A stretch of DNA of 60,456 bases from Candidatus Peregrinibacteria bacterium. GTDB lineage: Bacteria > Patescibacteriota > Gracilibacteria > Peribacterales > Peribacteraceae. The stretch covers positions 1 through 60,456 of the forward strand of contig JACOTD010000078.1 in assembly GCA_016178535.1 (NCBI GenBank), in the 5' to 3' direction. The translations under genes and the position numbers were made by a program. How positions within the stretch are numbered: position 1 is the first letter of the stretch; the number at the start of each line of letters is the position of its first letter. Of this stretch, positions 1 to 60,456 are shown one piece after another. The notes under the pieces are model-generated. The model was not told where the DNA came from. It ran no database searches and worked only from the letters and a program-made list of their open reading frames with translations.

Positions 1-130
1 CGTTCAGCGGCAAACCGGAAGCCAGTCGGTCGATGACATTTTCAAGCTTCTCCATGTCGAATCCAGATTTTCTGATTCTTTTGTAATCCTTTTTGTACCG
101 TTTCGTGGCTGTGACGTGATAGCGCTTCAT
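1..130 (-). CDS. YafQ/RelE-family type II toxin; only the N-terminal ~43 aa lie in the window
   Basis: The minus-strand ATG at 130..128 reads MKRYHVTATKRYKKDYKRIRKSGFDMEKLENVIDRLASGLPLN... This is a K/R-rich N-terminus of the YafQ/RelE mRNA-interferase type. Its ATG overlaps the stop of the upstream DinJ-like gene (ATGA at 127..130). Confidence 0.6.
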   Translation of the reverse strand, partial: MKRYHVTATKRYKKDYKRIRKSGFDMEKLENVIDRLASGLPLN

Positions 131-396
131 TCCTTGAGTATAGCTTCATGCAATGCTCTTGCAGATGCGTATCGCTTCCCATGCTTTTTGGTCCAGGCGA
201 TGTCCTTGAGGAGTTCTGCTTCCTCCGTCGGCGTCATGCCGTTCTCGGTAAGAATCTGGAACGGGATGCCGTTCTTCTGCACGATTTGCACGAGGTAGAT
301 GTTAATCGCGCTGCTGAGATCCAACCCCAAATTCGCGAGGACCCGCTGGGCCGCCTTCTTCGTTTTCTCGTTGGTGCGGACCTGAATGGTGGTCAT
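127..396 (-). CDS. RelB/DinJ-family antitoxin
   Basis: The ORF 127..453 contains MTTIQVRTNEKTKKAAQRVLANLGLDLSSAINIYLVQIVQKNGIPFQI..., a typical DinJ/RelB ribbon-helix-helix antitoxin. The start is chosen at the ATG at 396 (MTTIQV); upstream in-frame starts at 432/453 are possible. Confidence 0.8.
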   Translation of the reverse strand: MTTIQVRTNEKTKKAAQRVLANLGLDLSSAINIYLVQIVQKNGIPFQILTENGMTPTEEAELLKDIAWTKKHGKRYASARALHEAILKE

Positions 397-449
397 ACGA
401 TCAGTATAGATGCCCGTACGGGTATTGTCCATACAATGTCCATACATTT

Positions 450-2099
450 TCACCGTCGGACGGTGAACATGCTCTTCGGCAATTCATACTGTCCGACGAT
501 CGCGGCATTCCGCTTGTTTCTGCGCAGGAAAATGAGGATGTCATCGTCAACGAAGACAGGAGCCCACTGCGGATCCTGGACGCGCCGGATCATGAAGCCC
601 TGACCCCACTCCGTCAGGTCGCGCCGATAGAAGATGATCGCGTTGAAGCCCTCGCGCGCGTCGACGGTTTTCCAGATATCCTCCTTCTCCTGCATCGGCA
701 CGAGCTCATCGGTGAAGAAGGATGCGGGGTACGCTTCCGGCCGATTATCCACGAACACGCGTTCATCCGGATAGAGCGTGTAAATGAGGTACGCGCCGAT
801 GTCGTAATTGTTGAAGATCGGTCCGCGGAGATCGATTCTGTGCATGAAGTCCGCGGCGGCGAGATTGCCGGGCTTGAGGCCGATGCCGGTGCTCTGCGCT
901 TCCGCTTTCCACTCGTCCGGGCGGAGAGCGTAGAGACCGATGACGCTTCCAAGAATTAAGACGATCGCGATCATGTCCTGTTTCCAAGGCGTCATTGGCC
1001 ATGTGCGGAGCGTTTTCAGATTTCCGGCCGTGATGACGAAGCCGAGAATCCCAAAGAGGGCGAAGTTGCGGAAGGCAAACCAAGCCATTGTTGTGATCGT
1101 GATGCTCAAGAGGAGGAGAGCGATAGGAAAAGGGTCATGCCGTTTGATCAACGAAGGAAGAGCGATGAGCCAACTGACGACGAGCGCACCCAGCGCGACG
1201 AAGTAATACCTCATGAGCGGAAAGTCCCCGTAGTGCATCAGGAACCACACCGATTGATTCTCCGCCAGCTGGTACCCGAAGTTCGTGAAGATGGAGAGGG
1301 GAGCGAGCGCGCCGCGGATGAAGGCCGGATTGATGAGCGAGGCGAAGCCGCAGAGAATCAATGTTGTTCCAAGAATCTTTGCCCTTTTCCATTCTGTTGA
1401 ATGCCCCGAAAATAATTGTATCCCCTGAGGAGCGGGCATACTTGCCCGCGGACCGTTCCCAGGGATATTTTCTCGCAAGGATCGCATCGAATGTTCGATG
1501 AGAAAAAGAAACACCAAGAATCCTCCAAGGAAGAAATAAATGTGCAGATTCACCCACAGCAATTCGAGCAATGGAAGAGTAATCAGAAGTGTGTGATCGC
1601 GGATATCCCCTCGTTGCCATCCAAGCAGCAGCCAAAGAAAAATTGCCGTGAAGAGATAACTCAACGTCTCTGGCCGCACCTCCGGTCGACTGGTGATCAA
1701 GGGAAGAAACAGGGTGAACGCGAGCATGGTCGCTGCCCAGCCACTCTCTCTGCGCGCCGCATCGGCAAGCATGACGATTGTCGCGAGCATCAGGATGATC
1801 CAGAAGACCGAGAGCCCGCCGAAGCCGAACCACTGCTGCACGACATTCAAGATCACGCCGCCCCCCCAGTGGTGGTTGATAGTGGGGAAGTCCGGATACG
1901 TGTACGAATAGAGGTTCGTCTCGTGAACCTGGAAATTCTGGAAGAAGAGCTCGCCGTTCTTCAGATGTCTTCCGGTATCGGAATTGGCGAGATTGATGGG
2001 GTGAGCGAGGAGGAGGGCGCACAGGAAAACGAGCGCAACGCCGCAGAGAGTCACGAGAGCTCCTCGAAGCCGATCAGGAAACGTTGCACAACGATTCAT
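450..2099 (-). CDS. Polytopic integral membrane protein, possibly a GT-C/PMT-like glycosyltransferase; function unassigned
   Basis: 549-aa ORF with an ATG at 2099 and many hydrophobic segments (e.g. LVTLCGVALVFLCALLLA, LSVFWIILMLATIVMLA, LITLPLLELLWVNLHIYFFLGGFLVFLF), followed by a soluble C-terminal domain. No diagnostic motif was recognised. Confidence 0.6.
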   Translation of the reverse strand: MNRCATFPDRLRGALVTLCGVALVFLCALLLAHPINLANSDTGRHLKNGELFFQNFQVHETNLYSYTYPDFPTINHHWGGGVILNVVQQWFGFGGLSVFWIILMLATIVMLADAARRESGWAATMLAFTLFLPLITSRPEVRPETLSYLFTAIFLWLLLGWQRGDIRDHTLLITLPLLELLWVNLHIYFFLGGFLVFLFLIEHSMRSLRENIPGNGPRASMPAPQGIQLFSGHSTEWKRAKILGTTLILCGFASLINPAFIRGALAPLSIFTNFGYQLAENQSVWFLMHYGDFPLMRYYFVALGALVVSWLIALPSLIKRHDPFPIALLLLSITITTMAWFAFRNFALFGILGFVITAGNLKTLRTWPMTPWKQDMIAIVLILGSVIGLYALRPDEWKAEAQSTGIGLKPGNLAAADFMHRIDLRGPIFNNYDIGAYLIYTLYPDERVFVDNRPEAYPASFFTDELVPMQEKEDIWKTVDAREGFNAIIFYRRDLTEWGQGFMIRRVQDPQWAPVFVDDDILIFLRRNKRNAAIVGQYELPKSMFTVRR

Positions 2100-2202
2100 G
2101 TCGTGCGTGTCATCCTAGCAGATACCCTTTTTCTCACGGCGAACATTCGGTAGGCTTGAACCCCGAACCCTCGATTCTTTCGTTCATCCCCTCTGATTCG
2201 CC

Positions 2203-4863
<2,661 letters not shown>

Positions 4864-4868
4864 GGAAA

Positions 4869-5010
4869 TGGTTTGTTTGCTGTTTCTGTTTCCTCTCCCC
4901 CCGACCCCCTCTCCGATGGAGAGGGGGCGAAATGTTCCATTGTGCGAATTCTCCCCTCCTCCCTCGGAGGAGGGGCAGGGGGTGGAGGAAAACAACAAAC
5001 AACCCCAACA
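4869..5010. repeat. G/C-hairpin MITE-like element, family A, copy A1 (3' of gyrA)
   Basis: The termini gtttgtttgctgtttctgttt ... aaaacaacaaacaacc are inverted. Two perfect 10-bp hairpins are present: ccccctctcc-gat-ggagaggggg (4905-4927) and cccctcctcc-ctc-ggaggagggg (4953-4975), followed by gggggtggagg. It is homologous to 20813-20965 and related to 16606-16885 and 56076-56120. Confidence 0.8.
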
Positions 5011-5053
5011 CACCTCTTGTGCTCTCTGTCCATTTCTGTAGACTCTGCGAGCC

Positions 5054-5266
5054 ATGAAACCCGCCATTCACCCCACGATGCATGAGAAAGCGAAGACGAC
5101 CTGTGTCTCCTGTGGCGCCGTGTACCTCATCCCGAGCACGGTCAAAGCACAGACGGTCGAGGTGTGCCGTGCGTGCCATCCGATCTACACGGGCAAGGCG
5201 CAGAAAGATCTGAAGGGCGGCCGCGTCGACCGCTTCCGCAAGCGCATGGCGAAGGGGAAGAAGTGA
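5054..5266 (+). CDS. rpmE: 50S ribosomal protein L31
   Basis: 70 aa: MKPAIHPTMHEKAKTTCVSCGAVYLIPSTVKAQTVEVCRACHPIYTGKAQK..GRVDRFRKR. The CxxC...CxxH zinc motif and the L31 signature are present. Confidence 0.95.
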   Translation: MKPAIHPTMHEKAKTTCVSCGAVYLIPSTVKAQTVEVCRACHPIYTGKAQKDLKGGRVDRFRKRMAKGKK

Positions 5267-5343
5267 TCAAGCGTGGTCATGGCGTTCGTTCGTTGACCAC
5301 TCTTTTGTCAAAGGTGTATAATCAGTGTTACATCTTCTCATAC

Positions 5344-5535
5344 ATGCCGCAGTTCTCCCTTCGCAGGCTCGAAAAAGATCTTGCCGCGGCGCCGCGAGAA
5401 CAGCAGCGCGTTTTTTTGGCACATCTGCCGCAAATTCTGGATCTTGCGCCGTCCGATGTTGTTCTCCTCAAAGCTTCCGAGCCGTCGTTCGAATTCTGGA
5501 ATAATTCCGATGATGCGATCTATGACTCCCTTTGA
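5344..5535 (+). CDS. Putative antitoxin partnering the downstream MazF/PemK toxin
   Basis: 63 aa from the ATG at 5344 (MPQFSLRRLEKDL...SFEFWNNSDDAIYDSL). It overlaps the start of the MazF-like gene by 14 nt. An acidic ...W.N..DA.YD tail is common in small antitoxins. The family is not identified. Confidence 0.5.
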   Translation: MPQFSLRRLEKDLAAAPREQQRVFLAHLPQILDLAPSDVVLLKASEPSFEFWNNSDDAIYDSL

Positions 5536-5866
5536 ACCGGGAGATATCGTGCTCGTGCTCTTCCCCTTCACGGATTTTTCGACAGCCAAGCAGCGTCCGT
5601 GCGTTGTGCTTTCTTCCTCCCGATTCAACCGTTCCCATCGTGACGTGATCCTTGCGGCCATCACATCCAACGTCCACGATCGCCCCGATGAGAACGAGTA
5701 CCTCTTGACTGATCGCGAGCAGCAGATGTGCGGCCTTCCCAAAGTTTCCATGATCAAGGCCGCGAAGATCGTGACGGTTGATCAACGCTTGGTTCGTGTG
5801 AGGCTTGGCCGTCTCCCCGCTGCGTCTCTCCAGCGTATCCGTTCTCTGGTGCATCGCATCATTTGA
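5522..5866 (+). CDS. mazF: MazF/PemK-family type II toxin (mRNA interferase)
   Basis: MTPFEPGDIVLVLFPFTDFSTAKQRPCVVLSS...DVILAAITSNV...MIKAAKIVTVDQRLV. This is the canonical PemK/MazF SH3-like core (GD-V-F-...-KxRP-V-S). Confidence 0.85.
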   Translation: MTPFEPGDIVLVLFPFTDFSTAKQRPCVVLSSSRFNRSHRDVILAAITSNVHDRPDENEYLLTDREQQMCGLPKVSMIKAAKIVTVDQRLVRVRLGRLPAASLQRIRSLVHRII

Positions 5867-5878
5867 GACGAGAAAGCC

Positions 5879-5923
5879 CGCCGCGTGGATCGTTTCCGCA
5901 TGGCGAAGGGGAAGAAGGAGTGA
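5879..5923 (+). repeat. Relic second copy of the rpmE 3' end
   Basis: gcccgccgcgtggatcgtttccgcatggcgaaggggaagaaggagtga matches rpmE 5219-5266 (ggccgcgtcgaccgcttccgcaagcgcatggcgaaggggaagaagtga), apart from a 6-nt gap and a few substitutions. It would translate as ARRVDRFRMAKGKKE*. Confidence 0.75.
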
Positions 5924-5924
5924 T

Positions 5925-6137
5925 ATGAGCGCACAAGAATTTTCATGGTGGGGAGAACCTCTGACATTGAAGCCCGGCGATCGGATTCGTCGCACGGAAG
6001 TTCTCATCGGCGATCCCGGTGGCATGGACGGCATCTGTGGAACAGTTTTGAGATTCTCGCTGAAAAAGATCCTGATGGAGTGGGTTGTTTCGTACAAGAT
6101 GTATTGGGGAAGGCATCCATTCCGATGCGCTACCTGA
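5925..6137 (+). CDS. Hypothetical small protein (weak call)
   Basis: The ATG at 5925 lies directly after the relic rpmE stop (TGATATG) and gives 70 aa: MSAQEFSWWGEPLTLKPGDRIRRTEVLIGDPGGMDGICGTVLRF... No family was recognised and the composition is atypical. Confidence 0.25.
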   Translation: MSAQEFSWWGEPLTLKPGDRIRRTEVLIGDPGGMDGICGTVLRFSLKKILMEWVVSYKMYWGRHPFRCAT

Positions 6138-6208
6138 CTCGAATACTTTTTGAGAAGGTCTAAGAGCGTGCTCAAGATCTCTTGAATGGAGCAAATGAAA
6201 GCAATTTT

Positions 6209-6275
6209 GTCATCCTGAGCCGTGTCGAAGGAGAAAAAATGGCGGTTGTCATGGTTCGACACGGCTCACCAAGAC
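6209..6275. repeat. REP-like element, family B, inverted half-site pair (upstream of hrcA)
   Basis: gtcatcctgagccgtgtcgaagga (6209-6232) and ggttcgacacggctcaccaagac (6253-6275) are inverted copies of the TCGAC-N4-GCTCAG core that recurs across the window. Confidence 0.7.
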
Positions 6276-6379
6276 AACCTTCCTTTTTATTGTTCTACAA
6301 ATATGAAGATCTTGAACAGGCTCTAATGAGGGTCAGAGTTTGGTATCACTCCCCCGTCAAGACTGCTATACTCTCTTGC

Positions 6380-7096
6380 ATGAATTCCCGCCAAGCGAAG
6401 CTCCTCGCGGCGATCATCGACCAGTTCATCGAGACGGCCACGCCCATCGGTTCCAAGCATCTGCTCGAGGCAGGCGGCGAGCTCTTCTGCCTCTCGGGCG
6501 CGACGATCCGGAACGAGATGCGGGTGCTCGGCGACGAGGGCTATCTCGAACAGCCGCACATCTCCGCCGGCAGAGTCCCCACGGCCAAGGGGTACCGCGT
6601 GTACGTGAAGGAATTCATGGAGCCTTCGGTGCACGAGCGGCGAGTTCGACAGAAGTTCGCGACCCTCAAGGAACAGTATTTCCAACGGAAGGATCAGGAG
6701 CGGGCGTACGAAGCCGTCGCGCTTCTCTCGCAGATGATTCCGAACGTCGCTTTCGCGACGGTGCCGCACAAGCCGCGCGTTTCCTACCTGGGCCTCGCCA
6801 ATGCTCTGCGTCAGCCGGAATTCCTGATGAATCCGCGTCTGGCCACAACGGTCGTCGAGGTGCTCGAAGAACGTCTCTCGAATGTCCTCGCACACCTCGA
6901 AGTCGACGAGCGAGTGCGGTACTACATCGGCGACGAGCACGTGCTCCCGCAGATCCAGAGCTGCAGCCTCATCGTGCAGGAGTACCGCGTGCGCGGGAAC
7001 GGGGGCGTGATCGGCATCCTCGGCCCCATGCGGATGGACTACGGCTACAATACCGTCGCGCTGGAGCTGGTGAGGGAGTTGCTTGAGGCGAATTGA
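6380..7096 (+). CDS. hrcA: Heat-inducible transcription repressor HrcA
   Basis: From the ATG at 6380: MNSRQAKLLAAIIDQFIETATPIGSKHLLE...SGATIRNEMRVLGDEGYLEQPHISAGRVPTAKGYRVYV. This is the winged-helix HrcA N-terminus. The protein is short (238 aa) relative to classical HrcA. Confidence 0.85.
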   Translation: MNSRQAKLLAAIIDQFIETATPIGSKHLLEAGGELFCLSGATIRNEMRVLGDEGYLEQPHISAGRVPTAKGYRVYVKEFMEPSVHERRVRQKFATLKEQYFQRKDQERAYEAVALLSQMIPNVAFATVPHKPRVSYLGLANALRQPEFLMNPRLATTVVEVLEERLSNVLAHLEVDERVRYYIGDEHVLPQIQSCSLIVQEYRVRGNGGVIGILGPMRMDYGYNTVALELVRELLEAN

Positions 7097-7262
7097 AAAT
7101 GGAAAATGGATAATTGACCCCTCGACACGGCTCAGGATCACTCGCAGATTATTTGCATCACGAACATGTGTCACACTGAGCGAGGTCGAAGTGTGACAAT
7201 TATGGCAGGAATTCTCGTATCTGTATCGCTTCCAACATTATCCATTTTCAATTTTCATACTA
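7097..7262. repeat. Composite REP-like element, family B, copy B2
   Basis: Order of parts: aaatggaaaatggataattgac, then cccctcgacacggctcaggatcac (7118-7141), a 28-nt spacer, then gtcacactgagcgaggtcgaagtgtgac (7170-7197), aattatggcagg, and finally ccattttcaattttca words. The architecture matches 13396-13552 and, inverted, 15809-15985. Confidence 0.75.
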
Positions 7263-7267
7263 GTCGT

Positions 7268-9988
7268 ATGAACCAAACTCCGAAGCACGTGCTCTTGAGA
7301 ATCCGGCCGTCCCTTCCCGATCCCGACGAAGTGAGCGCGGCGCGCGGGCCGATCATGATGGAGGCGGTGATTGCGGCGATCCATTCGCTCAAGAAAACGC
7401 ACGGACAGATGAGCCTCGAAATCGGCAACAGCGAGGGGAAAATCGTGCTCTTCGCGCGGGCAGACGCCCAGGCGGCTCCGCTCGTCGAGAGCCAGCTCTA
7501 CGCGCAGTATCCGGATGCCGAGATTGATCGGGAGCCGAAGGATCTCTTCGCGACGAAGAGGGGAGAGAACGTTTGGTCATGCGATCTCGTCCTCACCGAT
7601 GCGGAAATCTTCCCCATCAAGCGCTATCCGCAGTTCACCGATCTCGCCACACGCCAGGCCATCGACACGATCGCGGGCATCACCTCGACGCTCGTGCGCT
7701 ACCCCAAGCACGGCATGCGCGGGCATATCCAAATCATCTTTCGTCCGATTGGTCACCGCTACCGCCGCGCGGCGTTGCGGTTCCTGCCGCTCCTCACGCG
7801 CGGGCTCTCGCGGCATTCGCAAGGCTACGCACGCTTCTTCGCCAAGATGCACCTGGCGCGCGGATGGAAGAAGCTCCTCTTCCTCGGACCCGATATCGCG
7901 ATGGGAGGGTTCCGCGCGTGGTTCCTGCGTCCTCCCAAGGTGCAGACGTCCCTCCTCACCGGCGACGAGGTCTCCGATACCACTCCCGATGAAGAAGCCG
8001 AGCGCGGCGCCATGCGCAACCACGATCGGGAAGATCCCGTGACCGCGGCCGTCGACAAGATGAATCACTTGCTCTTCCTCTGCAACATCCGCGTGAGCGT
8101 GATCGCGGATGCGGAGGATGAACAGGAAGCACGGGCGAAAGTGGAGGAGATTGCCAGCAGCTTCCGACAGTTCACGTTGCCGCAGTGCAACGGTTTCCGC
8201 CACAAGGCGATCCGAAGTCATGCGCAGATTCCATCGGGTTTCGTCGAATCCCCGTACGTGCTCTCCGCCGAGGAGCTCGCGACGATTTGGCACGTGCCTA
8301 ATATCCTCGTCAAAACCCCCAACATCGATTGGGTCCTCAGCAAGCAGCTGGAGCCGCCTGTGGATTTGCCCATTTCCTCCACCCCCGACCCCTCCTCCAA
8401 AGGAGGAGGGGGGAATGATCCAGACCTCACCATTCTCGGGCAGGCCGTGTTCCGCGGGCATCATGAGACGTTCGGGATCCGTCCAGATGATCGTCGGCGT
8501 CACATCTACATCATCGGGAAGACGGGCATGGGCAAGTCGACGCTCCTGGAGAATATGATCTTCAGCGACATCCACGCGGGGAAGGGCGTCGCCGTCGTCG
8601 ATCCGCACGGCGATTTGGTCGAAGCCGTTCTGCGCTTCATTCCCGCCAAGCGAAGCAATGACGTCATTCTCTTTGATCCGGCAGACAAGGAATTCCCCGT
8701 CTCGTTCAACATGCTCCAGTGCGAGAACGCCGAGGAGCGCGTCCTCGTCGTCTCCGGTCTTATGAGTGTGTTCAAGAAGCTCTGGCCCGAAGCCTTCTCC
8801 GGGCGCATGGAGTACATTTTGAGGAATACGCTCTTGGCCCTCACCGAAGCGGAGAATCAATCGATGCTCGGCATCATGCGTATGTTCTCCGATGCATCGT
8901 TCCGCGCGAAGATCCTCGAGCGCGTTTCGAACCACATGGTCAAGAGCTTCTGGCAGGACGAGTTCACCACGTGGTCGGAGAAGTACCAGACAGAAGCGCT
9001 CGCGGCCATCCAGAACAAGATCGGGCAGCTCCTCTCCGCGCCGCTCATTCGAAACATCGTCGGGCAAGTGGTCTCCAAGCTCGACATCCGTCACGCGATG
9101 GACACGGGGAAGATCATCCTGATGAATCTGAGCAAGGGAAAACTCGGCGAAGACAATTCGGCGTTCCTCGGTTCCATGTTCGTCACCAAGTTCCAGCTCG
9201 ATGCCATGAGCCGCGCCGATGTCCCCGAGAACGACCGTCGAGACTTCTACCTCTACGTCGACGAGTTCCAGAACTTCGCAACGGAATCGTTCGCGACGAT
9301 TCTGAGTGAGGCGCGCAAGTACCGTCTCAACCTCACGATGGCGCACCAGTACGTGGGGCAGTTGCTCCTCCAGAATGGGAACACTGCACTGCGGGACGCC
9401 GTCTTCGGCAATGTTGGCAGCATCGTCTGTTTCCAAGTCGGTTCCGATGATGCCGAGCCTCTCTCCGAGCAGTTCGAGGAGATGGTTCTGCCCAAAGACA
9501 TTCTGAGCCTTCCAAAATATCATGCCTACATGCGACTCATGATCAAAGGCATCCCGAGCAAGCCGTTCTCCGTCCGCACCCTTCCCCCGCCCGATTTCCG
9601 GCAGGATGAAGGACGGATGGAGAAGATCAAAAACCTTTCCCGCGAGCGGTACGCGGAAGAGCGCGTGATCGTCGAGGACAAGATCGGCAAGTGGGTCGCG
9701 AGCGCCCGCGCCGCGCATAAGAGCGCCAAGTCTTTCGAGAAATCCAAAGAGAAGGAGGAGGAAGAGAAGAAGAGAGCGAAGGCCAAGGGTCTGCCGCTCG
9801 AGGACTATCGAAAATGGCGCGACCGCGAGATGTGGACGAACGACTACAACATGCTCCGCAAGAAGAAGTTCAAAGGCGAAGCACTCACGAAAGATGATGA
9901 CGAGAAGATGAAGGATTTGGAGAAGAAGCTCGAAGCGAGCGGGGGAGTGCCTCCGCCGAGTAAGACGATGACTGCCAGTAAAAAGTGA
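7268..9988 (+). CDS. TraD/VirD4-like (type IV coupling protein family) P-loop ATPase with a ~400-aa uncharacterised N-terminal domain and a K/E-rich tail
   Basis: Walker A is IYIIGKTGMGKSTLLENM. Walker B/coupling-protein region is DFYLYVDEFQNFATESFATILSEARKYRLNLTMAHQYVGQL. No TM segment is obvious. The start is chosen at the ATG at 7268 (MNQTPKHVLLRIRP), downstream of the repeat. Confidence 0.75.
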   Translation: MNQTPKHVLLRIRPSLPDPDEVSAARGPIMMEAVIAAIHSLKKTHGQMSLEIGNSEGKIVLFARADAQAAPLVESQLYAQYPDAEIDREPKDLFATKRGENVWSCDLVLTDAEIFPIKRYPQFTDLATRQAIDTIAGITSTLVRYPKHGMRGHIQIIFRPIGHRYRRAALRFLPLLTRGLSRHSQGYARFFAKMHLARGWKKLLFLGPDIAMGGFRAWFLRPPKVQTSLLTGDEVSDTTPDEEAERGAMRNHDREDPVTAAVDKMNHLLFLCNIRVSVIADAEDEQEARAKVEEIASSFRQFTLPQCNGFRHKAIRSHAQIPSGFVESPYVLSAEELATIWHVPNILVKTPNIDWVLSKQLEPPVDLPISSTPDPSSKGGGGNDPDLTILGQAVFRGHHETFGIRPDDRRRHIYIIGKTGMGKSTLLENMIFSDIHAGKGVAVVDPHGDLVEAVLRFIPAKRSNDVILFDPADKEFPVSFNMLQCENAEERVLVVSGLMSVFKKLWPEAFSGRMEYILRNTLLALTEAENQSMLGIMRMFSDASFRAKILERVSNHMVKSFWQDEFTTWSEKYQTEALAAIQNKIGQLLSAPLIRNIVGQVVSKLDIRHAMDTGKIILMNLSKGKLGEDNSAFLGSMFVTKFQLDAMSRADVPENDRRDFYLYVDEFQNFATESFATILSEARKYRLNLTMAHQYVGQLLLQNGNTALRDAVFGNVGSIVCFQVGSDDAEPLSEQFEEMVLPKDILSLPKYHAYMRLMIKGIPSKPFSVRTLPPPDFRQDEGRMEKIKNLSRERYAEERVIVEDKIGKWVASARAAHKSAKSFEKSKEKEEEEKKRAKAKGLPLEDYRKWRDREMWTNDYNMLRKKKFKGEALTKDDDEKMKDLEKKLEASGGVPPPSKTMTASKK

Positions 9989-10113
9989 ATCCATTGTTCG
10001 CTCGTTCGCTCGCCTGTCCTGAGCGACGCCGAAGGGTTCCTCATTTTTTTCATCAGGTCGAGCTAGCAAGCTAACCAGCTAACTTTTTCTGAAGGGGATG
10101 CTATTCTCGATCC

Positions 10114-10794
10114 GTGCGGCGCTTCATCATTCCCTTGCTCGGATGCAGTCTCTTGCTTTCCTGTAGCCATTCGTCACTCAAATCATCCTTTTCTCCGAGT
10201 TCCATGGAACCGATTACGTACATGCCCATCGGCGATTCGTACACGATCGGGACGGGAGTGACGCCGGAAGAATCGTGGCCGGTGTTGCTCACGGAGGATC
10301 TCCGCAAACAAGGAATCCCGATTGCCCTTGGGTACAACCCCGCGGTCAACGGATGGACGGTGGGCGCCGCGATCGAGGGGGAACTGCCGTACATGGAACT
10401 CGAGCATCCGACATTTTCGACGCTCCTCATCGGCGCCAACGATGTCTACCGTGGCATCGGAACATCGCTTTTCCGCAATCGTCTACGCAGATTGATGGAT
10501 GACATGCTCAAAGTGCTTCAGAACAAGAATCGTCTTTTGGTCATCACAATCCCGAATTTCGCCGTCGCGCCGTCCATTGCCAATCCCGATTTCATCCCGA
10601 AGATCGAAGAGTACAACGGCATCATCCGCGATGAAGCGATCAAGAGGGGACTGACAGTTCTGGATCTCTTCGGGCCCACCACGGCCTTCGCGCCGGAGGA
10701 TTATGCGGAAGATGGTCTGCATTTTTCGCCGATTGGGCACAGGAAGCTGGAGACGATCATAGGACCGGTGGCGAAAGAATTAGTGGCCAAATGA
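10114..10794 (+). CDS. SGNH/GDSL-family hydrolase lipoprotein
   Basis: GTG start. The signal peptide has a lipobox (MRRFIIPLLGCSLLLSC). Block I is YMPIGDSYTIGTG, block III is GANDV, and block V is DGLHFSPIGH. Confidence 0.85.
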   Translation: MRRFIIPLLGCSLLLSCSHSSLKSSFSPSSMEPITYMPIGDSYTIGTGVTPEESWPVLLTEDLRKQGIPIALGYNPAVNGWTVGAAIEGELPYMELEHPTFSTLLIGANDVYRGIGTSLFRNRLRRLMDDMLKVLQNKNRLLVITIPNFAVAPSIANPDFIPKIEEYNGIIRDEAIKRGLTVLDLFGPTTAFAPEDYAEDGLHFSPIGHRKLETIIGPVAKELVAK

Positions 10795-11632
10795 AATTCT
10801 CTGGGAAGGATCCGCGGGCAGTCCTTCGACTCCGCTCAGGACAAGTATGCCCGCTCCTCAGCAGAAAAAGACACTTTCGGATTTCTCATACCTCAACAAA
10901 AAGACTCCTGACGGAGCCTTTTTGTGTGTGTATTCCCTCCTGCGACTATCGACGGTGTTTCTTCGAGGGACGACCGTTGAGCCGTTGTTGGTAGGAGGAT
11001 CCACGGAGGGGAGGTGCCCTCGTGCTCTTGCCCTGCTGGGGTTGCTTGTTTCTCCTCGTCACCCGGACGAAGTCCCCGTGCCGGTTCGCCGCGCGGGGCA
11101 CTGAGGCTCCGGGGGAACGCTGGGGAGAAAAGGGTGCACGTCCGTCGAGACAAACCTCTTCATCGCGGACGCGGCATCGCAGAGCAGAGAGAGGAGAAGG
11201 CACGGGCGATCCCGTGTCCTCTACCCAGAAATATCCAAGAGAGGAAATGTGTGGCCGGGAGGCACGAGCGCTTGAGCGCCTTCTCCCTTCTCTGCGCGGG
11301 GAGGAATCGTCAGATTGGTTTCTGATTTTTGGTATCTGGCTTTTCCTCAGAGTCGGTGGTGGCAAGGATCAGGGAATGTTTGTGTGGGCACCCGGGTGCG
11401 GTGTATGTGGGTGTGGATCTCTGTGATCTGCTCGGTAGCCATCGGCGTTGGAAGCAAATCTGAGCATGGTAAGGGTCGAGCTTTAGGTTTGCAAGCAACT
11501 GGGCTGTGATGACCATCGGAATTCTTCTGTGAATATATTTTGTATTCAGAAAACAAGAGGGATCGGTACATGGAGAATAAGAACATATAGATGCATTTCC
11601 GTATGTTCTCAAATTTTGTGCAAGTTCTTCCG

Positions 11633-12034
11633 TCATTGTCCCATGACGGCGGGGAAGAGGATGAGCACGATGACGATGAGGATGACGATGAAGCTCACGA
11701 GGGATGCGGCAGCCGCGACGTCCTTGGTTGCCCGTAATCCCGCGTGGTACTCCTCGCTCACCGATCCCGCGACCCGCAACTCATCGACGCAGTCCGTGAG
11801 GTGCTCGAGGGCGGTGTTCAGCAGCTCGATCGACAGGAAGAACCCTCCTGCGAGCGCGAGGGCAACCGTCTGCCACCGTTCGACGTTGAAGAGGGAAGAG
11901 ACCACGAGCAGCGCGATGAAGCCCGAGAGGAACAGCCGGAAGTTCCGTTCCTCCTTCAGCGCCTTCTGAAAGCCGCGCTTGGCATGGCCGAAGCTGCGGA
12001 CGGTGGTCTTGATCATGAGGGAAATGTACTCCAT
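11633..12034 (-). CDS. dgkA: Diacylglycerol kinase / undecaprenol kinase family (DgkA)
   Basis: RSFGHAKRGFQKALKEERNFRL...SIELLNTALEHLTDCVD...ATKDVAAAASLV, the DgkA signature with 3 TM helices. Start uncertain: ATG at 12034 or 12016, or TTG at 12082. Confidence 0.85.
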   Translation of the reverse strand: MEYISLMIKTTVRSFGHAKRGFQKALKEERNFRLFLSGFIALLVVSSLFNVERWQTVALALAGGFFLSIELLNTALEHLTDCVDELRVAGSVSEEYHAGLRATKDVAAAASLVSFIVILIVIVLILFPAVMGQ

Positions 12035-12084
12035 TTCCTGTAAACAATGAAAAGCGGTAAGCGGAGGATGCTTATCGCTCAACG

Positions 12085-13395
12085 TTAATCGCTTGCCGCT
12101 ATTCCTGGAACCGGGTACTTCAAACAGAACTCCTTCACTTCAGCATGGAGCTTCTCGAGCTCGGCTTCATCGCTGCGCTTCTCGATGGCCCTGAGCATGG
12201 ACGCGACGAGGAAATCCATCTCCGGTTCCTTCATGCCGCGCGTGGTGACGGCGGGGGTACCGAGGCGCAGGCCGCTGGGGGAGAACGGAGGGTTCGTGTC
12301 GTCCGGAACGGGGCTCTTGCTCGCCGTGATGCCGATGCGGTCGAAGAGATTTTCCACTTCTTTTCCATTGAGGTTGAACGACTGCACGCAGTTGACGATC
12401 ATCAAATGGTTGTCCGTGCCATTCGTCACGAGCTTGCAGCCGCCTTCCATCAGCCCCCGCGCCATCCGCTTGGCATTCTTCAGAATTTGCCTGGCGTACT
12501 CCTTGAACGACGGTTGCGTCGCTTCTCCCAGAGCCACGGCAATTGCCGCCGTCTGGTGCATGTGCGGACCGCCCTGCAGTCCCGGGAAGACACTGCGATC
12601 GAGGAGGGTCGGGAGGTTCGCGATGGTTTTCTCCGGAGCTCTGAGGGGATTCCCGACCGTTCCCTTACTCAGGATCATCGCGCCTCTGGGGCCGCGAAGA
12701 GTTTTGTGCGTCGTCGTGGTCATCACGTGGAAGCCGAAATCGAACGGATTCTTGAGAACTCCCGCCGCAATGAGGCCGGAGATATGCGCCATGTCCGCCA
12801 TGGCCACGGCGCCCACCTCATCCGCGATGCTCTTGAAGGCGGCGTAGTCGAGTTCGCGCGGGTAGGCCGTGAAGCCCGCGAGGATGATCTTGGGTTTCTC
12901 CTTCTTCGCCGTTTCCCGCATCTGATCGTAATCGAGCGCGCCCGTCTCGATGTCTTTCATTTTGTACCGCACGAAGCGGAAAATTCTTGCCATGTGCGTG
13001 ACGGGCGAGCCGTGGGTGAGATGTCCGCCGTGCGAGAGATCCATCCCGAGGATGGCGTCTCCCGGTTCCAGCCATGCCAAGTAGGCGGCCACGTTCGCCT
13101 CCGCGCCCGATGCGGGCTGCACGTTGGCGTGGTCGCAGCGGAAGATCGCCTTCGCCCGTTCGATCGCGAGCGTCTCCACCGCATCCGTGAATTGCTGCCC
13201 GCCGTAGTAGCGCTTGCCGGGGTACCCCTCGGAGTACTTGTTCGTGAACGGCGACCCCAGAGCTTCCAGAATGGAAGCCGAAACGTAGTTCTCCGATGCG
13301 ATCAGTTCCACTCCTTCTTGCTCCCGCCGCATTTCGCCTTTCACCGTGGCGTAGACGTCGGGATCGGTGCGTTGGAGGGAGGTGTAGATGGGCAT
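12085..13395 (-). CDS. glyA: Serine hydroxymethyltransferase
   Basis: MPIYTSLQRTDPDVYATVKGEMRREQEGVELIASENYVS...TTTTHKTLRGPRG (PLP lysine motif). The start is taken at the ATG at 13395, because the upstream part of the ORF runs into the REP element. Confidence 0.96.
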   Translation of the reverse strand: MPIYTSLQRTDPDVYATVKGEMRREQEGVELIASENYVSASILEALGSPFTNKYSEGYPGKRYYGGQQFTDAVETLAIERAKAIFRCDHANVQPASGAEANVAAYLAWLEPGDAILGMDLSHGGHLTHGSPVTHMARIFRFVRYKMKDIETGALDYDQMRETAKKEKPKIILAGFTAYPRELDYAAFKSIADEVGAVAMADMAHISGLIAAGVLKNPFDFGFHVMTTTTHKTLRGPRGAMILSKGTVGNPLRAPEKTIANLPTLLDRSVFPGLQGGPHMHQTAAIAVALGEATQPSFKEYARQILKNAKRMARGLMEGGCKLVTNGTDNHLMIVNCVQSFNLNGKEVENLFDRIGITASKSPVPDDTNPPFSPSGLRLGTPAVTTRGMKEPEMDFLVASMLRAIEKRSDEAELEKLHAEVKEFCLKYPVPGIAASD

Positions 13396-13552
13396 GGAAC
13401 AATGGAAAATTGACCCTTCGACACGGCTCAGGGTCACTTGGAGATAACTTTCATAGCTGGATTAGGGGTCATACTGAGCGAAGTCGAAGTGTGAAAATTA
13501 TGGAAGCGATTTAAGACTTGGCACTTCCTTCTCCATTTTCAATTATCAATTT
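13396..13552. repeat. Composite REP-like element, family B, copy B3 (glyA 5' region)
   Basis: ggaaaattgac, then cccttcgacacggctcagggtcac (13414-13437), a 30-nt spacer, then gtcatactgagcgaagtcgaagtgtga (13468-13494), aaattatggaagcg, and finally ccattttcaattatcaattttcaattgtcaattttt words. Confidence 0.75.
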
Positions 13553-14131
13553 TCAATTGTCAATTTTTCCCCTCGCCGTGATCACTGCATCCACCGTCTC
13601 ATCGTGCGCGTCCATCGGCACGTCGTTCACCATTTGCGCTTCGAAGCAGACTCCCCAGAATTTCGTCTGCGGATTCAGTGTTCGTTGCCTCCGGATCCAG
13701 ATGTCGTAGCCGCCGTTGCCTCGTCCGAGGCGTTTCCCCGTCTTGGTGTAGGCCCGCGCAGGAACGAGTGCGATCGAGAGTTCTTCCGGATTCAGCGGGG
13801 GAGAGGTCAGAGGAGGTTCGAGAATCTTGAGCGGTCCCATCACGAGACGTTCCAAGCTCTCCGCTCGACGGAACACCAGAGCGTTCTTCTCGAAAGCAGG
13901 CAGTGCGATGATCCAGCCTTCGCTGAGAAGTTCTTCCAGGAGAGGCCGGATATTCGGTTCCGTCGGCATCGGGACGTACCCGGCGATGACGCCCGGTTCC
14001 TTCGGAAGCACTTCGCGAATCCGTCGACAGAGGCTGCGGCTCTCGGCGTCGAGATTTTTCTTACTCCTATGCGCGAGGCGTTCCTGGATGGAGCGCCGGA
14101 GGAGTGTTTTCTGGTCGTGCAGATTGGTCAT
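13553..14131 (-). CDS. 5-formyltetrahydrofolate cyclo-ligase
   Basis: 192 aa: KTLLRRSIQERL...GYVPMPTEPNIRPLLEEL...LVPARAYTKTGKRLGRGNGGYD...DVPMDAHDETVDAVIT, the MTHFS family pattern. It is adjacent to glyA. Confidence 0.85.
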   Translation of the reverse strand: MTNLHDQKTLLRRSIQERLAHRSKKNLDAESRSLCRRIREVLPKEPGVIAGYVPMPTEPNIRPLLEELLSEGWIIALPAFEKNALVFRRAESLERLVMGPLKILEPPLTSPPLNPEELSIALVPARAYTKTGKRLGRGNGGYDIWIRRQRTLNPQTKFWGVCFEAQMVNDVPMDAHDETVDAVITARGKIDN

Positions 14132-14264
14132 ACAATCGAATGAAGAGAAAGTTGTTGGATGTGTTCGTCTCTCGTTGATCCTTTCTCGCTGAGGAGTTCT
14201 TCTGCATCTTCTTCTGAATCCATAAGCGAGAAACGCCCGCCTGCCGGACGGGCAGGAAAAACGA

Positions 14265-15770
14265 TCAAAAGATCTCCGTCACCGCTTCCGCCAGATCCAC
14301 CGCCTTGGCATCGACCATCACGGGTTCGCGGTCTTCTTCCACGATGCACAGGAGCTTGAGGGGTCGCTTGAACACATCGCGGAGATTCTCCTCGATACGG
14401 TAGGTCGCCTCGTTCCGCGAAACGCGGTCGCGGTGGAAGCGCGAAGAAAAGCTCACGGTCACGGTCAGATCCTCAATCGCCATCACCCGTCCGTTCTTGA
14501 GCGACATCTTCACCGCTGCCGGCGTCGCCTGGTCGACGATGGAGGGCCACAGACGAAGGATCGCCGCCATCGTCAGCTCGGGGGCTTCGATCGTCGCGGC
14601 AGCCGGGCTTTCGTTCTCCTGTTTGGCCGTCTTGTCCGGCTCCTTGCGTTCCTTCTGCGTGGTTCGGCGCGACGTTTCGGGATCCTTGGGTGTGAGCTCC
14701 GTCTTGATCGTGTCCTTCTTGACAGCGTCTTTTTCCTGTCGGACCGTGCTGTCGAGTTTCTCGGGGAGAACCTGTCCGCACAGCGAGAGCAGCGCAGATT
14801 CGAGCACGAGGCCCGGAATGGGGGCGACCCTGAGGTTCTTGATGGCCTCGAGCAGGATATCGAGCATCGCCACGATCGCCGTGATTTGCTGCTTCGCTTC
14901 AATCGCCGCGTGCAGACGCTGCCGGAGCATGCCGAGGAGAGAACGCGTCACGCCGTCGAGCGGGATGCCCGCATCTTCGGCGTGTCGCACAGCCGTGACG
15001 ATCCCCGTCCGATCCTTCTCTTCGAGTGTTTTCAGGATGGTCTCCGCTTCCTCCTCCCCCGAGGCCCCCATGCGCTCCCGCACTTCCTCGAGCCCGATCT
15101 TCTCCAGAGAACGCAGCTGATCAAGCAGCGAAATGCCGTCGCGCATGCCTCCCTGTGCGTGGTGCGCGATGGCCCGCAACGCGGCGCGGTCGACCGTGAT
15201 GTGCTCCTGATCGGCAATGTGCTGGAGCCGACGGACGATGTCATCTTCCCGGATGTGCCGGAACGTGTAGCGCTGGCACCGGGACTGGATCGTCGCGGGA
15301 ATCTTGTGGAGCTCGGTCGTGGCGAGGATGAAGTACGCGTAGGGCGGCGGTTCCTCGAGGGTCTTCAGGAGCGCATTGAATGCTTCGCGCGTGAGCATGT
15401 GGACTTCATCGATGATGTAGACCTTCGCGTGCGTCACGACCGGCGCGAATTCGATGCGCTCGATGAGGCTGCGGATGTCGTCGATTCCCCGATTGCTCGC
15501 TGCGTCGATCTCGATCAAGTCGACGATGCTCCCGTCTTCTACCCCCCGCACGATCTGCCGCGCGAGTGTCTCATCGTCGACCCCCCTCGTGAGGATCGCC
15601 TTCGCGAGGATGCGTGCCACAGAGGTCTTCCCCGTGCCGCGCGCACCGGCGAAGAGGTACGCATGCGCGATCTTGCCCTGCGCCGCCGCGTGCTCGAGCG
15701 TCGTCACGACGTGGTCCTGCCCCACGACATCGGCGAAGGTCTGCGGACGGTAGGTGCGGTAGAGGGACAT
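14265..15770 (-). CDS. dnaX: DNA polymerase III subunit gamma/tau
   Basis: MSLYRTYRPQTFADVVGQDHVVTTLEHAAAQGKIAHAYLFAGARGTGKTSVARILAKAI...IIDEVHML...SRCQRYTF. Confidence 0.95.
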   Translation of the reverse strand: MSLYRTYRPQTFADVVGQDHVVTTLEHAAAQGKIAHAYLFAGARGTGKTSVARILAKAILTRGVDDETLARQIVRGVEDGSIVDLIEIDAASNRGIDDIRSLIERIEFAPVVTHAKVYIIDEVHMLTREAFNALLKTLEEPPPYAYFILATTELHKIPATIQSRCQRYTFRHIREDDIVRRLQHIADQEHITVDRAALRAIAHHAQGGMRDGISLLDQLRSLEKIGLEEVRERMGASGEEEAETILKTLEEKDRTGIVTAVRHAEDAGIPLDGVTRSLLGMLRQRLHAAIEAKQQITAIVAMLDILLEAIKNLRVAPIPGLVLESALLSLCGQVLPEKLDSTVRQEKDAVKKDTIKTELTPKDPETSRRTTQKERKEPDKTAKQENESPAAATIEAPELTMAAILRLWPSIVDQATPAAVKMSLKNGRVMAIEDLTVTVSFSSRFHRDRVSRNEATYRIEENLRDVFKRPLKLLCIVEEDREPVMVDAKAVDLAEAVTEIF

Positions 15771-15808
15771 GGGGGGAGTATAGGGCGTTTTGAAGTCATT
15801 GATCTAGC

Positions 15809-15985
15809 GAGAAATTGACAATTGACAATTGAAAATGAACAATGCAAATATCGCTCTGATGCGAGAGGTGCTTCCATAATTTCACACTTCGACTCCGCTC
15901 AGTATGACCCACAGCCCAGATGTCAGAGTAATCTGCGAGTGATCCTGAGCTGTGTCGAAGGGGCAATTATCAATTTTCAATTCGC
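15809..15985. repeat. Composite REP-like element, family B, copy B4 (inverted orientation)
   Basis: aattgacaattgacaattgaaaatgaacaatg words, then cttccataatt, tcacacttcgactccgctcagtatgac (15882-15908), a 30-nt spacer, gtgatcctgagctgtgtcgaagggg (15939-15963), and caattatcaattttcaatt. It is the reverse complement of the B3 architecture. Confidence 0.75.
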
Positions 15986-16010
15986 GACGCATATGTTATT
16001 CTTTGCTCCT

Positions 16011-16604
16011 ATGAAACGGACCGCCTTCGTTCTCTTGATTCTCAACTTCGCGCTTACCGCCTGCGTTGACACAACGGACATCTCGCCGAGCTCCAGCCGC
16101 CCGCCGCGCGGCAATCCCCAAGCATCCATCCTTGTCCAGGAATTTGCCGATCTCCAATGTCCCTCCTGTCGATCCGCCCAGACGTTGGTCGTGCAGCCGC
16201 TCCTGGAGAAGTACGGCTCACAAATTCGCTTCGAGTATCGGCACTTCCCGATCCAATCCCTCCACCGCTACGCGCTCGATGCCGCGGAAGCAGCCGAATG
16301 CGCAGCCGACCAGGGGAAATTCTGGGAGTTCGTCGATCTGGATTACGCCAATCAGGATCTGCTCAACCGTACGGCGATCCAGCAGTGGGCGCAGCAGCTC
16401 AAGCTCGATACCTCTCTCTTCAGCCGCTGCACGCGCTCGCGCATCAAGCGCAAGGAGATTCTCGCTGACTACGACGAGGGAACGGCTGGGGGCGTTACGG
16501 GCACGCCGACATTCTTCGTCAACGGACAGAAGGTTGATTCGACCATTCAAGCACTGAGCGCAGCCATCGATGCAGCCATCAAGGGAACGGGGACGAAGTT
16601 GTGA
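16011..16604 (+). CDS. DsbA-family thiol:disulfide oxidoreductase lipoprotein
   Basis: MKRTAFVLLILNFALTAC (lipobox), the thioredoxin CxxC site in EFADLQCPSCRSA, and the C-terminal GVTGTPTFFVNG motif. An alternative ATG lies at 15993. Confidence 0.85.
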   Translation: MKRTAFVLLILNFALTACVDTTDISPSSSRPPRGNPQASILVQEFADLQCPSCRSAQTLVVQPLLEKYGSQIRFEYRHFPIQSLHRYALDAAEAAECAADQGKFWEFVDLDYANQDLLNRTAIQQWAQQLKLDTSLFSRCTRSRIKRKEILADYDEGTAGGVTGTPTFFVNGQKVDSTIQALSAAIDAAIKGTGTKL

Positions 16605-16605
16605 T

Positions 16606-16885
16606 GTATGGTTTTGGTTTGTTTTGTAGGCGATCTCACCCCCAACCCCTCTCCTCCTTCCAAAGAAGGAGCAAAGAGTTTTGTGTTCATCATTGATACA
16701 TCGAACAGAGGAGAGGGGAGTGTTTGTGTTCTGTTTGGTGGAAGCTAAAAAAACACAAACAAAACATCCCCCTCTCCTTTCTCCGAATCTTCAAGAATGT
16801 TCTCCTGCATCGAAGAAAGGAAAATGGAAGGAGGAGAGGGGCGAGGGGTGAGGTGAAACAGAAACAGAAACAAAAAATACAATTT
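16606..16885. repeat. Family A-related G/C-hairpin element(s); double, palindromic copy A2
   Basis: The left end ggtttgttttgtaggcgatctcaccccc pairs with the right end ggggtgaggtgaaacagaaacagaaacaaaa. Internal long-range pairs are cccctctcctc...gaggagagggg and ccccctctcc...ggaggagagggg. The central arms are gtgtttgtgttctgtttgg / aaacacaaacaaaaca. Confidence 0.7.
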
Positions 16886-16985
16886 CCTCATTCCAGAGCC
16901 CATCCTTCTCTCTTGACGAACGTGCAGAGAGAGAGCGCAGCTTCCATTTGTGCAGGACCCTGCATGTCAGTTTCGCTTTAATTCT

Positions 16986-17447
16986 ATGTCCACACCTGAG
17001 CAAGATTCACCCACTGATGTTCCTCCCCCAACGTCAGCCACTCCATCAGCGCCTGATACAGATGCAGTCACAGAGGAAGTGCGCCGAGCAATGCAGCCCC
17101 CACGTCGCAGGCGTCTCGAAGTTGATGACATCGGTGATGTAACCATTGTCAGCTTCACCGATCGCGACATTCTCGATGAGCACAACATCCAAGTCATCGG
17201 CGATCAGCTCTACGGACCCGTCGAAGAGGGGAGGAAGAAACTTCTCCTCAATTTTGGCAACGTCGAATACATGGCGTCCATGGCACTCGCGAAGCTCATA
17301 ACTCTTCAAAAGATCGTGCAAGATGCCGGAGGAAAATTGGTGCTCTGCAATCTCGATCCGGAGATTCGTGAGGTATTTGAAATTACCAGACTCGATACAA
17401 TGTTCGCGATTCGCGGAGATGAACAGGATGGTCTCCAGGTGTTTTGA
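16986..17447 (+). CDS. STAS-domain protein (anti-sigma-factor antagonist family)
   Basis: VDDIGDVTIVSFTDRDILDEHNIQVIGDQLY...KKLLLNFGNVEYMASMALAKLITLQKIVQDAGGKLVLCNLDPEIREVFEITRLDTMF, preceded by a P/T-rich N-terminal extension. Confidence 0.8.
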   Translation: MSTPEQDSPTDVPPPTSATPSAPDTDAVTEEVRRAMQPPRRRRLEVDDIGDVTIVSFTDRDILDEHNIQVIGDQLYGPVEEGRKKLLLNFGNVEYMASMALAKLITLQKIVQDAGGKLVLCNLDPEIREVFEITRLDTMFAIRGDEQDGLQVF

Positions 17448-17514
17448 GGCGAAATGTCATGACGCACTCCCCTGCCGGTTTTCTCTTCACCTCGAGGGGA
17501 AGACCGGCCTTTCG

Positions 17515-18132
17515 TTATCCCTTACTCAACTGCGCGAAGCCGTAGAGCAATTGCAATTGCGAATCCCAGAGGACGACCGTGCGGTAGTGAGGGGGAACCG
17601 CCGAGCCCGACCCCGACGGCTTGGGCGGCAGCGGCACATCGTACTGCTGTGAATCGTAGGGAGATTCCAGACGTCCGAGATCCACACTCGTCGCATCCGG
17701 GAAGGGTACGTCCCGCGGATCCATGACGGTCGTGAGGTACACGTGGAGCGACGGGCCGGGATCCGTTTCGAAGCCGGGTCCGAGCGAAAGAGCGTTGCCC
17801 GCGAGCATGGCGGGCCCCTGGACTTGCTCGCCGATCGAGACGAAGTTGCCGATGACCGCCTCATGACGTTTGCGCGTGTAGTCTTGCTCGCGGCCGAGCG
17901 CATCCAGGCGGATCTTGTCCACGATCGCCGCGCGGGTTTTATACTGCAGGAGCTTCTGGTCGTTCATCTGCAGGCTCACCATCCGGTCTACGAGCTCGCC
18001 CCAGTAGCGCTCCGCGAAGATGGGATTGCGCAGGCGCTGCTCGAGCGTCACGTGCGGCGTGGGGGCGGGTTGGCAGGCGGTGAGGGCGAGGACGAGGAGA
18101 GCACCGCACGAAAGAAGCAGAGATGAGCGCAT
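17515..18132 (-). CDS. Lipoprotein with a C-terminal DM13-like domain
   Basis: MRSSLLLSCGALLVLALTAC (lipobox). The C-terminal half (GNFVSIGEQVQGPAMLAGNALSLGPGFETDPGPSLHVYLT...DLGRLESPYDSQQYDVP) resembles the DM13 pattern (..F.t..GPdL.VyL..). The assignment is from memory of the family. Confidence 0.6.
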   Translation of the reverse strand: MRSSLLLSCGALLVLALTACQPAPTPHVTLEQRLRNPIFAERYWGELVDRMVSLQMNDQKLLQYKTRAAIVDKIRLDALGREQDYTRKRHEAVIGNFVSIGEQVQGPAMLAGNALSLGPGFETDPGPSLHVYLTTVMDPRDVPFPDATSVDLGRLESPYDSQQYDVPLPPKPSGSGSAVPPHYRTVVLWDSQLQLLYGFAQLSKG

Positions 18133-18210
18133 AGGGGCGCCATCCTAGTGTTGATCAGTGACAGTCGCAAGCTGAGATTCGCATCATTATCCAGCCATCC
18201 AACCATCATT

Positions 18211-20118
18211 TCACGCCGCCATCGCATGATGGGGTTCGTGCGCGGTTTTCGCATCGACCTCGGGTTGCGCGAGCGTCGTCGTTTTGTTGTGCTGCACTGC
18301 TCCGTTCTCCGTGAAGCGGATGCCGCGATTCTCCATCTCGTTCGCCAGACGCTGCAGGTGCGGATGCACGTTCTGGTTGATGTACTCGTGCTTCTCGTAG
18401 GCGAGGTCGACCGGGATCTCCGTGGTCCAGTACGTGAAGTAGAAGTTGTTCTTCTGCGCCTCGAGCATCTCGTCGAGCGGTCCCGCGCTCTGGCGATTCG
18501 TGTAGAGAATTTGGGGCGAATTCACGCGCTCCTGCTCGCGCATGGCCGCGTGGGCGTTCGTGGGGTTCGTCACACTATTCGCTTCGAGCCCTCTCTTGCT
18601 GTGGCCGTGCTTCATGCGCTCGGGGGTCTGCATCTCCGCGGATTTCTGGAGCGCTTTCTCCTTGTCGTCGTCCAGGTAGTGATGGCGCCGACACCACACG
18701 CGGTTGTACCAGAGGATGCGCTTGGCGCGGAACTTGCGCGCGCTCTGGAGTGAGAGCACGTGCGAACGGCGATGTTCCGCGGGAATCTGCTCCAGCCAGT
18801 GCCGCGTTTCGTCCACCACCTCCTGATCGCTCGGCTTGCGCTCTTCCTTCGTCTGCCCCTTTCCCCGGTCGCTTCGATGCTGCCGCAGGTACTGCTCCAT
18901 CGATTGCAGCTTCTGGCTGTCTTCGACGGTCATCGGCTTGCTCCTCGCCTCTTTGATCTCCCGCTGCGCGATGTCCCAGTCCTGCATGTCGAGCGCGTTT
19001 CGGATGCTGAGGAAGTCCGGCCGTTCCCTGTTGATGTCCGCAAACCTCCTCCCTGCTTCCTCCACGTAGGCTTTGCGCTTGTCGTAGTGCCAGTCCAGGA
19101 AAATATTCTTGTGGACGAAGTGGAAGGTGCGCGGCGTGCCGATCCTCTCCCGCATCTGCTCGATCTTCACGAATTCCCGCCCCACCTCCGTCCAGCGGTT
19201 GATGAGTTCGGAGAGCGTCATCGGCTCTTTGCCTTTGCCGTTCAGGAATGCCTCAATCTTGTGCGGATCGGCGCCGCTCTCGAAGATCCGGCGCAGCCAG
19301 AAGCCAACCTTCCAGGGTGCGAGGCCTCCGGCGCCCACCGCATCCCGCAACTTCGCCTCGGCCTTCTTATACAGTTCCTTGCAGCGGGCCTGCGGGTTCT
19401 TCTCCAGTTTCTTGAGCACCGCGATCTGCGCGAGGATTGTATCGACGATGTTCCTGCGGTACTCGAAGTGCCCGTCCTTGAACGCCTCCAACTTCACCAT
19501 CCCCAGCTGCTCGATGTCGTTCTCCGTGAGATGCATCTGCTTCACGTCCTTTTCAATGTCGTCCATGCTCTTCCCGAGCTTCTCCCAGTTCTTGTAGTAC
19601 TCGGGGAATTTCTCCGTCAAGAAAGCCTCTTTCTTCCAGTGCTGCACCTCATCGGTCTTCAGGCGCCTCATCCAATTCTCCGCGCTCGTTGCGCCGATCC
19701 AGCCTTTCGACGCAGCGTGCCGAATGTCGATCGTGAATTTCTGCTCCATTCGTGTGAGTCGGCTTTCCATTTCGGGAATGTATCGATCGATGGATTCGCG
19801 GACCACGTCCATTCGCTCTTCCATGGTTGAGCCTTTGCCCGTCGATTGCGCGTAGAGCTCCCACTGCGACTCGGAACGATTGTATCGTTCAAATTCTTCA
19901 AGATCTCGTTGGCTGACCATGGATGTCGCGCTCATCATGGATCGATAGCGCTGCAGGGCTTGCTCCAATACTCGTTTGAATTGTTCGGTCGCTTCCATGT
20001 CGCCCATCTGCGATGCTCCGTCACCGTAGTCTTTCCGTCCGGTTTTTTCAGCTATCACGCGATGCTGCGTTTCACCGATGGCCATCTTGCCGAGCGTTGT
20101 GAGGTGCACGTCTGGCAT
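18211..20118 (-). CDS. Hypothetical protein, 635 aa, charged/alpha-helical, no recognisable domain
   Basis: Uninterrupted ORF with an ATG at 20118 and GC3-rich codons like neighbouring genes. There is no TM or signal peptide. It is 78 nt upstream of, and co-oriented with, the DM13 lipoprotein gene. Confidence 0.65.
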   Translation of the reverse strand: MPDVHLTTLGKMAIGETQHRVIAEKTGRKDYGDGASQMGDMEATEQFKRVLEQALQRYRSMMSATSMVSQRDLEEFERYNRSESQWELYAQSTGKGSTMEERMDVVRESIDRYIPEMESRLTRMEQKFTIDIRHAASKGWIGATSAENWMRRLKTDEVQHWKKEAFLTEKFPEYYKNWEKLGKSMDDIEKDVKQMHLTENDIEQLGMVKLEAFKDGHFEYRRNIVDTILAQIAVLKKLEKNPQARCKELYKKAEAKLRDAVGAGGLAPWKVGFWLRRIFESGADPHKIEAFLNGKGKEPMTLSELINRWTEVGREFVKIEQMRERIGTPRTFHFVHKNIFLDWHYDKRKAYVEEAGRRFADINRERPDFLSIRNALDMQDWDIAQREIKEARSKPMTVEDSQKLQSMEQYLRQHRSDRGKGQTKEERKPSDQEVVDETRHWLEQIPAEHRRSHVLSLQSARKFRAKRILWYNRVWCRRHHYLDDDKEKALQKSAEMQTPERMKHGHSKRGLEANSVTNPTNAHAAMREQERVNSPQILYTNRQSAGPLDEMLEAQKNNFYFTYWTTEIPVDLAYEKHEYINQNVHPHLQRLANEMENRGIRFTENGAVQHNKTTTLAQPEVDAKTAHEPHHAMAA

Positions 20119-20197
20119 GGACGCTCATTCTACCAGCGCGATGGGGAATGACACTTCTCTTGGCACCAAAATCGTTTCCTGTGCTACGCTCCCCAAG

Positions 20198-20812
20198 ATG
20201 ATTCTCTCCGATCGCGATATTCGCAACGCGTTGGCCTCGGGCCGCGTCGTCATTGAATCTCCCCAGGAGGACGCATCGACTGCGCTCAGTGCAGGGATGT
20301 TCCCGCACATCCACGCCTCGAGCATGGATTTGCACCTGGGCAGCAGCTTCAAGCTCTACGAGCACAGCAAGTTCGCCGTCATCGATCCCAAGCGCCCGGA
20401 GACGTTCACCGGCAACATGCGGCTCATCACGGTCAACGAAGGCGAATCGTACATGGTGCAGCCGGGCGAGTTCGTGCTCGGCGTGACCGAGGAGACCATC
20501 ACCGTCCCCGATGACCTCGTGGTGAGAGTGGAAGGACGTTCCAGCCTCGGTCGGCTCGGGATCATCGTCCACTCCACGGCCGGCTTCGTGGATCCCGGCT
20601 TCTCCGGCACGATCACGCTCGAGATCAGCAACTTGAACCGCATGCCCATCGCCCTCTACCCGGGGATGCGCATCTGCCAGATCGCCTTCGAGGAGCTCAC
20701 GAGCCCCGCGGAGACGCCCTACCACAAGAAGCCGTTCTCCAAGTACCAGGGGCAGGTGCTGCCGGAGGAGAGCCGGCTGTCGATGGATCCGGAGTTCACG
20801 CGGAAGCGGTGA
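20198..20812 (+). CDS. dcd: dCTP deaminase
   Basis: MILSDRDIRNALASGRVVIE...GEFVLGVTEETITVPDDLVVRVEGRSSLGRLGIIVHSTAGFVDPGFSGTITLEISN...MRICQIAF. Confidence 0.93.
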   Translation: MILSDRDIRNALASGRVVIESPQEDASTALSAGMFPHIHASSMDLHLGSSFKLYEHSKFAVIDPKRPETFTGNMRLITVNEGESYMVQPGEFVLGVTEETITVPDDLVVRVEGRSSLGRLGIIVHSTAGFVDPGFSGTITLEISNLNRMPIALYPGMRICQIAFEELTSPAETPYHKKPFSKYQGQVLPEESRLSMDPEFTRKR

Positions 20813-20965
20813 GTGTTTGTTGTTTGTGTTTTCCTCTATCCCCCATCCCCTTTCTCCGGGGGAGAAAGGGGGGGCCTCAACAATTTGTGTTTTTGGAAAT
20901 TCTCCCCTCCTCCATCGGAGGAGGGGTCGGGGGTGGAGGTTGGACAAAAAATACAAAACAAACAT
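20813..20965. repeat. G/C-hairpin MITE-like element, family A, copy A3 (3' of dcd)
   Basis: gtgtttgttgtttgtgtttt ... aaaatacaaaacaaaca termini. Hairpin 1 is cccctttctc-cgggg-gagaaagggg (20846-20870). Hairpin 2 is cccctcctcc-atc-ggaggagggg (20903-20925), followed by tcgggggtggagg. It is collinear with A1. Confidence 0.8.
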
Positions 20966-20969
20966 CCCT

Positions 20970-21806
20970 TCACCACTCCCCAAACGATCCCAACGTCATC
21001 TTCCTCTCCCACAGCATCTCGGGCAGTTCCGGGTCCGTGAGCATTGCGAGTTCCGTGAGACGTTGGGGATCCCGGTCGAACTCGCTCCCGGTCGGGTTCG
21101 CGCTCCCCGGGTGCACCATCAATTCGGTCGTGCCCTCGGGGAGGCGGGCGAGGATGTGGCGCAGATTCTTCTTGCTTGCCGAGCCCACGAGCGCGAGCCC
21201 GCGGAAGTGATTGGTCGAGCCGATGCCGTTCTCTTCGTAGAGCGGGCGCACCGCTTCGGCTTGGGCACTGATCGCCTTCGCCGCTTCGAGCCGCTCGGGT
21301 GCGATTTCCCAGCCGAAATGGGGCAAGGGTTCGATCGGCAATCGGACGAAGCGAATCCCGTAGCGCAGGAGAATGGGGATCGCGAGCGGAACGATCGTCG
21401 GATGCACGTGGATGTGATGGTGTCCGTCGACGTGGGTGGGCGCCTCGCGGCGGTGATCGAGGAACCACTCGGCTTGTGCCCGAAGTTCGCGCTCAATATG
21501 CGTTCCATCAATGGCTCCTTCGTCGAGTGATCGTCGAAGTTGATGACGATCGAGGAAGGCGTCGTCGCGGCTGAGGAGGGAGGCGACGTCCGCGGCATTG
21601 CTGATGGGAGATCCCTCGGTGAGGTTCCAATGAAGTCCCGTGGGGAGCTTTCGTTCATGAGCATGCTTGGCGGCCGTCTCACTGTCGCTCCCATTCACAA
21701 TCAGTGTCGCGCTCGAGACGATGCCGAATTCAAACGCCTCGAAGATTCCGTGGCTCCTCTGCGGATTGATCCCGAGATCATCGGCGTTGACGATGAGGGT
21801 GCGCAC
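20970..21806 (-). CDS. ChbG/HpnK (YdjC) family carbohydrate deacetylase
   Basis: GTG start: MRTLIVNADDLGINPQRSHGIFEAFEFGIVSSATLIVNG...GLHWNLTEG...VDGHHHIHVHP. Confidence 0.85.
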   Translation of the reverse strand: MRTLIVNADDLGINPQRSHGIFEAFEFGIVSSATLIVNGSDSETAAKHAHERKLPTGLHWNLTEGSPISNAADVASLLSRDDAFLDRHQLRRSLDEGAIDGTHIERELRAQAEWFLDHRREAPTHVDGHHHIHVHPTIVPLAIPILLRYGIRFVRLPIEPLPHFGWEIAPERLEAAKAISAQAEAVRPLYEENGIGSTNHFRGLALVGSASKKNLRHILARLPEGTTELMVHPGSANPTGSEFDRDPQRLTELAMLTDPELPEMLWERKMTLGSFGEW

Positions 21807-21840
21807 AGGGGCATTCTACATGCTAGAATGTTCTCAGAGA

Positions 21841-21917
21841 GGACGATTAGCTCAGTTGGTTAGAGCGTGCGACTCACATTCGCAAGGTCACTGGTTCGAA
21901 CCCAGTATCGTCCACCA
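21841..21917 (+). tRNA. tRNA-Val (anticodon CAC), CCA encoded
   Basis: Manual cloverleaf: acceptor GGACGAT/ATCGTCC, D arm GCTC-AGTTGGTTA-GAGC, anticodon arm TGCGA-CTCACAT-TCGCA, variable loop AGGTC, T arm ACTGG-TTCGAAC-CCAGT, then discriminator A plus CCA. Confidence 0.9.
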
Positions 21918-22188
21918 TTCTGGATGTTCGTCATTCGCAAGGTCTCAGCCCAGGCTGATCGAACCCAGTATCGTCCACCATTCTGGATGTTCGTCATTCG
22001 CAAGGTCTCAGCCCAGGCTGATCGAACCCAGTATCGTCCACCATTCTGGATGTTCGTCATTCGCAAGGTCTCAGCCCAGGCTGATCGAACCCAGCCAGGC
22101 TGATCGAACCCAGTATCGTCCACCATTCTGGATGTTCGTCATTCGCAAGGTCTCAGCCCAGGCTGATCGAACCCAGTATCGTCCACCA
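21918..22188 (+). repeat. Tandem array of four 63-nt units, each a degenerate copy of the tRNA-Val 3' half
   Basis: The unit ttctggatgttcgtcattcgcaaggtctcagcccaggctgatcgaacccagtatcgtccacca occurs at 21918-21980, 21981-22043, 22044-22125 (with a 19-nt internal duplication, ccaggctgatcgaacccag) and 22126-22188. cattcgcaaggtc and cgaacccagtatcgtccacca are identical to tRNA positions 21877-21889 and 21897-21917. Confidence 0.9.
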
Positions 22189-22282
22189 TTCGACCGCCTG
22201 AGGCGGACTCATGGCAAGCCATTTGATTTGAATTTGTCCTCAGAACACAGTGCAGAATACATTGACGTACCCCGTGCCCGCT

Positions 22283-24073
22283 TCATCGTCGTTCCTCTCC
22301 AGTTGCTACGTTCAGCGCATGCTCCTCCTTCGGATTGATCGCGAGAGCCCTCCGCGCACTCTCCTGCGCGTCACTCTTCTCCCCGATCTGGTTCTGAATT
22401 TGCGCCAATCTTCCCCATGCTTCGGCGTCATGCGGATCGAGGATCAAGGCTTGCTGAAACGCCGTGATCGCGCTCTGCGGGTCTCCCTTTTTCGCGTACA
22501 GGATGCCGAGATTAAAGAACGCGGCTTCCAGGGTGGGGTCGCTCGTAGCGGCGGCTTCGAAGTGGGTGGTTGCTTCGTCGATGTTGTTTTCGGCCGAAAG
22601 GAGCGTGCCGAGGTTCAGGTGCGCGCGCGCGTGGTGCGGGTCGAGCGCGAGCGCCTGTGCGAATGCCTTCTTGGCTGCCGGGAGGAGATTCTTGTCGAGG
22701 TCGATGAGCCCAACGTTGTACCACGCTCGTGCCGTGGGGCGGATCGCGATGGAAGCTTTGTACTCAGCGAGCGCGCCATCCGCATTTCCCTCGTCCCGCA
22801 GATAATTCCCGACATTGTTGTGGGCGAGGTGGGAATTCGGATAGAGCGCGAGGGCGTTTCTGAAGAGCGTCTCCGTCTTCGCCCACACGAGCGATTGCCG
22901 GAAGGCCAGGACGCCGAAGATCGTTGTGATGATCATGGTCGGAATCGTCAGCGAGAGCGGGAACATCCTCCATTCATTCCTCTGCTCGAGCAGGAATTTG
23001 GCTGCGAATGCAATGAGCAGGAGCAACCCGATCATCGGCAGATAGGCGTAGCGGTCGAAGGCGAAGTAGAAATCGAGGAAGCCGTCGCCCCTGTTCACGT
23101 TGCCGAAGGTGGGGGCAATCGTGAGGAAGAAGATGCAGGCGCAGAGGAACATCGCACGTGTCCATCGGCGCGAAACGATTACGATCACGAGGAGCGCAAT
23201 CATGACGAAGAGCGAGAAGAGCAGGTGAGGTGAAGCGAGCGTGATCGGCGCGGTGTAGGGGTAGAGGACGGAGAGGTGCATCGGGAGGAGGAATTTCTCG
23301 AGCGTGAAGAGGACGCTTTTTCCTCCGAGCAGTATGTAGTCGAGGATCGTTGCATTCCCGATCGCCGCGGTTTTGCCGCCGTACGCGATGATTCCGAAGA
23401 GAAGACTCAGGAGGAAGTAGAGTGCTTTTTCCCAGACGAGTTTCCATCTCCACGGACGCCCTTCGAATTCATCCAGAGCCAGGAGCAGGAACGGGAGCAG
23501 AATGACGGTCACTTTCGAGAGCAGCGCAAGGAGGAATGTCGCGATGCTCAGCCAGTGCCACAAGCGTTTTTCGGATCGCAGAAAGACGATGTACGTCGCG
23601 AGCGCGAACAAGAAGAAAAACGCCGATTGCAGATCTTTGCGTGCCGCCGCCCACGCAACGGCTTCCGTATTCAGCGGATGCACGAGGAAGAGGAGCGCGC
23701 AGAGGATGGCCAAGTCCTTCCTGCGAACGAGGAGGAGCGCGAGCCAGAAGACGAGCAGGGCATTGGCGATGTGCAGTGCCAGATTATGCGCGTGGTAGAG
23801 GAAGGGATGCAGTCCCGCGATCAGATAGTCGAATTGGTACGAGACGAACGTGAGGGGAATGTAGAGCTCCGGATCATAGGAGGTAAATGCTTTCGCGACA
23901 TTGGTCGGAGTCGGTCCCTGCACGATGGGATTTTTGAAGATCAGCACACCGTCGTCGAAGTCGACGAAGGAATTCCGGAGACTCACGCCGTACACGAGCA
24001 GCGCGATCCCCGTGAGAGCGATGGCCAGCAGGAACCATGCGCGGAGAGAGAAGTCGCGGTCGGGGGGAGGCAT
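22283..24073 (-). CDS. Membrane glycosyltransferase-like (PMT/TMTC-type, GT-C) protein with C-terminal TPR repeats
   Basis: 596 aa. The N-terminal polytopic region begins FVDFDDGVLIFKNPIVQG...YDPELYIPLTFVSYQFDY...HAHNLALHIANALLVFWL. The C-terminus carries several TPR units (AHNNVGNYLRDEGNADGALAEYKASIAIRP..., ARAHLNLGTLL..., AFFNLGILYAKKGDPQSAITAFQQALILDP). Confidence 0.8.
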   Translation of the reverse strand: MPPPDRDFSLRAWFLLAIALTGIALLVYGVSLRNSFVDFDDGVLIFKNPIVQGPTPTNVAKAFTSYDPELYIPLTFVSYQFDYLIAGLHPFLYHAHNLALHIANALLVFWLALLLVRRKDLAILCALLFLVHPLNTEAVAWAAARKDLQSAFFFLFALATYIVFLRSEKRLWHWLSIATFLLALLSKVTVILLPFLLLALDEFEGRPWRWKLVWEKALYFLLSLLFGIIAYGGKTAAIGNATILDYILLGGKSVLFTLEKFLLPMHLSVLYPYTAPITLASPHLLFSLFVMIALLVIVIVSRRWTRAMFLCACIFFLTIAPTFGNVNRGDGFLDFYFAFDRYAYLPMIGLLLLIAFAAKFLLEQRNEWRMFPLSLTIPTMIITTIFGVLAFRQSLVWAKTETLFRNALALYPNSHLAHNNVGNYLRDEGNADGALAEYKASIAIRPTARAWYNVGLIDLDKNLLPAAKKAFAQALALDPHHARAHLNLGTLLSAENNIDEATTHFEAAATSDPTLEAAFFNLGILYAKKGDPQSAITAFQQALILDPHDAEAWGRLAQIQNQIGEKSDAQESARRALAINPKEEHALNVATGEERR

Positions 24074-24250
24074 GGCGCTATCCTACCGAGGAATGCCCAG
24101 GTGATCACGATGAAGGCGTCAGCCAGCCGGGAGATTCTCGCTATGCTGCGCGTGCGGAAACAGGCAACGCTCTGCGTATCGTATGCACCGCTTGAAGATC
24201 GGTTTGAAGAGGAAGACCGCTGCGCATCCGACCCACGGACCGATGTCTTC

Positions 24251-24545
24251 TCATTCACCTCCTGCCTTCATCGCTGTGAGGATTTCGCGCACGCGTTTCA
24301 TCAGTTCATCGCTGAATTCCACCGTGTCGTCCACAATGGTAAAGCATTCTGGTTTCAGCGGCGGCCATTCATCGGGGGTCGTGCCATTGTAGCCGTCTGC
24401 GAGGAAGTGGCTGATGCTGTGAAAGACCAGGTCATGGTACCTTTGCCACGTTCGCTTTCAGAGTACCCCCGCGCAGTGTCTCGATTTGCAATCCGCATTC
24501 TCGGTGCATGTCGAGGAAAGCCTGATTGTTTTCCTGTGTTCTCAT
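24251..24545 (-). pseudogene. Small ORF interrupted by a +1 frame change (pseudogene, sequencing indel or recoding)
   Basis: The ATG at 24545 overlaps the DUF11 gene stop (ATGA). It reads MRTQENNQAFLDMHRECGLQIETLRGGTLKANVAKVP* and stops at 24434..24432. The +1 frame then continues without a start codon as ..YHDLVFHSISHFLADGYNGTTPDEWPPLKPECFTIVDDTVEFSDELMKRVREILTAMKAGGE* and ends at 24251. Confidence 0.4.
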
Positions 24546-25276
24546 TTCGCGATGCGATGCACATTCTCCTCCACGATCGGGTCGGTGAAGCCACTCCTGC
24601 CCGTCTGGGGCATCTTCTGGACGATGCGCACTTCTGCTGTGGAAGTCGTGGGGAGGCGGAGGTCGCCGCCGCGGACCGCGACGACGTTGAGGATGCTGTC
24701 GCCGGCCGTCACGTCTCGATTCGCACGACCCTCGACGTGGAGGACGCGGACCTGCTGCGATTGCAGGTTCCCGATTGTCCAGGTGATCCTGTTGCCGTTG
24801 ACGGTCCCTCCACCCGCATCCGTGAGCTTCAGTTTCCCGAGGGGCATCGTATCTTCCACTTTGATGTTCGAGAGGGGAGCCTTGCCGTCGTTGCTCAGTA
24901 GAATGTCGATCCCGAGCATGCCTCCCGCTTGCACGGTACTTTTGTCCGCCCGTTGCGACACTCTCAGCGTTTCCTTGGTTTCTTTCATGGTCGCTACAGA
25001 GGAGGCGCTCGACGATGTCCGCTCGATCGGGAGATCGAAGATGATAGGTCGGGCGGATGCGGAGGATGCCCTTACGGACATCGCGGATGATGCCGAACTC
25101 GCTGTTTCTTCCTCGTAATAGACCGTCGTTCCGGATTCCTCGCGCACCGTCACCGATGCGGTCGAACCTTGCTTTGTGCTCGCCCCCGACCCGAATTTGC
25201 TCGCGCAATCGGCGAGCGTGAGGCAAACCAGGAGTGAACTCAGGATGATGAGTCTGCGGCGGACGGCGAGATCCAT
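24542..25276 (-). CDS. Secreted/cell-surface protein with a DUF11-like (conserved repeat, Ig-like) domain
   Basis: N-terminal hydrophobic signal MDLAVRRRLIILSSLLVCLTLADC and an S/T-rich linker. This is followed by LRVSQRADKSTVQAGGMLGIDILLSNDGKAPLSNIKVEDTMP...ITWTIGNLQSQQVRVLHVEGRANRDV, typical of DUF11 beta-sandwich repeats. Confidence 0.6.
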   Translation of the reverse strand: MDLAVRRRLIILSSLLVCLTLADCASKFGSGASTKQGSTASVTVREESGTTVYYEEETASSASSAMSVRASSASARPIIFDLPIERTSSSASSVATMKETKETLRVSQRADKSTVQAGGMLGIDILLSNDGKAPLSNIKVEDTMPLGKLKLTDAGGGTVNGNRITWTIGNLQSQQVRVLHVEGRANRDVTAGDSILNVVAVRGGDLRLPTTSTAEVRIVQKMPQTGRSGFTDPIVEENVHRIAK

Positions 25277-25386
25277 AGCGTGCGAGAATACCCCTTGCGT
25301 CTCAGTATGGCAGGAGGAGACCGCCGCAACACCTCGGCCTTAGTTTCCATCTTGAAATGCAACACAGATATCCCTCTGAACAGTCC

Positions 25387-25815
25387 TCACGCGGTCTTCC
25401 CGATGACCGCTTCCACTTTTCCAACCAATTCATTGAGCGAAATGCTCGATTTCATGAAACAGTCCCGTGCGCCGAGCTTTTTGGCTTTCACCATGATCTC
25501 TTCTTGCCCCAGGTTCGTGAGGACGATCACCGGCGTTCGAATGTTGAGCGTTTCGGCCATTTTGCTGAGAACTGTGAAGCCGTCCACGCCCGGCATGAGC
25601 AAATCGAGCAGGATGATGTCGAATGTTTCCCTCTTCAACCTGTCGATCGCGTCTTTGCCGTTGCAGCAACGCTCGGCCAAAAAGCCGTTGTGCTCGAACT
25701 TGTTCACGAGCACCCTCGCCATCGCATCTTCATCTTCCACGACGAGCATACGCCTGCAACGCCCCCCGGCGGGGTCCAGAGCACTTTTCCCGGAAAGTTC
25801 CTTCTTCTTGGACAT
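25387..25815 (-). CDS. Single-domain response regulator (CheY-like receiver)
   Basis: MLVVEDEDAMARVL...DIILLDLLMPGVDGFTVL...PVIVLTNLG...KAKKLGARDCFMK. The start is taken at the ATG at 25815 (MSKKKEL). Confidence 0.85.
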   Translation of the reverse strand: MSKKKELSGKSALDPAGGRCRRMLVVEDEDAMARVLVNKFEHNGFLAERCCNGKDAIDRLKRETFDIILLDLLMPGVDGFTVLSKMAETLNIRTPVIVLTNLGQEEIMVKAKKLGARDCFMKSSISLNELVGKVEAVIGKTA

Positions 25816-26011
25816 CGGGAAAGTATAGCACAGAAGCATCCCTGCCGGTAGATCAAAATCCCCCTTCAATGACGAATTGCGAAGGGCGAATTGCCCGCCC
25901 GCCCTGGGCGTTCGGGTAGGCGAATTGCGAGAAATCCAGATTCAGCCCATTCGCAACTCGCCAATGCCACTTCGCCGTTGGGGCTTCGAGGGCAGGCGCA
26001 ATTCGCACTTC

Positions 26012-26749
26012 TTACAGCTCCATCTCCAACAGCACCGGCAAGTGATCCGAGAGCTTCACCTCGTGCAGCACGTGGAACGCTCGAAGGTGAATGTGTCTGG
26101 AGCAGAGGAAGAGATCAATGTCCTTGGTGGGATGGATGGCCGGGTACGTCGCTTCGGCTTGAGGATTGATGATCTTGAGTCCGGACCCCCGCGCAAATTT
26201 CTGCAGTTCCTCGGGATGGGAGAAGGTATTGAAATCGCCGCAGAGGATCACGTCGTCGTGTTTCGCGACGATTTCCTTCAGTTCCACGAATTGTCTGCGA
26301 CGGGTCGCCGCGCGCAGTGAGAAGTGCGCGAAGAGCAAACAAGCGCCGTTTTCGAGTTTGACCTCATACATCAGCTTCTTCGTGCCGTTCCTGAAGTACG
26401 ATTTGCGGTACGAAACGGGCCGCTGCGAGAAAATGCCGTTGCAGTTATTGCGGAAAAACGGGAGACGCCGAAGCCAACTCCTGCGGCCGTACTTATTATC
26501 GATCGCATGGAACGTATACGAGCGCAGATGCGGCGCCGATCGTCGGCCCTTGTGAATCTCCGCGAAGCAGCACAGGTCCGGCCGCACGCGCTCCACGAGT
26601 CGGTTGAGTCCTCTCATCACTTCCCTCAGAATCCTGCGCGGCGTGTAGAAGTACCGGTAGAAGTGGAGGATATAGCCCCAGAGCGACCCGTCCAATTCCG
26701 TGCAGTACCCGACGTTGTAGAGGAGGATGCGAAACGGTTGGGTTTCCAT
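26012..26749 (-). CDS. Endonuclease/exonuclease/phosphatase (EEP) family protein
   Basis: FRILLYNVGY...DLCCFAEI...VILCGDFNTF...LSDHLPVLLEMEL, matching the EEP catalytic motifs (N, E, D-x-N, SDH). Confidence 0.8.
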   Translation of the reverse strand: METQPFRILLYNVGYCTELDGSLWGYILHFYRYFYTPRRILREVMRGLNRLVERVRPDLCCFAEIHKGRRSAPHLRSYTFHAIDNKYGRRSWLRRLPFFRNNCNGIFSQRPVSYRKSYFRNGTKKLMYEVKLENGACLLFAHFSLRAATRRRQFVELKEIVAKHDDVILCGDFNTFSHPEELQKFARGSGLKIINPQAEATYPAIHPTKDIDLFLCSRHIHLRAFHVLHEVKLSDHLPVLLEMEL

Positions 26750-27197
26750 GAGATTGGGTGTCGTTTGCTATTATATCACGAATCTTTTGAAATATTAATG
26801 CTCATATTTTGCTTCACAGAGGGCATTATCATGACAAGTTGTTGACTCTCATCCATGGATGTGATTCATTATCCCCCTATGCATGCACCGAAGAATCTGG
26901 TCCGTCACCATTCGAATCTGGCACCGATCAACGTTTGAGACGTGATCGCATTGGTGGCAACAACAAAGTCGATCCTTTGGAAAAATATCAAGCTTCCGCT
27001 GATGTGCGTTATTTTCTGGGACGCGATTTGTGGCCAGATTCAGAAGAGGATGATGTTCCTGCAAAACCATCACCTGTTTCTGCGCCTGAGAACCAGGAAC
27101 TCGGCATGCGTGGTGTTTCTTCTGATCCATCTGATCCACATGGTGATTGAGAAGATGGAAAATAGTTTCCCTGGCTCATGCACGGTACAGTCTGGCT

Positions 27198-27857
27198 ATG
27201 TCCATCGATCCCAAGCGCATCCTGTTTCGCGATGATTCGTTCCTCGCGGTGCTGAAGCTGAGCGGCGAACTCGTCGTGAAAGGGAAGGGGAGAGTGGACC
27301 GGTTGCCGCTCCTCGATTTTCTCCGGAAAGAATTCCCAGGATTGCACCCGATCAGTCGTTTGGACTTCGAGACATCGGGAGTAGTGCTCTTCGCGAGGAA
27401 TCGCTCGGTGCTCAAGATTTTCCTGGATACAAAGTTTGCGCAGTGGTCGAAGACGTACCAGGCGATCGTTGCGCACCGCATCGACCGCGATCAGGGGCTC
27501 ATCTCCTTCCCACTCCCGGCGCGCACAGCGAAAGTGACAGTGGAAGCGAAGACGATGTATCGCGTTCTCGAGCGCTTCGCGGATGCCAGTTTGGTCGAAG
27601 CGGAAACCTCCACCGGTCGCCACCACCAGATCCGGCGGCACTTGCGCATGATCGGCCATCCTCTCGCGCTCGATGCGGTCTACGGCCAGGAGAAATTCAA
27701 CACGCTCTTCACGCGCGCATTCCACTGCCGTCGCTTCTTCCTCCACGCATCCGCCGTCTCATTCCAACATCCAGTCACGAAGGAAATGCTTCGGATCGAA
27801 GCGCCGAGGCCGAAAGTGTTCGAGGAGATGCTGGGGAAATTGAGAATTGAAAATTGA
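27198..27857 (+). CDS. RluA-family pseudouridine synthase
   Basis: HPISRLDFETSGVVLFARN (catalytic Asp motif), YQAIV, and TGRHHQIRRHLRMIGHPLALDAVYG. Confidence 0.88.
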   Translation: MSIDPKRILFRDDSFLAVLKLSGELVVKGKGRVDRLPLLDFLRKEFPGLHPISRLDFETSGVVLFARNRSVLKIFLDTKFAQWSKTYQAIVAHRIDRDQGLISFPLPARTAKVTVEAKTMYRVLERFADASLVEAETSTGRHHQIRRHLRMIGHPLALDAVYGQEKFNTLFTRAFHCRRFFLHASAVSFQHPVTKEMLRIEAPRPKVFEEMLGKLRIEN

Positions 27858-27946
27858 GAATTGAAAATGATGGAAGAAATTTCACGTTCTGCGCTGCTGC
27901 CATAATTTTCAATTTTTCATTCAATTTTCAATTACACTGTGCCTCT

Positions 27947-28342
27947 ATGGAAGCCGCAATCGTCCTCGATGAACAGTTGGGTCCAGGCTACCTCGCGAAT
28001 GCGGCCGCATGCATTGCGACCGGTATCTTCCGCGAGGCGGGCGACGTGTACGGAGCGGAAATCCAGGGGGCGGATTGCACCTTCATCTCCATCACGAAGA
28101 TCGGGATTCCAATTTTGCGCAAAGGACACAAGGACTTCCCTGAATTGCTCAAGAGAGCACAGACCAACGGCTTGAAGACGATGATCTTCACCAGAGAGGC
28201 GCAATCCACCAACAAGTACGACGAGTACATCCGCAGAGTGCAGGGCAAGAAGCTCGCGGATCTCACGATCATCGGCATCGGCGTGATCGGCGAGGACGCG
28301 GCCGTCACCAAATTTGCGGGGGATTTGCCGCTGCTTCGATAG
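27947..28342 (+). CDS. DUF2000-family protein
   Basis: MEAAIVLDEQLGPGYLANAAACIATGIF...IPILRKGHKDFPELLKRAQTNGLKTMIFTREAQSTNKYDEY...IGIGVIGEDAAVTKFAGDLPLLR. This matches my recollection of the DUF2000 consensus (..L..G...N.aa.l...iG ... ft..aq.t..Y.ey ... G.LkLl). Confidence 0.65.
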   Translation: MEAAIVLDEQLGPGYLANAAACIATGIFREAGDVYGAEIQGADCTFISITKIGIPILRKGHKDFPELLKRAQTNGLKTMIFTREAQSTNKYDEYIRRVQGKKLADLTIIGIGVIGEDAAVTKFAGDLPLLR

Positions 28343-28383
28343 ATCTCTGTCCACTGTCCACTGTCCGTTGTACACTCCATCGC

Positions 28384-29346
28384 ATGAGAGTTCTCTCCGG
28401 AATGCAGCCCTCGGGGGCTCTGCATCTCGGCAACTACTTCGGGTCGATGAAACCCAATTTGGAATTGAGCGCGAAAGCCGATGAGAGCCTGTTTTTCATT
28501 GTTGATCTCCACGCCCTCACGAGCGTTCAAGATCCATCTCTCCTCCGCCAATACCGTTGCGACGCTCTCGTCGATTACCTGGCTGCAGGATTCGATCCAC
28601 AGAAGACGATACTTTGCTACCAATCGGACGTTCCCGCGCATGCGGAACTTGCGTGGATCCTCTCGACGGTCACTCCCATGGGGCTCCTCGAGCGAGCGGT
28701 GAGTTACAAGGAGAAAGTGGAGAAGGGGATTGCGGCTTCGGCGGGGCTCTTCACGTATCCGGTGCTGATGGCCGCAGACATCCTCCTCTACGATGCGAAC
28801 GTGGTGCCGGTGGGAAAAGATCAGAAGCAGCACCTGGAGATGACGAGGGACATCGCGATCAAATTCAATAATGCCTATGGTGATACACTCACGGTCCCCG
28901 AGGCGCTCATCCGCGAAGACGTTGCGGTGGTGCCGGGCATAGACGGGCAGAAGATGAGCAAGAGCTACGGCAACACGATCCCCATCTTCGGAGACGAGAG
29001 CGCGATCAAGAAGGCGATCATGGGCATCAAAACCGATTCGAAAGGGGCGACGGATTCCAAGGATCCTGGGACGTGCATCGTCTATCAGCTCCACAAGCTC
29101 TTCCTCTCCGTTGCAGAGCAGAAGGCGCTCGCGGAGGAATATCGAAACGGAATCAGCTACGGCGATGCGAAGAAGAAGCTCTTCGGCACGTACATGGATG
29201 TGTTCGGAGCGATGCGCAGGAAGCGCAGCGAGTTCGAGAACAATCCGACTTTCGTCGAAGAAGTCGTCCGCGACGGCGCCAAGCGCGCCTCCGCCTATGC
29301 GGGGAAGACAATGGAGCGAGTGCGAAAGGCGGTGGGACTTCTCTGA
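28384..29346 (+). CDS. trpS: Tryptophan--tRNA ligase
   Basis: MRVLSGMQPSGALHLGNYFG (HIGH-type motif), PVGKDQKQHLEMTRDIA, and KMSKSYGN (KMSKS). Confidence 0.95.
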   Translation: MRVLSGMQPSGALHLGNYFGSMKPNLELSAKADESLFFIVDLHALTSVQDPSLLRQYRCDALVDYLAAGFDPQKTILCYQSDVPAHAELAWILSTVTPMGLLERAVSYKEKVEKGIAASAGLFTYPVLMAADILLYDANVVPVGKDQKQHLEMTRDIAIKFNNAYGDTLTVPEALIREDVAVVPGIDGQKMSKSYGNTIPIFGDESAIKKAIMGIKTDSKGATDSKDPGTCIVYQLHKLFLSVAEQKALAEEYRNGISYGDAKKKLFGTYMDVFGAMRRKRSEFENNPTFVEEVVRDGAKRASAYAGKTMERVRKAVGLL

Positions 29347-29356
29347 GAATCTATCG

Positions 29357-29566
29357 TCACCGTATTTTTCGAACCAATTCGTCCAAATCACCTTCCAATG
29401 TCGGTTCTTTTTCAGCGCGAAGGACGGCTTGGATAGCATGTTCTTCGACATATCTTTCGACTGCCTTGCGAATCACATCAGCCCTGCTCTTCGCAATACC
29501 GTCATCGACCAATTCATCCATATAGTGGATCGTCTTTTGAGAAAGTGTGGCAGAGACAGTTGTCAT
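29357..29566 (-). CDS. Ribbon-helix-helix (CopG-like) protein, antitoxin-like, with no adjacent toxin
   Basis: 69 aa: MTTVSATLSQKTIHYMDELVDDGIAKSRADVIRKAVERYVEE..., giving a beta-strand then helix-helix RHH pattern. Confidence 0.65.
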   Translation of the reverse strand: MTTVSATLSQKTIHYMDELVDDGIAKSRADVIRKAVERYVEEHAIQAVLRAEKEPTLEGDLDELVRKIR

Positions 29567-29588
29567 AGCTGCTATATATCATACACCT

Positions 29589-30173
29589 ATGTCCCATTTG
29601 ATCCTCGCCTCGGCCAGTCCACAGCGAAAGTCATTGCTTCACGGACTCGGTGTTTTGTTCGATGTGGTGCCGAGCGATGTAGCCGAGGAATCCTGCGGCG
29701 AAGTCCATCCTCGTCGTCGTGCCCAGGCGCTCGCGGAACTCAAAGCACGCGACGTCGCGGGGAAGCATCCGGAATCCTGGGTCATCGGCTGCGACACGCT
29801 CGTCGTCGGCTGCGAAGGAACGATCCTCAAGAAACCCCGAGATGAACGTGATGCTCGCCGCATGTTGCAGCTGCAGAGCGGCAAGACGTCCGTCGTCCAT
29901 TCCGGACTCTGTCTGGTCGCTCCGGACGGTCGAGAGGCGAGCGACGCCTCGAGCAGTTTCGTCACGTTCAAGACGTTGAGTGATCGAGAGATCGAGTGGT
30001 GGATCGGCACCGATCAATGGAGAGATCGCTCCGGCGGATTTCAAATCGATGGTCTGGGACAGTTGATGATCGCGAAGATCGAGGGTGATTGGACGAGTAT
30101 CGTCGGATTTCCGGTGTTTCTGTTCGGAGAAATGTGCCGGGGGATGGGGGCGCCGTTCTCGAACGTTGCTTGA
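29589..30173 (+). CDS. maf: Maf-family nucleoside-triphosphate pyrophosphatase
   Basis: MSHLILASASPQRKSLLHGLGVLFDVVPSDVAE...VIGCDTLVV...ILKKPRDERDARRMLQLQSGKT..VHSGL...GGFQIDG. Confidence 0.9.
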   Translation: MSHLILASASPQRKSLLHGLGVLFDVVPSDVAEESCGEVHPRRRAQALAELKARDVAGKHPESWVIGCDTLVVGCEGTILKKPRDERDARRMLQLQSGKTSVVHSGLCLVAPDGREASDASSSFVTFKTLSDREIEWWIGTDQWRDRSGGFQIDGLGQLMIAKIEGDWTSIVGFPVFLFGEMCRGMGAPFSNVA

Positions 30174-30247
30174 ACCATGCTCGTTCACTTGTTGCTCGTT
30201 GCAATACTTTATCGAGCAACGGAACATGGTCAAGCAACGAGCAACGT

Positions 30248-30409
30248 TCATAAAATTTGATCCTCCTCCGGCGGGTGTCCTTCGCCGATTCTCTGCCCCA
30301 GCTCGCCGAGGTTGTTCGTGTCCTGCGGGCGAATGTCGGATGGGGAGCTCGACTCATCGCCGGGGCCGCTGTCATCGTTCTTTCCTTTCTTGGGAGGGAG
30401 ATTCTTCAT
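30248..30409 (-). CDS. Small hypothetical protein (53 aa, acidic/Pro-rich)
   Basis: The ATG at 30409 gives MKNLPPKKGKNDDSGPGDESSSPSDIRPQDTNNLGELGQRIGEGHPPEEDQIL. Codons are GC3-rich like the host genes, and it is the last gene of the minus-strand operon. No family was recognised. Confidence 0.35.
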   Translation of the reverse strand: MKNLPPKKGKNDDSGPGDESSSPSDIRPQDTNNLGELGQRIGEGHPPEEDQIL

Positions 30410-30438
30410 TGGCGCATGGTAGCATCTCTTCGCCTTGC

Positions 30439-31149
30439 TCACAACGAGCAGATGGAGAAATGTCTCATCGCGCGGCGAATACGATCGTACTCGGGACATG
30501 CCCGTTCCACTTCGCGCCAGAATGCACGGGCATGGTTGCCGTGAATGCGGTGCGCGAGCTCATGGACGATCACGTACTCGAGCATGTCTTGGGGCAGGAA
30601 GAGCAGGACGGCATTGAGCGCGATGCTGCCGATGTGCGAGCAGCTTCCCCACAGCGTCGTCGCGCTGTGGAGCTTCACTCCGCGCACGCGCACGCGCAGC
30701 GTCTGGGTATTGATCGCGTGCACGAGAGAGCGAATGCGAGGCAGTTCGAGTTCCGAGAGGAGCCTCCACAGGAAGCGGTGGAAGCGAGCGCGGCGGATGC
30801 CCGGTCCGAGAGTGACCGCCCATCCCTCAGTCGTTCGCCTCGCCCGCGTCCGGTCTCCGGCTTCCAGCGTAAAGCGGTACGATCCGCCGCCGGGGACGGC
30901 GATCGTGAGCTCAGACGCTCCTTCGAGGAGCGGTCGGAAGGGATCGATGCGCGTTCTGCGTTCTTCTCGTATCACGAATTTCTCCATGCGCTTGAGGAGA
31001 TTCTCGATATGCCGCTGCTCTTCGCGCAGGGAGAGATTGCGCGCGAGGCGGATCACAATCGTCTCGTCTCTGTACACCGCGTTGGAATGGCGGTTGCGGG
31101 TGCGTTCGAGGCGGTAAGGGAGGGACATGAGAAAGGATGGGTGTTTCAT
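30439..31149 (-). CDS. YgjP-like (DUF45 / M48-type, SprT-like) zinc metallopeptidase
   Basis: WGSCSHIGSIALNAVLLFLPQDMLEYVIVHELAHRIHGNHARAFWREVERACPEY contains the HExxH motif in the DUF45 context. The ATG at 31149 overlaps the upstream stop (ATGA). Confidence 0.8.
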   Translation of the reverse strand: MKHPSFLMSLPYRLERTRNRHSNAVYRDETIVIRLARNLSLREEQRHIENLLKRMEKFVIREERRTRIDPFRPLLEGASELTIAVPGGGSYRFTLEAGDRTRARRTTEGWAVTLGPGIRRARFHRFLWRLLSELELPRIRSLVHAINTQTLRVRVRGVKLHSATTLWGSCSHIGSIALNAVLLFLPQDMLEYVIVHELAHRIHGNHARAFWREVERACPEYDRIRRAMRHFSICSL

Positions 31150-32006
31150 TGTGAGCTCGAGCTGCTCATCATCGCTCCGGAGGCGGTCATCGGCATTGCG
31201 GCGAACTTCATCAGCGATGCGCAGGTGTGGAGGGATGGGGCGAGGGAGGGGAAGGAGCCGCCCGTGCCGGCGATCACGCGCGCTCGCACGTCGTAGAGCG
31301 AGGTCTCCGCGCTGAGCAGACACTGCGTCGCCGTGTTCCATGGAGAAGGATCGCCGGCGGCCGCGGCTTGGTCGCGCGCTTCGAGGAGCAGGTAATCGAC
31401 CCACGTGATGAGCCGCTCGATGCGCAGCTGCGTCCATCCTTCCCAGACGATGTTCCGGTAGCGATCGCGCAGATTATTGCGGGCTTCCAGCAGATCATCC
31501 CTCCCCGTGTACACGCCGGCGTCCACCGCGCTCACGACGGTGCCGAGCGCATCCGTGAGGGCGCCGATCTTCTTCCCGAGCGCCTGCCGCACGTCCGAGG
31601 GAATGCCTGGAGCATCATGGAGATACCCCGTTTGGGCCAGGAGCAGCGCTCTCTCTTGCGTGATCTCCCCGCGGAAGCACCGCTGGATCGTCGGGAACTT
31701 CGTGTCCCTGTTTGCGCGACGGATCTCGTCCCTGCACTGCGCGCGGAACTCCGCGCGCTTCTTGTCGTACCGCGCGACGGCGCCCCTCTTGCGCTGCTCT
31801 CTCGCCTGCGCATCCAGCACCCGGTTCCAGAAATCCTTCGTCCGCGCGACGCGCGATTGCCACTGGAGGAGCAGTGCGCCCGTGTTGGTCATCATCTTGT
31901 TTGTCTCTGTTCCGCTTCCGGTTGCTGTTGCGCGCACGCCCACGCTCCATTCGATCACGAGGAAGAGGAGCGTGAGGGAGAGGAGGACGGGGCGGAGGCG
32001 GGGCAT
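31146..32006 (-). CDS. Secreted hypothetical protein (286 aa)
   Basis: Signal-like N-terminus MPRLRPVLLSLTLLFLVIEWSVGVRA followed by a helical, R/E-rich body. Its stop overlaps the start of the DUF45 peptidase gene. No family was recognised. Confidence 0.6.
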   Translation of the reverse strand: MPRLRPVLLSLTLLFLVIEWSVGVRATATGSGTETNKMMTNTGALLLQWQSRVARTKDFWNRVLDAQAREQRKRGAVARYDKKRAEFRAQCRDEIRRANRDTKFPTIQRCFRGEITQERALLLAQTGYLHDAPGIPSDVRQALGKKIGALTDALGTVVSAVDAGVYTGRDDLLEARNNLRDRYRNIVWEGWTQLRIERLITWVDYLLLEARDQAAAAGDPSPWNTATQCLLSAETSLYDVRARVIAGTGGSFPSLAPSLHTCASLMKFAAMPMTASGAMMSSSSSQ

Positions 32007-32049
32007 GACGGGAGTATACCTCAGAGATTTTTGAGGAGAGGAAAACCGT

Positions 32050-34122
32050 TCACCCGCCCCCCATCTTCGCGTAGATTTCCTGCCCCAGGAGGCTGCGCTC
32101 TTTGTTCAAGTACTGGATCACCGTCTCCACGAACGTTGAATGGCTCCAGGTGAGGGGGGCCACCGAGAGGGGGGCGCCGGTGAGGGGGTGCATCTGCTCG
32201 GGGAGGATGCCGCTGGGGGAGGCGCAGCGAAGCACCCACTCGAGGATGCCCTTGGCACCCGCCAGATCGCCCGAGATTTTCGCCGTCGCGATCTGCCACT
32301 GCGCGAACCAGAGGGTGGTGATGATCCAGGGGTTTCCGGGGATATCGCCGCCGATCGGAACGACTTCCTGGTAGTGGTCGCCCGGGTAGCGCGCGAAGCC
32401 TTTGATCCCTGTTTTGAGGCTCAGCTGCTCGGTCAGTTGGCGCATGGTGGAGAGAACGCGCGGGTCATCGACGGGGAGGACGCCGAGAATCCAGATCATC
32501 GCGATGCTCGCATCGGGGGTCAGATCCCGCTCGGTCGTCTGGCCGTCCTTGCGCTTGATCTTCTTGAGGAAGCGCTGAGTTCCTTCATCGAAGAGGTGGA
32601 AGAGGAGCGCCTGGCGCATTTGATCGGCCGCGGCTTCGTAGATCTCGGAGTGCTGATGATGGCCGAGAATGTGACAGATGCGGGCCGATGCGTGGAGGCC
32701 GGCGATGGTCGCCGCCGTGGTGTAGGTGAAGATGCCGCGGTGCTCCTCCCACGGATCGTAGCTGGGGAGCGGCAGACCCGTCTTCTCCTCACGGAAATCG
32801 CAGAGGAAGTTCGATCCCTTCCGCACGAAGTTCTCGTACATCTCCTGTAAGAATTCAAAGTCGTTGGTGCTCTGGAAGTGCTTCCACAGCGCGTGGATCA
32901 CGAGTGCCGTCTCATCCTCCTGAATCGGGAGCTGTGCTTCGCCGCTGCGGAACCACGGGTGCCACGAGGAACCGAGCGAGCCATCGGGATTGTATTTATG
33001 CAGCAGGTAGCCGTCCGGCGATTGGATGCGGCAGCAGAAGCGGAAGAACTCGCGCGTCACTTCCTGGTAGCCGGCCTGGTCGAGTGCGAGGGAGACGAAC
33101 GCGCCGTCTCGCGGCCACACGTACGTGTACGTGTCGCGGTTGAAGGCCATGATGTCGCTGTCCGCCGCCGCGATCACGCCGCCATTCTTGTCGATGTGCG
33201 TGCGGATGAGGAGCAAGCTCCGCTTGAAGAGTTCGATCAGCTGCGGCGAGAGCGAGCCGAAGTTCCACTGGGTCTTGTTCACCCAGCTCTTCCAGTAGTT
33301 GTGGCAGTGGCGCAGCAAGCGCTCGGGAGTGTCGTCGAGCACGATCTGCTGCAGGCGCAGGACGTCATTCAGCGTCTTCCCGAGACACAGCCACAGGACC
33401 ACTTCCGTTTCCTTGTCCGCCCCCACCGCGCAGTGGATGCCGACCGTCGAATCAACCGATCCCTGCTCGATGGGGTTTCTGTTCAGCTCGCCGTCTTCCG
33501 CATCCTTCCACGTCCCCTCGAGACCGCGGTAATCGGCCTTGCCCACGTTGAACGAGGAGATGCCGCATGTCTTGAGATGTTGCATGCTCCGCAGCACAGA
33601 CTCGTAGCGTCCGCCATCCACGCCCGTGACGCACTCGGTGGGCCGGTCCGTCGTCCCGCCGACGAGGAAGTAGCGCGACTGGCGGTAGTGAATGATGCAG
33701 TTCGTGTACGGTTCGTAGAAGGCCGTGTCTTTCTGCTTGTCGCCGTAGATGTAGAAGTTGTGGTTGAAGAACATGCGCACGTGCCTGGCGCCGTCCGTCG
33801 ACCGCATGCGGAAGTGACGAAGCAGAATATTGTGGACGGGGTGGACGTAATCGAACGCGGTGATCACGAGTCCCAACCGGTCATTCCTGAGGGTCGAATT
33901 TCCCACGAGCGTCTCCGGGGTGTAGCTCGGCGTCACGCGCCAGCTGCCGTCGCCGAGCCACGAGAATCCCCGCCCCTCCACGAGCACACCGATGCGGTGC
34001 ATGTGCCCGTACGTCGTCTGGTCTTCCATACCCACGTACGGGTAGTACAGGTCGCGCATCTGGAGCGTCTCGTCGAACGTCGCGAGCATGTGGCTGTTGC
34101 CGAAGACGAGGGAGCGAGGCAT
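32050..34122 (-). CDS. Glycoside hydrolase family 15 (glucoamylase/glucodextranase-like)
   Basis: MPRSLVFGNSHMLATFDETLQMRDLYYPYVG...YTYVWPRDGAFVSLALDQAG...IQEDETALVIHALWKHF...SYDPWEEHRGIFTYTTAATIAGL. The start is taken at the ATG at 34122. Confidence 0.85.
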   Translation of the reverse strand: MPRSLVFGNSHMLATFDETLQMRDLYYPYVGMEDQTTYGHMHRIGVLVEGRGFSWLGDGSWRVTPSYTPETLVGNSTLRNDRLGLVITAFDYVHPVHNILLRHFRMRSTDGARHVRMFFNHNFYIYGDKQKDTAFYEPYTNCIIHYRQSRYFLVGGTTDRPTECVTGVDGGRYESVLRSMQHLKTCGISSFNVGKADYRGLEGTWKDAEDGELNRNPIEQGSVDSTVGIHCAVGADKETEVVLWLCLGKTLNDVLRLQQIVLDDTPERLLRHCHNYWKSWVNKTQWNFGSLSPQLIELFKRSLLLIRTHIDKNGGVIAAADSDIMAFNRDTYTYVWPRDGAFVSLALDQAGYQEVTREFFRFCCRIQSPDGYLLHKYNPDGSLGSSWHPWFRSGEAQLPIQEDETALVIHALWKHFQSTNDFEFLQEMYENFVRKGSNFLCDFREEKTGLPLPSYDPWEEHRGIFTYTTAATIAGLHASARICHILGHHQHSEIYEAAADQMRQALLFHLFDEGTQRFLKKIKRKDGQTTERDLTPDASIAMIWILGVLPVDDPRVLSTMRQLTEQLSLKTGIKGFARYPGDHYQEVVPIGGDIPGNPWIITTLWFAQWQIATAKISGDLAGAKGILEWVLRCASPSGILPEQMHPLTGAPLSVAPLTWSHSTFVETVIQYLNKERSLLGQEIYAKMGGG

Positions 34123-34124
34123 AT

Positions 34125-35480
34125 CTAACGGGAAGATCCAAGGTGCAAGAAACAAGATCCAAACATTTTTTTGAAGAAGCTGTTGAGGGAGTAGCCATTG
34201 GCACTCTGTGATTCTTCTTTGTTTCTTGTATCTTGTATCTTTATTGTTTCGTTGAGTCGCTCCCGCAAATCGCACAGTGCATGGCTGTACCTCCGGTACG
34301 CTTCGTACGGGGAATCATAGGGGCTGAAGTACTTGTGCACGTCGCCGTCGTTCCAGTACTTGGTGCACATGTAGTAGAAGTGATCCGAGGTCTGCAATCT
34401 TCCCCACATCTTCGCGAGTTCTTCGCTGTGACTTCGTTCCACCAGATCCTCGAGACCGTAGAGCGCATCGAGTGCGGAGCGCTGGATGCGATTGCCCTGC
34501 CACGCGGAGAGATCGCGCTCGGTATCCGCCCAGGAGATGAAGTCGTGCGCGTCGTACGTCTGCGAGGCGCCCTGCCATCGCGCGATCACCTCCGAGGGAG
34601 TTGTCGTCGCAATCCCGCGCTCGTCCCAGATCCGCGGCAACGCGCGCAAGAATTCGAAGATTCCCGTGTCTTCCCACTGGTGCTCGCCGAAGGTCTCGTA
34701 GTCCATGAAGAGGTTGATGCTGTGGCCCCCGGTTGCCATGAGCCAATCCGTGAACGTGTCGGCATGGAGCGGATAGCCCACCCACGACCGGTCTGAGAAA
34801 CGGAACGCGACGTCATCGGAGAGTCGGTAATTCTTGAGGAGAATGTGGATCTGGTCGGAAGGCGGCATCCAGCGCTCACGGTTGATGATCTGCTCCTGCT
34901 CGGGGCGCAGTGGGAAATCGGGAGGCGTGAACGGTTCGTTGGCGCTGCGGTTCCCGAGCAACCGGTCGGTGCCTTCGGCGAGGATGCCGCGGAAGCCGAG
35001 CACGCGAGCGATGAGCGCGAGCTCATTGTTGTAGATCAGCTCCGTATTGCGGAAGACCGTCGGACGCTGCCCGAATTTACGCTCAATCGCACGACAATGC
35101 ATGCGCACCTGTCGACAGAATTCCGGGAGTGATTTGAGGCATGAGAGCGAGTGGTAGTACGTCTCGCCGAGGAACTCGACCCGGCCCGTTTTCGCAAGCG
35201 CGCGGAAACTCTCGAGCACGTCCTGCCCGTACTCCTCGCACTGCTCCAGGAACACCCCCGAGAGCGAATACGCGATGCGGAAATTCGAATAGCGCTCCAG
35301 GAGATCGAGCATCAGGCGATTGGCCGGCAGGTAACATTTTTCGGCGACTTTGCGGAAGACGCCGCGGTTCTTCTGCGCATCGAAGTACTTCGCCTCGCCT
35401 TTTCCAATCTCCGTGATGCGCAGGTCGCGCAGACGGTACGGTTGGTGAACTTGGAAGTAGAAGGTGATCGAGGGAGTCAT
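34125..35480 (-). CDS. Glycoside hydrolase family 57 (alpha-amylase / alpha-glucanotransferase-like)
   Basis: MTPSITFYFQVHQPYRLR...YLPANRLMLDLLE...ISGVFLEQ...FLGETYYHSL...NTELIYN...INLFMDYETFGEHQWE, matching conserved GH57 regions. The long upstream part of the track ORF is a run-on through the repeat spacer. Confidence 0.88.
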   Translation of the reverse strand: MTPSITFYFQVHQPYRLRDLRITEIGKGEAKYFDAQKNRGVFRKVAEKCYLPANRLMLDLLERYSNFRIAYSLSGVFLEQCEEYGQDVLESFRALAKTGRVEFLGETYYHSLSCLKSLPEFCRQVRMHCRAIERKFGQRPTVFRNTELIYNNELALIARVLGFRGILAEGTDRLLGNRSANEPFTPPDFPLRPEQEQIINRERWMPPSDQIHILLKNYRLSDDVAFRFSDRSWVGYPLHADTFTDWLMATGGHSINLFMDYETFGEHQWEDTGIFEFLRALPRIWDERGIATTTPSEVIARWQGASQTYDAHDFISWADTERDLSAWQGNRIQRSALDALYGLEDLVERSHSEELAKMWGRLQTSDHFYYMCTKYWNDGDVHKYFSPYDSPYEAYRRYSHALCDLRERLNETIKIQDTRNKEESQSANGYSLNSFFKKMFGSCFLHLGSSR

Positions 35481-35551
35481 GGGAGTGATGGGAAGTTGCG
35501 AGTTGCGAGTTGCGAATTGCGAGTTACGAATGACGAATGACGAATTACGGA

Positions 35552-36781
35552 TCAACTCGTGATGAGGTTCTGGTAAATCGACCGGACATTGCCGGCCTGG
35601 TTTTGCCACGTGAGGCGTCGGAGGACATGGGGGGCTTCGGAGCGCAATTGCTGCGCGAGCGGCTCTTCGCGCAGGATCGTGAGGACGCAGTCGGCCATTT
35701 TCTCCGCGTCCCAGGCGTCGACCGTGAAGGCGTGCTGGATCACTTCTGCGGCTCCCGATTGCTTGCTCAAAATCACCGGCGTGCCGTGCTCGATCGCCTC
35801 GAGCGCCACGAGGCCGAAGGGCTCCGAGAGCGAGGGCATCACGAAGCAGCTCGCCGCAGCGAAGAGGCTCCGCACTTCCTCCCTGCCCGCCTTGCCCGTG
35901 AAGATCACGCAGTCCTGGAGATGGAGCTCGCACGCCCGATCGATCAGCGTTCCGAGCATCGGCCCGTCGCCCGCCATCACGAAGCGGACATCGGGTCGCA
36001 GGTCGTGGACGCGCTTGGCCATTTCCAAGAATTGCCACGGGTTCTTCTGCACCGTGAGGCGTCCCAGGAAGAGGATGAGCGGATTCTTTCCCTGCGTGAA
36101 GGGATTTCGCAGCACGCTCTGGACGGGGAAATGTTCGCGGTCATGGCCGTTGTGGATGACGGCGATCTTGTCGCCGGGGATTCCATAGTGCCGCATGAGC
36201 ATGTTCTTGGTGTACCCGCTCACGGCGATCACTCTGTCGGCGGCGAGAAGCCCGCCGCGTTCCCGAGCCGCGATCCATTCATTGGGATGGAAGTCCGTGC
36301 GGTCGAGCTCGGTGGCGTGAATGTGCGCGACGAGGGGTTTTCGCTTCTGTCGAGAGGTGCGGATGCCCGCTTCAAAGGTCATCCAATCGTGGCAGTGGAC
36401 CACGTCCGGGTTCACGTTGGTGGTTATCTCGACGCTGAGCTGTGCGAACTGTTCCACCGCTTCCCCGAGGTTCTCGCCGTAGAGTTCCTGCGCATCGCGA
36501 GGGAGCGAGATGATCTCAGTCTTGGCCCGAGTGCTGTAGTCGGCGAACGTGTCGTAGGGCTGGAGTTTGCTGCGGATACTCAAGCGCGAGAGAAGTTTCT
36601 GCTCCTCGGTGGGGCAGATCACCGTGATGTCGTCGCTCCCTTCATGGGCATTGGGGAGTACGAGCGTCACCTGAACGCCGTGCTTCAAGAGTCCTCGAAC
36701 GAGCCCTTGGCACGCAATCCCCAGTCCTCCGGAATGACGTGGCGGATACTCCCAGCCAAACATTAACGTGTGCAATGACAT
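35552..36781 (-). CDS. GT4-type glycosyltransferase, glycogen-synthase-like
   Basis: LMFGWEYPPRHSGGLGIACQGLVRGL...VVHCHDWMT...LFLGRLTVQKN...FVMPSLSEPFGLVALEAIEHGTPVI (E-x7-E). It heads the GH57/GH15 operon. Confidence 0.85.
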   Translation of the reverse strand: MSLHTLMFGWEYPPRHSGGLGIACQGLVRGLLKHGVQVTLVLPNAHEGSDDITVICPTEEQKLLSRLSIRSKLQPYDTFADYSTRAKTEIISLPRDAQELYGENLGEAVEQFAQLSVEITTNVNPDVVHCHDWMTFEAGIRTSRQKRKPLVAHIHATELDRTDFHPNEWIAARERGGLLAADRVIAVSGYTKNMLMRHYGIPGDKIAVIHNGHDREHFPVQSVLRNPFTQGKNPLILFLGRLTVQKNPWQFLEMAKRVHDLRPDVRFVMAGDGPMLGTLIDRACELHLQDCVIFTGKAGREEVRSLFAAASCFVMPSLSEPFGLVALEAIEHGTPVILSKQSGAAEVIQHAFTVDAWDAEKMADCVLTILREEPLAQQLRSEAPHVLRRLTWQNQAGNVRSIYQNLITS

Positions 36782-37046
36782 TGTGCGTGTTTGTATCTCC
36801 CGAACGCGCGTTCAGGAAAATCTCTGAAGTATACCAGGAAATGCCTTTCTGTACCAGAGATTTTCGCTCTTCGGTGTCAATTGATCGGCTTCTTTTCCAT
36901 GAGTGTGTTGTACCGTCTTGCATGTGGAACTTGGCACTTCAACCCGCCGTTCTTCTCCATTATTTCTTGAGCAATGTTGCATCCCATCCGACTTCGCCGC
37001 ACGTGCATTTTGGTCATGAACAGTCCATCGCGTACTCTCGGGACGC

Positions 37047-38345
37047 ATGCCGATTTCTCCGTACGCGTCCACACTCAACGATATCCTCAATGCGGAGCAT
37101 CCTTCATTGCTTGCGGCTCTCTCGAAGCGAGGGAAATCGATCTACTTTCCGCATGCGGGAATTCTCGGACAAACCGCGGAGGCGAAAGGGAAATCCATCA
37201 ACGCAACAATCGGCATCGCGGTGGGAGATGACGGAGCGCCGCTCCACCTCTCCTCGATCGCGAACACGATCGCGCTCCCGCCCGCATCGATCTTTCCGTA
37301 CGCTCCTGGCTTCGGTCTCGCAGCACTCCGGTCGGCATGGTTCGCAGAGCTTGTGCGGAAAAATCCATCGCTGTTCGCGTCGAGCTTCACGTTGCCTGTT
37401 GTGACGGGCGGTCTCACGCACTCCCTCAGCATCGCCGGCTACCTCTTCACCGACGAAGGCGATGACATCATCGTGCCGGAGCCGCACTGGGACAATTACG
37501 GCCTCCTCTATGAGCAGACGTACGGCGCAACACTCTCGACATTTCCCTTGTTCGCGAAGGATGGCTTCAACCTCGATGGATTGCGAGAGCATCTTCGATC
37601 CCATTCAGGAAAGCAGATCCTCCTCCTCAATTTCCCCAACAACCCGACCGGGTATTCTCCGCTTCGGTTCGAGGCCGACGACATCGTCATGATCCTCCGT
37701 GAGAGTGCCGAGGCAGGCAACACGGTCATCGTTCTCCTCGATGACGCGTACTTCGGCCTCGTGCACGACGAGGACGTCTATCCCGAGTCATTGTTCTCTC
37801 TGCTCGCGAATCTCCACGAGCGGATCATCGCCGTGAAGATCGATGGGTGCTCGAAGGAAGACTACGCGTGGGGGCTCCGAGTCGGGTTCCTCACGTACGG
37901 CATGAAAGGCCTCACGAAGGACGTCGTTCGCGTGCTCGAGGACAAAACCGCCGGCGCCGTACGCGCGACGGTCTCGAATGCCTGTCACCTCTCGCAGTCG
38001 CTCTTGCTCGCTTCCCTTCGCGACCCTTCCTCCGCGCGGGATCGAACGCATCATGCCGATCTTTTGCGCAGACGGTACAAGAAATTGAAGAGTCTTCTCG
38101 AGGAATCGTCTCCCAACTTCCGTCTCCTTCCCTGTAACTCCGGGTACTTCCTATGTGTGGAACTCGCGGACGGCATCGATGTCGATCGCGTCCGTCGCCT
38201 CCTTCTCGACGAGTACGGAACCGGCGTGATTGCGCTCGGCTCGCTCATCCGGATTGCCTTCTCCTCCGTTCCCGAATCGAACATGGAACAACTCGTCCGC
38301 AACATTCGCGAAGCATGTTCGCGCGCATCCTCCTTCGCCTCTTGA
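37047..38345 (+). CDS. Class I/II PLP-dependent aminotransferase (aspartate-aminotransferase-like)
   Basis: 432 aa: NATIGIA..DDG..., LLLNFPNNPTGYSP, VLLDDAYFGLV, and KIDGCSKEDYAWGLRVGFL (PLP-Lys region SK). Confidence 0.8.
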   Translation: MPISPYASTLNDILNAEHPSLLAALSKRGKSIYFPHAGILGQTAEAKGKSINATIGIAVGDDGAPLHLSSIANTIALPPASIFPYAPGFGLAALRSAWFAELVRKNPSLFASSFTLPVVTGGLTHSLSIAGYLFTDEGDDIIVPEPHWDNYGLLYEQTYGATLSTFPLFAKDGFNLDGLREHLRSHSGKQILLLNFPNNPTGYSPLRFEADDIVMILRESAEAGNTVIVLLDDAYFGLVHDEDVYPESLFSLLANLHERIIAVKIDGCSKEDYAWGLRVGFLTYGMKGLTKDVVRVLEDKTAGAVRATVSNACHLSQSLLLASLRDPSSARDRTHHADLLRRRYKKLKSLLEESSPNFRLLPCNSGYFLCVELADGIDVDRVRRLLLDEYGTGVIALGSLIRIAFSSVPESNMEQLVRNIREACSRASSFAS

Positions 38346-39991
38346 TGATGTCACCTCTCACACTGCGTCGGTTGGAGTCGAACACCCGCCTCATCGCGAA
38401 TCCGTCGCGCCAGACGATGATCGACGATGTGATGAACGCCCGTGAAGCGATTGTCACAAAAACGGGAGCGCTCGCCGCATGGTTCCCCTCAACCGACACC
38501 GGTCGCATCCCCAAAGACACGTACATCGTGAAGCACGGACCGAGCGTCGAAGCCGTCGACTGGACATCTCCGAATGCGCATCCGATGACGCCGGAGATGT
38601 TCGATTGTCTGTTCGATCAAGCACTGGAGATTCTCTCTGCCAAGCGGAAACTCTACGTCCTCGACCGCAGCGTTGGGGCGCAGGAGCAGTACGCGTTGCC
38701 GCTGAAAGTGATGACGGACAGTCCGCTGACGTCGCTCTTCGCCGACACGATGTTTCGGCCATGCTTCGACAGGGCTCAGCATGACAGTTCCAAGAGCGTC
38801 TTCGCCGATCAACCGTTCACGCTCCTCGTGCTTCCGCACGATCCTCTTCGCACGGAAAACTTCGAAGGAGAACTCCGTATCGAGCATGGAGCCATCGTTC
38901 CTCGTGTCGTCGCGATGGACATGGAGCGGCGAATGGGGATCGTGCTGGGGACGAAGTACCTCGGCGCCGTCAAGAAAACGCTCTTCACCGCGATGAATCA
39001 TCTCTTGCCCGATCACGGCGTGCTTCCGCTCCACTGCTCTGCGGTCTCGGACAACTGCGGGGAGACCCATCTCTTCCTCGGGCTCTCGGGGACGGGCAAG
39101 ACGACGCTTTCGACCGCAGCGAATCTCTCGCTCATCGGCGATGACGAGCATCTGTGGTCGAGTGACGGCATCGCGAACATCGAGAACGGCTGCTACGCCA
39201 AGCTCATCCGCTTGAGCACAGAGAAGGAGCCGCAGATTTACGAAGCGGCCTTCGGATCACGCTCGAATGTCACCAATGGCGTCATCATCGAGAATACGAT
39301 GGTCTACCCCGATGGCAGCGTCGACTTGGACGACGATCGTCTTACAGAAAACTCCCGCGCGGCCTACCCGCTCTCGTTCCTCGAGAACACCGTTCCTTCC
39401 GCAACCGGAAGCCATCCGCAAACGATCCTCTTCCTCACCGCCGATGCCGAAGGAGTCCTTCCGCCCATCAGCAAACTGACGCTCCATCAGGCGCTGCTGT
39501 GGTTCCTCATGGGCTACACGAGCAAGCTCGCGGGAACCGAGACGGGCGTGATCGAACCGCAGCCGAACTTCTCCCGCTTCTTCGGCGCGCCGTTCATGCT
39601 CAGGAGACCGCACGACTATCTCGATCTCTTCCAGAAGTTCGTCACCGCGCATGGAAGCGATATCTATTTGGTCAATACTGGGTGGGCGGGAGGCCCGTAC
39701 GGAGTCGGGAAGAGGATGGATATTTCTCTGACGCGCTCGCTCGTCACCTCCGCTCTCACGGGCGCGCTCGAGAGCGTTCCGTACCGTGAAGACCGCCGCT
39801 TCCATCTCTTCGTCCCGGAGAGTTGTCCGGGCATCGATCCGATGCTCCTGAATCCAGAACGTCAGTGGAGCGATCGTGATGCATACGCCAGGAGGGCCGA
39901 CGCGCTCGCGGCAAAATTCGCGGCGACCTTCGAGAAGAATTTCGGCGGAACCGTCGCGGAAGAAATCGCGAGGGAATGTCCTGGGAGATAA
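38345..39991 (+). CDS. pckA: Phosphoenolpyruvate carboxykinase (ATP)
   Basis: The kinase-1a P-loop is FLGLSGTGKTTLS, followed by LIGDDEHLWS, and the ATP-type PEPCK C-terminal NTGWAGGPYGVGKRM. The ATG at 38345 overlaps the aminotransferase stop (TGATG). Confidence 0.92.
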   Translation: MMSPLTLRRLESNTRLIANPSRQTMIDDVMNAREAIVTKTGALAAWFPSTDTGRIPKDTYIVKHGPSVEAVDWTSPNAHPMTPEMFDCLFDQALEILSAKRKLYVLDRSVGAQEQYALPLKVMTDSPLTSLFADTMFRPCFDRAQHDSSKSVFADQPFTLLVLPHDPLRTENFEGELRIEHGAIVPRVVAMDMERRMGIVLGTKYLGAVKKTLFTAMNHLLPDHGVLPLHCSAVSDNCGETHLFLGLSGTGKTTLSTAANLSLIGDDEHLWSSDGIANIENGCYAKLIRLSTEKEPQIYEAAFGSRSNVTNGVIIENTMVYPDGSVDLDDDRLTENSRAAYPLSFLENTVPSATGSHPQTILFLTADAEGVLPPISKLTLHQALLWFLMGYTSKLAGTETGVIEPQPNFSRFFGAPFMLRRPHDYLDLFQKFVTAHGSDIYLVNTGWAGGPYGVGKRMDISLTRSLVTSALTGALESVPYREDRRFHLFVPESCPGIDPMLLNPERQWSDRDAYARRADALAAKFAATFEKNFGGTVAEEIARECPGR

Positions 39992-40039
39992 ACGATGCTT
40001 GCTGCTTTCAAAATGCGTCAATATCCCTACAATTGACCT

Positions 40040-41539
40040 ATGCGCGATATTTTCGATCACGAACGGCTCAGTCCTGCCGTTTCTGGATTGTTGCCAAGCA
40101 TGAATCCTTGGTGGGAAGGAAAGCCAGCCAAGCCGCAACCGCCCTTTCATCGATGGGCGTTTTCCATCACGAAGAAGAAACTCGATTCCGACCTCGCGCC
40201 GATCGTTGTGATACGCGGACCGAGGCAGGTGGGGAAAACCACCCTTCAAATGCAGCTCATCGAACACTACATCAAGGACAGAGGCATCGATCCTTCGCGC
40301 ATACTTCGTGTGCAATTCGACGACCTTCCCTCGTTGAGAGAATTGGCAGATCCCATACTGTCCATTGGTCGTTGGTTTGAAAGTCGCGTGTTGAAGCGAA
40401 CATTCAATCAGGCCGCCACAGACGGACAGCCAGCTTTCCTGTTCTTCGATGAAATACAGAACATCGCCGATTGGGCGATTCAGCTTAAATCTCTTGTCGA
40501 TACTCATCGCGTAAAAGTTCTGGTTACCGGCAGTTCGGCGCTACGAATGACCGCTGGAAAGGACAGCTTGGCAGGTCGCATTGCACAAGTGGATCTCGGC
40601 ACGTTGCTTCTGCGGGAAATCGCCGGCATTCGCTACGGGGAAACCATTGAGCCGCACTTGCCCCATAATGGACTTGATCCTTTACTCCTTCCAGATTTCT
40701 GGCGATCGTTGCAGCAGTATGGACTCAAGAATCGGGAAATCCGCGACCGCGCCTTCAGTGCTTTTTCGGCGAGAGGAGGCTATCCCATCGCTCATGTTCG
40801 CGAAGAGACACCATGGCCGGAAATCGCCGAGCAACTCAATGAGAACGTCGTGAAGCGCGCCATTCAGCACGATCTTCGGATCGGGGAGCGCGGCAAACGG
40901 AGAAACCAGGGGCTGCTCGAGGAGGTTTTCCTGCTCGCCTCCCGATACGTCGGCCAATCGCCCGGGCAGGCCGTATTCGTTCAGGAGGTGCGCAGCGCGC
41001 TTCGAGCAAGTGTGAGCTGGGACAAAATCCGGAATTATCTGAAATTCCTGGATTCCGCTCTTCTCTTGAAGCTCATCGAACCCTTGGAGCTTCGACTGAA
41101 GAAGAAAAAGGGGAATTATAAACTCTGCATCTGCGATCACGGGCTCCGAGCCAGCTGGCTGCGCGAAGTGGTTCCCCTCGATCCCGTCGCATTGCAACGC
41201 CTGAGTCATCTGAGCGATCTCGCGGGACATATTGCAGAGAGCGTCGTGGGGTATTTTCTCGCGGGTTTGCCCAACATGAGTATCAACCATTTCCCCGAAC
41301 GAGACATTGAGCCGGAAATCGACTTTATCCTCACCGTCGGCGCGCATCGCATTCCCGTCGAAGTGAAGTATCGGCAACGCATCGATCCCCACAGAGACAC
41401 CTTGGGGCTGCGGGCCTTTCTCGAGAAGACCGTGTACAACGCTCCGTTCGGCATTCTTGTGACCCTCGATGATACCATTGAAATTCCCGATGCTCGGATC
41501 ATCCCCATCTCCTTGCGGTCATTGTTGCTTCTGCGTTGA
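40040..41539 (+). CDS. COG1373-type AAA+ ATPase (AAA_14 plus a DUF4143-like C-terminal domain)
   Basis: NPWWEGKP...IVVIRGPRQVGKTTLQMQLI (Walker A) and AFLFFDEIQNIADW (Walker B). The C-terminal region with IAESVVGYFL...EIDFILT...IPVEVKY is typical of DUF4143 PD-(D/E)xK-like ends. Confidence 0.8.
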   Translation: MRDIFDHERLSPAVSGLLPSMNPWWEGKPAKPQPPFHRWAFSITKKKLDSDLAPIVVIRGPRQVGKTTLQMQLIEHYIKDRGIDPSRILRVQFDDLPSLRELADPILSIGRWFESRVLKRTFNQAATDGQPAFLFFDEIQNIADWAIQLKSLVDTHRVKVLVTGSSALRMTAGKDSLAGRIAQVDLGTLLLREIAGIRYGETIEPHLPHNGLDPLLLPDFWRSLQQYGLKNREIRDRAFSAFSARGGYPIAHVREETPWPEIAEQLNENVVKRAIQHDLRIGERGKRRNQGLLEEVFLLASRYVGQSPGQAVFVQEVRSALRASVSWDKIRNYLKFLDSALLLKLIEPLELRLKKKKGNYKLCICDHGLRASWLREVVPLDPVALQRLSHLSDLAGHIAESVVGYFLAGLPNMSINHFPERDIEPEIDFILTVGAHRIPVEVKYRQRIDPHRDTLGLRAFLEKTVYNAPFGILVTLDDTIEIPDARIIPISLRSLLLLR

Positions 41540-41560
41540 AATTCAGCCTAGCTTCTCTCG

Positions 41561-41637
41561 AAATCCGCGGCGACCTTCGAGAAGAATTTCGGCGGAACCG
41601 TCGCGGAAGAAATCGCGAGGGAATGTCTGGGGAGGTA
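41561..41637 (+). repeat. Relic second copy of the pckA 3' end (~77 nt)
   Basis: aaatccgcggcgaccttcgagaagaatttcggcggaaccgtcgcggaagaaatcgcgagggaatgtctggggaggtag is near-identical to pckA 39914-39991 (aaattcgcggcgaccttcgagaag...gagggaatgtcctgggagataa). Confidence 0.9.
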
Positions 41638-41648
41638 GGAGATCAACT

Positions 41649-44048
41649 TTACCTTTGAGGATTGGAATTGCTATCCACAGACATACGTCGTTCTTCCGTG
41701 GGATACAATTTTTTCAGCACCAATCCCCATGCCTGATGTTGTCGTTCGGATTGGGATGCCACTCGGATTTGTTCAAGGCGTGAACGCAATTCATTCACAA
41801 GTCTGCGCACGTAAGTGTCTCCGCATTCCACCGTATCAAGCCATCGCCAGGCAATTTCACCGGACAGAATTTTTCTCATGTCTGGCATGGTTACTTCCCA
41901 TGGCTGTTTGCCAAGTTTTCCTGCAACGCCTTCGATGTCGGTACGGAAATCTGCAATTGCCTGAGGATCATCCAATAGAGATTCTTCTGAACGAATCACA
42001 CCTGTTCTATGGGTACTTCTCTGTTCTTCGATAAGGGTGCGTATCGCGCGTTCGAATTGCTCTTCGCTTTCCCAGTGGAGACGCCTGCAATTGAACATCG
42101 TACGCATATTCTTGCTATTCACTCTTCCTACGTATTCGTCAGTTCCTCTTGGTTGTCGCGTGAAGAACGCTGCCATGTACGAGTCATCGTTGAGAATGAA
42201 TTGCAGGGAAAGCTGAGGCAGAGTCACCACGATGTGGTGCCCGTGATGAATGGTAGAATAATCGCGTTGCTGCGTATCAGTTGTATCTGCTCCATCCGTG
42301 TCCCACGCGAATTCTGCGCTTTCACGCTGCTGCAGCAGTACTTTGTGAAGACAGGCAAGTCGAGGCATTGATGTTCTCCTTCCCCCAGGTGTTCCTTCTT
42401 GTGCGTGATCGCTACCATCGCCATCCACCGCATCTGTTTGTCGTTCTCGCGAAAGATATATTCCCTCAACATCATTCGAGTGCAGCAGCCGAGACTCCAG
42501 TGTCCGTAAAGAAGGTACACTCATTGCCGACCACTGATCTTTATCAGCTGCGTTGATGCCCGCGATGAGAAATGTCGCGCTAATGTTGTTCGAGTCTTCA
42601 TCAACGGCGCCGGGCAATTGTGGTTTAGTCGTCGAACCTGGATACAGAATATGGACGAAATCTTGAAATTCGACGAATATGCATGAACGAAGCAACTCCT
42701 CTTGCTCCTTCCATTGAGGACAAAGTATTTCGAGCATTCTCTGCATACGACCTGCAAGTCGCGGCAAATTCTCCTTGATCGCAATTGTTTTCTCCAGAAT
42801 TGGAGATGGAAAGGAGAGAGGCGGAATCCAATTTTTATTGCCTGTCATTTGAACATCATCTGGGGATGCAGTGATACCATTTCCGTTATCTGATCTTATA
42901 AGCGACAAAGTACGTTCTTTCGTCTCAGAGAAGCGGACTCCATTGTCACTATCCTTCCAACCATAAGTACCAATGAGATGAGGCAGATTTCTTTTGGCTC
43001 GAATTGACGGCAGATACCCATGGGGAAATCTTGAAAGTATTCCATGTGCAATCTCTACGTTTGCGCATTCTTGTTCAAAATTGTTGAAAGTATCACGTAC
43101 AGCGCCAATTGCATTGCCATAATGCGATGACGATTGCCCAAATTGATGCATTTCTCCATCATTGAGCGGGTCTTTCGCGTGCTTGGGCCGCCGCATTTCC
43201 CAATTTTGATTTTGCGTTTGCAAAAGACGGCGAAACGCTGCTTGTTTCTCTGCGGGGGGAATTGGAAGTTTGCCAAATGCATGGCGCAACATCGATGTCA
43301 AAAATACTACCGAAAAAATTCTTGGATCAATAGTACCAGGTTCAATGATGTCAATGATTTTCTCCATGCATCGAATGCTTATGGCAATAAGCGCCGTGAG
43401 AAATTCTTCTGGAGACAAACTCGGCATTACCGTTCCAATTTCCATTGCGATTGACTCACTGATTTCCTTAGTAAGATCATGCAGTGTTGCCCGTGTTATC
43501 CCTACGCCCATTCGCACACTCTCTCCATTTTCCGTTGTTGTTACCCTTATTCCTTGATAGATCTGATTGATGGTCTCGCATCGTATTGCTATTGCTGGGT
43601 CCAGAACATCCATGATCGGAGCAATTCTCAATCGATCATTCATGAGCTGAGTCTTGGTATCGTCGCGCAATTTTTGAAGACTGATTCTTTCAGTATGATC
43701 ATCCATCATCAAATTTGCTACCATGAGCGGGTAGAGAGCCTTTTCTCTCAGTCTTTCCGAGGATTCTACGGATCTGGTTGGAACAGTTGGATCATCAGTT
43801 GTCTCTGAATCATTTGATATCGCAACTTGTGGGTTCAGCACATTACCAACTTCATGCCGTGCGGTTAAGCGCTCCCGCTCCAATCGTTGACCCAATTCCT
43901 CTTCAATTGCTCGCAGCAAAGTCTCTTCGTCGGGAGCCAGCGTCTTGCCTTTACGAACACGCCGAGGATCATCTCGTTTGCCTTCCAGTTGTTCTTTTTT
44001 ACGTCGCAATAAAGTTGTCTCTGACGAGGCTATTTGGTCTAGTTTCAT
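41649..44048 (-). CDS. Hypothetical protein, 799 aa, AT-richer foreign composition, no recognisable domain
   Basis: Clean 2.4-kb ORF with an ATG at 44048. Codon usage is visibly A/T3-rich, unlike the flanking genes. No TM or signal peptide is present. The N-terminus is charged and coiled-coil-like (KKEQLEGKRDDPRRVRKGK...EEELGQRLERERL). Confidence 0.7.
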   Translation of the reverse strand: MKLDQIASSETTLLRRKKEQLEGKRDDPRRVRKGKTLAPDEETLLRAIEEELGQRLERERLTARHEVGNVLNPQVAISNDSETTDDPTVPTRSVESSERLREKALYPLMVANLMMDDHTERISLQKLRDDTKTQLMNDRLRIAPIMDVLDPAIAIRCETINQIYQGIRVTTTENGESVRMGVGITRATLHDLTKEISESIAMEIGTVMPSLSPEEFLTALIAISIRCMEKIIDIIEPGTIDPRIFSVVFLTSMLRHAFGKLPIPPAEKQAAFRRLLQTQNQNWEMRRPKHAKDPLNDGEMHQFGQSSSHYGNAIGAVRDTFNNFEQECANVEIAHGILSRFPHGYLPSIRAKRNLPHLIGTYGWKDSDNGVRFSETKERTLSLIRSDNGNGITASPDDVQMTGNKNWIPPLSFPSPILEKTIAIKENLPRLAGRMQRMLEILCPQWKEQEELLRSCIFVEFQDFVHILYPGSTTKPQLPGAVDEDSNNISATFLIAGINAADKDQWSAMSVPSLRTLESRLLHSNDVEGIYLSRERQTDAVDGDGSDHAQEGTPGGRRTSMPRLACLHKVLLQQRESAEFAWDTDGADTTDTQQRDYSTIHHGHHIVVTLPQLSLQFILNDDSYMAAFFTRQPRGTDEYVGRVNSKNMRTMFNCRRLHWESEEQFERAIRTLIEEQRSTHRTGVIRSEESLLDDPQAIADFRTDIEGVAGKLGKQPWEVTMPDMRKILSGEIAWRWLDTVECGDTYVRRLVNELRSRLEQIRVASQSERQHQAWGLVLKKLYPTEERRMSVDSNSNPQR

Positions 44049-44054
44049 ATTGAT

Positions 44055-44083
44055 ATATTAATCTATAAATTCTTTAGAGTCAA
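44055..44083 (-). promoter_or_regulatory. Sigma-70-like promoter for the 799-aa gene (candidate leaderless transcript)
   Basis: On the minus strand: TTGACT (44083-44078), a 17-nt spacer, TAATAT (44060-44055), then atcaat and the ATG at 44048. No Shine-Dalgarno sequence fits in the 6 nt between. Confidence 0.4.
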
Positions 44084-44116
44084 CAAAGGCTTTTTGCCTT
44101 CCTTAAGCACTCTTTA

Positions 44117-44236
44117 ACCCCGGCACCTTCTGCTTCAGAAGCTCCACGACGGCGTCCAAATCTTCATTCACCATGATGTGATCGAAGAGATCCTTTCGCT
44201 CGGAAAAGAAGTCGAGGTCTTTCTCCCATTCTTCTG
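44117..44236 (-). repeat. Relic second copy (~120 nt) of the 3' end of the DUF35-GK gene
   Basis: aaccccggcaccttctgcttcagaagctccacgacggcgtccaaatcttcattcaccatgatgtgatcgaagagatcctttcgctcggaaaagaagtcgaggtctttctcccattcttc versus 44770-44890. About eight differences were counted by eye, including a 1-nt gap. Confidence 0.9.
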
Positions 44237-44325
44237 GACGAGTTTTTTGCGGGTTCCTGATTGACATGCACTAAAAGCTTGCATAGAATTGTCTCATTAG
44301 TGGCTTCGGCCTCCGAGGACTCCGC

Positions 44326-44730
44326 TCACGCGGGGTCCGATTTTATATACGAGGCGATGCATGCACGAACGGAAGTGAATTCTTTGGTGGAGATCATGCC
44401 GATTTTTCGAAGGAGCCGTTTACTGCTGATCGTTCGGAGTTGCGACAAGCAAGCGAATGAAACTCCCCGATCATGAGCAATCCGATGATAGTGCTTGCCG
44501 AATCGTTTCTTCGATGTGAGTGGGATAACCCACAGCATGTATCCGTTGAATTTTTTCACAATGAGAACGGGGCGCTCAAAGTGATCGTTCTTCCCGTCAC
44601 TCTCCACTCCCACATTGATCCCAATTGAGCACCACCACACTTCTCGTTCATGAAAAAATACCGTCCGCTTGTCTTCCTGGGCGTCGAGCTTCTTTTTCAT
44701 GCTGTTCCATTGATCGAAGAGTTTTTGCAT
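44326..44730 (-). CDS. PemK/MazF-like toxin, solitary (no adjacent antitoxin ORF)
   Basis: 134 aa: WNSMKKKLDAQEDKRTVFFHEREVWWCSIGINVGVESDGKNDHFERPVLIVKKFNGYMLWVIPLTSKK. This matches the long-form PemK/MazF pattern (..WW...G.N.G.E.dGk...f.RPvlI..kf). It is AT-richer than the host genes. Confidence 0.7.
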   Translation of the reverse strand: MQKLFDQWNSMKKKLDAQEDKRTVFFHEREVWWCSIGINVGVESDGKNDHFERPVLIVKKFNGYMLWVIPLTSKKRFGKHYHRIAHDRGVSFACLSQLRTISSKRLLRKIGMISTKEFTSVRACIASYIKSDPA

Positions 44731-44757
44731 ATCGGCTCACGGCATGAATCTTCAGTG

Positions 44758-45711
44758 TCACGCCCCCCTCAATCCCGGCACCTTCTGCTTCAGAAGCTCC
44801 ACGACGGCGTCCACGTCTTCATTCACCATGATGTGATCGAAGAGGTCTTTGCGCTCGGAAAAGAAGTCGAGGTCCTTCTCCGCATTCTTCAGGCGGTCGG
44901 CGATGTGCTCTTCGGTGTCGCGGCCTCTTGTTCGGAGTCTGTGCAATAAATGACTCAGCATCGCCCGCTTGCTGTTGCCGGGCGGGAGGAGGCCGCAGGA
45001 GAGGATGGAGCGGCGGCCGTACTGTTCGGCGAGGCCTTGGAGCAAGTGCATCTCGGTGATGACGACGGGAATTTTCCCCGCCTTCCAAATGCGCTCGATG
45101 TCCTGCGCGCGGTAGCCGTACAGACGGTCTTCGGATGAGGAAGGGATCTGCGTGCTCGCGATGATCTCGCCTCGGCTCTGGAGTTCAGCGAAGGTTTTCT
45201 TGGCAATGTAGCGATACTCGCCGTCGTCTCCCGCTTTCTTCCTGCGCGTCGTGTGGATCGGCACGTTCTCGAGGTAGCTGGAACACATCTGAACGAGGAG
45301 GCGGCTGATGGTGGATTTTCCCACGCCCGAGGGGCCAGTCAGTGCAAGAATGTATCCAGGGAAGTTCGGCACTTCCTTCGAAACGGGCAGACGTTGTTTC
45401 GTTGTCTCGTTGTGTTGTTGCTTGTCTTGCGATGCAGGTTCGAATGCGACGTCATACATTCGGAGCTTCTCTCCATTGATTCGAGAAAGTCTCATGCGGG
45501 GGAGAACGGCGTCACCAATCGAACAGGGGGCCGTGAGAGGCGCGAGAACGTTGGAGCCGTCTTCGAGCGCGATGAGGGCGATGCGCCGCGGGAATTTCCC
45601 AAAGGCTGCAGGCGGATGCAGGAGGGTCGTCACGGAGACGACGGTGCCGGGCTGCATCTTGCTCCCGCGCTGCTTGAGCGCACGGTGAAGGGAAGGCGAC
45701 GTGTCAGTCAT
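44758..45711 (-). CDS. Fusion protein: DUF35-type OB-fold domain (thiolase/HMG-CoA-synthase partner) plus a guanylate-kinase-like P-loop domain
   Basis: The N-terminal part GTVVSVTTLLHPPAAFGKFPRRIALIALEDGSNVLAPLTAPCSIGDAVLPRMRL fits the DUF35 OB fold, and no Zn-ribbon Cys pairs are present. The C-terminal part LTGPSGVGKSTISRLL...IHTTRRKKAGDDGEYRYI...LYGY...NEDVD fits a guanylate-kinase-like fold. The ATG at 45711 overlaps the thiolase stop by 8 nt. Confidence 0.75.
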   Translation of the reverse strand: MTDTSPSLHRALKQRGSKMQPGTVVSVTTLLHPPAAFGKFPRRIALIALEDGSNVLAPLTAPCSIGDAVLPRMRLSRINGEKLRMYDVAFEPASQDKQQHNETTKQRLPVSKEVPNFPGYILALTGPSGVGKSTISRLLVQMCSSYLENVPIHTTRRKKAGDDGEYRYIAKKTFAELQSRGEIIASTQIPSSSEDRLYGYRAQDIERIWKAGKIPVVITEMHLLQGLAEQYGRRSILSCGLLPPGNSKRAMLSHLLHRLRTRGRDTEEHIADRLKNAEKDLDFFSERKDLFDHIMVNEDVDAVVELLKQKVPGLRGA

Positions 45712-46831
45712 GCATGCGTTCGAGGATATGTATACCACAGCTCGCGCACGCGCCGCCGAAATTATGCGCCATTCCCCACCTCTCTTCGCGCTCTGTCAAC
45801 TGCTTCGCGAGGTCGTTCAGCTGCTTGATGCCGGTGGCGGCGACGGGGTGTCCGCAGCCTTTGAGTCCACCGCTCGCGTTGATGGCGAAGCGCGTCTTCT
45901 TCCCTTCGTACAAATCCTTGTAGAGCGAAATTCCCTCGCCCGGGTTCGCAAAGCCCAGATCTTCCAGGTTGATGAGAGCGGCGATGGAGAAGCAGTCGTG
46001 GGTCTCGAGGCACGAGAGATCGTCGAGCGTGATGTCGGCTTCTTTCAGCGCTCTCCCACAGGCATCCCTCGACGCCGGGAAGCTCGTGATGGACGGACGC
46101 TTCGTGATGCTGACGGCATCGGAGGCGATGCTCGAGGCGGCGAGACGGAATTCGCTCTCGTGATTGGTCGAGAGGATGCAGGCGGCGCCGCCGTCGCTGA
46201 TGGGGGAGCAATCGAGGAGGCGGAGCGGATCGGCCACGAGCGGGCTTTTGGAAACCGCTTCCGGCGTGATGACGTTTCGAAACTGCGCGAAGAGATTCCC
46301 TTTCGCATTCCTGTGATGTACGGCGGAGACGAGGCTCAGCTCTTCCCGCGTGAGGCCGTGCTCGTGCATGTAGCGCGCGGCGATGAGTCCGAAGATACCG
46401 GGGAACGTGAGGCCCGATGGACGATCTTCTTCGCTGTCCGCTGCAACCATCAGCCCCGCGGCGATGGCATCGACGGAGACGTCGGTCATTTTCTCCGCTC
46501 CGACGACGAGCACCGTCTTCGCTCTGCCGCTCTCGAGGAACGCGCACGCCGTGTGAAGGGCGTACGCCCCCGACCCGCAGGCGGATTCCACCCGGATGGC
46601 GGGCGGGCGGTGAGGGAGCAAGGCCGAAACGAGCGAGCCGAGGTGCGCTTGGCTGCTCGTCACTTCTCCGAGCATATTGCTCACGATGATGGCATCAATC
46701 TCCAGAGCCGTGATGCGCGAGGAATCGATGGCCGCCGTCACGGCTTCCTCAATGAGATCCATCAAACTTTTGTCCCATCGCTCGCCGAAGCGGGTTTGGC
46801 CTTGGCCGATGAGGGAGATGGAAGTGTTCAA
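45704..46831 (-). CDS. Archaeal-type acetyl-CoA C-acetyltransferase (thiolase)
   Basis: 375 aa: VESACGSGAYALHTA (nucleophile Cys), ...ETHDCFSIAAL, GGLKGCGHPVAATG, and NFGGACAS. This is the short thiolase form that pairs with HMG-CoA synthase and DUF35. Confidence 0.88.
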   Translation of the reverse strand: MNTSISLIGQGQTRFGERWDKSLMDLIEEAVTAAIDSSRITALEIDAIIVSNMLGEVTSSQAHLGSLVSALLPHRPPAIRVESACGSGAYALHTACAFLESGRAKTVLVVGAEKMTDVSVDAIAAGLMVAADSEEDRPSGLTFPGIFGLIAARYMHEHGLTREELSLVSAVHHRNAKGNLFAQFRNVITPEAVSKSPLVADPLRLLDCSPISDGGAACILSTNHESEFRLAASSIASDAVSITKRPSITSFPASRDACGRALKEADITLDDLSCLETHDCFSIAALINLEDLGFANPGEGISLYKDLYEGKKTRFAINASGGLKGCGHPVAATGIKQLNDLAKQLTEREERWGMAHNFGGACASCGIHILERMHD

Positions 46832-46872
46832 GGAGGGCAGAAAGGACAGGAAAGTGAGAAAAGGCAGGAAGG

Positions 46873-47898
46873 TCAGTGCGTTCTGGAATGCTCGATGTAC
46901 TGACTGTAATCCACATGCTGTTCTTCGCGCTCGTCTGGCGGAAGTCGCACGCCGTCTCGCAGCATGGTCATGAAGAATGCGTCCGCTCCGGAGCCCGATC
47001 CGTAGGAAACGAGCAGGATCGTCTCATCCTTCTTCGCTTCTTCGAGAACGAACGTCAATCCCAGCGGCGAGCAGGCGCTGTACGTGTTGCCGATGCGCGG
47101 GACGATGAGCCCATGCCGCAGTTGTTCCTTGGTGATGCCGAATTCCTTGGCGATCGCTTGCGGGAACTTGGCATTGGGCATGTGGAGGATGACGTGATCG
47201 ATCTCTCGAAGATCCAGCTTCGCGACTTCCACGATGCCGCGAATCGCTTCTCGAACATGGTGGAAATACCCCGGTTCCCCCGTAAACCGTCCGGCATGGT
47301 GCGGGAACTTCTCGCCGGATGGACGCCAGAAATCCGGCGTGTCGGTGGTGAAGGAAAGCGTTTCTTCGATCCGCGCGATGGCGCTCGCACTCCTCTCGGA
47401 TCCAAGGAGGAGTGCCGCCGCGCCCGCCGACGCCGTGTACTCGAGCGCATCGCCGGGTTTCGCTTGGGCCGTGTCCGATCCGATGGCGAGGCCGTAGTGT
47501 ATCTGACCGCTCCGCACGAACGCATCGACGATCTGCATCGCGGCCGTTCCCGCCTTGCAGGCGAATTCCAAATCCGCGGCGAAGGAGAAGGGATGCAGCT
47601 CGAGGGCGGTTGCGAGCATCGCGCTCGTGGGTTTGACGGCGTAAGGATGGCTCTCGGATCCCACGAACACGGCGGAAACTTCCGAGGACGCGATCCCCGC
47701 CATCGCGATCGCCTGTTTGCTGGCTTCAAAGGCCATGGTGAACGTGTCCTCGTCGGGCGCGGGAACCGTCTTCTCCTCCACTCCGATGCTCGCGGCAATC
47801 CCCCGGCCATCCTGGCCCCAATGCTCGGCGATGGTTGCCGTCGTGATCCGGAACACCGGGAGGTACCTGCCGAAGCTGACGATGGCTGAGTGGGACAT
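46873..47898 (-). CDS. Hydroxymethylglutaryl-CoA synthase (archaeal type)
   Basis: MSHSAIVSFGRYLPVFRI...DEDTFTMAFEA...VGSESHPYAVKPTS...DLEFACKAGT (catalytic Cys)...ILHMPNAKF...GNTYSACSPLGL. The start is taken at the ATG at 47898. Confidence 0.88.
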   Translation of the reverse strand: MSHSAIVSFGRYLPVFRITTATIAEHWGQDGRGIAASIGVEEKTVPAPDEDTFTMAFEASKQAIAMAGIASSEVSAVFVGSESHPYAVKPTSAMLATALELHPFSFAADLEFACKAGTAAMQIVDAFVRSGQIHYGLAIGSDTAQAKPGDALEYTASAGAAALLLGSERSASAIARIEETLSFTTDTPDFWRPSGEKFPHHAGRFTGEPGYFHHVREAIRGIVEVAKLDLREIDHVILHMPNAKFPQAIAKEFGITKEQLRHGLIVPRIGNTYSACSPLGLTFVLEEAKKDETILLVSYGSGSGADAFFMTMLRDGVRLPPDEREEQHVDYSQYIEHSRTH

Positions 47899-48060
47899 CC
47901 GGGGAAGGATAGCAGGAAAATGAAAGATGTCTTCAGGAATATCGCAGCTCGGTGACATCCCACTTGCCCGATGCCGATGACCATGGATACTCCTCAGCCG
48001 ATGCAGCCAGTCCTTCGACAACGGGATTTTGATGGATAGAACGCAGGACCGCCGCCGATC

Positions 48061-49269
48061 TCAACATGATCTGCCAAGCTTCTCATGAGCCTTCGCCAAA
48101 CTATGGCTTGCCAGTGCAGCCAGGAGTGACAATTCCCCCGCGAGCACAGCCGCTCCACAACTCTCCGCAACGTGGCGACAGGGATGTATGGTTCGACAGG
48201 GCTCACCATGACATCCCAAAAGCATGGAGAGACATTGGTTCTGCGCGGGCAGTCCCGTTCCTCCTCCGCGAACTCCGACGAGGATTGCCGGGAGCCGTAC
48301 AGTGATCTTCAATCCGTTCTCAACTTGGGAGACGCTCGTGTCCGCGAGCGATCCTTCCACCACGTGCGCGGCATCTTGTCCGGTTGCCAGGTAAAGCGCA
48401 GCAATCACATTCGCCGCATGAAGATTGCTCCCGATTGCTCCCGCGATCTCGGATCCCAGTTCCAGCTTCGCTCTAGCGACTTCCAGAAGATCGACGCTCG
48501 AGGATTTCAGAATGGATCCAAGAATTTCTTCGGGGATCGTCGCTTCCGCAAAGACCTCGTAGCCCCGACCGCGCTCGTAGGTGCGCAAGCTCGGCTTTTT
48601 ATCGCTCTCCACGTTCGCAGCAACGGTCACGAAGCTGCAGCCGCCAATCGTCTCCGCGATCCACTCGCCCACAGACTGCGCGGCGATCGTGATCATGTTC
48701 ATGCCCATGGCTTCATCGGTATCGGCGGAGACTGTGAGGAAGACGTAGTCATCGCGCTCGTCGATTTCGAAGTTCATGACCTTCAGATGTTTGCTTGTGC
48801 GCTCTGCAATCGCAATCCATTCGGCCGACCTTGTTTTTACACTGTCCACTTTCCCTGCCTGTCCCTGCCTCGCCGGCAGGCGGGCGGCAGGTCCACTTTC
48901 CACTCGCAGCGCAATGGAGCGGCTGATCCCGCGATGTTCGGATGATGTCTTCACTCCACCGGACGCGCTCACCGCCTTGCATCCGCGGTTCACGCTGGCC
49001 ACGAGCGCTCCTTCCGTGGTTGCGAGCGGCAGATGGATATTGTGTTTTTCGTTTGAGCTGAATGTCACGGCCAAAGGTCCCGCATACCCAACGGGAATCG
49101 GCACCGCGCCGAACATCTGTTCGCAGTTCTTCTCGTCTGCAGCTCCGAGATCCTCATCGAGGAAACGCGTCCTGGAAAGATCAATGTCGAGTTCCCGCTC
49201 GATGCGACTGCGCCGCTCATTGCAGCGATCAGTGGGGGAAAGGCCGGGGGGCAGGGAACGAAGATCCAT
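48061..49269 (-). CDS. HMG-CoA reductase (class I-like)
   Basis: CEQMFGAVPIPVGYAGPL...LPLATTEGALVASVNRGCKA...DAMGMNMIT...GSNLHAANVIAALYLATGQDAAHVVEGS...VGVRGGGTGL. It contains an in-frame repeat-derived insert at 48843-48906. Confidence 0.9.
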   Translation of the reverse strand: MDLRSLPPGLSPTDRCNERRSRIERELDIDLSRTRFLDEDLGAADEKNCEQMFGAVPIPVGYAGPLAVTFSSNEKHNIHLPLATTEGALVASVNRGCKAVSASGGVKTSSEHRGISRSIALRVESGPAARLPARQGQAGKVDSVKTRSAEWIAIAERTSKHLKVMNFEIDERDDYVFLTVSADTDEAMGMNMITIAAQSVGEWIAETIGGCSFVTVAANVESDKKPSLRTYERGRGYEVFAEATIPEEILGSILKSSSVDLLEVARAKLELGSEIAGAIGSNLHAANVIAALYLATGQDAAHVVEGSLADTSVSQVENGLKITVRLPAILVGVRGGGTGLPAQNQCLSMLLGCHGEPCRTIHPCRHVAESCGAAVLAGELSLLAALASHSLAKAHEKLGRSC

Positions 49270-49356
49270 GGGAAGAATGACGAGTTACGAATTACGATTG
49301 GAAGATTGGAGCATTGAACATTCATTCGTACATCGCAATTCGTCAATCGTACATGC

Positions 49357-50364
49357 TCAGTTGATCACATGCGCCCCTTTCCCCGTATGCGCGACAAACA
49401 CCGTGCATCCCTGTTGTTCGTGAGCGAAGTGCAGCACGTCTTCCTTGGCTTCCGCCGGGCAGAAGAGGTGGACGGTGGGACCGGCGTCCATCGTGTAGAG
49501 GACGGGCAGGCGCTTCATCCGCCGGTACACCGTGATCTCCTCGAGGATCAGTCGCGTGTCGCGCGTGAGGTACTGGAGCGAGGGCGTACTCGTGCGCATC
49601 ACCTCGTGCATGTCGAGGCAATCCTCCTCCGCCACGCGTTGGAGCTTCTCGAAGTCCCGTGTGCGGATGGCATCGATGCATTCGCGTTGTCTTCTGGGGA
49701 TCTCCTGCACGCGCTTGGGGAAGAGAGGACTCGTGCGCGCCAGTGAATGACCTTCCGTCGATCCGTACTCCTTCTCCTTCCGGCTCGGGACGATGATGAT
49801 GTCGTAGAGGAGCCAATGTTGATCATCCGCGACGGGAACGGCCTTCGCGCTGTCGATGGCGTCGCCCGTGCCCGCCTCGAGCGCAACGTACCCGTCGAAT
49901 GCGCCGCGCGCTGCGGATCCCGATCCGAGTCTTCCGATCACGCTGATCTCCTCCCGCGAGAGTTTCCGCTCCGTTTCGATGAGTCCCGCGTACGCCTGCG
50001 CGAGGCAACTGAAGACGGCTGCGGACGAGGCGATGCCGATGCCCGGAGGGATCGCGGAATGGATGGTGATCGAGACGGATGCGGGGATCGCTTCGGGAGA
50101 ACCCAACTCGGCGAGATACTGTTTCGTGAGTTCCAGATGACGGTTGAATCGCAGCACGTGCTTCATGGTCATCCTCCGCTCTCTGCCATCAGATTCGAAC
50201 GAGTGAATGTCGAGGACATCCGAGTCATCCACGATGATCTCGACGGAAGGCGTATTGAGCGCCATGGAGAGCGAATCCGCGGCGGGCAGACGCAGGCCGT
50301 CGTTGCGGTTGCCCCAGTACTTGATGAGGGCGATGTTCGGGGTGGAGCGGGCAGTGATTGGCAT
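49357..50364 (-). CDS. GHMP-family (di)phosphomevalonate decarboxylase
   Basis: MPITARSTPNIALIKYWGNRNDGLRLPAADSLSMAL...IPPGIGIASSAAVFSCLA...GSGSAARG...TMDAGPTVHLF. The substrate (mevalonate-5-PP versus mevalonate-5-P) cannot be told from sequence by eye. Confidence 0.85.
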   Translation of the reverse strand: MPITARSTPNIALIKYWGNRNDGLRLPAADSLSMALNTPSVEIIVDDSDVLDIHSFESDGRERRMTMKHVLRFNRHLELTKQYLAELGSPEAIPASVSITIHSAIPPGIGIASSAAVFSCLAQAYAGLIETERKLSREEISVIGRLGSGSAARGAFDGYVALEAGTGDAIDSAKAVPVADDQHWLLYDIIIVPSRKEKEYGSTEGHSLARTSPLFPKRVQEIPRRQRECIDAIRTRDFEKLQRVAEEDCLDMHEVMRTSTPSLQYLTRDTRLILEEITVYRRMKRLPVLYTMDAGPTVHLFCPAEAKEDVLHFAHEQQGCTVFVAHTGKGAHVIN

Positions 50365-50372
50365 GCGTGAAC

Positions 50373-50408
50373 GATACAGAAAACACCCGCCTTTGTAGAG
50401 GCGGGCGT
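50373..50408 (-). terminator. Rho-independent-terminator-like hairpin between mvk and the decarboxylase gene
   Basis: Minus strand: ACGCCCGCC-TCTACAAA-GGCGGGTGT followed by TTTCTGT. It lies 16 nt after the mvk stop and just upstream of the next ATG (50364). Confidence 0.45.
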
Positions 50409-50423
50409 CGGCATGCCAGATTT

Positions 50424-51284
50424 TCAATGCACAATACTGAATCCAGAGCGTTCGGAAATGAATCGCAGTGCTTCCGAATCTTTGTGCAGTCCCAAGACGA
50501 CTCCGCTGCAGCCAGTCCGCCCTCCCGCACCAATGACTTTCGCTGCACCTCTCATTTCTTCCATTCCCTCGATGAGTCTTTGCACTCGCTGCGGCACTAC
50601 GCCGAGCGCGACTTGAGCGCGGTGATGGTCGGGAATGACAGAAGCGAGCGGTTCGCCTCCTTCGATTCTCTCCGTGCATCGGCCGATGATTTCAAAGAAC
50701 GGCATCAGCTCTTTTTTCCTCGCTTGCACCCACGCGACGAGTTCGGGAGTCGTTTCTCTTGGCATCCCCGTGTCGATGAGGATCATCTCCTGCTCCAGCG
50801 AAGAGGGGAGTGCGATGTCTTTTGGCTCATGGCCGCGCTGGAATCGCAGCGGACGATTATTCCAGATAACGGCGAAGTCGAGGCCGCTGTTCCCCGGGTT
50901 CACGGCATCCTCGATCTGCTGCGCATGATTTTCACAGCCTTCGCCGAACAAGCATCGTGCGATCGCAATGACGGCGGCAGTCGAAGAGCCCATGCCTTTT
51001 CCGATCGGAATGTCATTTTCGATCGTGATTGTCCCGAACCATTTCCGATCTGCGATTTTCTCAGATTCTCGAACAATGCGGTCGAGATAATTTTGCCACG
51101 CAGGATGCGTCATAGACGGATCGCAGCGGAGTTCCAGTGTTCCCGAGTCCCTCTCTTCGAACGTCACGGTCAATCGCTGCCGCGAAGGCATGGCGATTCC
51201 CGGGAAGCCGGAGACGACCGCATGGTCGCCGCTCAGGATAATCTTGCCGGGGACGGAGACAGTGCGAGATGGCATGGAGATCAT
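50424..51284 (-). CDS. mvk: Mevalonate kinase (GHMP family)
   Basis: VSVPGKIILSGDHAVVSG (motif I) and IPIGKGMGSSTAAVIAIARCL (GHMP motif II). Its position heads the mevalonate operon. Confidence 0.85.
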   Translation of the reverse strand: MISMPSRTVSVPGKIILSGDHAVVSGFPGIAMPSRQRLTVTFEERDSGTLELRCDPSMTHPAWQNYLDRIVRESEKIADRKWFGTITIENDIPIGKGMGSSTAAVIAIARCLFGEGCENHAQQIEDAVNPGNSGLDFAVIWNNRPLRFQRGHEPKDIALPSSLEQEMILIDTGMPRETTPELVAWVQARKKELMPFFEIIGRCTERIEGGEPLASVIPDHHRAQVALGVVPQRVQRLIEGMEEMRGAAKVIGAGGRTGCSGVVLGLHKDSEALRFISERSGFSIVH

Positions 51285-51412
51285 TGAGAAATTTGGATGG
51301 TTGGATGGTCAAATGGTTCGCAGGCGATTCTCGGAGCCTCAGGATATTCTATGAACCATCTCACCATCCGTATCCTGTGAAAATTCTCGCAAGGGAGCCT
51401 ACCATACGGGTG

Positions 51413-52291
51413 ATGAATGCCGACATTCCATCCTTCCGAGAGGCGAGCGGTCGACTGCTTCCCCTGATCGAGAAATCCCTCACCGATGCCGTTGCATTCC
51501 CGGGAATTCCCGAGACGACCTTGATCCGTGCGATGCGTTACGCACTTTTGCTTCCTGGAAAACGTCTGCGTCCGCTCCTGGTCTTGCTCGCGTGCGAAGC
51601 GTGCGGCGGTTTTTCTGCGAAGGCGCTTCCTGCGGCGTGCGCCGTGGAGATGGTCCATGCCTTCTCGCTCATCCACGACGACCTCCCGTGCATGGACGAT
51701 GACGATCTTCGCAGGGGGAAGCCCACGAATCACACCGTCTTCGGCGAGGCGCAGGCACTGCTCGCGGGGGATGCGCTGCTCGCACTCGCGTTCAGAACTC
51801 TCGCGGAACATCTGCCGCAGGGGATTGCGTCTTCGTGTGTTCATGAGCTCGCGCAAGCGTCCCTCGCGATGGCAGGCGGTCAATCGCTCGACATGGAAGG
51901 TTTTGGTGACAATCCTCCTCGAGGCGAGATCGAGGGAATGGAACGGAAGAAGACGGGCGCGCTCATCACGGCGGCGCTCGAGATGGGCGGCATCGTCGCC
52001 GAAGCTTCGCAGGAACATCTCGCGGCATTGCGTGAGTATGGATGGCGTATCGGTCTCGCGTTCCAGATCATGGATGATCTCCTCGATGTTGAAGGGTCGC
52101 AGGAAGACACTGGAAAGCGTGTTGGAAAGGATGCGGAAAAGGGCAAGCGGACGCTTCCGGCAATCATCGGAGTAGAGCGAAGCCGCAAGAGAGCGGAGCA
52201 GTTGATCGAGGAAGCATGTTCAGCATTAGAAATATTCCAAAGCGGATCGACTATGCTTCTATCTCTTGCGAATTTCATTGAGGTTCCTTAA
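51413..52291 (+). CDS. Polyprenyl diphosphate synthase (FPP/GGPP synthase family)
   Basis: LLPGKRLRPLLVLLA...VEMVHAFSLIHDDLPCMDDDDLRRGKPT (first DDxxD) and FQIMDDLLDV (second DDxxD)...GKDAEKGKRT. Confidence 0.92.
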   Translation: MNADIPSFREASGRLLPLIEKSLTDAVAFPGIPETTLIRAMRYALLLPGKRLRPLLVLLACEACGGFSAKALPAACAVEMVHAFSLIHDDLPCMDDDDLRRGKPTNHTVFGEAQALLAGDALLALAFRTLAEHLPQGIASSCVHELAQASLAMAGGQSLDMEGFGDNPPRGEIEGMERKKTGALITAALEMGGIVAEASQEHLAALREYGWRIGLAFQIMDDLLDVEGSQEDTGKRVGKDAEKGKRTLPAIIGVERSRKRAEQLIEEACSALEIFQSGSTMLLSLANFIEVP

Positions 52292-52300
52292 GCTTTTTCT

Positions 52301-52531
52301 ATGGAAGAGAACCTCATCATAACTGTATCTGCCGAGGGAGAATGTCCAGTAGATCGCGCTGAATTTTCTGCAGATCTTCAAGCGACAATTCAACCTATTC
52401 TTCAGCGTTACAATTTGTCACTCAGGGGTTCTGTCCTCGTTGAGGATGATTTGTTGGGAGCGATTGTTGCCTTCAATGACGAGGAGCGCGACGAAGTGTC
52501 ACTTGGTGGTGACATGATTGGATCTGATTGA
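52301..52531 (+). CDS. Small acidic hypothetical protein (76 aa)
   Basis: The ATG at 52301 lies 9 nt after the polyprenyl synthase stop: MEENLIITVSAEGECPVDRAEFSADLQATIQPILQRYNLSLRGSVLVEDDLLGAIVAFNDEERDEV... Codons are A/T3-rich, atypical for the host. No family was recognised. Confidence 0.35.
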   Translation: MEENLIITVSAEGECPVDRAEFSADLQATIQPILQRYNLSLRGSVLVEDDLLGAIVAFNDEERDEVSLGGDMIGSD

Positions 52532-52541
52532 TTGCGAATCA

Positions 52542-53801
52542 TCACGAACCGAATCTCCTCTCTCGCTTCATGAATCCGTCGATCGCATTCTGGAGATCCT
52601 CCGGCGTCAGATCCGGAAAGTACTTCTCCAGGAACAGCCACTCCGCGTACGCGGTCTGCCAGAGGAAGAAGTTCGAGGTGCGCTGCTCGCCGGAGGTGCG
52701 GATCACGAGATCGATGTCCGGGAGCTCGGGATGATCCAGATGTGCGCGGAGATCTTCCTCCGTGACGTCTGCGCCTTTCGGAAGCGTTCTGATCGCGCGG
52801 AGCAGCTCATCCTTTCCGCCGTAATCGAGCGCCAGGTGCAGCGTCATCGCCGGATCCTCTGCGGTCGCTCGATCCAGTTCCTCGAGGGAGGTGAGCAGGG
52901 CGGGAGAGATGCGATCGCTGCGGCCGGAACGGATGAGGTGGATGCGATTCTCGATGAGTTTCTCGCGCTTCGTCTCGACGGATTCCTCCAGCAATTCCAT
53001 CAACTTCTTCACTTCCTTGGGATCGCGCTTCCAGTTCTCCGTCGAGAAGCACCAGAAGGTCAGCACCCCGATGCGGCCGTCGTTGCGACACCACTCGACC
53101 AATGCGTCGAATGTCTCCGCCGATTGCTCATGGCCCTTCCATGGCAGAAAGCTTCGCTCCCGCGCCCAGCGGCGGTTGCCGTCGGGGATGATTGCCAAGT
53201 GCAGACGTGGTGATGGCTTTTGCATGCGATGGCGGAACGTTTCTCGTTGTCTCGTTGTCTCGTTGTCTCGTTCAATTCTTGATTGTTGAAAGATTTGGTG
53301 AAGTCCAAAGTGGAACCACGGTGCGAATTGTTCGGGATTTCTTGTCATCTCTCGTTTGAGATCCATGAGGGCGATCCATCGAACGGCCGACGCTTCTTTC
53401 GGATCGGGCTTCACAGGAATCGTCTCCGGTGTTCGACCGAGGAGAATCGTGACGTGCTCATGTTCGACGCCTCTGTGTTGCGGATCCTCCGCGCGATAGA
53501 TGAACGTGCCTTGAATTTCGAGCGGCACATCGATCCCAAGTTCTTCCTGGAGACGTCTCCTCCCCGCAGTCACTGCATCTTCATGTTTGAACAGATGGCT
53601 GCAGCACGTGTTCGCCCAGATTCCGGGCCACAGCATTTTCTCGCTGCTTCGCTGCTGGATGAGGATGTTCTTGCCATCCTCGCTGAAGAGGTACACGGAA
53701 AACGCGCGGTGGAGCGAACCCTTCCCCGTGTGCGCGGCGATCACGTCTTCGGTGCCGATCGCGGCGCCGGAGGCATCGGTGAGGGTGACGGTGCGGGGCA
53801 T
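52542..53801 (-). CDS. Fusion: type 1 isopentenyl-diphosphate isomerase (Nudix) plus undecaprenyl-diphosphate (cis-prenyl) synthase
   Basis: The N-terminal half is LHRAFSVYLFSEDGKNILIQQRSSEKMLWPGIWANTCCSH...LQEELGI (IDI-1). The C-terminal half is HLAIIPDGNRRWARER...VLTFWCFSTENWKR...DLVIRTSGEQRTSNFFLWQTAYAEW...RRFG (UppS). The start is taken at the ATG at 53801. Confidence 0.88.
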   Translation of the reverse strand: MPRTVTLTDASGAAIGTEDVIAAHTGKGSLHRAFSVYLFSEDGKNILIQQRSSEKMLWPGIWANTCCSHLFKHEDAVTAGRRRLQEELGIDVPLEIQGTFIYRAEDPQHRGVEHEHVTILLGRTPETIPVKPDPKEASAVRWIALMDLKREMTRNPEQFAPWFHFGLHQIFQQSRIERDNETTRQRETFRHRMQKPSPRLHLAIIPDGNRRWARERSFLPWKGHEQSAETFDALVEWCRNDGRIGVLTFWCFSTENWKRDPKEVKKLMELLEESVETKREKLIENRIHLIRSGRSDRISPALLTSLEELDRATAEDPAMTLHLALDYGGKDELLRAIRTLPKGADVTEEDLRAHLDHPELPDIDLVIRTSGEQRTSNFFLWQTAYAEWLFLEKYFPDLTPEDLQNAIDGFMKRERRFGS

Positions 53802-53901
53802 GACTTCAGCATAGGCGAGGGTGCGATAGGATGCGAGACGGTGAATTGACTGCGGTGTTCCTGTTGACGACGAGTTGAGGCTGGCTTCCACCAATGATTG
53901 A

Positions 53902-54420
53902 TTAGCGCCTTCCTTTTGCCTTCCGTGCGCGGCCGCCTTTTTTGACTGCGCGCTTCTTCATGCTCTTCTTCGTCGATCGCGCCGGCTTCTTCATCTTCTT
54001 CGCCGGACGCATGCTTTTTTTCTTCATCGTTTTCTTCGCCATGGCACGCTTTGCCTTGACGGTTTTTTTCTTGGACTTCTTCACTTTCATCGGACGGGAA
54101 GGCTTGGCTTTCATCATCTTCTCGACTGGCTTCTTCGCATTCGCGCGCACCATCGATGTCATCTTCTTCACGGTCTTCTTGGTGATGTTCGTCTCCCGAG
54201 GCGTCTCGATGTGAGGTGCTTCCTGCGGCGGCTCAGGCTCAGGCATGGGAGGTTCTTCCGAAACCTCCGGTAAGGGCATCAAGACCGGCCCCTCCTCGGG
54301 CATGTCCATGGGCTCGGGCTCCGTCACTGTTTCCGTGAACGTCGGTTCGGGGACGGGCTCAGAGCGTTCCCACATGTTCCAGTCATCGGTCCCGGCGGCA
54401 AACTGTTGGCGCATGGTCAT
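53902..54420 (-). CDS. Bipartite low-complexity protein: acidic/Pro-rich N-terminal half and lysine-rich histone-H1-like C-terminal half
   Basis: MTMRQQFAAGTDDWNMWERSEPVPEPTFTETVTEPEPMDMPEEGP...PEPEPPQEAP is followed by KKTVKKMTSMVRANAKKPVEKMMKAKPSRPMKVKKSKKKTVKAKRAMAKK...KGGRARKAKGRR. Confidence 0.55.
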   Translation of the reverse strand: MTMRQQFAAGTDDWNMWERSEPVPEPTFTETVTEPEPMDMPEEGPVLMPLPEVSEEPPMPEPEPPQEAPHIETPRETNITKKTVKKMTSMVRANAKKPVEKMMKAKPSRPMKVKKSKKKTVKAKRAMAKKTMKKKSMRPAKKMKKPARSTKKSMKKRAVKKGGRARKAKGRR

Positions 54421-54718
54421 ACGGAGGGGAGGAAGAGAAGTGCGGCGCACAGGGTAGGACGATCGGGGCATCCCACGCAAGTGGAGACAAGGGGAATCGG
54501 AAAAAAGACCCAAGCACCAAGCCCCAAATCCCGCTTCGACTCTGCTCAGGGCAGGCAAACAATTCATAAAGGTAACAGGTTTGAATTTTCAAGAGTTTCT
54601 TGATAATCGATGAATTGTTTGGTCACCCGTTCCGGGCCTGAGTGCCCGTCATGGCCTCGAACGGCTGGAGCCTCGGTGATTGATGCTTTTCTGCGATCCG
54701 CTCTCCCGGAGGCATCAT

Positions 54719-56005
54719 TCACAGCACAAACATCAACACCGCACACAGCACCATGATTGCCGCGATGGCGATGCCGAGAACCGTCGAGAGGCGCGAATTC
54801 ACGTACTGCCCCATGATCCGGCGGTTGCGCGCGATCAGGAGGATGAGGATGATCAGCGGAGGGGCCACGATGCCGTTCAACATTGCGGTGTCGTAGAGGA
54901 ACCGGAAGGGCGGCACGTTCGTGAAGTTGATCGCGAGCCCCGCCAGCGTCGCGATTGTGATGATGCCGTAGAAGCCGTGCGCCTGGGCGAACGTCCGGTA
55001 CAGCCCCTCGCGCCGCCACCCGAGCGCCTCCGAGAGCGCGTACGAGGCCGATCCCGCGAGCACCGGTACGGCGAGGAGTCCCGTGCCGATCACGCCGAGC
55101 GCGAAGAGCACGGAGGTTGCGTTCCCCGCGAGCGGACGCAGCGCCTCCGCCGCCTGCGCGGCCGTATCGATCTGCGTCACGCCGCTCCTGTAGAGGGTGG
55201 ACGCCGCCGTGACGATGATGAAGAAGGTGATCAAGTTCGAGAAGACCATGCCGGCGACGGTGTCGTTCTGCATCGTGCGGATATCCCCGACGCCGAACCG
55301 CGGCTTCCCGCGGCCCATCACGCGCAGTCTTCCCTCCGCCACTTCCTCCTCCACTTCTTCGCCTGCCTGCCAAAAGAAGAGGTACGGGGAGATCGTCGTC
55401 CCCAGCAGTGCGACGATGTTCTGGATTTGCTCGCGATTGAAGGAGAAGTGGGGGATGAATGTGTGGAGGAGCACCATGCTCCAGTCCTGCCGCGTGAGGA
55501 GCCCGGTGAGGACGTACGCGAGGAGGGTCAGCGCGAAGTACTTGAGCACGTTCGCATACGTCTTGTACGAGACGAACACCTCGAGCACGAGCGTGAGGAT
55601 CGTCATCGCGAGGATGAGCACAGGGAAGGGGAGTCCGATGATGAGCTGCAGCGACGCCGCCATCGCGCCCAGGTCCGCGCCGATGTTGATGGTGTTGGCT
55701 ACGAGTAAAAGAGTCAGCGCCACCCAGAGGATGCGCTTGGAATAGTATTTCCGGATGACGCCCGCGAGCCCCTTGCCCGTCACGAGTCCGATCCTCCCGC
55801 ACATCTCCTGCACCGCGATCATGAAGGGCAGCGTGAAGAGCGCGGTCCACAGCTGCGTGTAGCCGAACTGCGCCCCCGTCTGCGCGTACGTCCCGATTCC
55901 CGAGGGATCATCGTCCGAAGCGCCCGTGATGAACCCGGGTCCCAGCGCGCGGAGCCACCCCCGCGCACTCCTTCTCCGGCGATGCCGTGGATCCTGCGGA
56001 GTCAT
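54719..56005 (-). CDS. NRAMP-family divalent metal transporter (MntH-like)
   Basis: ALGPGFITGASDDDPSGIGTYAQTGAQFGYTQLW...PFMIAVQEMCGRIGLVTGKGLA, about 11 TM segments. The start is taken at the ATG at 56005. Confidence 0.9.
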   Translation of the reverse strand: MTPQDPRHRRRRSARGWLRALGPGFITGASDDDPSGIGTYAQTGAQFGYTQLWTALFTLPFMIAVQEMCGRIGLVTGKGLAGVIRKYYSKRILWVALTLLLVANTINIGADLGAMAASLQLIIGLPFPVLILAMTILTLVLEVFVSYKTYANVLKYFALTLLAYVLTGLLTRQDWSMVLLHTFIPHFSFNREQIQNIVALLGTTISPYLFFWQAGEEVEEEVAEGRLRVMGRGKPRFGVGDIRTMQNDTVAGMVFSNLITFFIIVTAASTLYRSGVTQIDTAAQAAEALRPLAGNATSVLFALGVIGTGLLAVPVLAGSASYALSEALGWRREGLYRTFAQAHGFYGIITIATLAGLAINFTNVPPFRFLYDTAMLNGIVAPPLIILILLIARNRRIMGQYVNSRLSTVLGIAIAAIMVLCAVLMFVL

Positions 56006-56266
56006 TGCGGAGAGAGGGTACTCTGATTCTTTGGCTTGAGACAGATGGGTGTCGTGACGTGCTGTGAGTTCGGAAGTGTGTTGGTATTGTTTTGTAGGCG
56101 ACCTCACCCCTCTCCAGCCTTTCAGCTTCGATCGTCTCAAAATTAGGAGGAAGCGATGCTCTTTTCAAAGAGGGACTTCACGCGGGATCTCCATCCGTTT
56201 GGATTGCTCTCGTTTCTGCTCCATTAATAGTAGTGTATGCTATGAACTCATCATTGGCTTCGTGCG

Positions 56267-56367
56267 TCCGGCTTCGTTTGCGAACTACGCCGAGGCATCC
56301 GGCGTAATGATCGAGCAGAGCAAAATCTTGGCGTAGTCCGGCACCACAGTGCCGAGACGAAGCCGGA
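56267..56367. ncRNA. Unassigned 101-nt multi-helix element abutting the 3' end of tRNA-Gly (candidate structured RNA; strand undetermined)
   Basis: Closing helix: tccggcttcgt (56267-77) with acgaagccgga (56357-67), 11 bp. actacgcc (56284-91) can pair with ggcgtagt (56330-37). Alternatively, tacgccg (56286-92) can pair with the local cggcgta (56300-06). A third hairpin is ccggcac-caca-gtgccg (56338-54). Confidence 0.35.
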
Positions 56368-56442
56368 TGGAGCGGGCGAGCGGAATCGAACCGCCCTTCC
56401 CAGCTTGGAAGGCTGGTGTAATAGCCACTATACGACGCCCGC
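56368..56442 (-). tRNA. tRNA-Gly (anticodon UCC), CCA encoded
   Basis: The reverse complement is GCGGGCGTCGTATAGTGGCTATTACACCAGCCTTCCAAGCTGGGAAGGGCGGTTCGATTCCGCTCGCCCGCTCCA. The anticodon arm is CCAGC-CTTCCAA-GCTGG, the T arm is GGCGG-TTCGATT-CCGCT, and the acceptor is GCGGGCG/CGCCCGC. Confidence 0.9.
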
Positions 56443-56530
56443 ACGAAAGGGAAGGATCAGAAGTCAACGTTCCTTTCGATGAAACAAGTGTAGAGCCAGA
56501 GTCCTTCTCTTGAAAGAGGCTCGGACGGCC

Positions 56531-56812
56531 TCAGGGCTTCGTCTCGCTCTTCTTCTCACGCTTGCGATGCTTCTTCTGGACGCGTTCGAGCACCCACTGG
56601 AGGATCTGGTCGACCATCGAGATCGGCTTCATGAGGACGGATTCCAGTTCCTCCGTAACGTCGTTGATGCGCCGCACGATCTTGCGGAGATCCGCCGCGA
56701 TGAAGAGGACGTGGTAGAGGACGACGACGAGCATCACGGCCACGACGACGTAGAGGAACATCAGGACGTCGGTGACGGTCAGGGGAGGCATGGATCGGAG
56801 GAAGGCGTACAC
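56531..56812 (-). CDS. Small membrane-anchored protein (DUF948-like)
   Basis: 93 aa with one N-terminal TM segment (VLMFLYVVVAVMLVVVLYHVLFIA), then a helical segment DLRKIVRRINDVTEELESVL and a basic tail. The family assignment is tentative. Confidence 0.5.
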   Translation of the reverse strand: MYAFLRSMPPLTVTDVLMFLYVVVAVMLVVVLYHVLFIAADLRKIVRRINDVTEELESVLMKPISMVDQILQWVLERVQKKHRKREKKSETKP

Positions 56813-56862
56813 TGAAGGGTAGCGATTCCGATGTTCAGCTGCAATTCCCTCGCACCCGATTC

Positions 56863-57126
56863 ATGGTACGGAAGATTCTCCCCGCACTCTGGCGCCTACC
56901 GCGCAACGGCCTGATCGCATGCATCACGCTCTACCAGCAGACCCTCTCGCCCGATCACGGACGCTTCTGCCGCCACGAGCCCACGTGCTCGGAGTATGCA
57001 AAGGTTGTTTTGAGCGAGAGGGGAGTGGTGCTCGGGATGCCGATGATGCTGTTGAGACTTCTCTCGTGTCATCCGTGGAGGAGAATTGATGAGGCGAAGA
57101 TAAGAAAGATCCTTCGGGAAATCTGA
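56863..57126 (+). CDS. yidD: Membrane protein insertion efficiency factor YidD
   Basis: ITLYQQTLSPDHGRFCRHEPTCSEYAKVVLSERGVVLGMPMMLLRLLSCHPW, the YidD signature (YQ..SP....CR..PTCS.Y......G...G......R...CHP). Confidence 0.9.
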   Translation: MVRKILPALWRLPRNGLIACITLYQQTLSPDHGRFCRHEPTCSEYAKVVLSERGVVLGMPMMLLRLLSCHPWRRIDEAKIRKILREI

Positions 57127-57251
57127 TCAGAGAAACCAGAAGCCAGAATTCAGAAGCCAGGCAGGTGAAAGGACTCAGAAAAAAGTTGAGAGACCTTCTT
57201 CCTCTTTCCTTGTTTCTCCTTGGCTTCTGGTTTCTGAACCCTGGTTTTTCC

Positions 57252-57746
57252 TCAGAGGATCGGTTGATGATCGATGAACACGCGGATGAAGAGACGTCTG
57301 AGGAGATCGAGCGAGGCTTCCAGAATTTCTGCGAGGAGCGCATTCAGGCGCCGGATGCGGGCGTAGATTTGGTTGAGCGAATGGGCGCCGCCCGGGCGCG
57401 ACGTGCGCGACGCCCTGCGCGCGAGCGCGCGCAAGCTCTTGATTTCTCCCGTGATGTGCTGTTCCAGCTTCTTCTTGATGACGGCCTCCGCCGGAATGTT
57501 CGCAATCGCCTGGTCGCGGGCGGATGCGCCGCTCGTGCCCTGCTGTCCCGTTGTCCCGGCTCCCGCGCCGCCGAGATCAGCCGAGCGGTCTTCCGCCGTT
57601 CGTTCGCTCACTCTGCGGTCGAGATTCTCCAGGCTGAGCAGAAGATCGTTGAGTTCGGTGAGCTTGGCGGGTTGGCTCACGATGAGACGGCTCGTCTCCA
57701 CGCTCGAGATTTGCGAGAGGCCGCGCTCGGCATTCGTGATCGTCAT
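57252..57746 (-). CDS. Hypothetical protein (164 aa)
   Basis: The ATG at 57746 starts an ORF with strongly GC3-biased codons like the host genes, which is why it is preferred over the antisense 57165..57830 ORF. The protein is helical with a G/T/S-rich central linker. No family was recognised. Confidence 0.5.
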   Translation of the reverse strand: MTITNAERGLSQISSVETSRLIVSQPAKLTELNDLLLSLENLDRRVSERTAEDRSADLGGAGAGTTGQQGTSGASARDQAIANIPAEAVIKKKLEQHITGEIKSLRALARRASRTSRPGGAHSLNQIYARIRRLNALLAEILEASLDLLRRLFIRVFIDHQPIL

Positions 57747-57822
57747 GACACTCCTATTGTCCCTTTTTTCTGTGGAAAAGTCAATGAACGGTTATCCGAC
57801 TTTATGGCTAGAATGAGAGCCG

Positions 57823-57909
57823 ATGAATGAAGAGCGCACGATTTTCCACCCTTCGATTGTGCTCAGGGTGGATAGCCGCATTGTCCTTCTTTCCAAAAAA
57901 TTGCTATGA
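57823..57909 (+). other. Decoy upstream ORF created by duplication of the hinT 5' end plus a 56-nt REP-containing insert
   Basis: atgaatgaagagcgcacgattttccac (57823-57849) and atgactgaagagcgcacgattttccac (57906-57932) differ at one position. The upstream copy reads MNEERTIFHPSIVLRVDSRIVLLSKKLL* and its TGA (57907-09) overlaps the genuine ATG (57906-08). Confidence 0.7.
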
Positions 57910-58235
57910 CTGAAGAGCGCACGATTTTCCACAAGATTCGTGATAAAGAGCTCCCCGCGACGATCGTTTTCGAGGATGACGACGTCCTCGCCTGCAAGGA
58001 CATTCATCCCAAGGCGCCGTTGCATTTGCTCTTCATTCCCAAGCACTTCGTCTCCTCCATTGCGGATGTGACGCCGGAAACGGCGCACCTGCCCGGGATG
58101 CTCATCCTCAAGGCACAGCGGTATGCGAAGGAGAAGGGGATCTCTGGCTACAAGCTCACGTTCCACGTGGGGAAGGGAGGCGGGCAGGAGGTGCCGTACC
58201 TGCATCTGCATTTGTTGAGTGAGCAGGCATTGTGA
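57906..58235 (+). CDS. HIT-family (HinT-like) nucleotide hydrolase
   Basis: MTEERTIFHKIRDKELPATIVFEDDDVLACKDIHPKAPLHLLFIPK...GGQEVPYLHLHLL (histidine triad H-x-H-x-H-x-x). Confidence 0.92.
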   Translation: MTEERTIFHKIRDKELPATIVFEDDDVLACKDIHPKAPLHLLFIPKHFVSSIADVTPETAHLPGMLILKAQRYAKEKGISGYKLTFHVGKGGGQEVPYLHLHLLSEQAL

Positions 58236-58300
58236 ACGTCTCTGCCCATGCCTCCCGTCCCTGGATATCGGCAACATTCATTGATGCAGATGGTACGCAT

Positions 58301-59770
58301 TCACGCTGAGTATCCTGCAGCCTCCGACTCCTTTTCATTCTTGAAGTATATGCGGTTCTCTTCCTTGATCTTCTTCCCTGCGGCGGATGCGATCGGATAG
58401 AACTTCTTGCCGGTCTTGGAGGCGACGAATGCGGCGCCGGATGCCGATGCGCTCGAGGCGGGTGTGGATTCTTCGGCGGTCTTGGGCTTTCCTTTCTTGG
58501 GAGGAGATGTTTTCTTTCCTTTTTCGGCGCTTTCGGTGACTGGCGCAGCCGTGGATGGTTCGACTTCTCTCACCACAGGAGGCTGCAATGCGGTTGCCGA
58601 TTCGACGGCCTTTCGTTTGGCTTCGTCTTCTTCTCTCTCCCTCTTGAGGCGTTCCATCGTCTCCTTATCGATGGGCTTGAGGGCTTTGATGGAGAGGCCG
58701 ATGCGCCGCTCGTCGACGTCGATGTTGATCACCTGGGCGTCCACCTTCTGGCCGATCGTGAGGACTTCGGCGGGATCCGTGACGCGGTGGTGCGCCAGTT
58801 CCGAGAGGTGCACGAGACCGTTGATGTCCTTCTCGAGCTTGAGGAACGCGCCGTAATCCGCGAAGCGCACGACCGTTCCCTGCACCTTCTTGCCCACCGG
58901 GTAGCGCTCGGCGATCTCTTCCCACGGGTCCTTCGTGAGCTGCTTGATCGAGAGCGAGAGCTTCTCGCCGTCCACGCCGATCACCTTCACGGTCACCTTG
59001 TCGCCCGCTTCCGCGTGCTCCGCGGGATTCTTCACGTGGCCCCATGCGATCTCCGAAATGTGGACGAGTCCCTCGAGGCCCTCGAACGACACGAAGAGGC
59101 CGAACTTCACGATGCCGCTCACGAGGCCGTCCTTCACGTCGCCCACCTTCAGATGTTCGAGCGCCTTGGCACGCTCCTCGGAGAGCGCCTCGCGCTCGGA
59201 GACGACGATCTTGCCGGATTCCTCGTCCATGGTGATGATTTTCACCGTGAAGGCGTGGCCGATGAACTTCTGGAGGCGATTGATGATCTCGCTGGCGTCA
59301 GCGTTATTCACGCGCGGGTAATTGACCGGCGCCAGTTGGGAGACGGGGAGGAAGGTGCGGATGCCGTCGATGTTCGCCAGGAGTCCTCCTTTGTTCGCTT
59401 CCTGAGGAATGAACTTCATCGTCGCGTCGGTTTCGACGAGCCGGTGGAACTTGTCCCATGCCTTCTGCTGGCTCGCCATCCGCAGGCTCAGAACGACCAT
59501 TCCCTCATCGTTCTCCTCTTCGAGCACCAGCGCCGAAACGGGTGCTCCCATCGTCAAATCCTTGAATGTGTTGAAGGAATCCCGCAGTTCCCTGCCGGAG
59601 ACGATTCCCGTGGCCACGCCCTGGATATCGAGCAGCAGCTTGTTCTTCCCGCGGAAGACGACGACCCCTTCCACGAGCTCCCCGGGCTTCACGCGCAACA
59701 CCTGCGGCGATTCGCGGAGGAGAGCGTCCATGACGGATGTGTCTTTGCGGCGAGAGGTTGCGGTTGCCAT
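58301..59770 (-). CDS. rpsA: 30S ribosomal protein S1 with a long K/E/A-rich C-terminal extension
   Basis: Several S1/OB repeats are present (VKPGELVEGVVVFRGKNKLLLDIQG, FTVKIITMDEESGKIVVSER, VGDVKDGLVSGIVKFGLFVSFEGLEGLVHISE, VGKKVQGTVVRFADYGAFLKL...GLVHLSE). The start is taken at the ATG at 59770. Confidence 0.88.
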   Translation of the reverse strand: MATATSRRKDTSVMDALLRESPQVLRVKPGELVEGVVVFRGKNKLLLDIQGVATGIVSGRELRDSFNTFKDLTMGAPVSALVLEEENDEGMVVLSLRMASQQKAWDKFHRLVETDATMKFIPQEANKGGLLANIDGIRTFLPVSQLAPVNYPRVNNADASEIINRLQKFIGHAFTVKIITMDEESGKIVVSEREALSEERAKALEHLKVGDVKDGLVSGIVKFGLFVSFEGLEGLVHISEIAWGHVKNPAEHAEAGDKVTVKVIGVDGEKLSLSIKQLTKDPWEEIAERYPVGKKVQGTVVRFADYGAFLKLEKDINGLVHLSELAHHRVTDPAEVLTIGQKVDAQVINIDVDERRIGLSIKALKPIDKETMERLKREREEDEAKRKAVESATALQPPVVREVEPSTAAPVTESAEKGKKTSPPKKGKPKTAEESTPASSASASGAAFVASKTGKKFYPIASAAGKKIKEENRIYFKNEKESEAAGYSA

Positions 59771-59949
59771 ACGAAAGAGGGGGTGCGAGCGGAAGAAATG
59801 AAGAGAGTCAGTGTCCTCGCACGAGCAATACTGACGATGCAATCGTATTTCCATTGTGGCAGCGTGTCAATGGCGAAGCCGACGGAAAATGACCAATAAC
59901 CAAGCACCGATTAGCGGTTGGTCATCGGTCATTGCTCATCGGTCATTCG

Positions 59950-60456
59950 TCAGAGAACGTTCCTCGCCAGCTTCAACGCACTCTCCTCCTGCGGCAGCTT
60001 CTGCTCCTGGCTCGTCCTGGGATTGTAGATGTGGTAGAAGAGCTCGATGAGCTCGTGCGTTTGCAGCCTCTTGCTCATGAGGCCGATGTTCTCCAGGCCG
60101 GCCTGCACGAGATTCACTCGGTCTTTGAGCGCCTTGCCGCCGGCGGAGAATTCCCGGTTGCGCTGGAGGGCCTTGCTCGCGGAATCATCCTGCTGCATCC
60201 ATCCGAGGAATTGCTCGACCAGATTCTTCTTGCGTTCCTGCAGATCGAACGGCACGACCACATAGAAACGCTTCTGCATGATGTCGGCGATATCGACGAG
60301 CTTCTCGATGAAGTCCGCGTACGCGACGGTCTGTTCCTTGAGGAGCGCATTCTCCTGCTTTTCGGCGATCGTCCGCAGCTGATCCAGGTACGGATCGATG
60401 TTCATCTTGGTGGAACTGATCACGACCTGGAGCGGGAAATTGATCGTGTTCACGAA
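59950..60456 (-). CDS. Hypothetical protein, 5' end outside the window; resembles the non-ATPase N-terminal region of VirB4/TrbE-like proteins
   Basis: The reading frame is open to the window edge: ..INFPLQVVISSTKMNIDPYLDQLRTIAEKQENALLKEQTVAYADFIEKLVDIADIMQKRFYVVVPFD... This pattern is recalled from the N-terminal regions of CPR/Gram-positive VirB4-like ORFs. No Walker motif precedes the stop at 59950. Confidence 0.4.
   Translation of the reverse strand, partial: FVNTINFPLQVVISSTKMNIDPYLDQLRTIAEKQENALLKEQTVAYADFIEKLVDIADIMQKRFYVVVPFDLQERKKNLVEQFLGWMQQDDSASKALQRNREFSAGGKALKDRVNLVQAGLENIGLMSKRLQTHELIELFYHIYNPRTSQEQKLPQEESALKLARNVL

Follow-up and report, generated by a model that had tools for sequence, protein, structure and literature searches.

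A MazF-fold toxin gene with a predicted convergent small RNA gene between two copies of a host gene end in a Peribacteria genome

The window analyzed here is the whole 60,456-nt stretch of contig JACOTD010000078.1, from a groundwater member of the Peribacteria (CPR) whose 1.25-Mb genome is represented by a 92-contig MAG. The mevalonate operon in the window (HMGR, HMG-CoA synthase, and thiolase) is closed by a gene for a DUF35(OB-fold)-guanylate-kinase-like protein (hereafter GK), for which orthologs are encoded by 19 of the 24 family genomes. A small cassette and a second copy of the GK 3' end follow the GK stop codon, and the locus is organized as follows:

44758..45738, minus strand: GK gene (Pfam Guanylate_kin, 1.8e-16, and OB_ChsH2_C), with its start probably at 45711
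44762..44893, minus strand: gene-proximal repeat copy, the coding 3' end of the GK gene
44731..44757, minus strand: spacer of 27 nt from the GK stop to the toxin ATG, without a promoter-like site
44326..44730, minus strand: MazF/PemK-fold toxin gene, 134 aa (Pfam PemK_toxin, PF02452, 1.9e-11)
44296..44348, plus strand: predicted small RNA (sRNA) of ~50 nt, from a covariance model, with inferred 5' and 3' ends
44261..44289, plus strand: predicted sRNA promoter (TTGACA, 17 nt, TAGAAT; 11 of 12 consensus positions)
44238..44260, no strand assigned: tail of 23 nt from the sRNA promoter to the distal repeat
44103..44237, minus strand: distal GK-end copy, 5'-truncated, lacking 1 nt close to its 5' edge and with its own in-register stop
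44055..44083, minus strand: immediately downstream of the distal GK-end copy, promoter-like site of a 799-aa orphan gene (41649..44048)

That a cassette is inserted between direct duplicates of the GK 3' end, as a sequence-only reading of this DNA had proposed, is borne out by a repeat search, blastn, and MAFFT, which agree with one another. The repeat search pairs 44107-44226 with 44762-44881 (120 nt ungapped, 91% identity, spacing 655), and blastn pairs 44116-44237 with 44771-44893 (123 columns, 92.7% identity, one 1-nt gap); the copies share identical runs of up to 40 nt. No further copy of the repeat occurs across the 1.25-Mb genome, so that the match is far beyond chance. The stop codons of the two copies are in register (TAA at 44103-44105 in the distal copy, TGA at 44758-44760 in the proximal one), and the distal copy is contained in a 54-codon ORF (44103..44267). 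Eleven codons differ between the copies, eight synonymously and three non-synonymously (pS 0.34, pN 0.056). When these are polarized with a fairly distant outgroup, the changes that fall to the distal copy are mainly synonymous or at third positions and reduce its GC3. The same reading had held that the copies are not a template and variable repeat (TR/VR) pair of a diversity-generating retroelement (DGR), and we likewise reject this candidate: adenine stands in one copy at only 3-4 of the 11 mismatches, and the contig lacks a reverse transcriptase (RT). RT genes in this genome are confined to C3, C33, and C64, where adenine-specific pairs do occur, and the real DGR pairs (C33 and C64) look quite unlike the GK repeat.

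Compared with at least 20 GK loci, the distal copy best matches the GK gene of the window itself, followed by that of G001, a genome of the same genus. The proximal GK terminus resembles G001, and the matches to G001 form a mosaic along the repeat, in which no crossover point can be placed. In G001 the GK end is present once, with neither a MazF gene nor an sRNA element. This is an empty-type site, though not a clean one, its downstream DNA being unrelated; the 799-aa gene has no homology to the G001 genes at the same position. [quoted passage not shown] A protein search for closer relatives left G001 (83-86%) as the nearest, the GK protein had no match above 63% identity in metagenomes, and a second assembly of the locus, sought by the exact toxin protein, gave no match.

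The assignment of the cassette protein to the MazF fold is supported by an AlphaFold model (pLDDT 79), for which Foldseek returns TM scores of 0.6-0.7 to MazF toxins, with all of the top 50 matches belonging to the MazF family. All invariant residues of the family are kept, and the protein has a conserved N-terminal helix extension that canonical MazF lacks. The toxin ORF begins 27 nt past the GK stop, as noted in the sequence-only reading, and a consensus scan found no promoter in front of it, including inside the proximal repeat. Because the toxin gene has no promoter-like site in front of it, co-transcription with the mevalonate operon, also raised in that reading, is plausible, and the toxin gene is probably read through from the operon. 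No protein antitoxin was recognized: no family match was obtained for the 54-aa ORF that spans the distal copy or for the remaining small ORFs, and an adjacent protein antitoxin gene is absent from the inspected homologous loci too, including L026 and L027. MazF-fold toxins annotated as "solitary" are widespread in Patescibacteria (at least 579 species representatives).

The toxin in the window had also been called solitary, and the 533 bp between the repeats had been taken to contain the toxin ORF only. Both descriptions need correction, because the cassette contains a conserved convergent sRNA gene (44291-44351, with its promoter at 44261-44289), exactly where a search for an antisense RNA had been suggested. 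The covariance model match at 44291-44351 (61.5 bits, E 2e-19) is the sole one in the genome. The predicted sRNA comprises, in order, AUUAGU, a hairpin (GGC-UUCG-GCC, 44302-44311), UCCGA, a terminator hairpin (44317-44338), and a U-tract, and it is convergent with the toxin gene, overlapping the toxin ORF by ~22 nt at the 3' end of the latter. The model matches ~80 of 84 homologous toxin loci in Patescibacteria, always antisense and abutting the toxin 3' end, and the element overlaps the toxin ORF at 60 of 62 loci. Conversely, in the family genomes all four evaluable sRNA matches adjoin a MazF-like gene. Covariation is strong, in that base pairing is maintained in 97.8% of cells, with double changes in 161 cells vs. 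41 in shuffles, and the promoter arrangement (TTGnnn, 16-18 nt, TAnnnT) is present at 63 of 66 homologous loci vs. 6.5% of shuffles.

Gene callers translate the sRNA element in two different frames. Rfam 15 contains no family for the element, either in the window (E up to 10) or at 20 related loci (E up to 0.1), and the conserved sRNA gene is apparently undescribed so far. A repeat search found no tandem repeats within the cassette. Mimicry of part of an rRNA or tRNA from this genome was also considered and was rejected because only chance 10-12-mers were recovered.

We regard the sRNA as a probable antitoxin or regulator of the MazF-fold toxin. Two modes of action are conceivable, a type I-like one in which it pairs with the toxin mRNA and a type III-like one in which it binds the toxin itself; the near-invariance of its single-stranded segments suggests that a conserved partner recognizes them. 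The strongly conserved hairpin and U-tract could also act mainly in termination or in interference between the convergent transcription units. A somewhat unlikely alternative is that the whole conserved element is a mere terminator or insulator, or a cis element of the toxin-mRNA 3' UTR, with the toxin controlled by other means, its N-terminal helix for instance. An ordinary GC hairpin with a U-tract does make up half of the element, and the helix, missing from canonical MazF, is conserved in the toxin family. However, the -35/-10 pair is aimed into the element, its position being conserved at those 63 of 66 loci, and the U-tract is confined to the antisense side. Moreover, the half of the element outside the terminator (AUUAGU-GGCUUCGGCC-UCCGA) hardly varies among Patescibacteria, whereas the toxin protein is just 45-70% identical, and no protein antitoxin gene was found.

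A toxin paired with an sRNA antitoxin would combine features of several toxin-antitoxin (TA) types. The MazF fold and the PemK_toxin match are shared with type II MazEF/PemIK systems, from which the cassette differs by the lack of an upstream protein antitoxin, the extra N-terminal helix, and the convergent sRNA gene. In type I systems such as txpA/RatA and bsrG/SR4 of B. subtilis, an antisense RNA lies over the 3' end of the toxin mRNA, and SymE/SymR and RalR/RalA are pairs with enzyme toxins. The predicted RNA of the cassette would likewise be small, cis-encoded, and convergent, overlapping the toxin 3' end; however, its near-invariant sequence exceeds the need of pure antisense pairing. To our knowledge, type I toxins are mostly small membrane peptides, and none is a MazF-fold RNase. 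In type III systems (ToxIN, CptIN, and TenpIN), the antitoxin consists of tandem RNA repeats located upstream on the same strand and processed by the toxin. In those systems a structured RNA neutralizes an endoribonuclease toxin of related fold, as would be the case for the cassette; the candidate RNA, however, is one unit encoded downstream of the toxin gene, on the other strand and with its own promoter. The pemK RNA motif is a candidate structured RNA near pemK genes, situated upstream in Firmicutes; like the sRNA, it ties a conserved RNA structure to PemK-family genes, but it differs in that upstream, Firmicutes setting. A search of the available literature for MazF toxins with an RNA antitoxin, or for TA cassettes with long target duplications, found nothing specific.

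The duplicated gene end is not confined to the GK locus. The sequence-only reading had pointed to the same pattern at pckA and rpmE, and both cases are upheld:

39914..39990, plus strand: pckA 3' end, proximal copy of the second duplication, 77 nt
40040..41539, plus strand: cargo of the pckA-end duplication, an AAA_14/DUF4143 ATPase matching the PADLOC candidate defense family PDC-S01
41561..41637, plus strand: pckA 3' end, distal copy, 95% identical
5243..5263, plus strand: rpmE 3' end, proximal copy of the third duplication, 21 nt exact
~5345-5536 and 5522-5866: rpmE-bracketed cargo, a canonical antitoxin and a PemK toxin, respectively
5897-5917, plus strand: rpmE 3' end, distal copy, with homology from ~5880 and a 6-nt indel

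Besides pckA and rpmE, the genome has duplicated gene ends around small cassettes at five or more other loci. At least eight unrelated targets are involved, with repeat lengths of 21-130 nt. The cargo is nearly always a TA or defense module (HicAB, ParE, PIN-Phd, HepT, Zeta, PemK, and PDC-S01). In other CPR genomes, 7-9 of 80 MazF-sRNA modules (~10%) are bracketed by 30-107-nt duplications of the local target, and ~90% have no flanking repeat, as is also true of the three closest toxin homologs examined first. No terminal motif is common to the bracketed inserts, and the repeat boundaries at pckA vary between copies (36 vs. 77 nt). G001 has three pckA-end copies with a common ~30-nt core. Separately, the tRNA-Val gene of the window has tandem repeats of its own 3' end behind it. 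Profile searches of the contig (Phage_integrase, Resolvase, and RVT) detected neither a tyrosine or serine recombinase nor an RT; the recombinases of the genome, one tyrosine and four large serine enzymes, are all encoded on other contigs, and no integrase was found in or near any cassette examined. According to the sequence-only reading, a demonstrated antitoxin together with a recombinase would mark an ordinary mobile TA cassette; the cassette does contain a candidate RNA antitoxin, and the window contains no recombinase.

On balance, we favor an origin of the 655-bp insertion by homology-driven allelic recombination, carrying a toxin and sRNA as an addiction or defense module. Donor DNA from a related lineage, with a homologous GK end beside the cassette, would have undergone a single crossover with the resident GK end (Campbell-type integration), a route for which an element-encoded recombinase would be unnecessary. 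The inserted unit would comprise the 27-nt spacer, the MazF-fold toxin gene, the convergent sRNA gene, the 23-nt tail, and one GK-end copy; insertion at the very end of the GK gene would leave this gene intact, with its last ~130 nt present a second time in a displaced position. The cargo would be a two-part addiction or defense module. That the GK copies differ mostly synonymously suggests that two functional alleles recombined, rather than that a copy made in situ decayed. At rpmE and at G001 pckA, the ancestral-type terminus is on the distal copies and a new one on the proximal copies, a polarity that fits incoming DNA supplying a replacement end. Against the allelic route, the GK polarity is opposite to that of these two loci, the proximal terminus being the G001-like one, and RecA-type recombination is inefficient over ~130 bp at 91% identity. 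No circular form of the cassette and no donor genome for it were found.

An in situ origin of the long target duplication is, in our estimation, unlikely. Under this explanation, staggered breaks ~130 bp apart, or a template switch during replication or repair, would have produced copies that were identical at first, the distal one having drifted since. Several other brackets in the genome are 97-100% identical (C88, 59 nt; C72, 81 nt; rpmE, 21 nt), and published cases involving restriction-modification (RM) genes are termed target duplications (PMC2853133). The GK pair itself is difficult to reconcile with drift, since only three of its 11 differing codons are non-synonymous and the distal changes are mostly at third positions. 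Given ~3 synonymous changes in the proximal copy, a distal copy evolving neutrally should show ~12 non-synonymous changes, vs. the 3-4 seen. Synonymous differences also outnumber non-synonymous ones at C86 (3:0) and at the adk 5' end (8:2), the latter pair being as synonymous-biased as GK. Furthermore, we know of no enzymes that make staggered cuts of 20-130 bp. The pckA (1:2) and C43 (1:6) pairs are mostly non-synonymous and resemble neutral decay, so that in situ duplication may act as well as, or instead of, allelic recombination.

Less probable still is that the cassette is a remnant of, or was mobilized in trans by, a site-specific integrase with an att site in the gene 3' end, as in CIME-like accretion or an integron-like array. 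Gene-end arrays do exist (the three pckA ends in G001 with their ~30-nt core, and the tandem tRNA-Val 3' ends), and the five recombinases encoded elsewhere in the genome could be called upon. Yet the at least eight unrelated targets and the 21-130-nt range of repeat lengths stand against one tyrosine recombinase per 1.25 Mb, and large serine recombinases leave identities of only ~2 bp. In addition, the insert ends share no motif, the pckA boundaries shift (36 vs. 77 nt), and the cassettes examined have no integrase in them or nearby. An assembly artifact, in the form of a chimeric join of two strain variants, is extremely improbable: the MAG is in 92 contigs and identical stretches of up to 40 nt are common to the two copies, but the architecture recurs at many loci here, in the independently assembled G001, and in at least seven MAGs of other studies, and the junction between cassette tail and distal copy has no upstream GK homology, so that no shared k-mer could create it.

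The closest known phenomenon to the GK cassette is insertion with long target duplication, described for RM units, selfish and of the addiction type, of <20 kb that lack a mobility gene and often have deviant GC content (Nobusato et al., 2000; Furuta, Abe & Kobayashi, 2010, PMC2853133). The repeats in those cases are direct, >30 bp and variable in length (46-420 bp), often span a start or stop codon, and are single-copy in the empty-site genome; the mechanism was left open (PMC2853133). The GK repeats (120-131 nt at 91-93% identity) exceed the 30-bp limit, the insert is 655 bp (<20 kb) without a linked mobility gene, and the GK end of G001 is single-copy, though the downstream DNA there is unrelated. 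The cassette differs in that its cargo is a toxin and an sRNA (with type II TA pairs elsewhere in the genome) rather than R and M genes, in that the host is a CPR bacterium, and in that its repeats have diverged by 9%, mainly at synonymous sites, as evidence pointing to two alleles that recombined.

Gene-3'-end integrating, Campbell-type elements that bring a replacement end include phage 21 in icd and ICESt1 and CIMEs in fda. As with these, the target is intact, a displaced and slightly different end lies beyond the insert, and arrays arise by accretion; unlike them, with their encoded or borrowed integrase and fixed core, the cassettes considered here have no integrase, many targets, and variable boundaries. 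The GK cassette does not fit an integrase-borne attL/attR element, given that the window has no recombinase and that there is neither a fixed core nor a common end motif. As regards an integron or CALIN, the contig has no IntI-like gene, and the cassette boundaries are copies of host gene ends instead of an attC-like palindrome common to them.

The genomes of CPR bacteria are tiny and poor in classical mobile elements, but they do have variable islands. The loci described here show recurrent recombinase-free landing of TA and defense cassettes at gene boundaries with the host gene unbroken, and the gene-end duplication extends a phenomenon known only for RM genes. The large "orphan" MazF family is not orphan, in that a conserved sRNA gene travels along with it, and recognition of this gene corrects gene calls that render the RNA element as a C-terminal protein extension. 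The pair is a testable candidate for an RNA-controlled MazF-fold toxin, one that would bridge type II toxins and the antitoxin logic of types I and III. As a tentative proposal, the "solitary" MazF toxins of Patescibacteria may belong to a new kind of TA system with a single-copy, convergent RNA antitoxin of ~50 nt (UUCG hairpin, invariant UCCGAG, and terminator), which, like other CPR TA cassettes, may spread without a recombinase by homologous gene-end capture, leaving long target duplications.

The DUF35-guanylate-kinase-like (GK) gene, the final member of an HMG-CoA reductase/HMG-CoA synthase/thiolase operon, is followed by a second, displaced copy of its own 3' end. A repeat search pairs 44107-44226 with 44762-44881 (120 nt, 91% identity without gaps, spacing 655 bp), and blastn returns a longer pair, 44116-44237 and 44771-44893 (92.7% identity, one 1-nt gap), in which the stop codons of both copies are aligned in register. 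The sequence-only reading had described a direct duplication of the GK end around a MazF-like cassette, with the toxin ORF beginning 27 nt past the GK stop; both the pairwise alignment and the coordinates agree with it. A genome-wide search of the assembly (1.25 Mb, 92 contigs, 97.5% complete) found no further copy of either repeat. That reading had treated the toxin as solitary, which has to be amended: a conserved small RNA (sRNA) gene, convergent with the toxin gene, also lies between the two copies. The features of the locus are as follows.

44107-44226 (44116-44237 by blastn): distal GK copy, 5'-truncated, with a 1-nt deletion close to its 5' edge
44261-44289, + strand: sRNA promoter (TTGACA, 17 nt, TAGAAT), near-perfect in a consensus scan
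44317-44348, + strand: GC hairpin with U-tract, 28 nt after the sRNA promoter
44326-44730, - strand: MazF-like toxin ORF, 134 aa, PemK_toxin match
44762-44881 (44771-44893 by blastn): proximal GK copy; coding 3' end of the GK gene, whose product combines an OB-fold (DUF35-type) N-terminus with a guanylate-kinase-like domain

The distal copy is enclosed in a 54-codon ORF for which no family match was found.

The sRNA promoter sits on the strand opposite to the toxin, just past the toxin stop, where the sequence-only reading had suggested looking for an antisense RNA. The three closest homologous loci, examined initially, carry the same antisense hairpin; there, the DNA 3' of the toxin stop is better conserved than the coding sequence, with CCTCGGAGGCCGAAGCCACTAAT invariant and the proteins 65-70% identical. 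Some gene callers treat the element as coding, in one of two frames (…GVLGGRSH or …SAGSSEAEATN), which places the conservation at the nucleotide level. A covariance model trained on 54 loci matches ~80 of 84 toxin loci, always antisense to the toxin and touching or overlapping its 3' end, and has exactly one match in the window's own genome (44291-44351). In the model alignment, which is fitted to the model and thus biased towards pairing, 97.8% of cells are paired, both helices covary, and double-sided changes occupy 161 cells vs. 41 in shuffles (0/500 shuffles reach 161); RNAalifold on an independent MAFFT alignment finds compensatory changes in 8 of 11 pairs. A promoter of the form TTGnnn, 16-18 nt, TAnnnT stands directly upstream in 63/66 loci, vs. 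6.5% of shuffled sequences. Of 60 other family genomes, searched in the reverse direction with the model, five contain matches, and all four evaluable matches adjoin a convergent MazF-like gene (one of them frameshifted). Rfam 15 holds no family matching the element. The predicted RNA, ~50 nt with predicted ends, comprises 5'-AUUAGU, GGC-UUCG-GCC, UCCGA, a variable 8-11-bp stem with tetraloop, and GAUUUUU-3'. We read the element as a true small RNA gene and the partner of the toxin; it is a candidate antitoxin. Its convergent overlap of the toxin resembles 3'-overlapping type I toxin-antitoxin (TA) systems, and its near-invariant single-stranded segments, suggestive of recognition by a conserved protein, resemble type III systems.

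The toxin ORF keeps all invariant residues of its family. A structure model computed with 32 homologues (pLDDT 79) gives MazF proteins as every top Foldseek match (TM 0.6-0.7), and its predicted fold is that of a MazF toxin plus an extra N-terminal helix. In many homologues a -10 box precedes the ATG by a few bases; a consensus scan upstream of the window's toxin gene found no promoter-like site, which, with the 27-nt gap, makes transcription by read-through from the mevalonate operon plausible. A scan of species-representative genomes yielded at least 579 relatives, and the best 80 of these are nearly all from Patescibacteria. At one locus of another family genome (G004:C11:611304-614363), the MazF-like gene is seemingly frameshifted (tblastn returns it as two pieces whose frames differ) and the partner sRNA still scores 54 bits; the toxin may have decayed there with the RNA kept.

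This site qualifies as a hot spot. The GK gene and pckA converge on a 4.8-kb stretch of low GC (0.44-0.55 vs. ~0.60 in the flanks), in the order pckA end, AAA_14/DUF4143 ATPase, second pckA end, 799-aa orphan gene, distal GK end, sRNA gene, MazF gene, GK gene. The ATPase is matched by PDC-S01, a candidate defence family of PADLOC, and the orphan gene occurs in only 3/60 family genomes. As the sequence-only reading had stated, the same pattern of insertion at a gene end with duplication of that end recurs at pckA, where the second end (77 nt) is 95% identical to the first, and at rpmE (5243-5917), where 21 nt are repeated exactly and a longer stretch with a 6-nt indel. The rpmE cassette carries a promoter of its own and a canonical type II pair:

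~5294-5323: promoter, TTGACC...TATAAT
~5345-5536: antitoxin, ~63 aa
5522-5866: PemK toxin

In G001, a genome of the same genus, pckA and the GK gene are likewise convergent around DNA unrelated to that of the window, with a single GK end and with MazF absent. Its pckA terminus (~36 nt) is present three times (G001:C61, 6819-8087), bounding two different small segments that carry ORFs without known function, a layout reminiscent of a cassette array.

A genome-wide self-comparison, with crude (longest-ORF) gene calls on other contigs, returned further brackets, all locally unique, in the window's own genome:

C2: gene end in three copies
C16: secY end and, separately, adk 5' end
C43: gene end
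C86: 41 nt
C88: 59 nt, copies identical
C47, C72, C90: further brackets

Their cargo comprises HicA/HicB, ParE, PIN with Phd, HepT, Zeta toxin, and DUF3800. At the secY-adk junction (C16:14608-16319), tandem copies of the secY 3' end lie 82 bp from each other and enclose no cargo; the adk duplication covers the initial 78 nt of that gene (86% identity) and flanks a ParE toxin and putative antitoxin. Of 80 MazF-sRNA loci in other CPR lineages, 7-9 lie between duplicates, 30-107 nt long, of their local target, which is the 3' end of an upstream gene, the 5' end of a downstream gene, or intergenic DNA; no terminal motif is common to the bracketed inserts. In some bracketed loci (L096, 1156-1500; L099, 578-684) there is a further, truncated MazF N-terminus or an additional segment resembling the sRNA promoter, which suggests tandem or nested module copies.

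The window holds repeats of other kinds. Downstream of a tRNA-Val(cac) stand four tandem units of 63-82 nt (21841-22191), each consisting of the tRNA 3' end (GGTTCGAACCCAGTATCGTCCACCA...) and a spacer, which look like stacked att-site remnants or the product of repeated integration/excision at the tRNA. A pair of adjoining segments (54 and 44 nt; 85-86% identity) recurs 6.3 kb apart (7105-7213 and 13401-13511) ahead of two long + strand ORFs, perhaps as the result of a promoter or leader duplication. A 49-nt repeat (4940-4988 and 20891-20939; 88%) contains a GC-rich palindrome (CCCCTCCTCC...GGAGGAGGGG); since G001 has dozens of matches to 4870-5010, we assign it to a dispersed repeat family.

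For the GK duplication, homology-driven insertion appears the most likely route, and we hold this with moderate confidence. Incoming DNA, circularised or excised, would carry a homologous gene end; one crossover between that end and the resident one would give precisely this layout, with the target gene intact. Over 40 homologous codons, a small sample, the GK copies differ by eight synonymous and three non-synonymous codons (pS 0.34, pN 0.056); polarised with G001, a distant outgroup (pS ~0.5), the distal lineage again shows a predominance of synonymous changes and a shift to lower third-position GC (6 vs. 2). The adk 5'-end pair (8:2, synonymous:non-synonymous) and C86 (3:0) have the same bias. 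At GK and adk, at least, both copies thus seem to have diverged while coding, as two alleles of related lineages brought together. The rpmE distal copy has an ancestral-type terminus (an extra codon, as in G001) and still overlaps the ATG of the next gene in the native way, and in G001 the distal pckA copies retain the ancestral terminus and the proximal terminus is novel, as expected if incoming DNA brings a replacement end. Polarity at GK is mixed, as the proximal terminus resembles that of G001 and matches to G001 are mosaic.

The main rival, long target duplication in situ, fits pckA (1:2) and C43 (1:6), where the synonymous bias is absent; it is less likely for GK, where a neutrally decaying distal copy should carry ~12 non-synonymous changes, given ~3 proximal synonymous ones, and 3-4 are observed. 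An assembly error could produce such a duplication but is unlikely, because the junction between tail and distal copy has no homology able to mislead an assembler and the same architecture is repeated in independent assemblies. Site-specific integration is disfavoured because targets are diverse, repeats vary in length, boundaries on the same target differ (36 vs. 77 nt at pckA), and a shared motif is lacking; recombinase, transposase-like, and reverse transcriptase (RT) genes are all absent from the contig, and one tyrosine and four large serine recombinases are encoded elsewhere in the genome. A diversity-generating retroelement (DGR), already dismissed from sequence, is out: the genome has bona fide DGR template/variable repeats of 117 and 115 nt (C33:22277-22888; C64:10931-11656), with mismatches confined almost entirely to positions of A in the downstream copy and with adjoining RT genes (C33:21026-21652; C64:9713-10315), unlike the GK pair. 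A third RT gene lies on contig C3.

A limited literature search, which is no proof of novelty, found no paper on TA cassettes inserted in this way in CPR bacteria or on a MazF-fold toxin partnered by a convergent small RNA. The closest description is the insertion of restriction-modification (R-M) systems with long target duplication, in which long and variable repeats, each unique locally, often lie across a start or stop codon and are accompanied by no mobility gene (Furuta et al., 2010; PMC2853133). Those cases come mostly from naturally competent bacteria, their mechanism is not known (PMC2853133), and a 2014 review still attributed long target duplication to R-M systems only (PMC3874152). 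The GK cassette has all the structural features set out by Furuta et al. (2010), except the type of cargo.

Follow-up and report, generated by a model that had tools for sequence, protein, structure and literature searches.

The window, as we call the whole stretch of 60,456 nucleotides analysed here, carries a mevalonate operon of a Candidatus Peregrinibacteria bacterium. Peregrinibacteria need the mevalonate pathway for their cell-wall carrier lipid. The last gene of this operon encodes a 317-aa protein, identical to NCBI entry HY285_04870 (labelled 'hypothetical protein', Candidatus Peregrinibacteria bacterium), in which a scaffold-type domain is fused to a kinase domain. The genes of the cluster are as follows:

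44758..45711, minus strand: fusion gene, 317 aa, encoding a DUF35-type OB domain, a linker and a guanylate-kinase-fold kinase
45704..46831, minus strand: archaeal-type acetoacetyl-CoA thiolase
46873..47898, minus strand: archaeal-type HMG-CoA synthase (HMGS), starting at Met42 of a longer ORF
48061..49269, minus strand: class I HMG-CoA reductase (HMGR)
49357..50364, minus strand: GHMP decarboxylase with a phosphomevalonate-decarboxylase signature (YWGN, Arg27, GSTEGH)
50424..51284, minus strand: mevalonate-kinase-like GHMP kinase (MVK), the sole GHMP kinase of the cluster
51269..52291, plus strand: trans-prenyl (farnesyl/geranylgeranyl) diphosphate synthase, lying between UPPS and MVK on the opposite strand
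52542..53894, minus strand: one ORF combining a NUDIX domain (IDI type 1) with a cis-prenyltransferase domain (UPPS)

The IDI and UPPS domains that share one ORF here are encoded by two separate genes in relatives. Neither the cluster nor the 49 window ORFs that were scanned (49 of the 54 candidate ORFs of at least 90 aa, the remaining five being 90-108 aa long) contained a GHMP-type phosphomevalonate kinase (PMK), an amino-acid-kinase-fold isopentenyl phosphate kinase (IPK) or a second gmk. The preliminary description of this DNA had reported a cluster devoid of GHMP PMK and amino-acid-kinase IPK, and in these 49 ORFs that holds.

Domain architecture and acceptor site of the fusion protein

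The features within the fusion gene are:

45704..45711, minus strand: 8-nt overlap ATGACTGA, containing the thiolase stop and the ATG start of the fusion gene
45436..45648, minus strand: OB fold, aa 22-92, a homologue of the OB half found in DUF35 scaffold proteins
45373..45423, minus strand: disordered linker of variable length, aa 97-113, pLDDT <50
44782..45363, minus strand: guanylate-kinase-fold (GK-fold) kinase domain, aa 117-310
45313..45336, minus strand: P-loop GPSGVGKS, its Lys present in 200/204 family members
45109..45159, minus strand: family signature hairpin ASTQIPSSSEDRLYGYR

The 8-nt overlap with thiolase, already noted in the preliminary description, lies at 45704-45711 and may be read as translational coupling of the two genes. 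An overlap of the same length occurs in two relatives (L001 and L010), and one of 14 nt in Ca. Peribacter riflensis.

In archaea and some bacteria, a DUF35 protein is described as the bridge between thiolase and HMG-CoA synthase. In the window protein, Pfam PF01796 (DUF35 OB) matches aa 22-69 with 24 bits, just below the gathering score of 27.1, while all 48 of 48 aligned family members match it, with a best E value of 1.5e-12. Compared with the PDB, a profile of the N-terminal region finds DUF35 chains only (6ok1_B, 6esq_E) and covers the OB part of 6esq_E, residues 49-107, where 6esq/6et9 is the archaeal thiolase/HMG-CoA-synthase complex. The AF2 model has a five-strand barrel at aa 22-92, with aa 1-21 forming a helix at the place that a zinc ribbon would take. 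The zinc ribbon itself is absent, and the window protein has one Cys in its N-terminal 115 aa, in agreement with the earlier statement that the OB part stands alone, without Cys pairs. Across 179 fusions, 108 have no N-terminal Cys and only one has a CxxC, and no zinc-ribbon Pfam family is among the 25 families listed of the 33 matched by 48 members.

The C-terminal domain had been described as a complete guanylate-kinase-like domain, and the profile match (PF00625, 60.9 bits against a gathering score of 25.2), the AF2 model (pLDDT 87.6) and Foldseek, whose best matches are GMP-bound guanylate kinases at TM 0.85, all uphold this. With an hhalign probability of 99.5% against mouse guanylate kinase (GK), the domain is, judged by its sequence, derived from guanylate kinase. 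Its score on the NCBIfam gmk equivalog TIGR03263 is 80.6 bits, half the cut-off of 160.45, which is not reached.

The window protein keeps the catalytic residues (P-loop, R156, K159, Y166, Y198 and the LID arginines R258/R262/R273), and has I152, A185 and Y200 at the guanine-reading positions. The TTR motif is retained, with Ile in place of Ser two residues upstream of it; 'IIASTQ' aligns with 'FIEHAE', so that the guanine-binding Glu becomes Ala; and the hairpin ASTQIPSSSEDRLYGYR has YGY in place of YGT together with a 4-residue insertion and near-invariant E194 and R196. Residues were counted in 204 family members and 66 canonical Gmk proteins, using mouse GK numbering. The P-loop Lys, the LID arginines and the ligands of the GMP phosphate (R41, R44, Y53, Y81) are conserved in at least 96% of the 204: K17 in 200, R41 in 200, Y53 in 198 and Y81 in 199, with R44 being Lys in 170 and Arg in 26, and R133, R137 and R148 of the LID each kept in at least 198. 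Three of the four guanine-contacting residues (S37, E72, T83) are replaced in more than 90% of these members. S37 becomes Ile in 188/204 (S/T in 63/66 canonical Gmk), E72 becomes Ala in 164, Ser in 25 and Thr in 10 (199/204 together; E in 60/66 canonical Gmk), and T83 becomes Tyr in 200/204 (T/S in 55/66 canonical Gmk). D101 is replaced by I/V in 197/204, and D103 is Glu in 195/204. From the alignment to GMP-bound structures, these polar-to-hydrophobic replacements suggest a pocket fitted to a small apolar acceptor tail. The motif calls of the preliminary description (GPSGVGKS, the retained TTR, YGY for YGT, IIASTQ in place of the Glu-containing motif) were right, and the profile and structure comparison with Gmk that it proposed extends them: guanine contacts are replaced family-wide, with catalytic and phosphate-binding residues kept.

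Family extent and genomic neighbourhoods

The protein belongs to a conserved family, of which about 200 members, mostly from Peregrinibacteria/Peribacteria, were retrieved. Searching 1.84 billion representative proteins placed family members far above canonical Gmk, with 18 cluster representatives at 120-290 bits and typical free-standing guanylate kinases of about 180-230 aa at about 55-90 bits, and by its sequence the GK-like family is a separate subfamily. Only three full-length members, P0127, P0132 and P0138, have lost the P-loop motif. In P0132 (L010) and P0138 (L005), the P-loop Lys, the TTR motif and the LID arginines are gone and the fusion gene still follows thiolase; degenerate P-loops in a few fusion lineages suggest that the domain can persist without catalysis. 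The loss of P-loop and catalytic residues that marks a dead, MAGUK-like GK domain is not seen in the window protein, in which, as in about 98% of members, these residues are intact.

Contigs were scanned with a generic P-loop pattern, which gave true fusion loci at L015-L017 and 77 further loci that are ordinary gmk genes. At each of the seven fusion loci inspected (the window, L001-L003 counted as one, L005, L010, L015, L016 and L017) the fusion gene follows thiolase, which speaks for the co-occurrence with mevalonate genes that the preliminary description had set out to be checked. It adjoins both thiolase and HMGS in the window, at L001-L003, L005, L010, L015 and L017, and in the Peribacter gene table; L016 begins inside the thiolase gene, where thiolase adjacency alone is visible. 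The full operon order that recurs is IDI-UPPS-MVK-decarboxylase-HMGR-HMGS-thiolase-fusion, and both the fusion and its post-thiolase position are conserved among members 48-83% identical to the window protein. The operon at L017 has no decarboxylase, and neither an alternative decarboxylase nor an amino-acid-kinase gene was found in the L017 flanks.

Other members of the family are not fused. UPPS lies at most two genes away in five of the eight unfused contexts examined (L004, L008, L009, L013, L014), with the order IDI-UPPS-kinase at L009, and unfused homologues beside IDI and UPPS have no MVK or decarboxylase within 10 kb. This arrangement mirrors the published neighbourhood of IPK in other CPR bacteria, where a conventional IPK gene sits beside IDI-I and a cis-prenyltransferase even without other mevalonate (MVA) genes; IPK is reported to be mostly confined to Microgenomates. 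Some unfused genes sit in glycan-synthesis clusters (WecG, UDP-GlcNAc 2-epimerase, Wzy), and four unfused contexts have a histidine-phosphatase gene just upstream, a possible hint at another phospho-metabolite. Unfused members in 'Candidatus Kentron' gammaproteobacterial MAGs have no isoprenoid neighbours, which is a caveat to reading the family as isoprenoid kinases.

The decarboxylase and the apparently missing kinase step

The decarboxylase of the operon bears on what the kinase would phosphorylate. The closest solved structure to the operon decarboxylase is the phosphomevalonate decarboxylase (PMD) of Anaerolinea thermophila (6n0x, 178.8 bits), with any diphosphomevalonate decarboxylase (DMD) at 115 bits or less. 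At the two positions changed in 6n0z, a variant of the Anaerolinea protein (N to K, H to M), the operon enzyme carries Asn and His, and two DMDs aligned with it, those of Arabidopsis (6n10) and S. solfataricus (5gmd), have Lys and Met there; the role of these two specificity positions is taken from the PDB sequences and from a secondary statement. Arg27 is present and Lys21, which is conserved in MDDs, is absent, corresponding to the MPD pattern (Dellas 2013, Table 4). These motifs are conserved in L001 and L015. On the DMD equivalog the protein scores 167.5 bits, just under the cut-off of 171. By signature, the operon decarboxylase is of the PMD type, and its likeness to the Anaerolinea enzyme could partly reflect CPR-Chloroflexota relatedness rather than function. 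A PMD-type decarboxylase makes the missing step more likely to be isopentenyl phosphate to isopentenyl diphosphate (IPP) than that of a phosphomevalonate kinase, and such a decarboxylase, with PMK missing from both the scanned window ORFs and the Peribacter table, is the setting expected of an IPK.

The window covers 60 kb of its own genome, and the whole-genome check was made in a relative, with the gene table published for the complete genome of Ca. Peribacter riflensis. This genome has a canonical gmk (gene _213, 200 aa, 157.7 bits) separate from its fusion gene (_643, 312 aa, K00942 at 103.7 bits against a KOfam threshold of 60), which again follows thiolase. The fusion is thus not the only gmk of the Peribacter genome, and no gmk was found in the 60-kb window. 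The Peribacter table contains no K00938, K13273, K06981 or K17942, hence no KO for PMK, IPK or PMD, and it contains no third GHMP gene, no other GHMP KO and no MEP pathway genes. The search for a separate gmk and for PMK or IPK called for by the preliminary description therefore returns, in Peribacter, a separate gmk and no annotated PMK/IPK. The authors of that genome called the mevalonate pathway 'near-complete' (2016), with the conversion of mevalonate 5-phosphate to mevalonate 5-diphosphate (MVA-5P to MVA-5PP) as the sole unaccounted step. Two orphan amino-acid-kinase genes are present, _735 (265 aa, proB-like, 173.9 bits, below threshold) and _544 (437 aa, argB-like, 76.9 bits), with no proA, proC, argC, argJ or argF in the table, and either could be a conventional IPK.

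A candidate isopentenyl phosphate kinase, its alternatives and known systems

The fusion gene is the best candidate for the kinase that this mevalonate pathway appears to lack. In the proposed mechanism, the GK-derived domain, catalytically intact by sequence, would move the gamma-phosphate of ATP onto a phosphate monoester to give a diphosphate. With its guanine-reading residues swapped for hydrophobic ones, the most likely acceptor is isopentenyl phosphate, yielding isopentenyl diphosphate and completing a route of the Chloroflexi/haloarchaea type, from mevalonate kinase through phosphomevalonate decarboxylase to IP kinase. The OB domain, although it has no zinc ribbon, would dock the kinase onto the thiolase/HMG-CoA synthase complex; from homology and gene order we infer this tethering, along with any benefit of joining the last pathway step to the first two. 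That the fusion is a mevalonate-pathway IP kinase of a new fold, docked by its OB domain on thiolase and HMGS, strikes us as an even call. More tentatively, the GK-fold enzyme may be a third, independently evolved IPK tethered through DUF35-OB, with its unfused relatives acting in IP/DMAP salvage in CPR bacteria. It would parallel in function the GHMP and animal PMKs and stand alongside the IPK of amino-acid-kinase fold; in Peribacteria the last kinase of the pathway would share one assembly with its first two enzymes, and unfused relatives beside IDI and UPPS would serve symbiotic CPR bacteria. The preliminary description had proposed a GK-like domain recruited as PMK or IPK in an undescribed arrangement. 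The computational checks lend support to such a recruitment and favour IPK, and neither a GK-like PMK or IPK nor a DUF35-GK fusion is described in the literature searched.

Within the same idea, a PMK is the less likely alternative. The domain would then convert MVA-5P to MVA-5PP, and the decarboxylase would act as the classical diphosphomevalonate type, the annotation given to it by the Peribacter authors and KEGG. The chemistry, phosphate to diphosphate, would be the same, the Peribacter paper places the gap at this very step, and the decarboxylase comes within a few bits of the DMD cut-off (167.5 against 171). In addition, Arg196 and Arg201, both near-invariant, lie next to the acceptor tyrosines, where they could bind the phosphomevalonate carboxylate, and animal PMK is a precedent for a P-loop NMP-kinase fold doing this reaction. 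We nevertheless consider it unlikely, since the decarboxylase has no distal-phosphate-binding Lys, bears the Asn, Arg and His typical of characterised PMDs and is much nearer the Anaerolinea PMD than any DMD, the hydrophobic pocket replacements suit an isopentenyl tail better than a hydroxy-acid, and a PMK would be useless to the unfused homologues beside IDI and UPPS without MVK or decarboxylase within 10 kb. Quite improbable, in our view, is an acceptor from outside the pathway, a non-GMP nucleotide or a phosphosugar as for PhnN, with the DUF35 fusion an accident of gene order. A weak NCBIfam match to the PhnN ribose 1,5-bisphosphokinase (about 25 bits), the histidine-phosphatase gene immediately upstream in four unfused contexts, the glycan-synthesis clusters, where nucleotide recycling would make sense, and the Kentron context without isoprenoid genes speak for it, but conservation of the fusion and its place across 48-83% identity points to selection rather than accident, the base-reading residues turn hydrophobic with no alternative hydrogen-bonding set, UPPS or IDI is a recurrent neighbour, and Peribacter has no other annotated candidate for an essential step.

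It is very unlikely that the domain is purely structural or regulatory, a nucleotide- or CoA-binding module for the thiolase/HMGS complex comparable to dead MAGUK GK domains, with an orphan amino-acid-kinase protein supplying the kinase. The Peribacter genome does contain such orphans, the new domain might compensate for the lost zinc ribbon, and P0132 (L010) and P0138 (L005) lost their catalytic motifs and keep the fusion after thiolase; the conservation of every catalytic residue in the window protein and about 98% of members would however be unexpected of such a module, and unfused versions without any DUF35 part also speak against it. Least probable of all is an ordinary or redundant guanylate kinase paralogue, the assignment of the JGI and KEGG pipelines. 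Pfam and KOfam thresholds are passed (K00942, 103.7 bits against 60), the best structural matches are GMP-bound guanylate kinases and the catalytic residues are intact, but more than 90% of the 204 members have lost three of the four guanine-contacting residues, the NCBIfam equivalog cut-off is missed by half, and a canonical gmk lies elsewhere in the complete relative genome.

The fusion gene is a cloneable candidate for the missing step, which makes the gap directly testable. Were the IPK reading true, it would bring a new protein fold into the set of IPP-forming enzymes, show that this group of CPR bacteria works through the phosphomevalonate-decarboxylase route, and offer metabolic engineers a small P-loop kinase for isopentenol-utilisation pathways. 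It would also correct the 'guanylate kinase' label that family members carry in JGI, UniRef, nr and KEGG-based pipelines, a label that can spoil purine and isoprenoid reconstructions simultaneously. The scaffold-domain fusion further raises the question of whether the two ends of the pathway are physically coupled.

Several known systems resemble parts of the fusion protein. Guanylate kinase (EC 2.7.4.8; PF00625, TIGR03263) has in common with the domain the P-loop, LID arginines and phosphate-acceptor residues and, as proposed, the reaction type, phosphate monoester to diphosphate. It differs in reading guanine with Ser, Glu and Thr where the domain has Ile, Ala and Tyr, and the domain has a 4-residue insertion in the NMP-binding hairpin and a 6-residue insertion before the LID. 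Unlike guanylate kinase, the domain has its gene in a mevalonate operon and is joined to DUF35, and a canonical gmk coexists with it in the complete relative genome. Animal PMK is a precedent for recruiting a P-loop NMP-kinase-like enzyme to the mevalonate pathway, although the likely substrate differs; homology to it (PF04275, human PMVK 3ch4_B) beyond the P-loop was rejected, with an hhalign probability of 0.8% over 31 P-loop columns only, and PF04275 is not among the 25 families listed of the 33 matched by 48 members. A GHMP-type PMK identity was also rejected, there being no GHMP match in the fusion protein. PhnN, a GK-family enzyme with a non-nucleotide phosphate acceptor, illustrates that the fold can change acceptor; its phosphonate-operon context differs from that of the candidate, and PhnN identity (TIGR02322) was rejected at 25.3 bits against a cut-off of 156. 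The DUF35 scaffold (6esq/6et9; also PhlB and MucC) has a homologous OB domain and a gene adjoining those of HMGS and thiolase, as does the fusion, whose gene comes directly after them, but the fusion has no zinc ribbon and carries in addition a C-terminal kinase domain of 200 aa. Conventional IPK (K06981) has the amino-acid-kinase fold, unrelated to the P-loop GK fold of the candidate and without sequence similarity to it, and AA_kinase (PF00696/K06981) has no match in the fusion protein. The two are alike in proposed reaction and pathway position: IPK partners a PMD-type decarboxylase and, in CPR bacteria, is reported beside IDI-I and cis-prenyltransferase genes, and the same holds for the candidate and its family.

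The fusion protein and its operon

The window is a contig from a Candidatus Peregrinibacteria bacterium, and its gene at 44758-45711 (-) encodes a 317-residue protein identical (100%) to NCBI HY285_04870, a 'hypothetical protein'. As the preliminary description claimed, it joins a DUF35-type OB domain to a complete guanylate-kinase (GK) domain, an observation confirmed by Pfam, an AlphaFold2 model, Foldseek and the alignment of relatives. Pfam places the DUF35 OB domain at residues 22-69 (24 bits, slightly below the cut-off) and the guanylate-kinase domain at residues 123-309 (60.9 bits). Both families are matched by 48/48 aligned relatives, whose matches (25 families listed of 33) include neither a zinc-ribbon family nor the animal phosphomevalonate kinase (PMK) family. 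The model (pLDDT 87.6) comprises an N-terminal helix, a five-strand barrel (residues 22-92), a disordered linker (97-113) and a GK fold (121-310), and its closest structures are closed, GMP-bound guanylate kinases (TM 0.85, 24-28% identity). Searched against the PDB, the N-terminal profile matched three sequences, DUF35 each time, one of them a subunit of the Methanothermococcus thiolase/HMG-CoA synthase complex (6esq_E/6et9), with the alignment on its OB half. The zinc ribbon is indeed missing, with one Cys in the N-terminal part of the window protein, none in that of 108 of the 179 fusions, and CxxC in only one of the 179.

A full-length search returned 676 relatives, the best 120 of which share this architecture throughout (285-342 aa, 55-83% identity), their named members being mostly Peregrinibacteria or Peribacteraceae. 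With the kinase domain alone, a search of 1.84 billion representatives placed 18 clusters at 120-290 bits and typical free-standing guanylate kinases (~180-230 aa) at ~55-90 bits; on the curated gmk equivalog, whose cut-off is 160, the fusion scores 80.6 bits. Judged by sequence, the GK-like domain is a family of its own and not a stray gmk. Database labels for it are 'guanylate kinase' (in JGI/IMG, UniRef and nr), 'OB-fold domain-containing protein' or 'hypothetical protein', and the first of these can mask a genuine gmk call and hide an isoprenoid role.

Mevalonate gene cluster in the window
52542-53894, -, IDI-type NUDIX domain (isopentenyl-diphosphate isomerase) and cis-prenyltransferase (UPPS) domain in one ORF
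51269-52291, +, trans-prenyl diphosphate synthase, on the opposite strand to the operon
50424-51284, -, mevalonate-kinase-like GHMP kinase (MVK)
49357-50364, -, GHMP decarboxylase
48061-49269, -, class I HMG-CoA reductase (HMGR)
46873-47898, -, archaeal-type HMG-CoA synthase (HMGS)
45704-46831, -, archaeal-type thiolase
44758-45711, -, DUF35 OB-GK fusion

The reported overlap with thiolase is real, the fusion's ATG and the thiolase stop sharing ATGACTGA. The first ORF is uninterrupted (450 aa; IDI at residues 61-194, UPPS at 236-449), whereas IDI and UPPS are two adjacent genes in the related loci L001 and L015 and in Ca. Peribacter riflensis; it may be a second gene fusion within the operon, or reflect a lost stop codon. 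The trans-prenyl diphosphate synthase gene breaks the operon between UPPS and MVK and has no counterpart at the corresponding position in L001, L015 or L017. Downstream, ~40000-44750 has a GC content of 46-53% versus ~58% and holds a PemK/MazF-like toxin gene (44326-44730, 27 nt from the fusion, antitoxin not obvious), an ORF of 799 aa that matches nothing in Pfam (41649-44048) and an AAA_14/DUF4143 ATPase gene (40040-41539). In L001 the fusion is followed by genes for glycogen synthase, GH57 and GH15, the last two of which are found at 32-36 kb in the window; the low-GC stretch looks like an inserted island. The window also encodes a DgkA-family prokaryotic diacylglycerol/undecaprenol kinase (11633-12082, -), which may bear on how the operon's polyprenyl carrier lipid is recycled, and a 940-aa protein with domains resembling type IV secretion coupling proteins (TrwB/TraG/HerA; 7166-9988, +).

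Catalytic and pocket residues of the kinase domain

Mouse GK served as the reference for an alignment of 204 family members with 66 canonical Gmks.

Residues at mouse GK positions (family; canonical Gmk)
K17, P-loop Lys: K 200/204; K 65/66
R41, GMP phosphate: R 200/204; R 65/66
R44, GMP phosphate: K 170, R 26 of 204; R 60/66
Y53, GMP phosphate: Y 198/204; Y 63/66
Y81, GMP phosphate: Y 199/204; Y 64/66
R133, R137, R148, LID: R at least 198/204; R at least 63/66
S37, guanine: I 188/204; S/T 63/66
E72, guanine: A 164, S 25, T 10 of 204; E 60/66
T83, guanine: Y 200/204; T/S 55/66
D101, first Asp of LDxD: I 119, V 78 of 204; D 30, E 14, I 11 of 66
D103, guanine: E 195/204; D 51/66

The motifs called by eye, with the P-loop and TTR kept and guanine contacts changed, were thus correct. 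The predicted machinery for phosphoryl transfer from ATP to a phosphate acceptor is retained in the family, and the putative guanine pocket is remade from hydrophobic side chains. The parallel drawn with animal PMK holds as analogy and not as descent, since hhalign gives the domain a probability of 0.8% against human PMVK (3ch4_B), over the P-loop only, and 99.5% against mouse GK. In three fusion lineages (P0127, P0132, P0138) the P-loop Lys is replaced by Arg or Thr, and at least two of them, P0132 and P0138, lack the TTR motif and the LID arginines as well; these are probable pseudo-kinases. As P0132 (L010 4064-4951) and P0138 (L005 2400-3311) still stand behind HMGS and thiolase, the domain can be kept in a non-catalytic form, a hint that it also has a structural role.

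The open kinase step

The complete genome of Ca. Peribacter riflensis, a relative, has a full gene table (Anantharaman et al., 2016, supplement; PMC4736985). Its operon reads idi-uppS-MVK-(HAD)-MVD-HMGR-HMGS-thiolase-_643, where _643 (312 aa) overlaps the end of thiolase _642 and receives K00942 from KEGG-HMM annotation at only 103.7 bits. A canonical gmk lies elsewhere (_213, 200 aa, K00942 157.7 bits), and the table contains no K00938, K13273, K06981 or K17942, no other GHMP KO and no MEP-pathway KO (PMC4736985), so a separate gmk is present and the KOs for PMK and isopentenyl phosphate kinase (IPK) are absent. The Peribacter mevalonate pathway was termed 'near-complete', with genes named for MVA-5P formation and for MVA-5PP conversion (PMC4736985), and one kinase step is therefore left open. 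IPP must nevertheless have a source, because peptidoglycan is made and UPPS is present.

Which step this is depends on the decarboxylase. The window enzyme scores 178.8 bits against 6n0x (Anaerolinea thermophila) and at most 115 bits against any diphosphomevalonate decarboxylase (DMD). The 6n0x enzyme is a phosphomevalonate decarboxylase (PMD) whose specificity was turned to DMD type by mutagenesis (PMC9254496), and the 6n0z variant differs from it at two positions in the aligned region (YWGN to YWGK, GSTQGH to GSTQGM). The window decarboxylase and its orthologues in L001 and L015 have Asn and His there; Arabidopsis 6n10 and S. solfataricus 5gmd, the two DMD alignments compared, have Lys and Met. 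DMDs carry Lys21 with Ile27 or Asn27, and PMDs lack the Lys and carry Arg27 (Dellas et al., 2013, Table 4; PMC3857490); the window enzyme has Asn21 and Arg27. Given these residues and the closeness to 6n0x, we read the missing enzyme as an isopentenyl phosphate kinase, and the pathway would run from mevalonate kinase through PMD to isopentenyl phosphate and, by the kinase, to IPP. At L017 (5906-6355), from a Peribacteria genome, no decarboxylase gene stands between MVK and HMGR in an operon that is otherwise conserved, and the 10 kb flanking it on each side contain none.

The fusion is most likely an IPK of guanylate-kinase fold joined to the OB half of a DUF35 scaffold, an interpretation that passes every computational test that was run; for the GK-like domain itself, we regard the IPK assignment as a candidate with about an even chance of being right. 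That the domain is instead a PMK, the other possibility first proposed, is unlikely given the PMD-type residues, although the likeness of the decarboxylase to the Chloroflexi enzyme could be partly phylogenetic, and the near-invariant Arg196 and Arg201 beside the acceptor tyrosines could suit phosphomevalonate as well as isopentenyl phosphate. A divergent conventional IPK could also be hidden among two orphan amino-acid-kinase-family genes of Peribacter, the proB-like _735 (265 aa, 173.9 bits) and argB-like _544 (437 aa, 76.9 bits), both below KO threshold (PMC4736985, supplement 2); proA, proC, argC, argJ and argF are absent from the gene table, and neither orphan lies near isoprenoid genes. 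What probability remains is shared by another acceptor, plain GMP kinase activity, set against the remade pocket and the separate gmk, and a mainly structural role, to which the degenerate lineages speak.

Genomic neighbourhoods of fused and unfused relatives

Fusion genes follow thiolase in every fusion locus examined, and the full operon IDI-UPPS-MVK-PMD-HMGR-HMGS-thiolase-fusion recurs in L002 (a 1.03-Mb Peribacteraceae contig) and L015, and, minus the decarboxylase, in L017. Free-standing members of the subfamily (~200 aa) share 39-64% identity and the same signature with the window kinase domain. Two of their settings count against an IPK. In four unfused contexts a His_Phos_1 (small histidine-phosphatase-superfamily) gene lies directly upstream, overlapping in L008 and L011 and 12-19 nt away in L004 and L014, which suggests a kinase/phosphatase pair of unassigned substrate.

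Unfused GK-like genes with His_Phos_1 upstream
L004 9490-9981
L008 5073-5600
L011 719-1357
L014 9380-9988

In addition, MAGs under four 'Candidatus Kentron' labels (gammaproteobacterial ciliate symbionts) contribute several close unfused homologues. One of them (L095 10001-10714; ENA ERZ27275413 k141_22803) sits among typical proteobacterial genes (mlaA, trpBA, argH and lpxA) on a 58-kb contig with no isoprenoid genes, which reflects horizontal transfer or else a role of another kind.

For the IPK assignment, UPPS lies within two genes in 5/8 unfused contexts examined, and L009 has overlapping genes in the order IDI-UPPS-kinase. Literature searches turned up no earlier account of an enzyme or fusion of this kind; a known pathway step has apparently been taken over by a different fold, within a new domain architecture. 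Conventional IPK genes of CPR bacteria occur chiefly in Microgenomates; they are as a rule syntenic with IDI-I, including in genomes without other mevalonate genes, and CPR mevalonate genes cluster with cis-prenyltransferase (Hoshino and Gaucher, 2018; PMC6107057). The adjacency of unfused GK-like genes to UPPS and IDI parallels this synteny, and the GK-like gene thus holds the genomic niche of IPK where IPK is unreported.

Follow-up and report, generated by a model that had tools for sequence, protein, structure and literature searches.

In the window (the whole stretch of 60,456 nucleotides that was analysed), a contiguous block of genes was found that is a mevalonate-to-polyprenyl gene cluster and the sole route to IPP of its source genome, that of a tiny uncultured Peribacteria bacterium (Peribacteraceae, CPR; 1.25 Mb, 97.5% complete). 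The best explanation of its lower half, which we hold to be somewhat better than an even bet, is a mevalonate kinase (MVK) followed by a decarboxylase of the mevalonate-5-phosphate (MPD) type and then by an isopentenyl phosphate (IP) kinase of guanylate-kinase (GK) fold, fused to an OB domain. The observations behind this reading are the gene identities, the genome- and order-wide absences, the residue signatures, the fold, the phyletic pattern and the gene contexts.

Composition of the gene block

A sequence-only reading of the same DNA had described a contiguous block, and Pfam and NCBIfam scans bore out both its contiguity and its composition. As transcribed on the minus strand, the order is mvk, a hairpin, the decarboxylase, the reductase, the synthase, the thiolase and the OB/GK-like fusion; an FPP-synthase-like gene lies on the plus strand, and an IDI::UppS ORF is convergent on it (Table 1). 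That reading had ended the IDI::UppS ORF at 53801; the fused ORF is indeed present, but from a TTG start it reaches 53894.

Table 1. Features of the mevalonate-to-polyprenyl block, in coordinates of the window.
Feature	Position	Strand	Evidence
OB/guanylate-kinase-like fusion, 317 aa	44758..45711	-	family scans, alignments, AlphaFold2 model
Archaeal-type acetoacetyl-CoA thiolase, 375 aa	45704..46831	-	NF004720, NF053570
Archaeal-type HMG-CoA synthase, ORF 382 aa	46873..48021	-	NF003274, TIGR00748
HMG-CoA reductase, class I (NADPH type), 402 aa	48061..49269	-	PF00368, TIGR00533
GHMP decarboxylase, 335 aa	49357..50364	-	MPD signature, PDB match 6n0x
GC-rich hairpin between mvk and decarboxylase	50382..50409	-	folding, terminator-like site ranking
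MVK1, divergent mevalonate-kinase-like GHMP kinase, 286 aa	50424..51284	-	TIGR00549
Short-chain trans-prenyl diphosphate synthase, FPP-synthase-like, 340-aa ORF	51269..52291	+	PF00348, NF045485
IDI type 1::UppS in-frame fusion, single 450-aa ORF	52542..53894	-	NF002995, TIGR00055

The archaeal type claimed earlier for the first enzymes was upheld by their family-model scores. The thiolase scored 363 bits on NF004720 and 323 bits on NF053570 (AcCoTHIOL_METTL, the Methanothermococcus thiolase model), while the HMG-CoA synthase, in which homology begins near residue 45 of the ORF, scored 422 bits on NF003274 and 378 bits on TIGR00748, each above cut-off, against 140 bits on the bacterial model TIGR01835 (cut-off 360). 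The reductase (315 bits on PF00368) was assigned to class I by 292 bits on TIGR00533, as opposed to 40 bits on the class II model TIGR00532. MVK1 is the only GHMP kinase recovered by a genome-wide GHMP scan of the source genome; it scored 100 bits on TIGR00549, under the cut-off of 163, and just 19 bits on the PMK model, and alignment with its relatives revealed the motifs PGKIILSGDHAVV and LIDTG. The hairpin next to it, with a stem of 11 bp and UUUU after it (-31.3 kcal/mol, z = -4.2), ranks first among the terminator-like sites of the region and resembles an intrinsic terminator or attenuator.

At the prenyl-chain end, the FPP-synthase-like protein scored 208 bits on PF00348 and 301 bits on NF045485 (FPPsyn; cut-off 275). 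In the IDI::UppS protein, the Nudix IDI domain occupies residues ~34-200 and the cis-prenyltransferase UppS domain residues ~228-450 (154 bits on NF002995 and 182 bits on TIGR00055, each above cut-off); the two are fused in the source genome but are separate adjacent genes in all relatives examined.

The missing kinase and the substrate of the decarboxylase

The block had been called one kinase short, and this held genome-wide. The source genome encodes two GHMP proteins, both inside the block, and the genome-wide scan detected no phosphomevalonate kinase (PMK) of the GHMP type; no animal-type PMK (PF04275) and no isopentenyl phosphate kinase (IPK) were found in this genome either, the best matches to the IPK model being ProB and PyrH. 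The MEP pathway genes dxr, ispG and ispH were likewise absent, so the block is not made ordinary by a PMK, an IPK or an MEP pathway encoded elsewhere in the genome. A weak dxs match was rejected as Dxs, as it is a transketolase. For the archaeal dehydratase/decarboxylase route, neither UbiD nor AcnX was found in the source genome. Across 151 genomes of the order, no IPK scored above cut-off; archaeal control genomes did exceed it. Inspection of the neighbouring genes revealed no further kinase in or adjoining the block. The 221-aa neighbour of the block is a Lys-rich low-complexity protein, and the next gene out is an Nramp transporter.

The decarboxylase lies in an ORF of 49357-50679, in which homology starts at M106. 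It carries the signature residues YWGN, LRLP (Arg27), GSGS, GSTEGH and the catalytic DAGP, and its best PDB match is 6n0x (179 bits), the PMD of Anaerolinea thermophila (PMC9254496), with true diphosphomevalonate decarboxylases (MDDs) scoring at most 115 bits. Its substrate-related residues were inspected at discriminating positions taken from Table 4 of Dellas et al. 2013 (PMC3857490). At the positions that separate 6n0x from its variant 6n0z (Asn to Lys and His to Met), the window protein keeps Asn and His; Lys and Met are found there in the MDDs of A. thaliana and Sulfolobus. At the position of S. epidermidis Ile27 it has Arg, the state of the MPDs in that table. These MPD signature residues are common to all 22 of the 22 type-A orthologues sampled, the window protein included. 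On the MDD model TIGR01240, however, the protein scored 166 bits, slightly below the cut-off of 171. In the tree a very long branch (2.1 changes/site) leads to its clade, which joins neither MPD nor MDD references, and the MPD call therefore draws solely on signature residues and pairwise scores. In relatives with other cluster types, the decarboxylase groups with the Anaerolinea MPD, yet its Asn position is taken by Arg or Lys and its catalytic Asp by Asn, such that the residue rule is not clean within the family.

Taken as they are, the residues point to mevalonate-5-phosphate as the substrate, and a decarboxylase in the MPD state would make the missing enzyme most likely an IPK, not a PMK. 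The earlier reading had left the gap between these two; its statement that no second-phosphorylation enzyme is recognisable stands, but its PMK alternative has become the less likely one.

The OB/guanylate-kinase-like fusion as candidate kinase

The fusion gene overlaps the thiolase stop by 8 nt. Residues 1-95 of its product fold as a DUF35-type OB domain that lacks the Zn ribbon and whose profile matches 6esq_E (DUF35; E = 3.6e-7); a disordered linker follows (pLDDT <50 across residues 96-107), and residues ~118-317 form a P-loop kinase domain of guanylate-kinase fold in which the guanine contacts are gone. In the AlphaFold2 model (pLDDT 86.5), the GK part aligns with closed GMP kinases at a TM-score of 0.85. 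In 29 homologues, the P-loop GPSGVGK(S/T)T, TTR motif, lid arginines and Tyr residues equivalent to mouse Y53 and Y81 are invariant; with mouse guanylate kinase as the reference, Ile stands invariantly at the position of S37 and Tyr at that of T83, and E72 is exchanged for Ala or Ser. The domain scored 80 bits on the Gmk model (cut-off 160), and a second gene of the genome, at C65, scored 132 bits, also below the cut-off, with all GMP contacts kept. Invariance of P-loop, lid arginines and substrate-phosphate contacts argues for catalysis, and the domain looks like an active kinase without GMP binding. The fusion had been listed earlier as one more member of the block, which it is; it is also the best candidate for the missing kinase.

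Of the 151 genomes of the order, about 70% carry the cluster, and the protein identities of 45-70% track the relatives. The fusion is present in 106 of 108 decarboxylase-bearing genomes, and both are absent from 39 genomes. In a 401-genome sample of the phylum, the GK-like family is limited to Peribacteraceae, and among 1.84 billion representative proteins its members are sharply set off from the rest. At two loci (L056 and L064), IDI is directly downstream of the fusion. Genome G549, in which no HMG-CoA synthase, GHMP protein or IspH was found, has a stand-alone GK-like copy without the OB domain, located between UppS, IDI and a polyprenyl synthase. Two others (G145 and G100), from which the MVA genes are absent, have a stand-alone copy adjoining UppS; its further neighbours there are a histidine phosphatase and a UDP-GlcNAc 2-epimerase, i.e., genes of the cell envelope and not of isoprenoid precursors. 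The kinase is retained in just three of roughly 43 MVA-less genomes sampled, where it may be a relic. A fourth genome (G001) has the fusion without the decarboxylase, and its MVA genes are still there. The contexts beside IDI and UppS parallel the IPK-IDI synteny reported for other CPR bacteria (Hoshino & Gaucher 2018; PMC6107057).

In the proposed route, acetyl-CoA would be converted to mevalonate by the archaeal-type thiolase, the archaeal-type HMG-CoA synthase and the class I reductase, with the DUF35-type OB domain probably holding the first two together. The single MVK-like kinase would then produce mevalonate-5-phosphate, the MPD-type decarboxylase would turn this into IP, and the OB-fused GK-fold domain would phosphorylate IP to IPP, standing in for the amino-acid-kinase-fold IPK of Chloroflexi, haloarchaea and other CPR bacteria. 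Its chemistry would be that of an NMP kinase, i.e., transfer of the ATP gamma-phosphate onto a phosphomonoester to yield a diphosphate. IDI, FPP synthase and UppS would carry IPP on to undecaprenyl diphosphate.

It is unlikely, though to be taken seriously, that the GK-like domain plays no part in the missing step, and that an unrecognised enzyme elsewhere performs it or a host supplies the product. The domain could then be a regulatory module that binds nucleotides, could bind CoA or nucleotides within the thiolase/HMG-CoA synthase complex, or could phosphorylate a different nucleotide or a longer-chain prenyl or polyprenyl phosphate. That the fusion accompanies the cluster is explicable by the OB scaffold half alone, which counts against the kinase reading, as does the alternative of an unrelated kinase elsewhere in the source genome. 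Moreover, GK domains have become non-catalytic binding modules before (MAGUK; a single-mutation conversion, PDB 4f4j), Peribacteria are regarded as symbionts that lack many pathways (PMC4736985), and the stand-alone kinase has cell-envelope neighbours in two genomes. An unrelated role is nonetheless opposed by the invariant catalytic residues, by the OB-less copies that still lie beside IDI, UppS and FPPS, by the lack of another kinase in or adjoining the block, and by the cost of a complete upstream pathway, retained by about 70% of the family, that would be useless without its final step.

Less probable still is a classical route with a non-orthologous PMK, in which the GK-like domain would act on mevalonate-5-phosphate and the decarboxylase on mevalonate-5-diphosphate. 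The same chemistry, phosphomonoester to diphosphate, would be needed, animal PMK with its P-loop NMP-kinase fold is a precedent for the job, and both the near-cut-off MDD score and the placement of the decarboxylase outside the MPDs in the tree are in its favor. However, the decarboxylase shows the MPD state at all three discriminating positions, and the GK-like domain is not similar to PF04275, the family of animal PMK. Furthermore, an intact stand-alone kinase persists beside IDI, UppS and FPPS where MVK and decarboxylase are absent, and a PMK there would therefore have neither substrate nor product sink.

As to the archaeal-like origin suggested earlier, the thiolase, HMG-CoA synthase and OB domain do match archaeal models best, the Methanothermococcus complex included, but recent horizontal import of the block from archaea is very improbable, given the spread of the cluster through the order, a block GC (0.55-0.62) like that of the remaining window and unlike the adjoining island (0.465), a lower pathway (GHMP decarboxylase, IDI type 1, GK-like kinase) untypical of archaea and without AcnX and UbiD, and published trees that give the CPR enzymes their own clades beside archaea (PMC6107057). 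In that paper, Hoshino & Gaucher 2018 favor old, lineage-wide inheritance over a recent import from archaea.

Comparison with known systems

The block is no peculiarity of a single bacterium; it is the standard cluster of Peribacteraceae and CPR bacteria, already known from two papers of 2016 and 2018 (PMC4736985, PMC6107057). Anantharaman et al. 2016 called the mevalonate pathway of Peribacteria 'near-complete', with the steps to mevalonate-5-P and from mevalonate-5-PP on (PMC4736985), and Hoshino & Gaucher 2018 described the archaeal-type thiolase and the cis-prenyltransferase synteny of CPR clusters (PMC6107057). The lineage, the archaeal-type thiolase and synthase, the class I reductase, MVK, the GHMP decarboxylase, IDI type 1 and the synteny with cis-prenyltransferase are all shared with these clusters. 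In those papers, however, the decarboxylase was read as diphosphomevalonate decarboxylase, and the OB/GK-like fusion was neither named nor given a role; PMK and IPK homologues are reported for other CPR groups, and Peribacteraceae lack both. New here are the MPD residues of the decarboxylase, the order-wide absence of IPK, and the GK-like domain as a candidate kinase, with its distribution and contexts.

The alternative pathway of haloarchaea and Chloroflexi runs from MVK through phosphomevalonate decarboxylase to isopentenyl phosphate kinase (PMC3857490; structure 6n0x). It resembles the proposed route in MVK, the MPD-state decarboxylase, the lack of PMK and the predicted intermediate, isopentenyl phosphate. 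It differs in its amino-acid-kinase-fold IPK, found neither in the source genome nor in the 151 relatives; the last enzyme proposed here is a P-loop protein of guanylate-kinase fold, unrelated to that IPK fold and joined to a scaffold domain. Animal PMK (PF04275) is an NMP-kinase-fold precedent for the second phosphorylation of the mevalonate pathway, but it has no detectable sequence relation to the GK-like domain, the likely substrate of which is isopentenyl phosphate, not phosphomevalonate.

Guanylate kinase itself (Gmk/Guk1; PF00625, TIGR03263; mouse 1LVG, yeast 1GKY) shares the whole fold with the GK-like domain, in which the P-loop, lid arginines and substrate-phosphate-holding residues are retained. 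Unlike guanylate kinase, the domain has its guanine-reading residues replaced, bears a 4-residue insertion 'IPSxxE', scores half the family cut-off, and is OB-fused within isoprenoid clusters, in a genome with a separate orthodox Gmk. Finally, the DUF35 subunit of the Methanothermococcus thermolithotrophicus thiolase/HMG-CoA synthase complex (6esq/6et9) has an OB-fold half homologous to the N-terminal 95 residues of the fusion, the gene of which comes after those for thiolase and HMG-CoA synthase; the fusion differs from this subunit in lacking the N-terminal zinc ribbon (about 47 residues, four Cys) and in bearing a 200-residue C-terminal kinase.

Layout of the mevalonate block and its surroundings

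The host genome comprises 1.25 Mb in 92 contigs, of which C71 is the window, and is estimated to be 97.5% complete; the nearest homologues of the 317-residue fusion protein were labelled Candidatus Peregrinibacteria or Peribacteraceae. The genes listed for the block in the sequence-only reading were borne out by the ORF listing and by Pfam and NCBIfam scans, and their coordinates are collected in the table, in which the limits of the GHMP decarboxylase gene follow from the point at which homology begins in its longer ORF. The spacer between this gene and mvk is 59 nt long and contains the hairpin, which ranks first among the terminator-like sites of the region; lying inside the operon, it may cause the genes upstream and downstream of it to be expressed differently. 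The GC content across the block resembles that of the rest of the window.

The surroundings of the operon also deserve description. IDI and UppS share one in-frame ORF here, whereas every relative examined has them as two neighboring genes in different reading frames; the single ORF may be a real fusion or an assembly error. Directly upstream of it lies a 221-aa ORF without a family match, with an acidic middle part rich in Pro and Glu and a tail extremely rich in Lys, which give it a histone-like or nucleic-acid-binding look. Considered as another kinase of the block, this ORF was rejected as Lys-rich low-complexity sequence, and the next gene encodes an Nramp transporter. Next to the fusion gene lies a solitary PemK/MazF-like toxin ORF, and just beyond it a fragment matching the final 44 codons of the fusion gene at 84% identity. 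Since this duplicate lies past the toxin ORF, a toxin cassette has apparently entered the fusion gene at its 3' end, duplicating that end. In a neighboring stretch, GC drops to 0.465, compared to 0.55-0.62 in its flanks; it holds a 799-aa ORF without a family match and looks like an accessory island beside the operon.

Features of the block and its flanks (window positions), with two operons of relatives (named loci)
Feature	Position	Strand	Remarks
Low-GC stretch	41649-44048		799-aa ORF
Duplicate fragment of fusion gene	44106-44237	-	84% identity
PemK/MazF-like toxin ORF	44326-44730	-	solitary
OB/guanylate-kinase-like fusion, 317 aa	44758-45711	-	8-nt overlap with thiolase stop
Archaeal-type thiolase	45704-46831	-	Pfam/NCBIfam scans
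Archaeal-type HMG-CoA synthase	46873-48021	-	Pfam/NCBIfam scans
Class I HMG-CoA reductase	48061-49269	-	Pfam/NCBIfam scans
GHMP decarboxylase	49357-50364	-	homology from Met106 of longer ORF
Hairpin, 11-bp GC-rich stem then UUUU	50382-50409	-	-31.3 kcal/mol, z = -4.2
MVK-like GHMP kinase (MVK1)	50424-51284	-	first in transcription order
FPP-synthase-like gene	51269-52291	+	divergent from mvk
IDI type 1 + UppS, one 450-aa ORF	52542-53894	-	convergent on FPP-synthase-like gene
221-aa ORF	53902-54567	-	no family match
UppS/GK-like operon, L013 (G145)	3211-6557		genus without mevalonate genes
UppS/GK-like operon, L014 (G100)	4561-7906		second genus without mevalonate genes

The missing phosphorylation and the probable substrate of the decarboxylase

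The claim that the pathway is one kinase short held genome-wide in searches for GHMP proteins, isopentenyl phosphate kinase (IPK), animal-type phosphomevalonate kinase (PMK), the MEP-pathway genes dxs, dxr, ispG and ispH, and AcnX/UbiD; no PMK, no IPK and none of these MEP genes was recognised in the genome. A scan with the GHMP N-terminal domain returned two proteins only, both encoded in the block, and no ispE. No match to dxr, ispG or ispH was found in the genome, nor an animal-type PMK; a weak dxs match was rejected as transketolase, and AcnX and UbiD had no match in this genome (G000) or in 20 relatives. The best genomic matches to the IPK model NF040647 were ProB (59 bits) and PyrH, which were rejected as hidden IPKs, the former being glutamate-5-kinase, encoded beside proC, and the latter UMP kinase, encoded beside frr. 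Among 151 genomes of the order, no IPK scored over cut-off. In a six-frame search of the same genomes no PMK passed the TIGR01220 cut-off, which is weak evidence since the Lactococcus lactis control also fell under it; the weak PMK-model matches in this sample were MVKs or the decarboxylase itself.

Examination of the substrate-discriminating residues of the GHMP decarboxylase, together with its scores, provided three lines of evidence favoring mevalonate-5-phosphate, i.e., a phosphomevalonate decarboxylase (MPD) over a diphosphomevalonate decarboxylase (MDD). First of all, its best solved relative was the structure 6n0x, at 179 bits, while true MDDs scored at most 115 bits. Secondly, sequence comparison revealed two positions at which 6n0x and its deposited variant 6n0z are not alike, the Asn of YWGN being changed to Lys and the His of GSTQGH to Met in the variant; specificity-switch mutants are reportedly described by Thomas et al. 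2019 (ACS Chem Biol), and we infer from the sequences that the two changes are these mutations. Lys and Met are found at the same positions in the Arabidopsis and Sulfolobus MDDs, and the window enzyme has YWGN and GSTEGH, which is the state of 6n0x, the Anaerolinea thermophila MPD with mevalonate-5-P bound (PMC9254496). Thirdly, the residue of the window enzyme that corresponds to S. epidermidis Ile27 is Arg, which is the MPD state (Dellas et al. 2013, Table 4, PMC3857490). The signature residues of this decarboxylase type (type A) and the catalytic DAGP were common to 22 of 22 sampled orthologues. In a tree of 41 Peribacteraceae decarboxylases and three solved references, the window's clade was on a branch of 2.1 changes and joined neither the MPD nor the MDD references, and this placement was set aside as uninformative, given the long branch. 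The MPD assignment is thus based on signature residues and score, not on phylogeny, and its residue rule is not clean across the family. On balance, because residues and scores favor mevalonate-5-phosphate, the pathway would proceed from MVK through MPD to isopentenyl phosphate (IP), and the missing enzyme would be an IP kinase.

Several cluster types were found in the relatives. Type A, to which the window belongs (about 88 sampled genomes), has the order OBGK-thiolase-synthase-reductase-decarboxylase-MVK1, where OBGK is the fusion. Type B (16 genomes) has an extra divergent pair, namely a canonical MVK, scoring over cut-off, and a decarboxylase that groups with the Anaerolinea MPD, with Arg or Lys at the Asn of YWGN and the catalytic Asp changed to Asn (NTGQ, not DAGP). 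Pairs of a second MVK and an Anaerolinea-MPD-like decarboxylase occur at loci L008, L009, L010, L011 and L064, which represent relatives G007, G084, G067 and G132 and a record labelled Kaiserbacteria. A PMK identity for the extra GHMP kinase of type B, under which the fusion would be redundant, was rejected: the kinase scored 190-216 bits as MVK, over cut-off, compared to 77-89 on PMK models, and no decarboxylase is closer to the Anaerolinea MPD than the one paired with it (263 bits). Type C (3 genomes) combines a decarboxylase like that of type B with type A gene order, and L064 has MVK2-decarboxylase-reductase-synthase-thiolase-OBGK-IDI in a single row. In relative G001 (locus L051, G001:C1:25000-40000), scored as 100% complete, the fusion, thiolase, synthase, reductase, MVK1, UppS and IDI are present; no decarboxylase was found, and there is one GHMP protein in the whole genome. 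The GK-like domain is kept in types A, B and C, L064 and G001, and PMK and IPK in none of them.

The guanylate-kinase-like domain as a candidate IP kinase

The C-terminal 200 residues of the fusion were predicted to adopt a complete guanylate-kinase fold (AlphaFold2 pLDDT 86.5), with a TM-score of 0.85 to closed GMP kinases. In an alignment of 29 homologues (61% mean identity), the P-loop, the TTR motif, the Tyr equivalents of mouse Y53 and Y81 and a run of lid arginines were invariant, and the equivalent of mouse R44 was Lys in most. Mouse S37, E72 and T83, which we take to be GMP-binding residues from the 1LVG and 1EX7 structures, were all changed: S37 to an invariant Ile, E72 to Ala or Ser, and T83 to an invariant Tyr. 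A 4-residue insertion follows these altered guanine-contact residues. The fusion scored 80.5 bits on the Gmk model TIGR03263, compared to a cut-off of 160, and the genome has a second, orthodox Gmk gene (C65:1220-1783; 132 bits, also under 160) in which every GMP contact is kept. Judged from these residues, what remains in the GK-like domain would be the machinery for phosphorylating a phosphomonoester, the chemistry of an IP kinase or a PMK.

The N-terminal 95 residues matched the OB half of 6esq_E, the DUF35 subunit of the Methanothermococcus thiolase/HMG-CoA synthase complex (profile E = 3.6e-7, residues 48-110), and PF01796 is annotated in the homologues. Between the two halves, at residues ~97-110, there is a 14-residue linker insertion (DKQQHNETTKQRLP) that is present in 0 of 28 aligned homologues and disordered in the model (pLDDT <50). 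G145, G100 and G549, relatives in which no HMG-CoA synthase was found, have stand-alone kinases that lack the OB domain; this absence fits separate jobs for the two halves of the fusion and gives indirect support to a putative bridging of thiolase and HMG-CoA synthase by the scaffold half; in G008, also without HMG-CoA synthase, the match spans the kinase-domain part only (residues 86-311).

In the 151-genome sample, a strong fusion match was found in 110 genomes and the decarboxylase in 108, both occurring in 106; two fragmented genomes had the decarboxylase only, four the kinase only, and 39 neither. Across 401 sampled genomes of the phylum, strong fusion matches were restricted to this bacterial family. 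A search of 1.84 billion representative proteins gave no more than 18 matches at E <= 1e-30, followed by a sharp score drop to ordinary Gmks; the most divergent stand-alone members, P0134-P0139, had no counterpart in the collection searched with a four-sequence alignment.

Between a PMK and an IP kinase, the neighbors of the stand-alone copies in genomes without the pathway discriminate best. In G549 (locus L052), the gene, 65% identical to that of the window, is flanked by UppS and IDI, the latter lying directly downstream of it and ahead of a polyprenyl synthase; neither an HMG-CoA synthase nor any GHMP protein or IspH was found in this genome, which has no completeness figure. In G145 and G100, a conserved operon consists of UppS, a histidine phosphatase (His_Phos_1), the stand-alone kinase and UDP-GlcNAc 2-epimerase, and no HMG-CoA synthase, decarboxylase or IspH was found. 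These contexts suggest a salvage of isopentenyl phosphate, or of another prenyl phosphate akin to it, in some of these symbionts.

Taking the observations together, we lean slightly toward an MPD route in which the GK-like domain acts as the IP kinase. For the more specific proposal, that this GK-derived P-loop enzyme is a new, independently evolved IPK, non-homologous to the amino-acid-kinase-fold IPK, tethered through the OB domain and acting as a salvage kinase when alone, the chances seem to us about even. In such a mechanism, the DUF35 OB fusion would tether the kinase to the thiolase/HMG-CoA synthase complex in most Peribacteraceae, so that the pathway would have its first and its last enzyme on one scaffold, and in relatives without the pathway the kinase alone would salvage IP, feeding IDI, FPP synthase and UppS. 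That the domain has another role, or that an unrelated kinase elsewhere carries out the last step, is rather unlikely, considering the UppS and IDI neighbors of the stand-alone copies, even though the scaffold half partly accounts for the co-occurrence of fusion and cluster and most pathway-less relatives have lost the kinase too. A PMK role, which the retained chemistry would also suit, is improbable, because a PMK would be useless in the genomes without the pathway (G549, G145 and G100), where a salvage kinase making IPP/DMAPP would be useful; an IP kinase is thus the preferred reading.

Significance and comparison with known systems

The cluster type itself is not new. A 'near-complete mevalonate pathway' was reported for Peribacteria by Anantharaman et al. 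2016 (PMC4736985), who identified the steps to mevalonate-5-P and from mevalonate-5-PP onward, with the same gap. Hoshino & Gaucher 2018 (PMC6107057) reported CPR archaeal-type thiolase with HMG-CoA synthase, class I reductase, MVK, decarboxylase, IDI-1 and synteny with a cis-prenyltransferase; an IPK in some CPR groups, often beside IDI even without other MVA genes; and CPR enzymes forming their own clades beside the archaeal ones. The block and its gap were confirmed by the scans, and the interpretation given to them in the sequence-only reading was supported in part; its 'archaeal-like' character should not be read as recent import, since the CPR enzymes form clades of their own, the GC content is window-like and the cluster is found in about 70% of the order (151-genome sample). 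What is new is the diagnosis of a probable MPD-type route without a homologous IPK across the whole family, together with a candidate GK-fold IP kinase; neither was found in the literature, in which our searches found nothing on a guanylate-kinase-like enzyme in mevalonate pathways.

A gap in the literature since 2016 is hereby turned into a concrete and cheaply testable prediction of both the step (IP to IPP) and the protein. If true, it would add a further non-homologous solution for the second phosphorylation to the GHMP PMK, the animal P-loop PMK and the amino-acid-kinase-fold IPK, and a few changes in its pocket would have adapted a housekeeping nucleotide kinase to a lipid precursor. CPR metabolic reconstructions in which these organisms count as incapable of making IPP would then need correction, and engineered isoprenol-utilisation pathways could profit from a small, soluble IP kinase with another fold.

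Compared with known routes, the MEP pathway is not represented, as its dxs, dxr, ispG and ispH were not found in the window genome, and the Aeropyrum-type archaeal pathway differs in its AcnX and UbiD-type decarboxylase, neither of which was found in G000. The haloarchaea/Chloroflexi-type alternative pathway differs in having an amino-acid-kinase-family IPK, not found in the window genome. The classical mva operon (mvaS, mvaA, mvaK1, mvaD, mvaK2) differs in its GHMP PMK (mvaK2), not found in this genome, and in its bacterial-type synthase and class II reductase: the window HMG-CoA synthase scored 140 bits on TIGR01835, compared to a cut-off of 360, and the reductase 40 bits on the class II model TIGR00532, compared to 292 on the class I model. 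The fusion resembles Gmk in fold, P-loop and lid arginines, but its guanine-recognition residues are all replaced, and with the orthodox Gmk on another contig it is not the sole GMP kinase candidate of the cell. It resembles the DUF35 scaffold in having an OB fold homologous to the C-terminal half of the latter, encoded beside thiolase and HMG-CoA synthase, but the N-terminal four-Cys zinc ribbon is absent, there being no Cys pairs in residues 1-30 and the alignment beginning at residue 48 of 6esq_E. The contexts of the stand-alone genes mirror the IPK-IDI pairs of other CPR bacteria. Lastly, the block agrees with the CPR/Peribacteria mevalonate cluster in its host, a Peregrinibacteria/Peribacteraceae genome, in its archaeal-type thiolase and HMG-CoA synthase, class I reductase, MVK, GHMP decarboxylase and IDI-1, and in its synteny with a cis-prenyltransferase, the same gene order being kept in the relatives.
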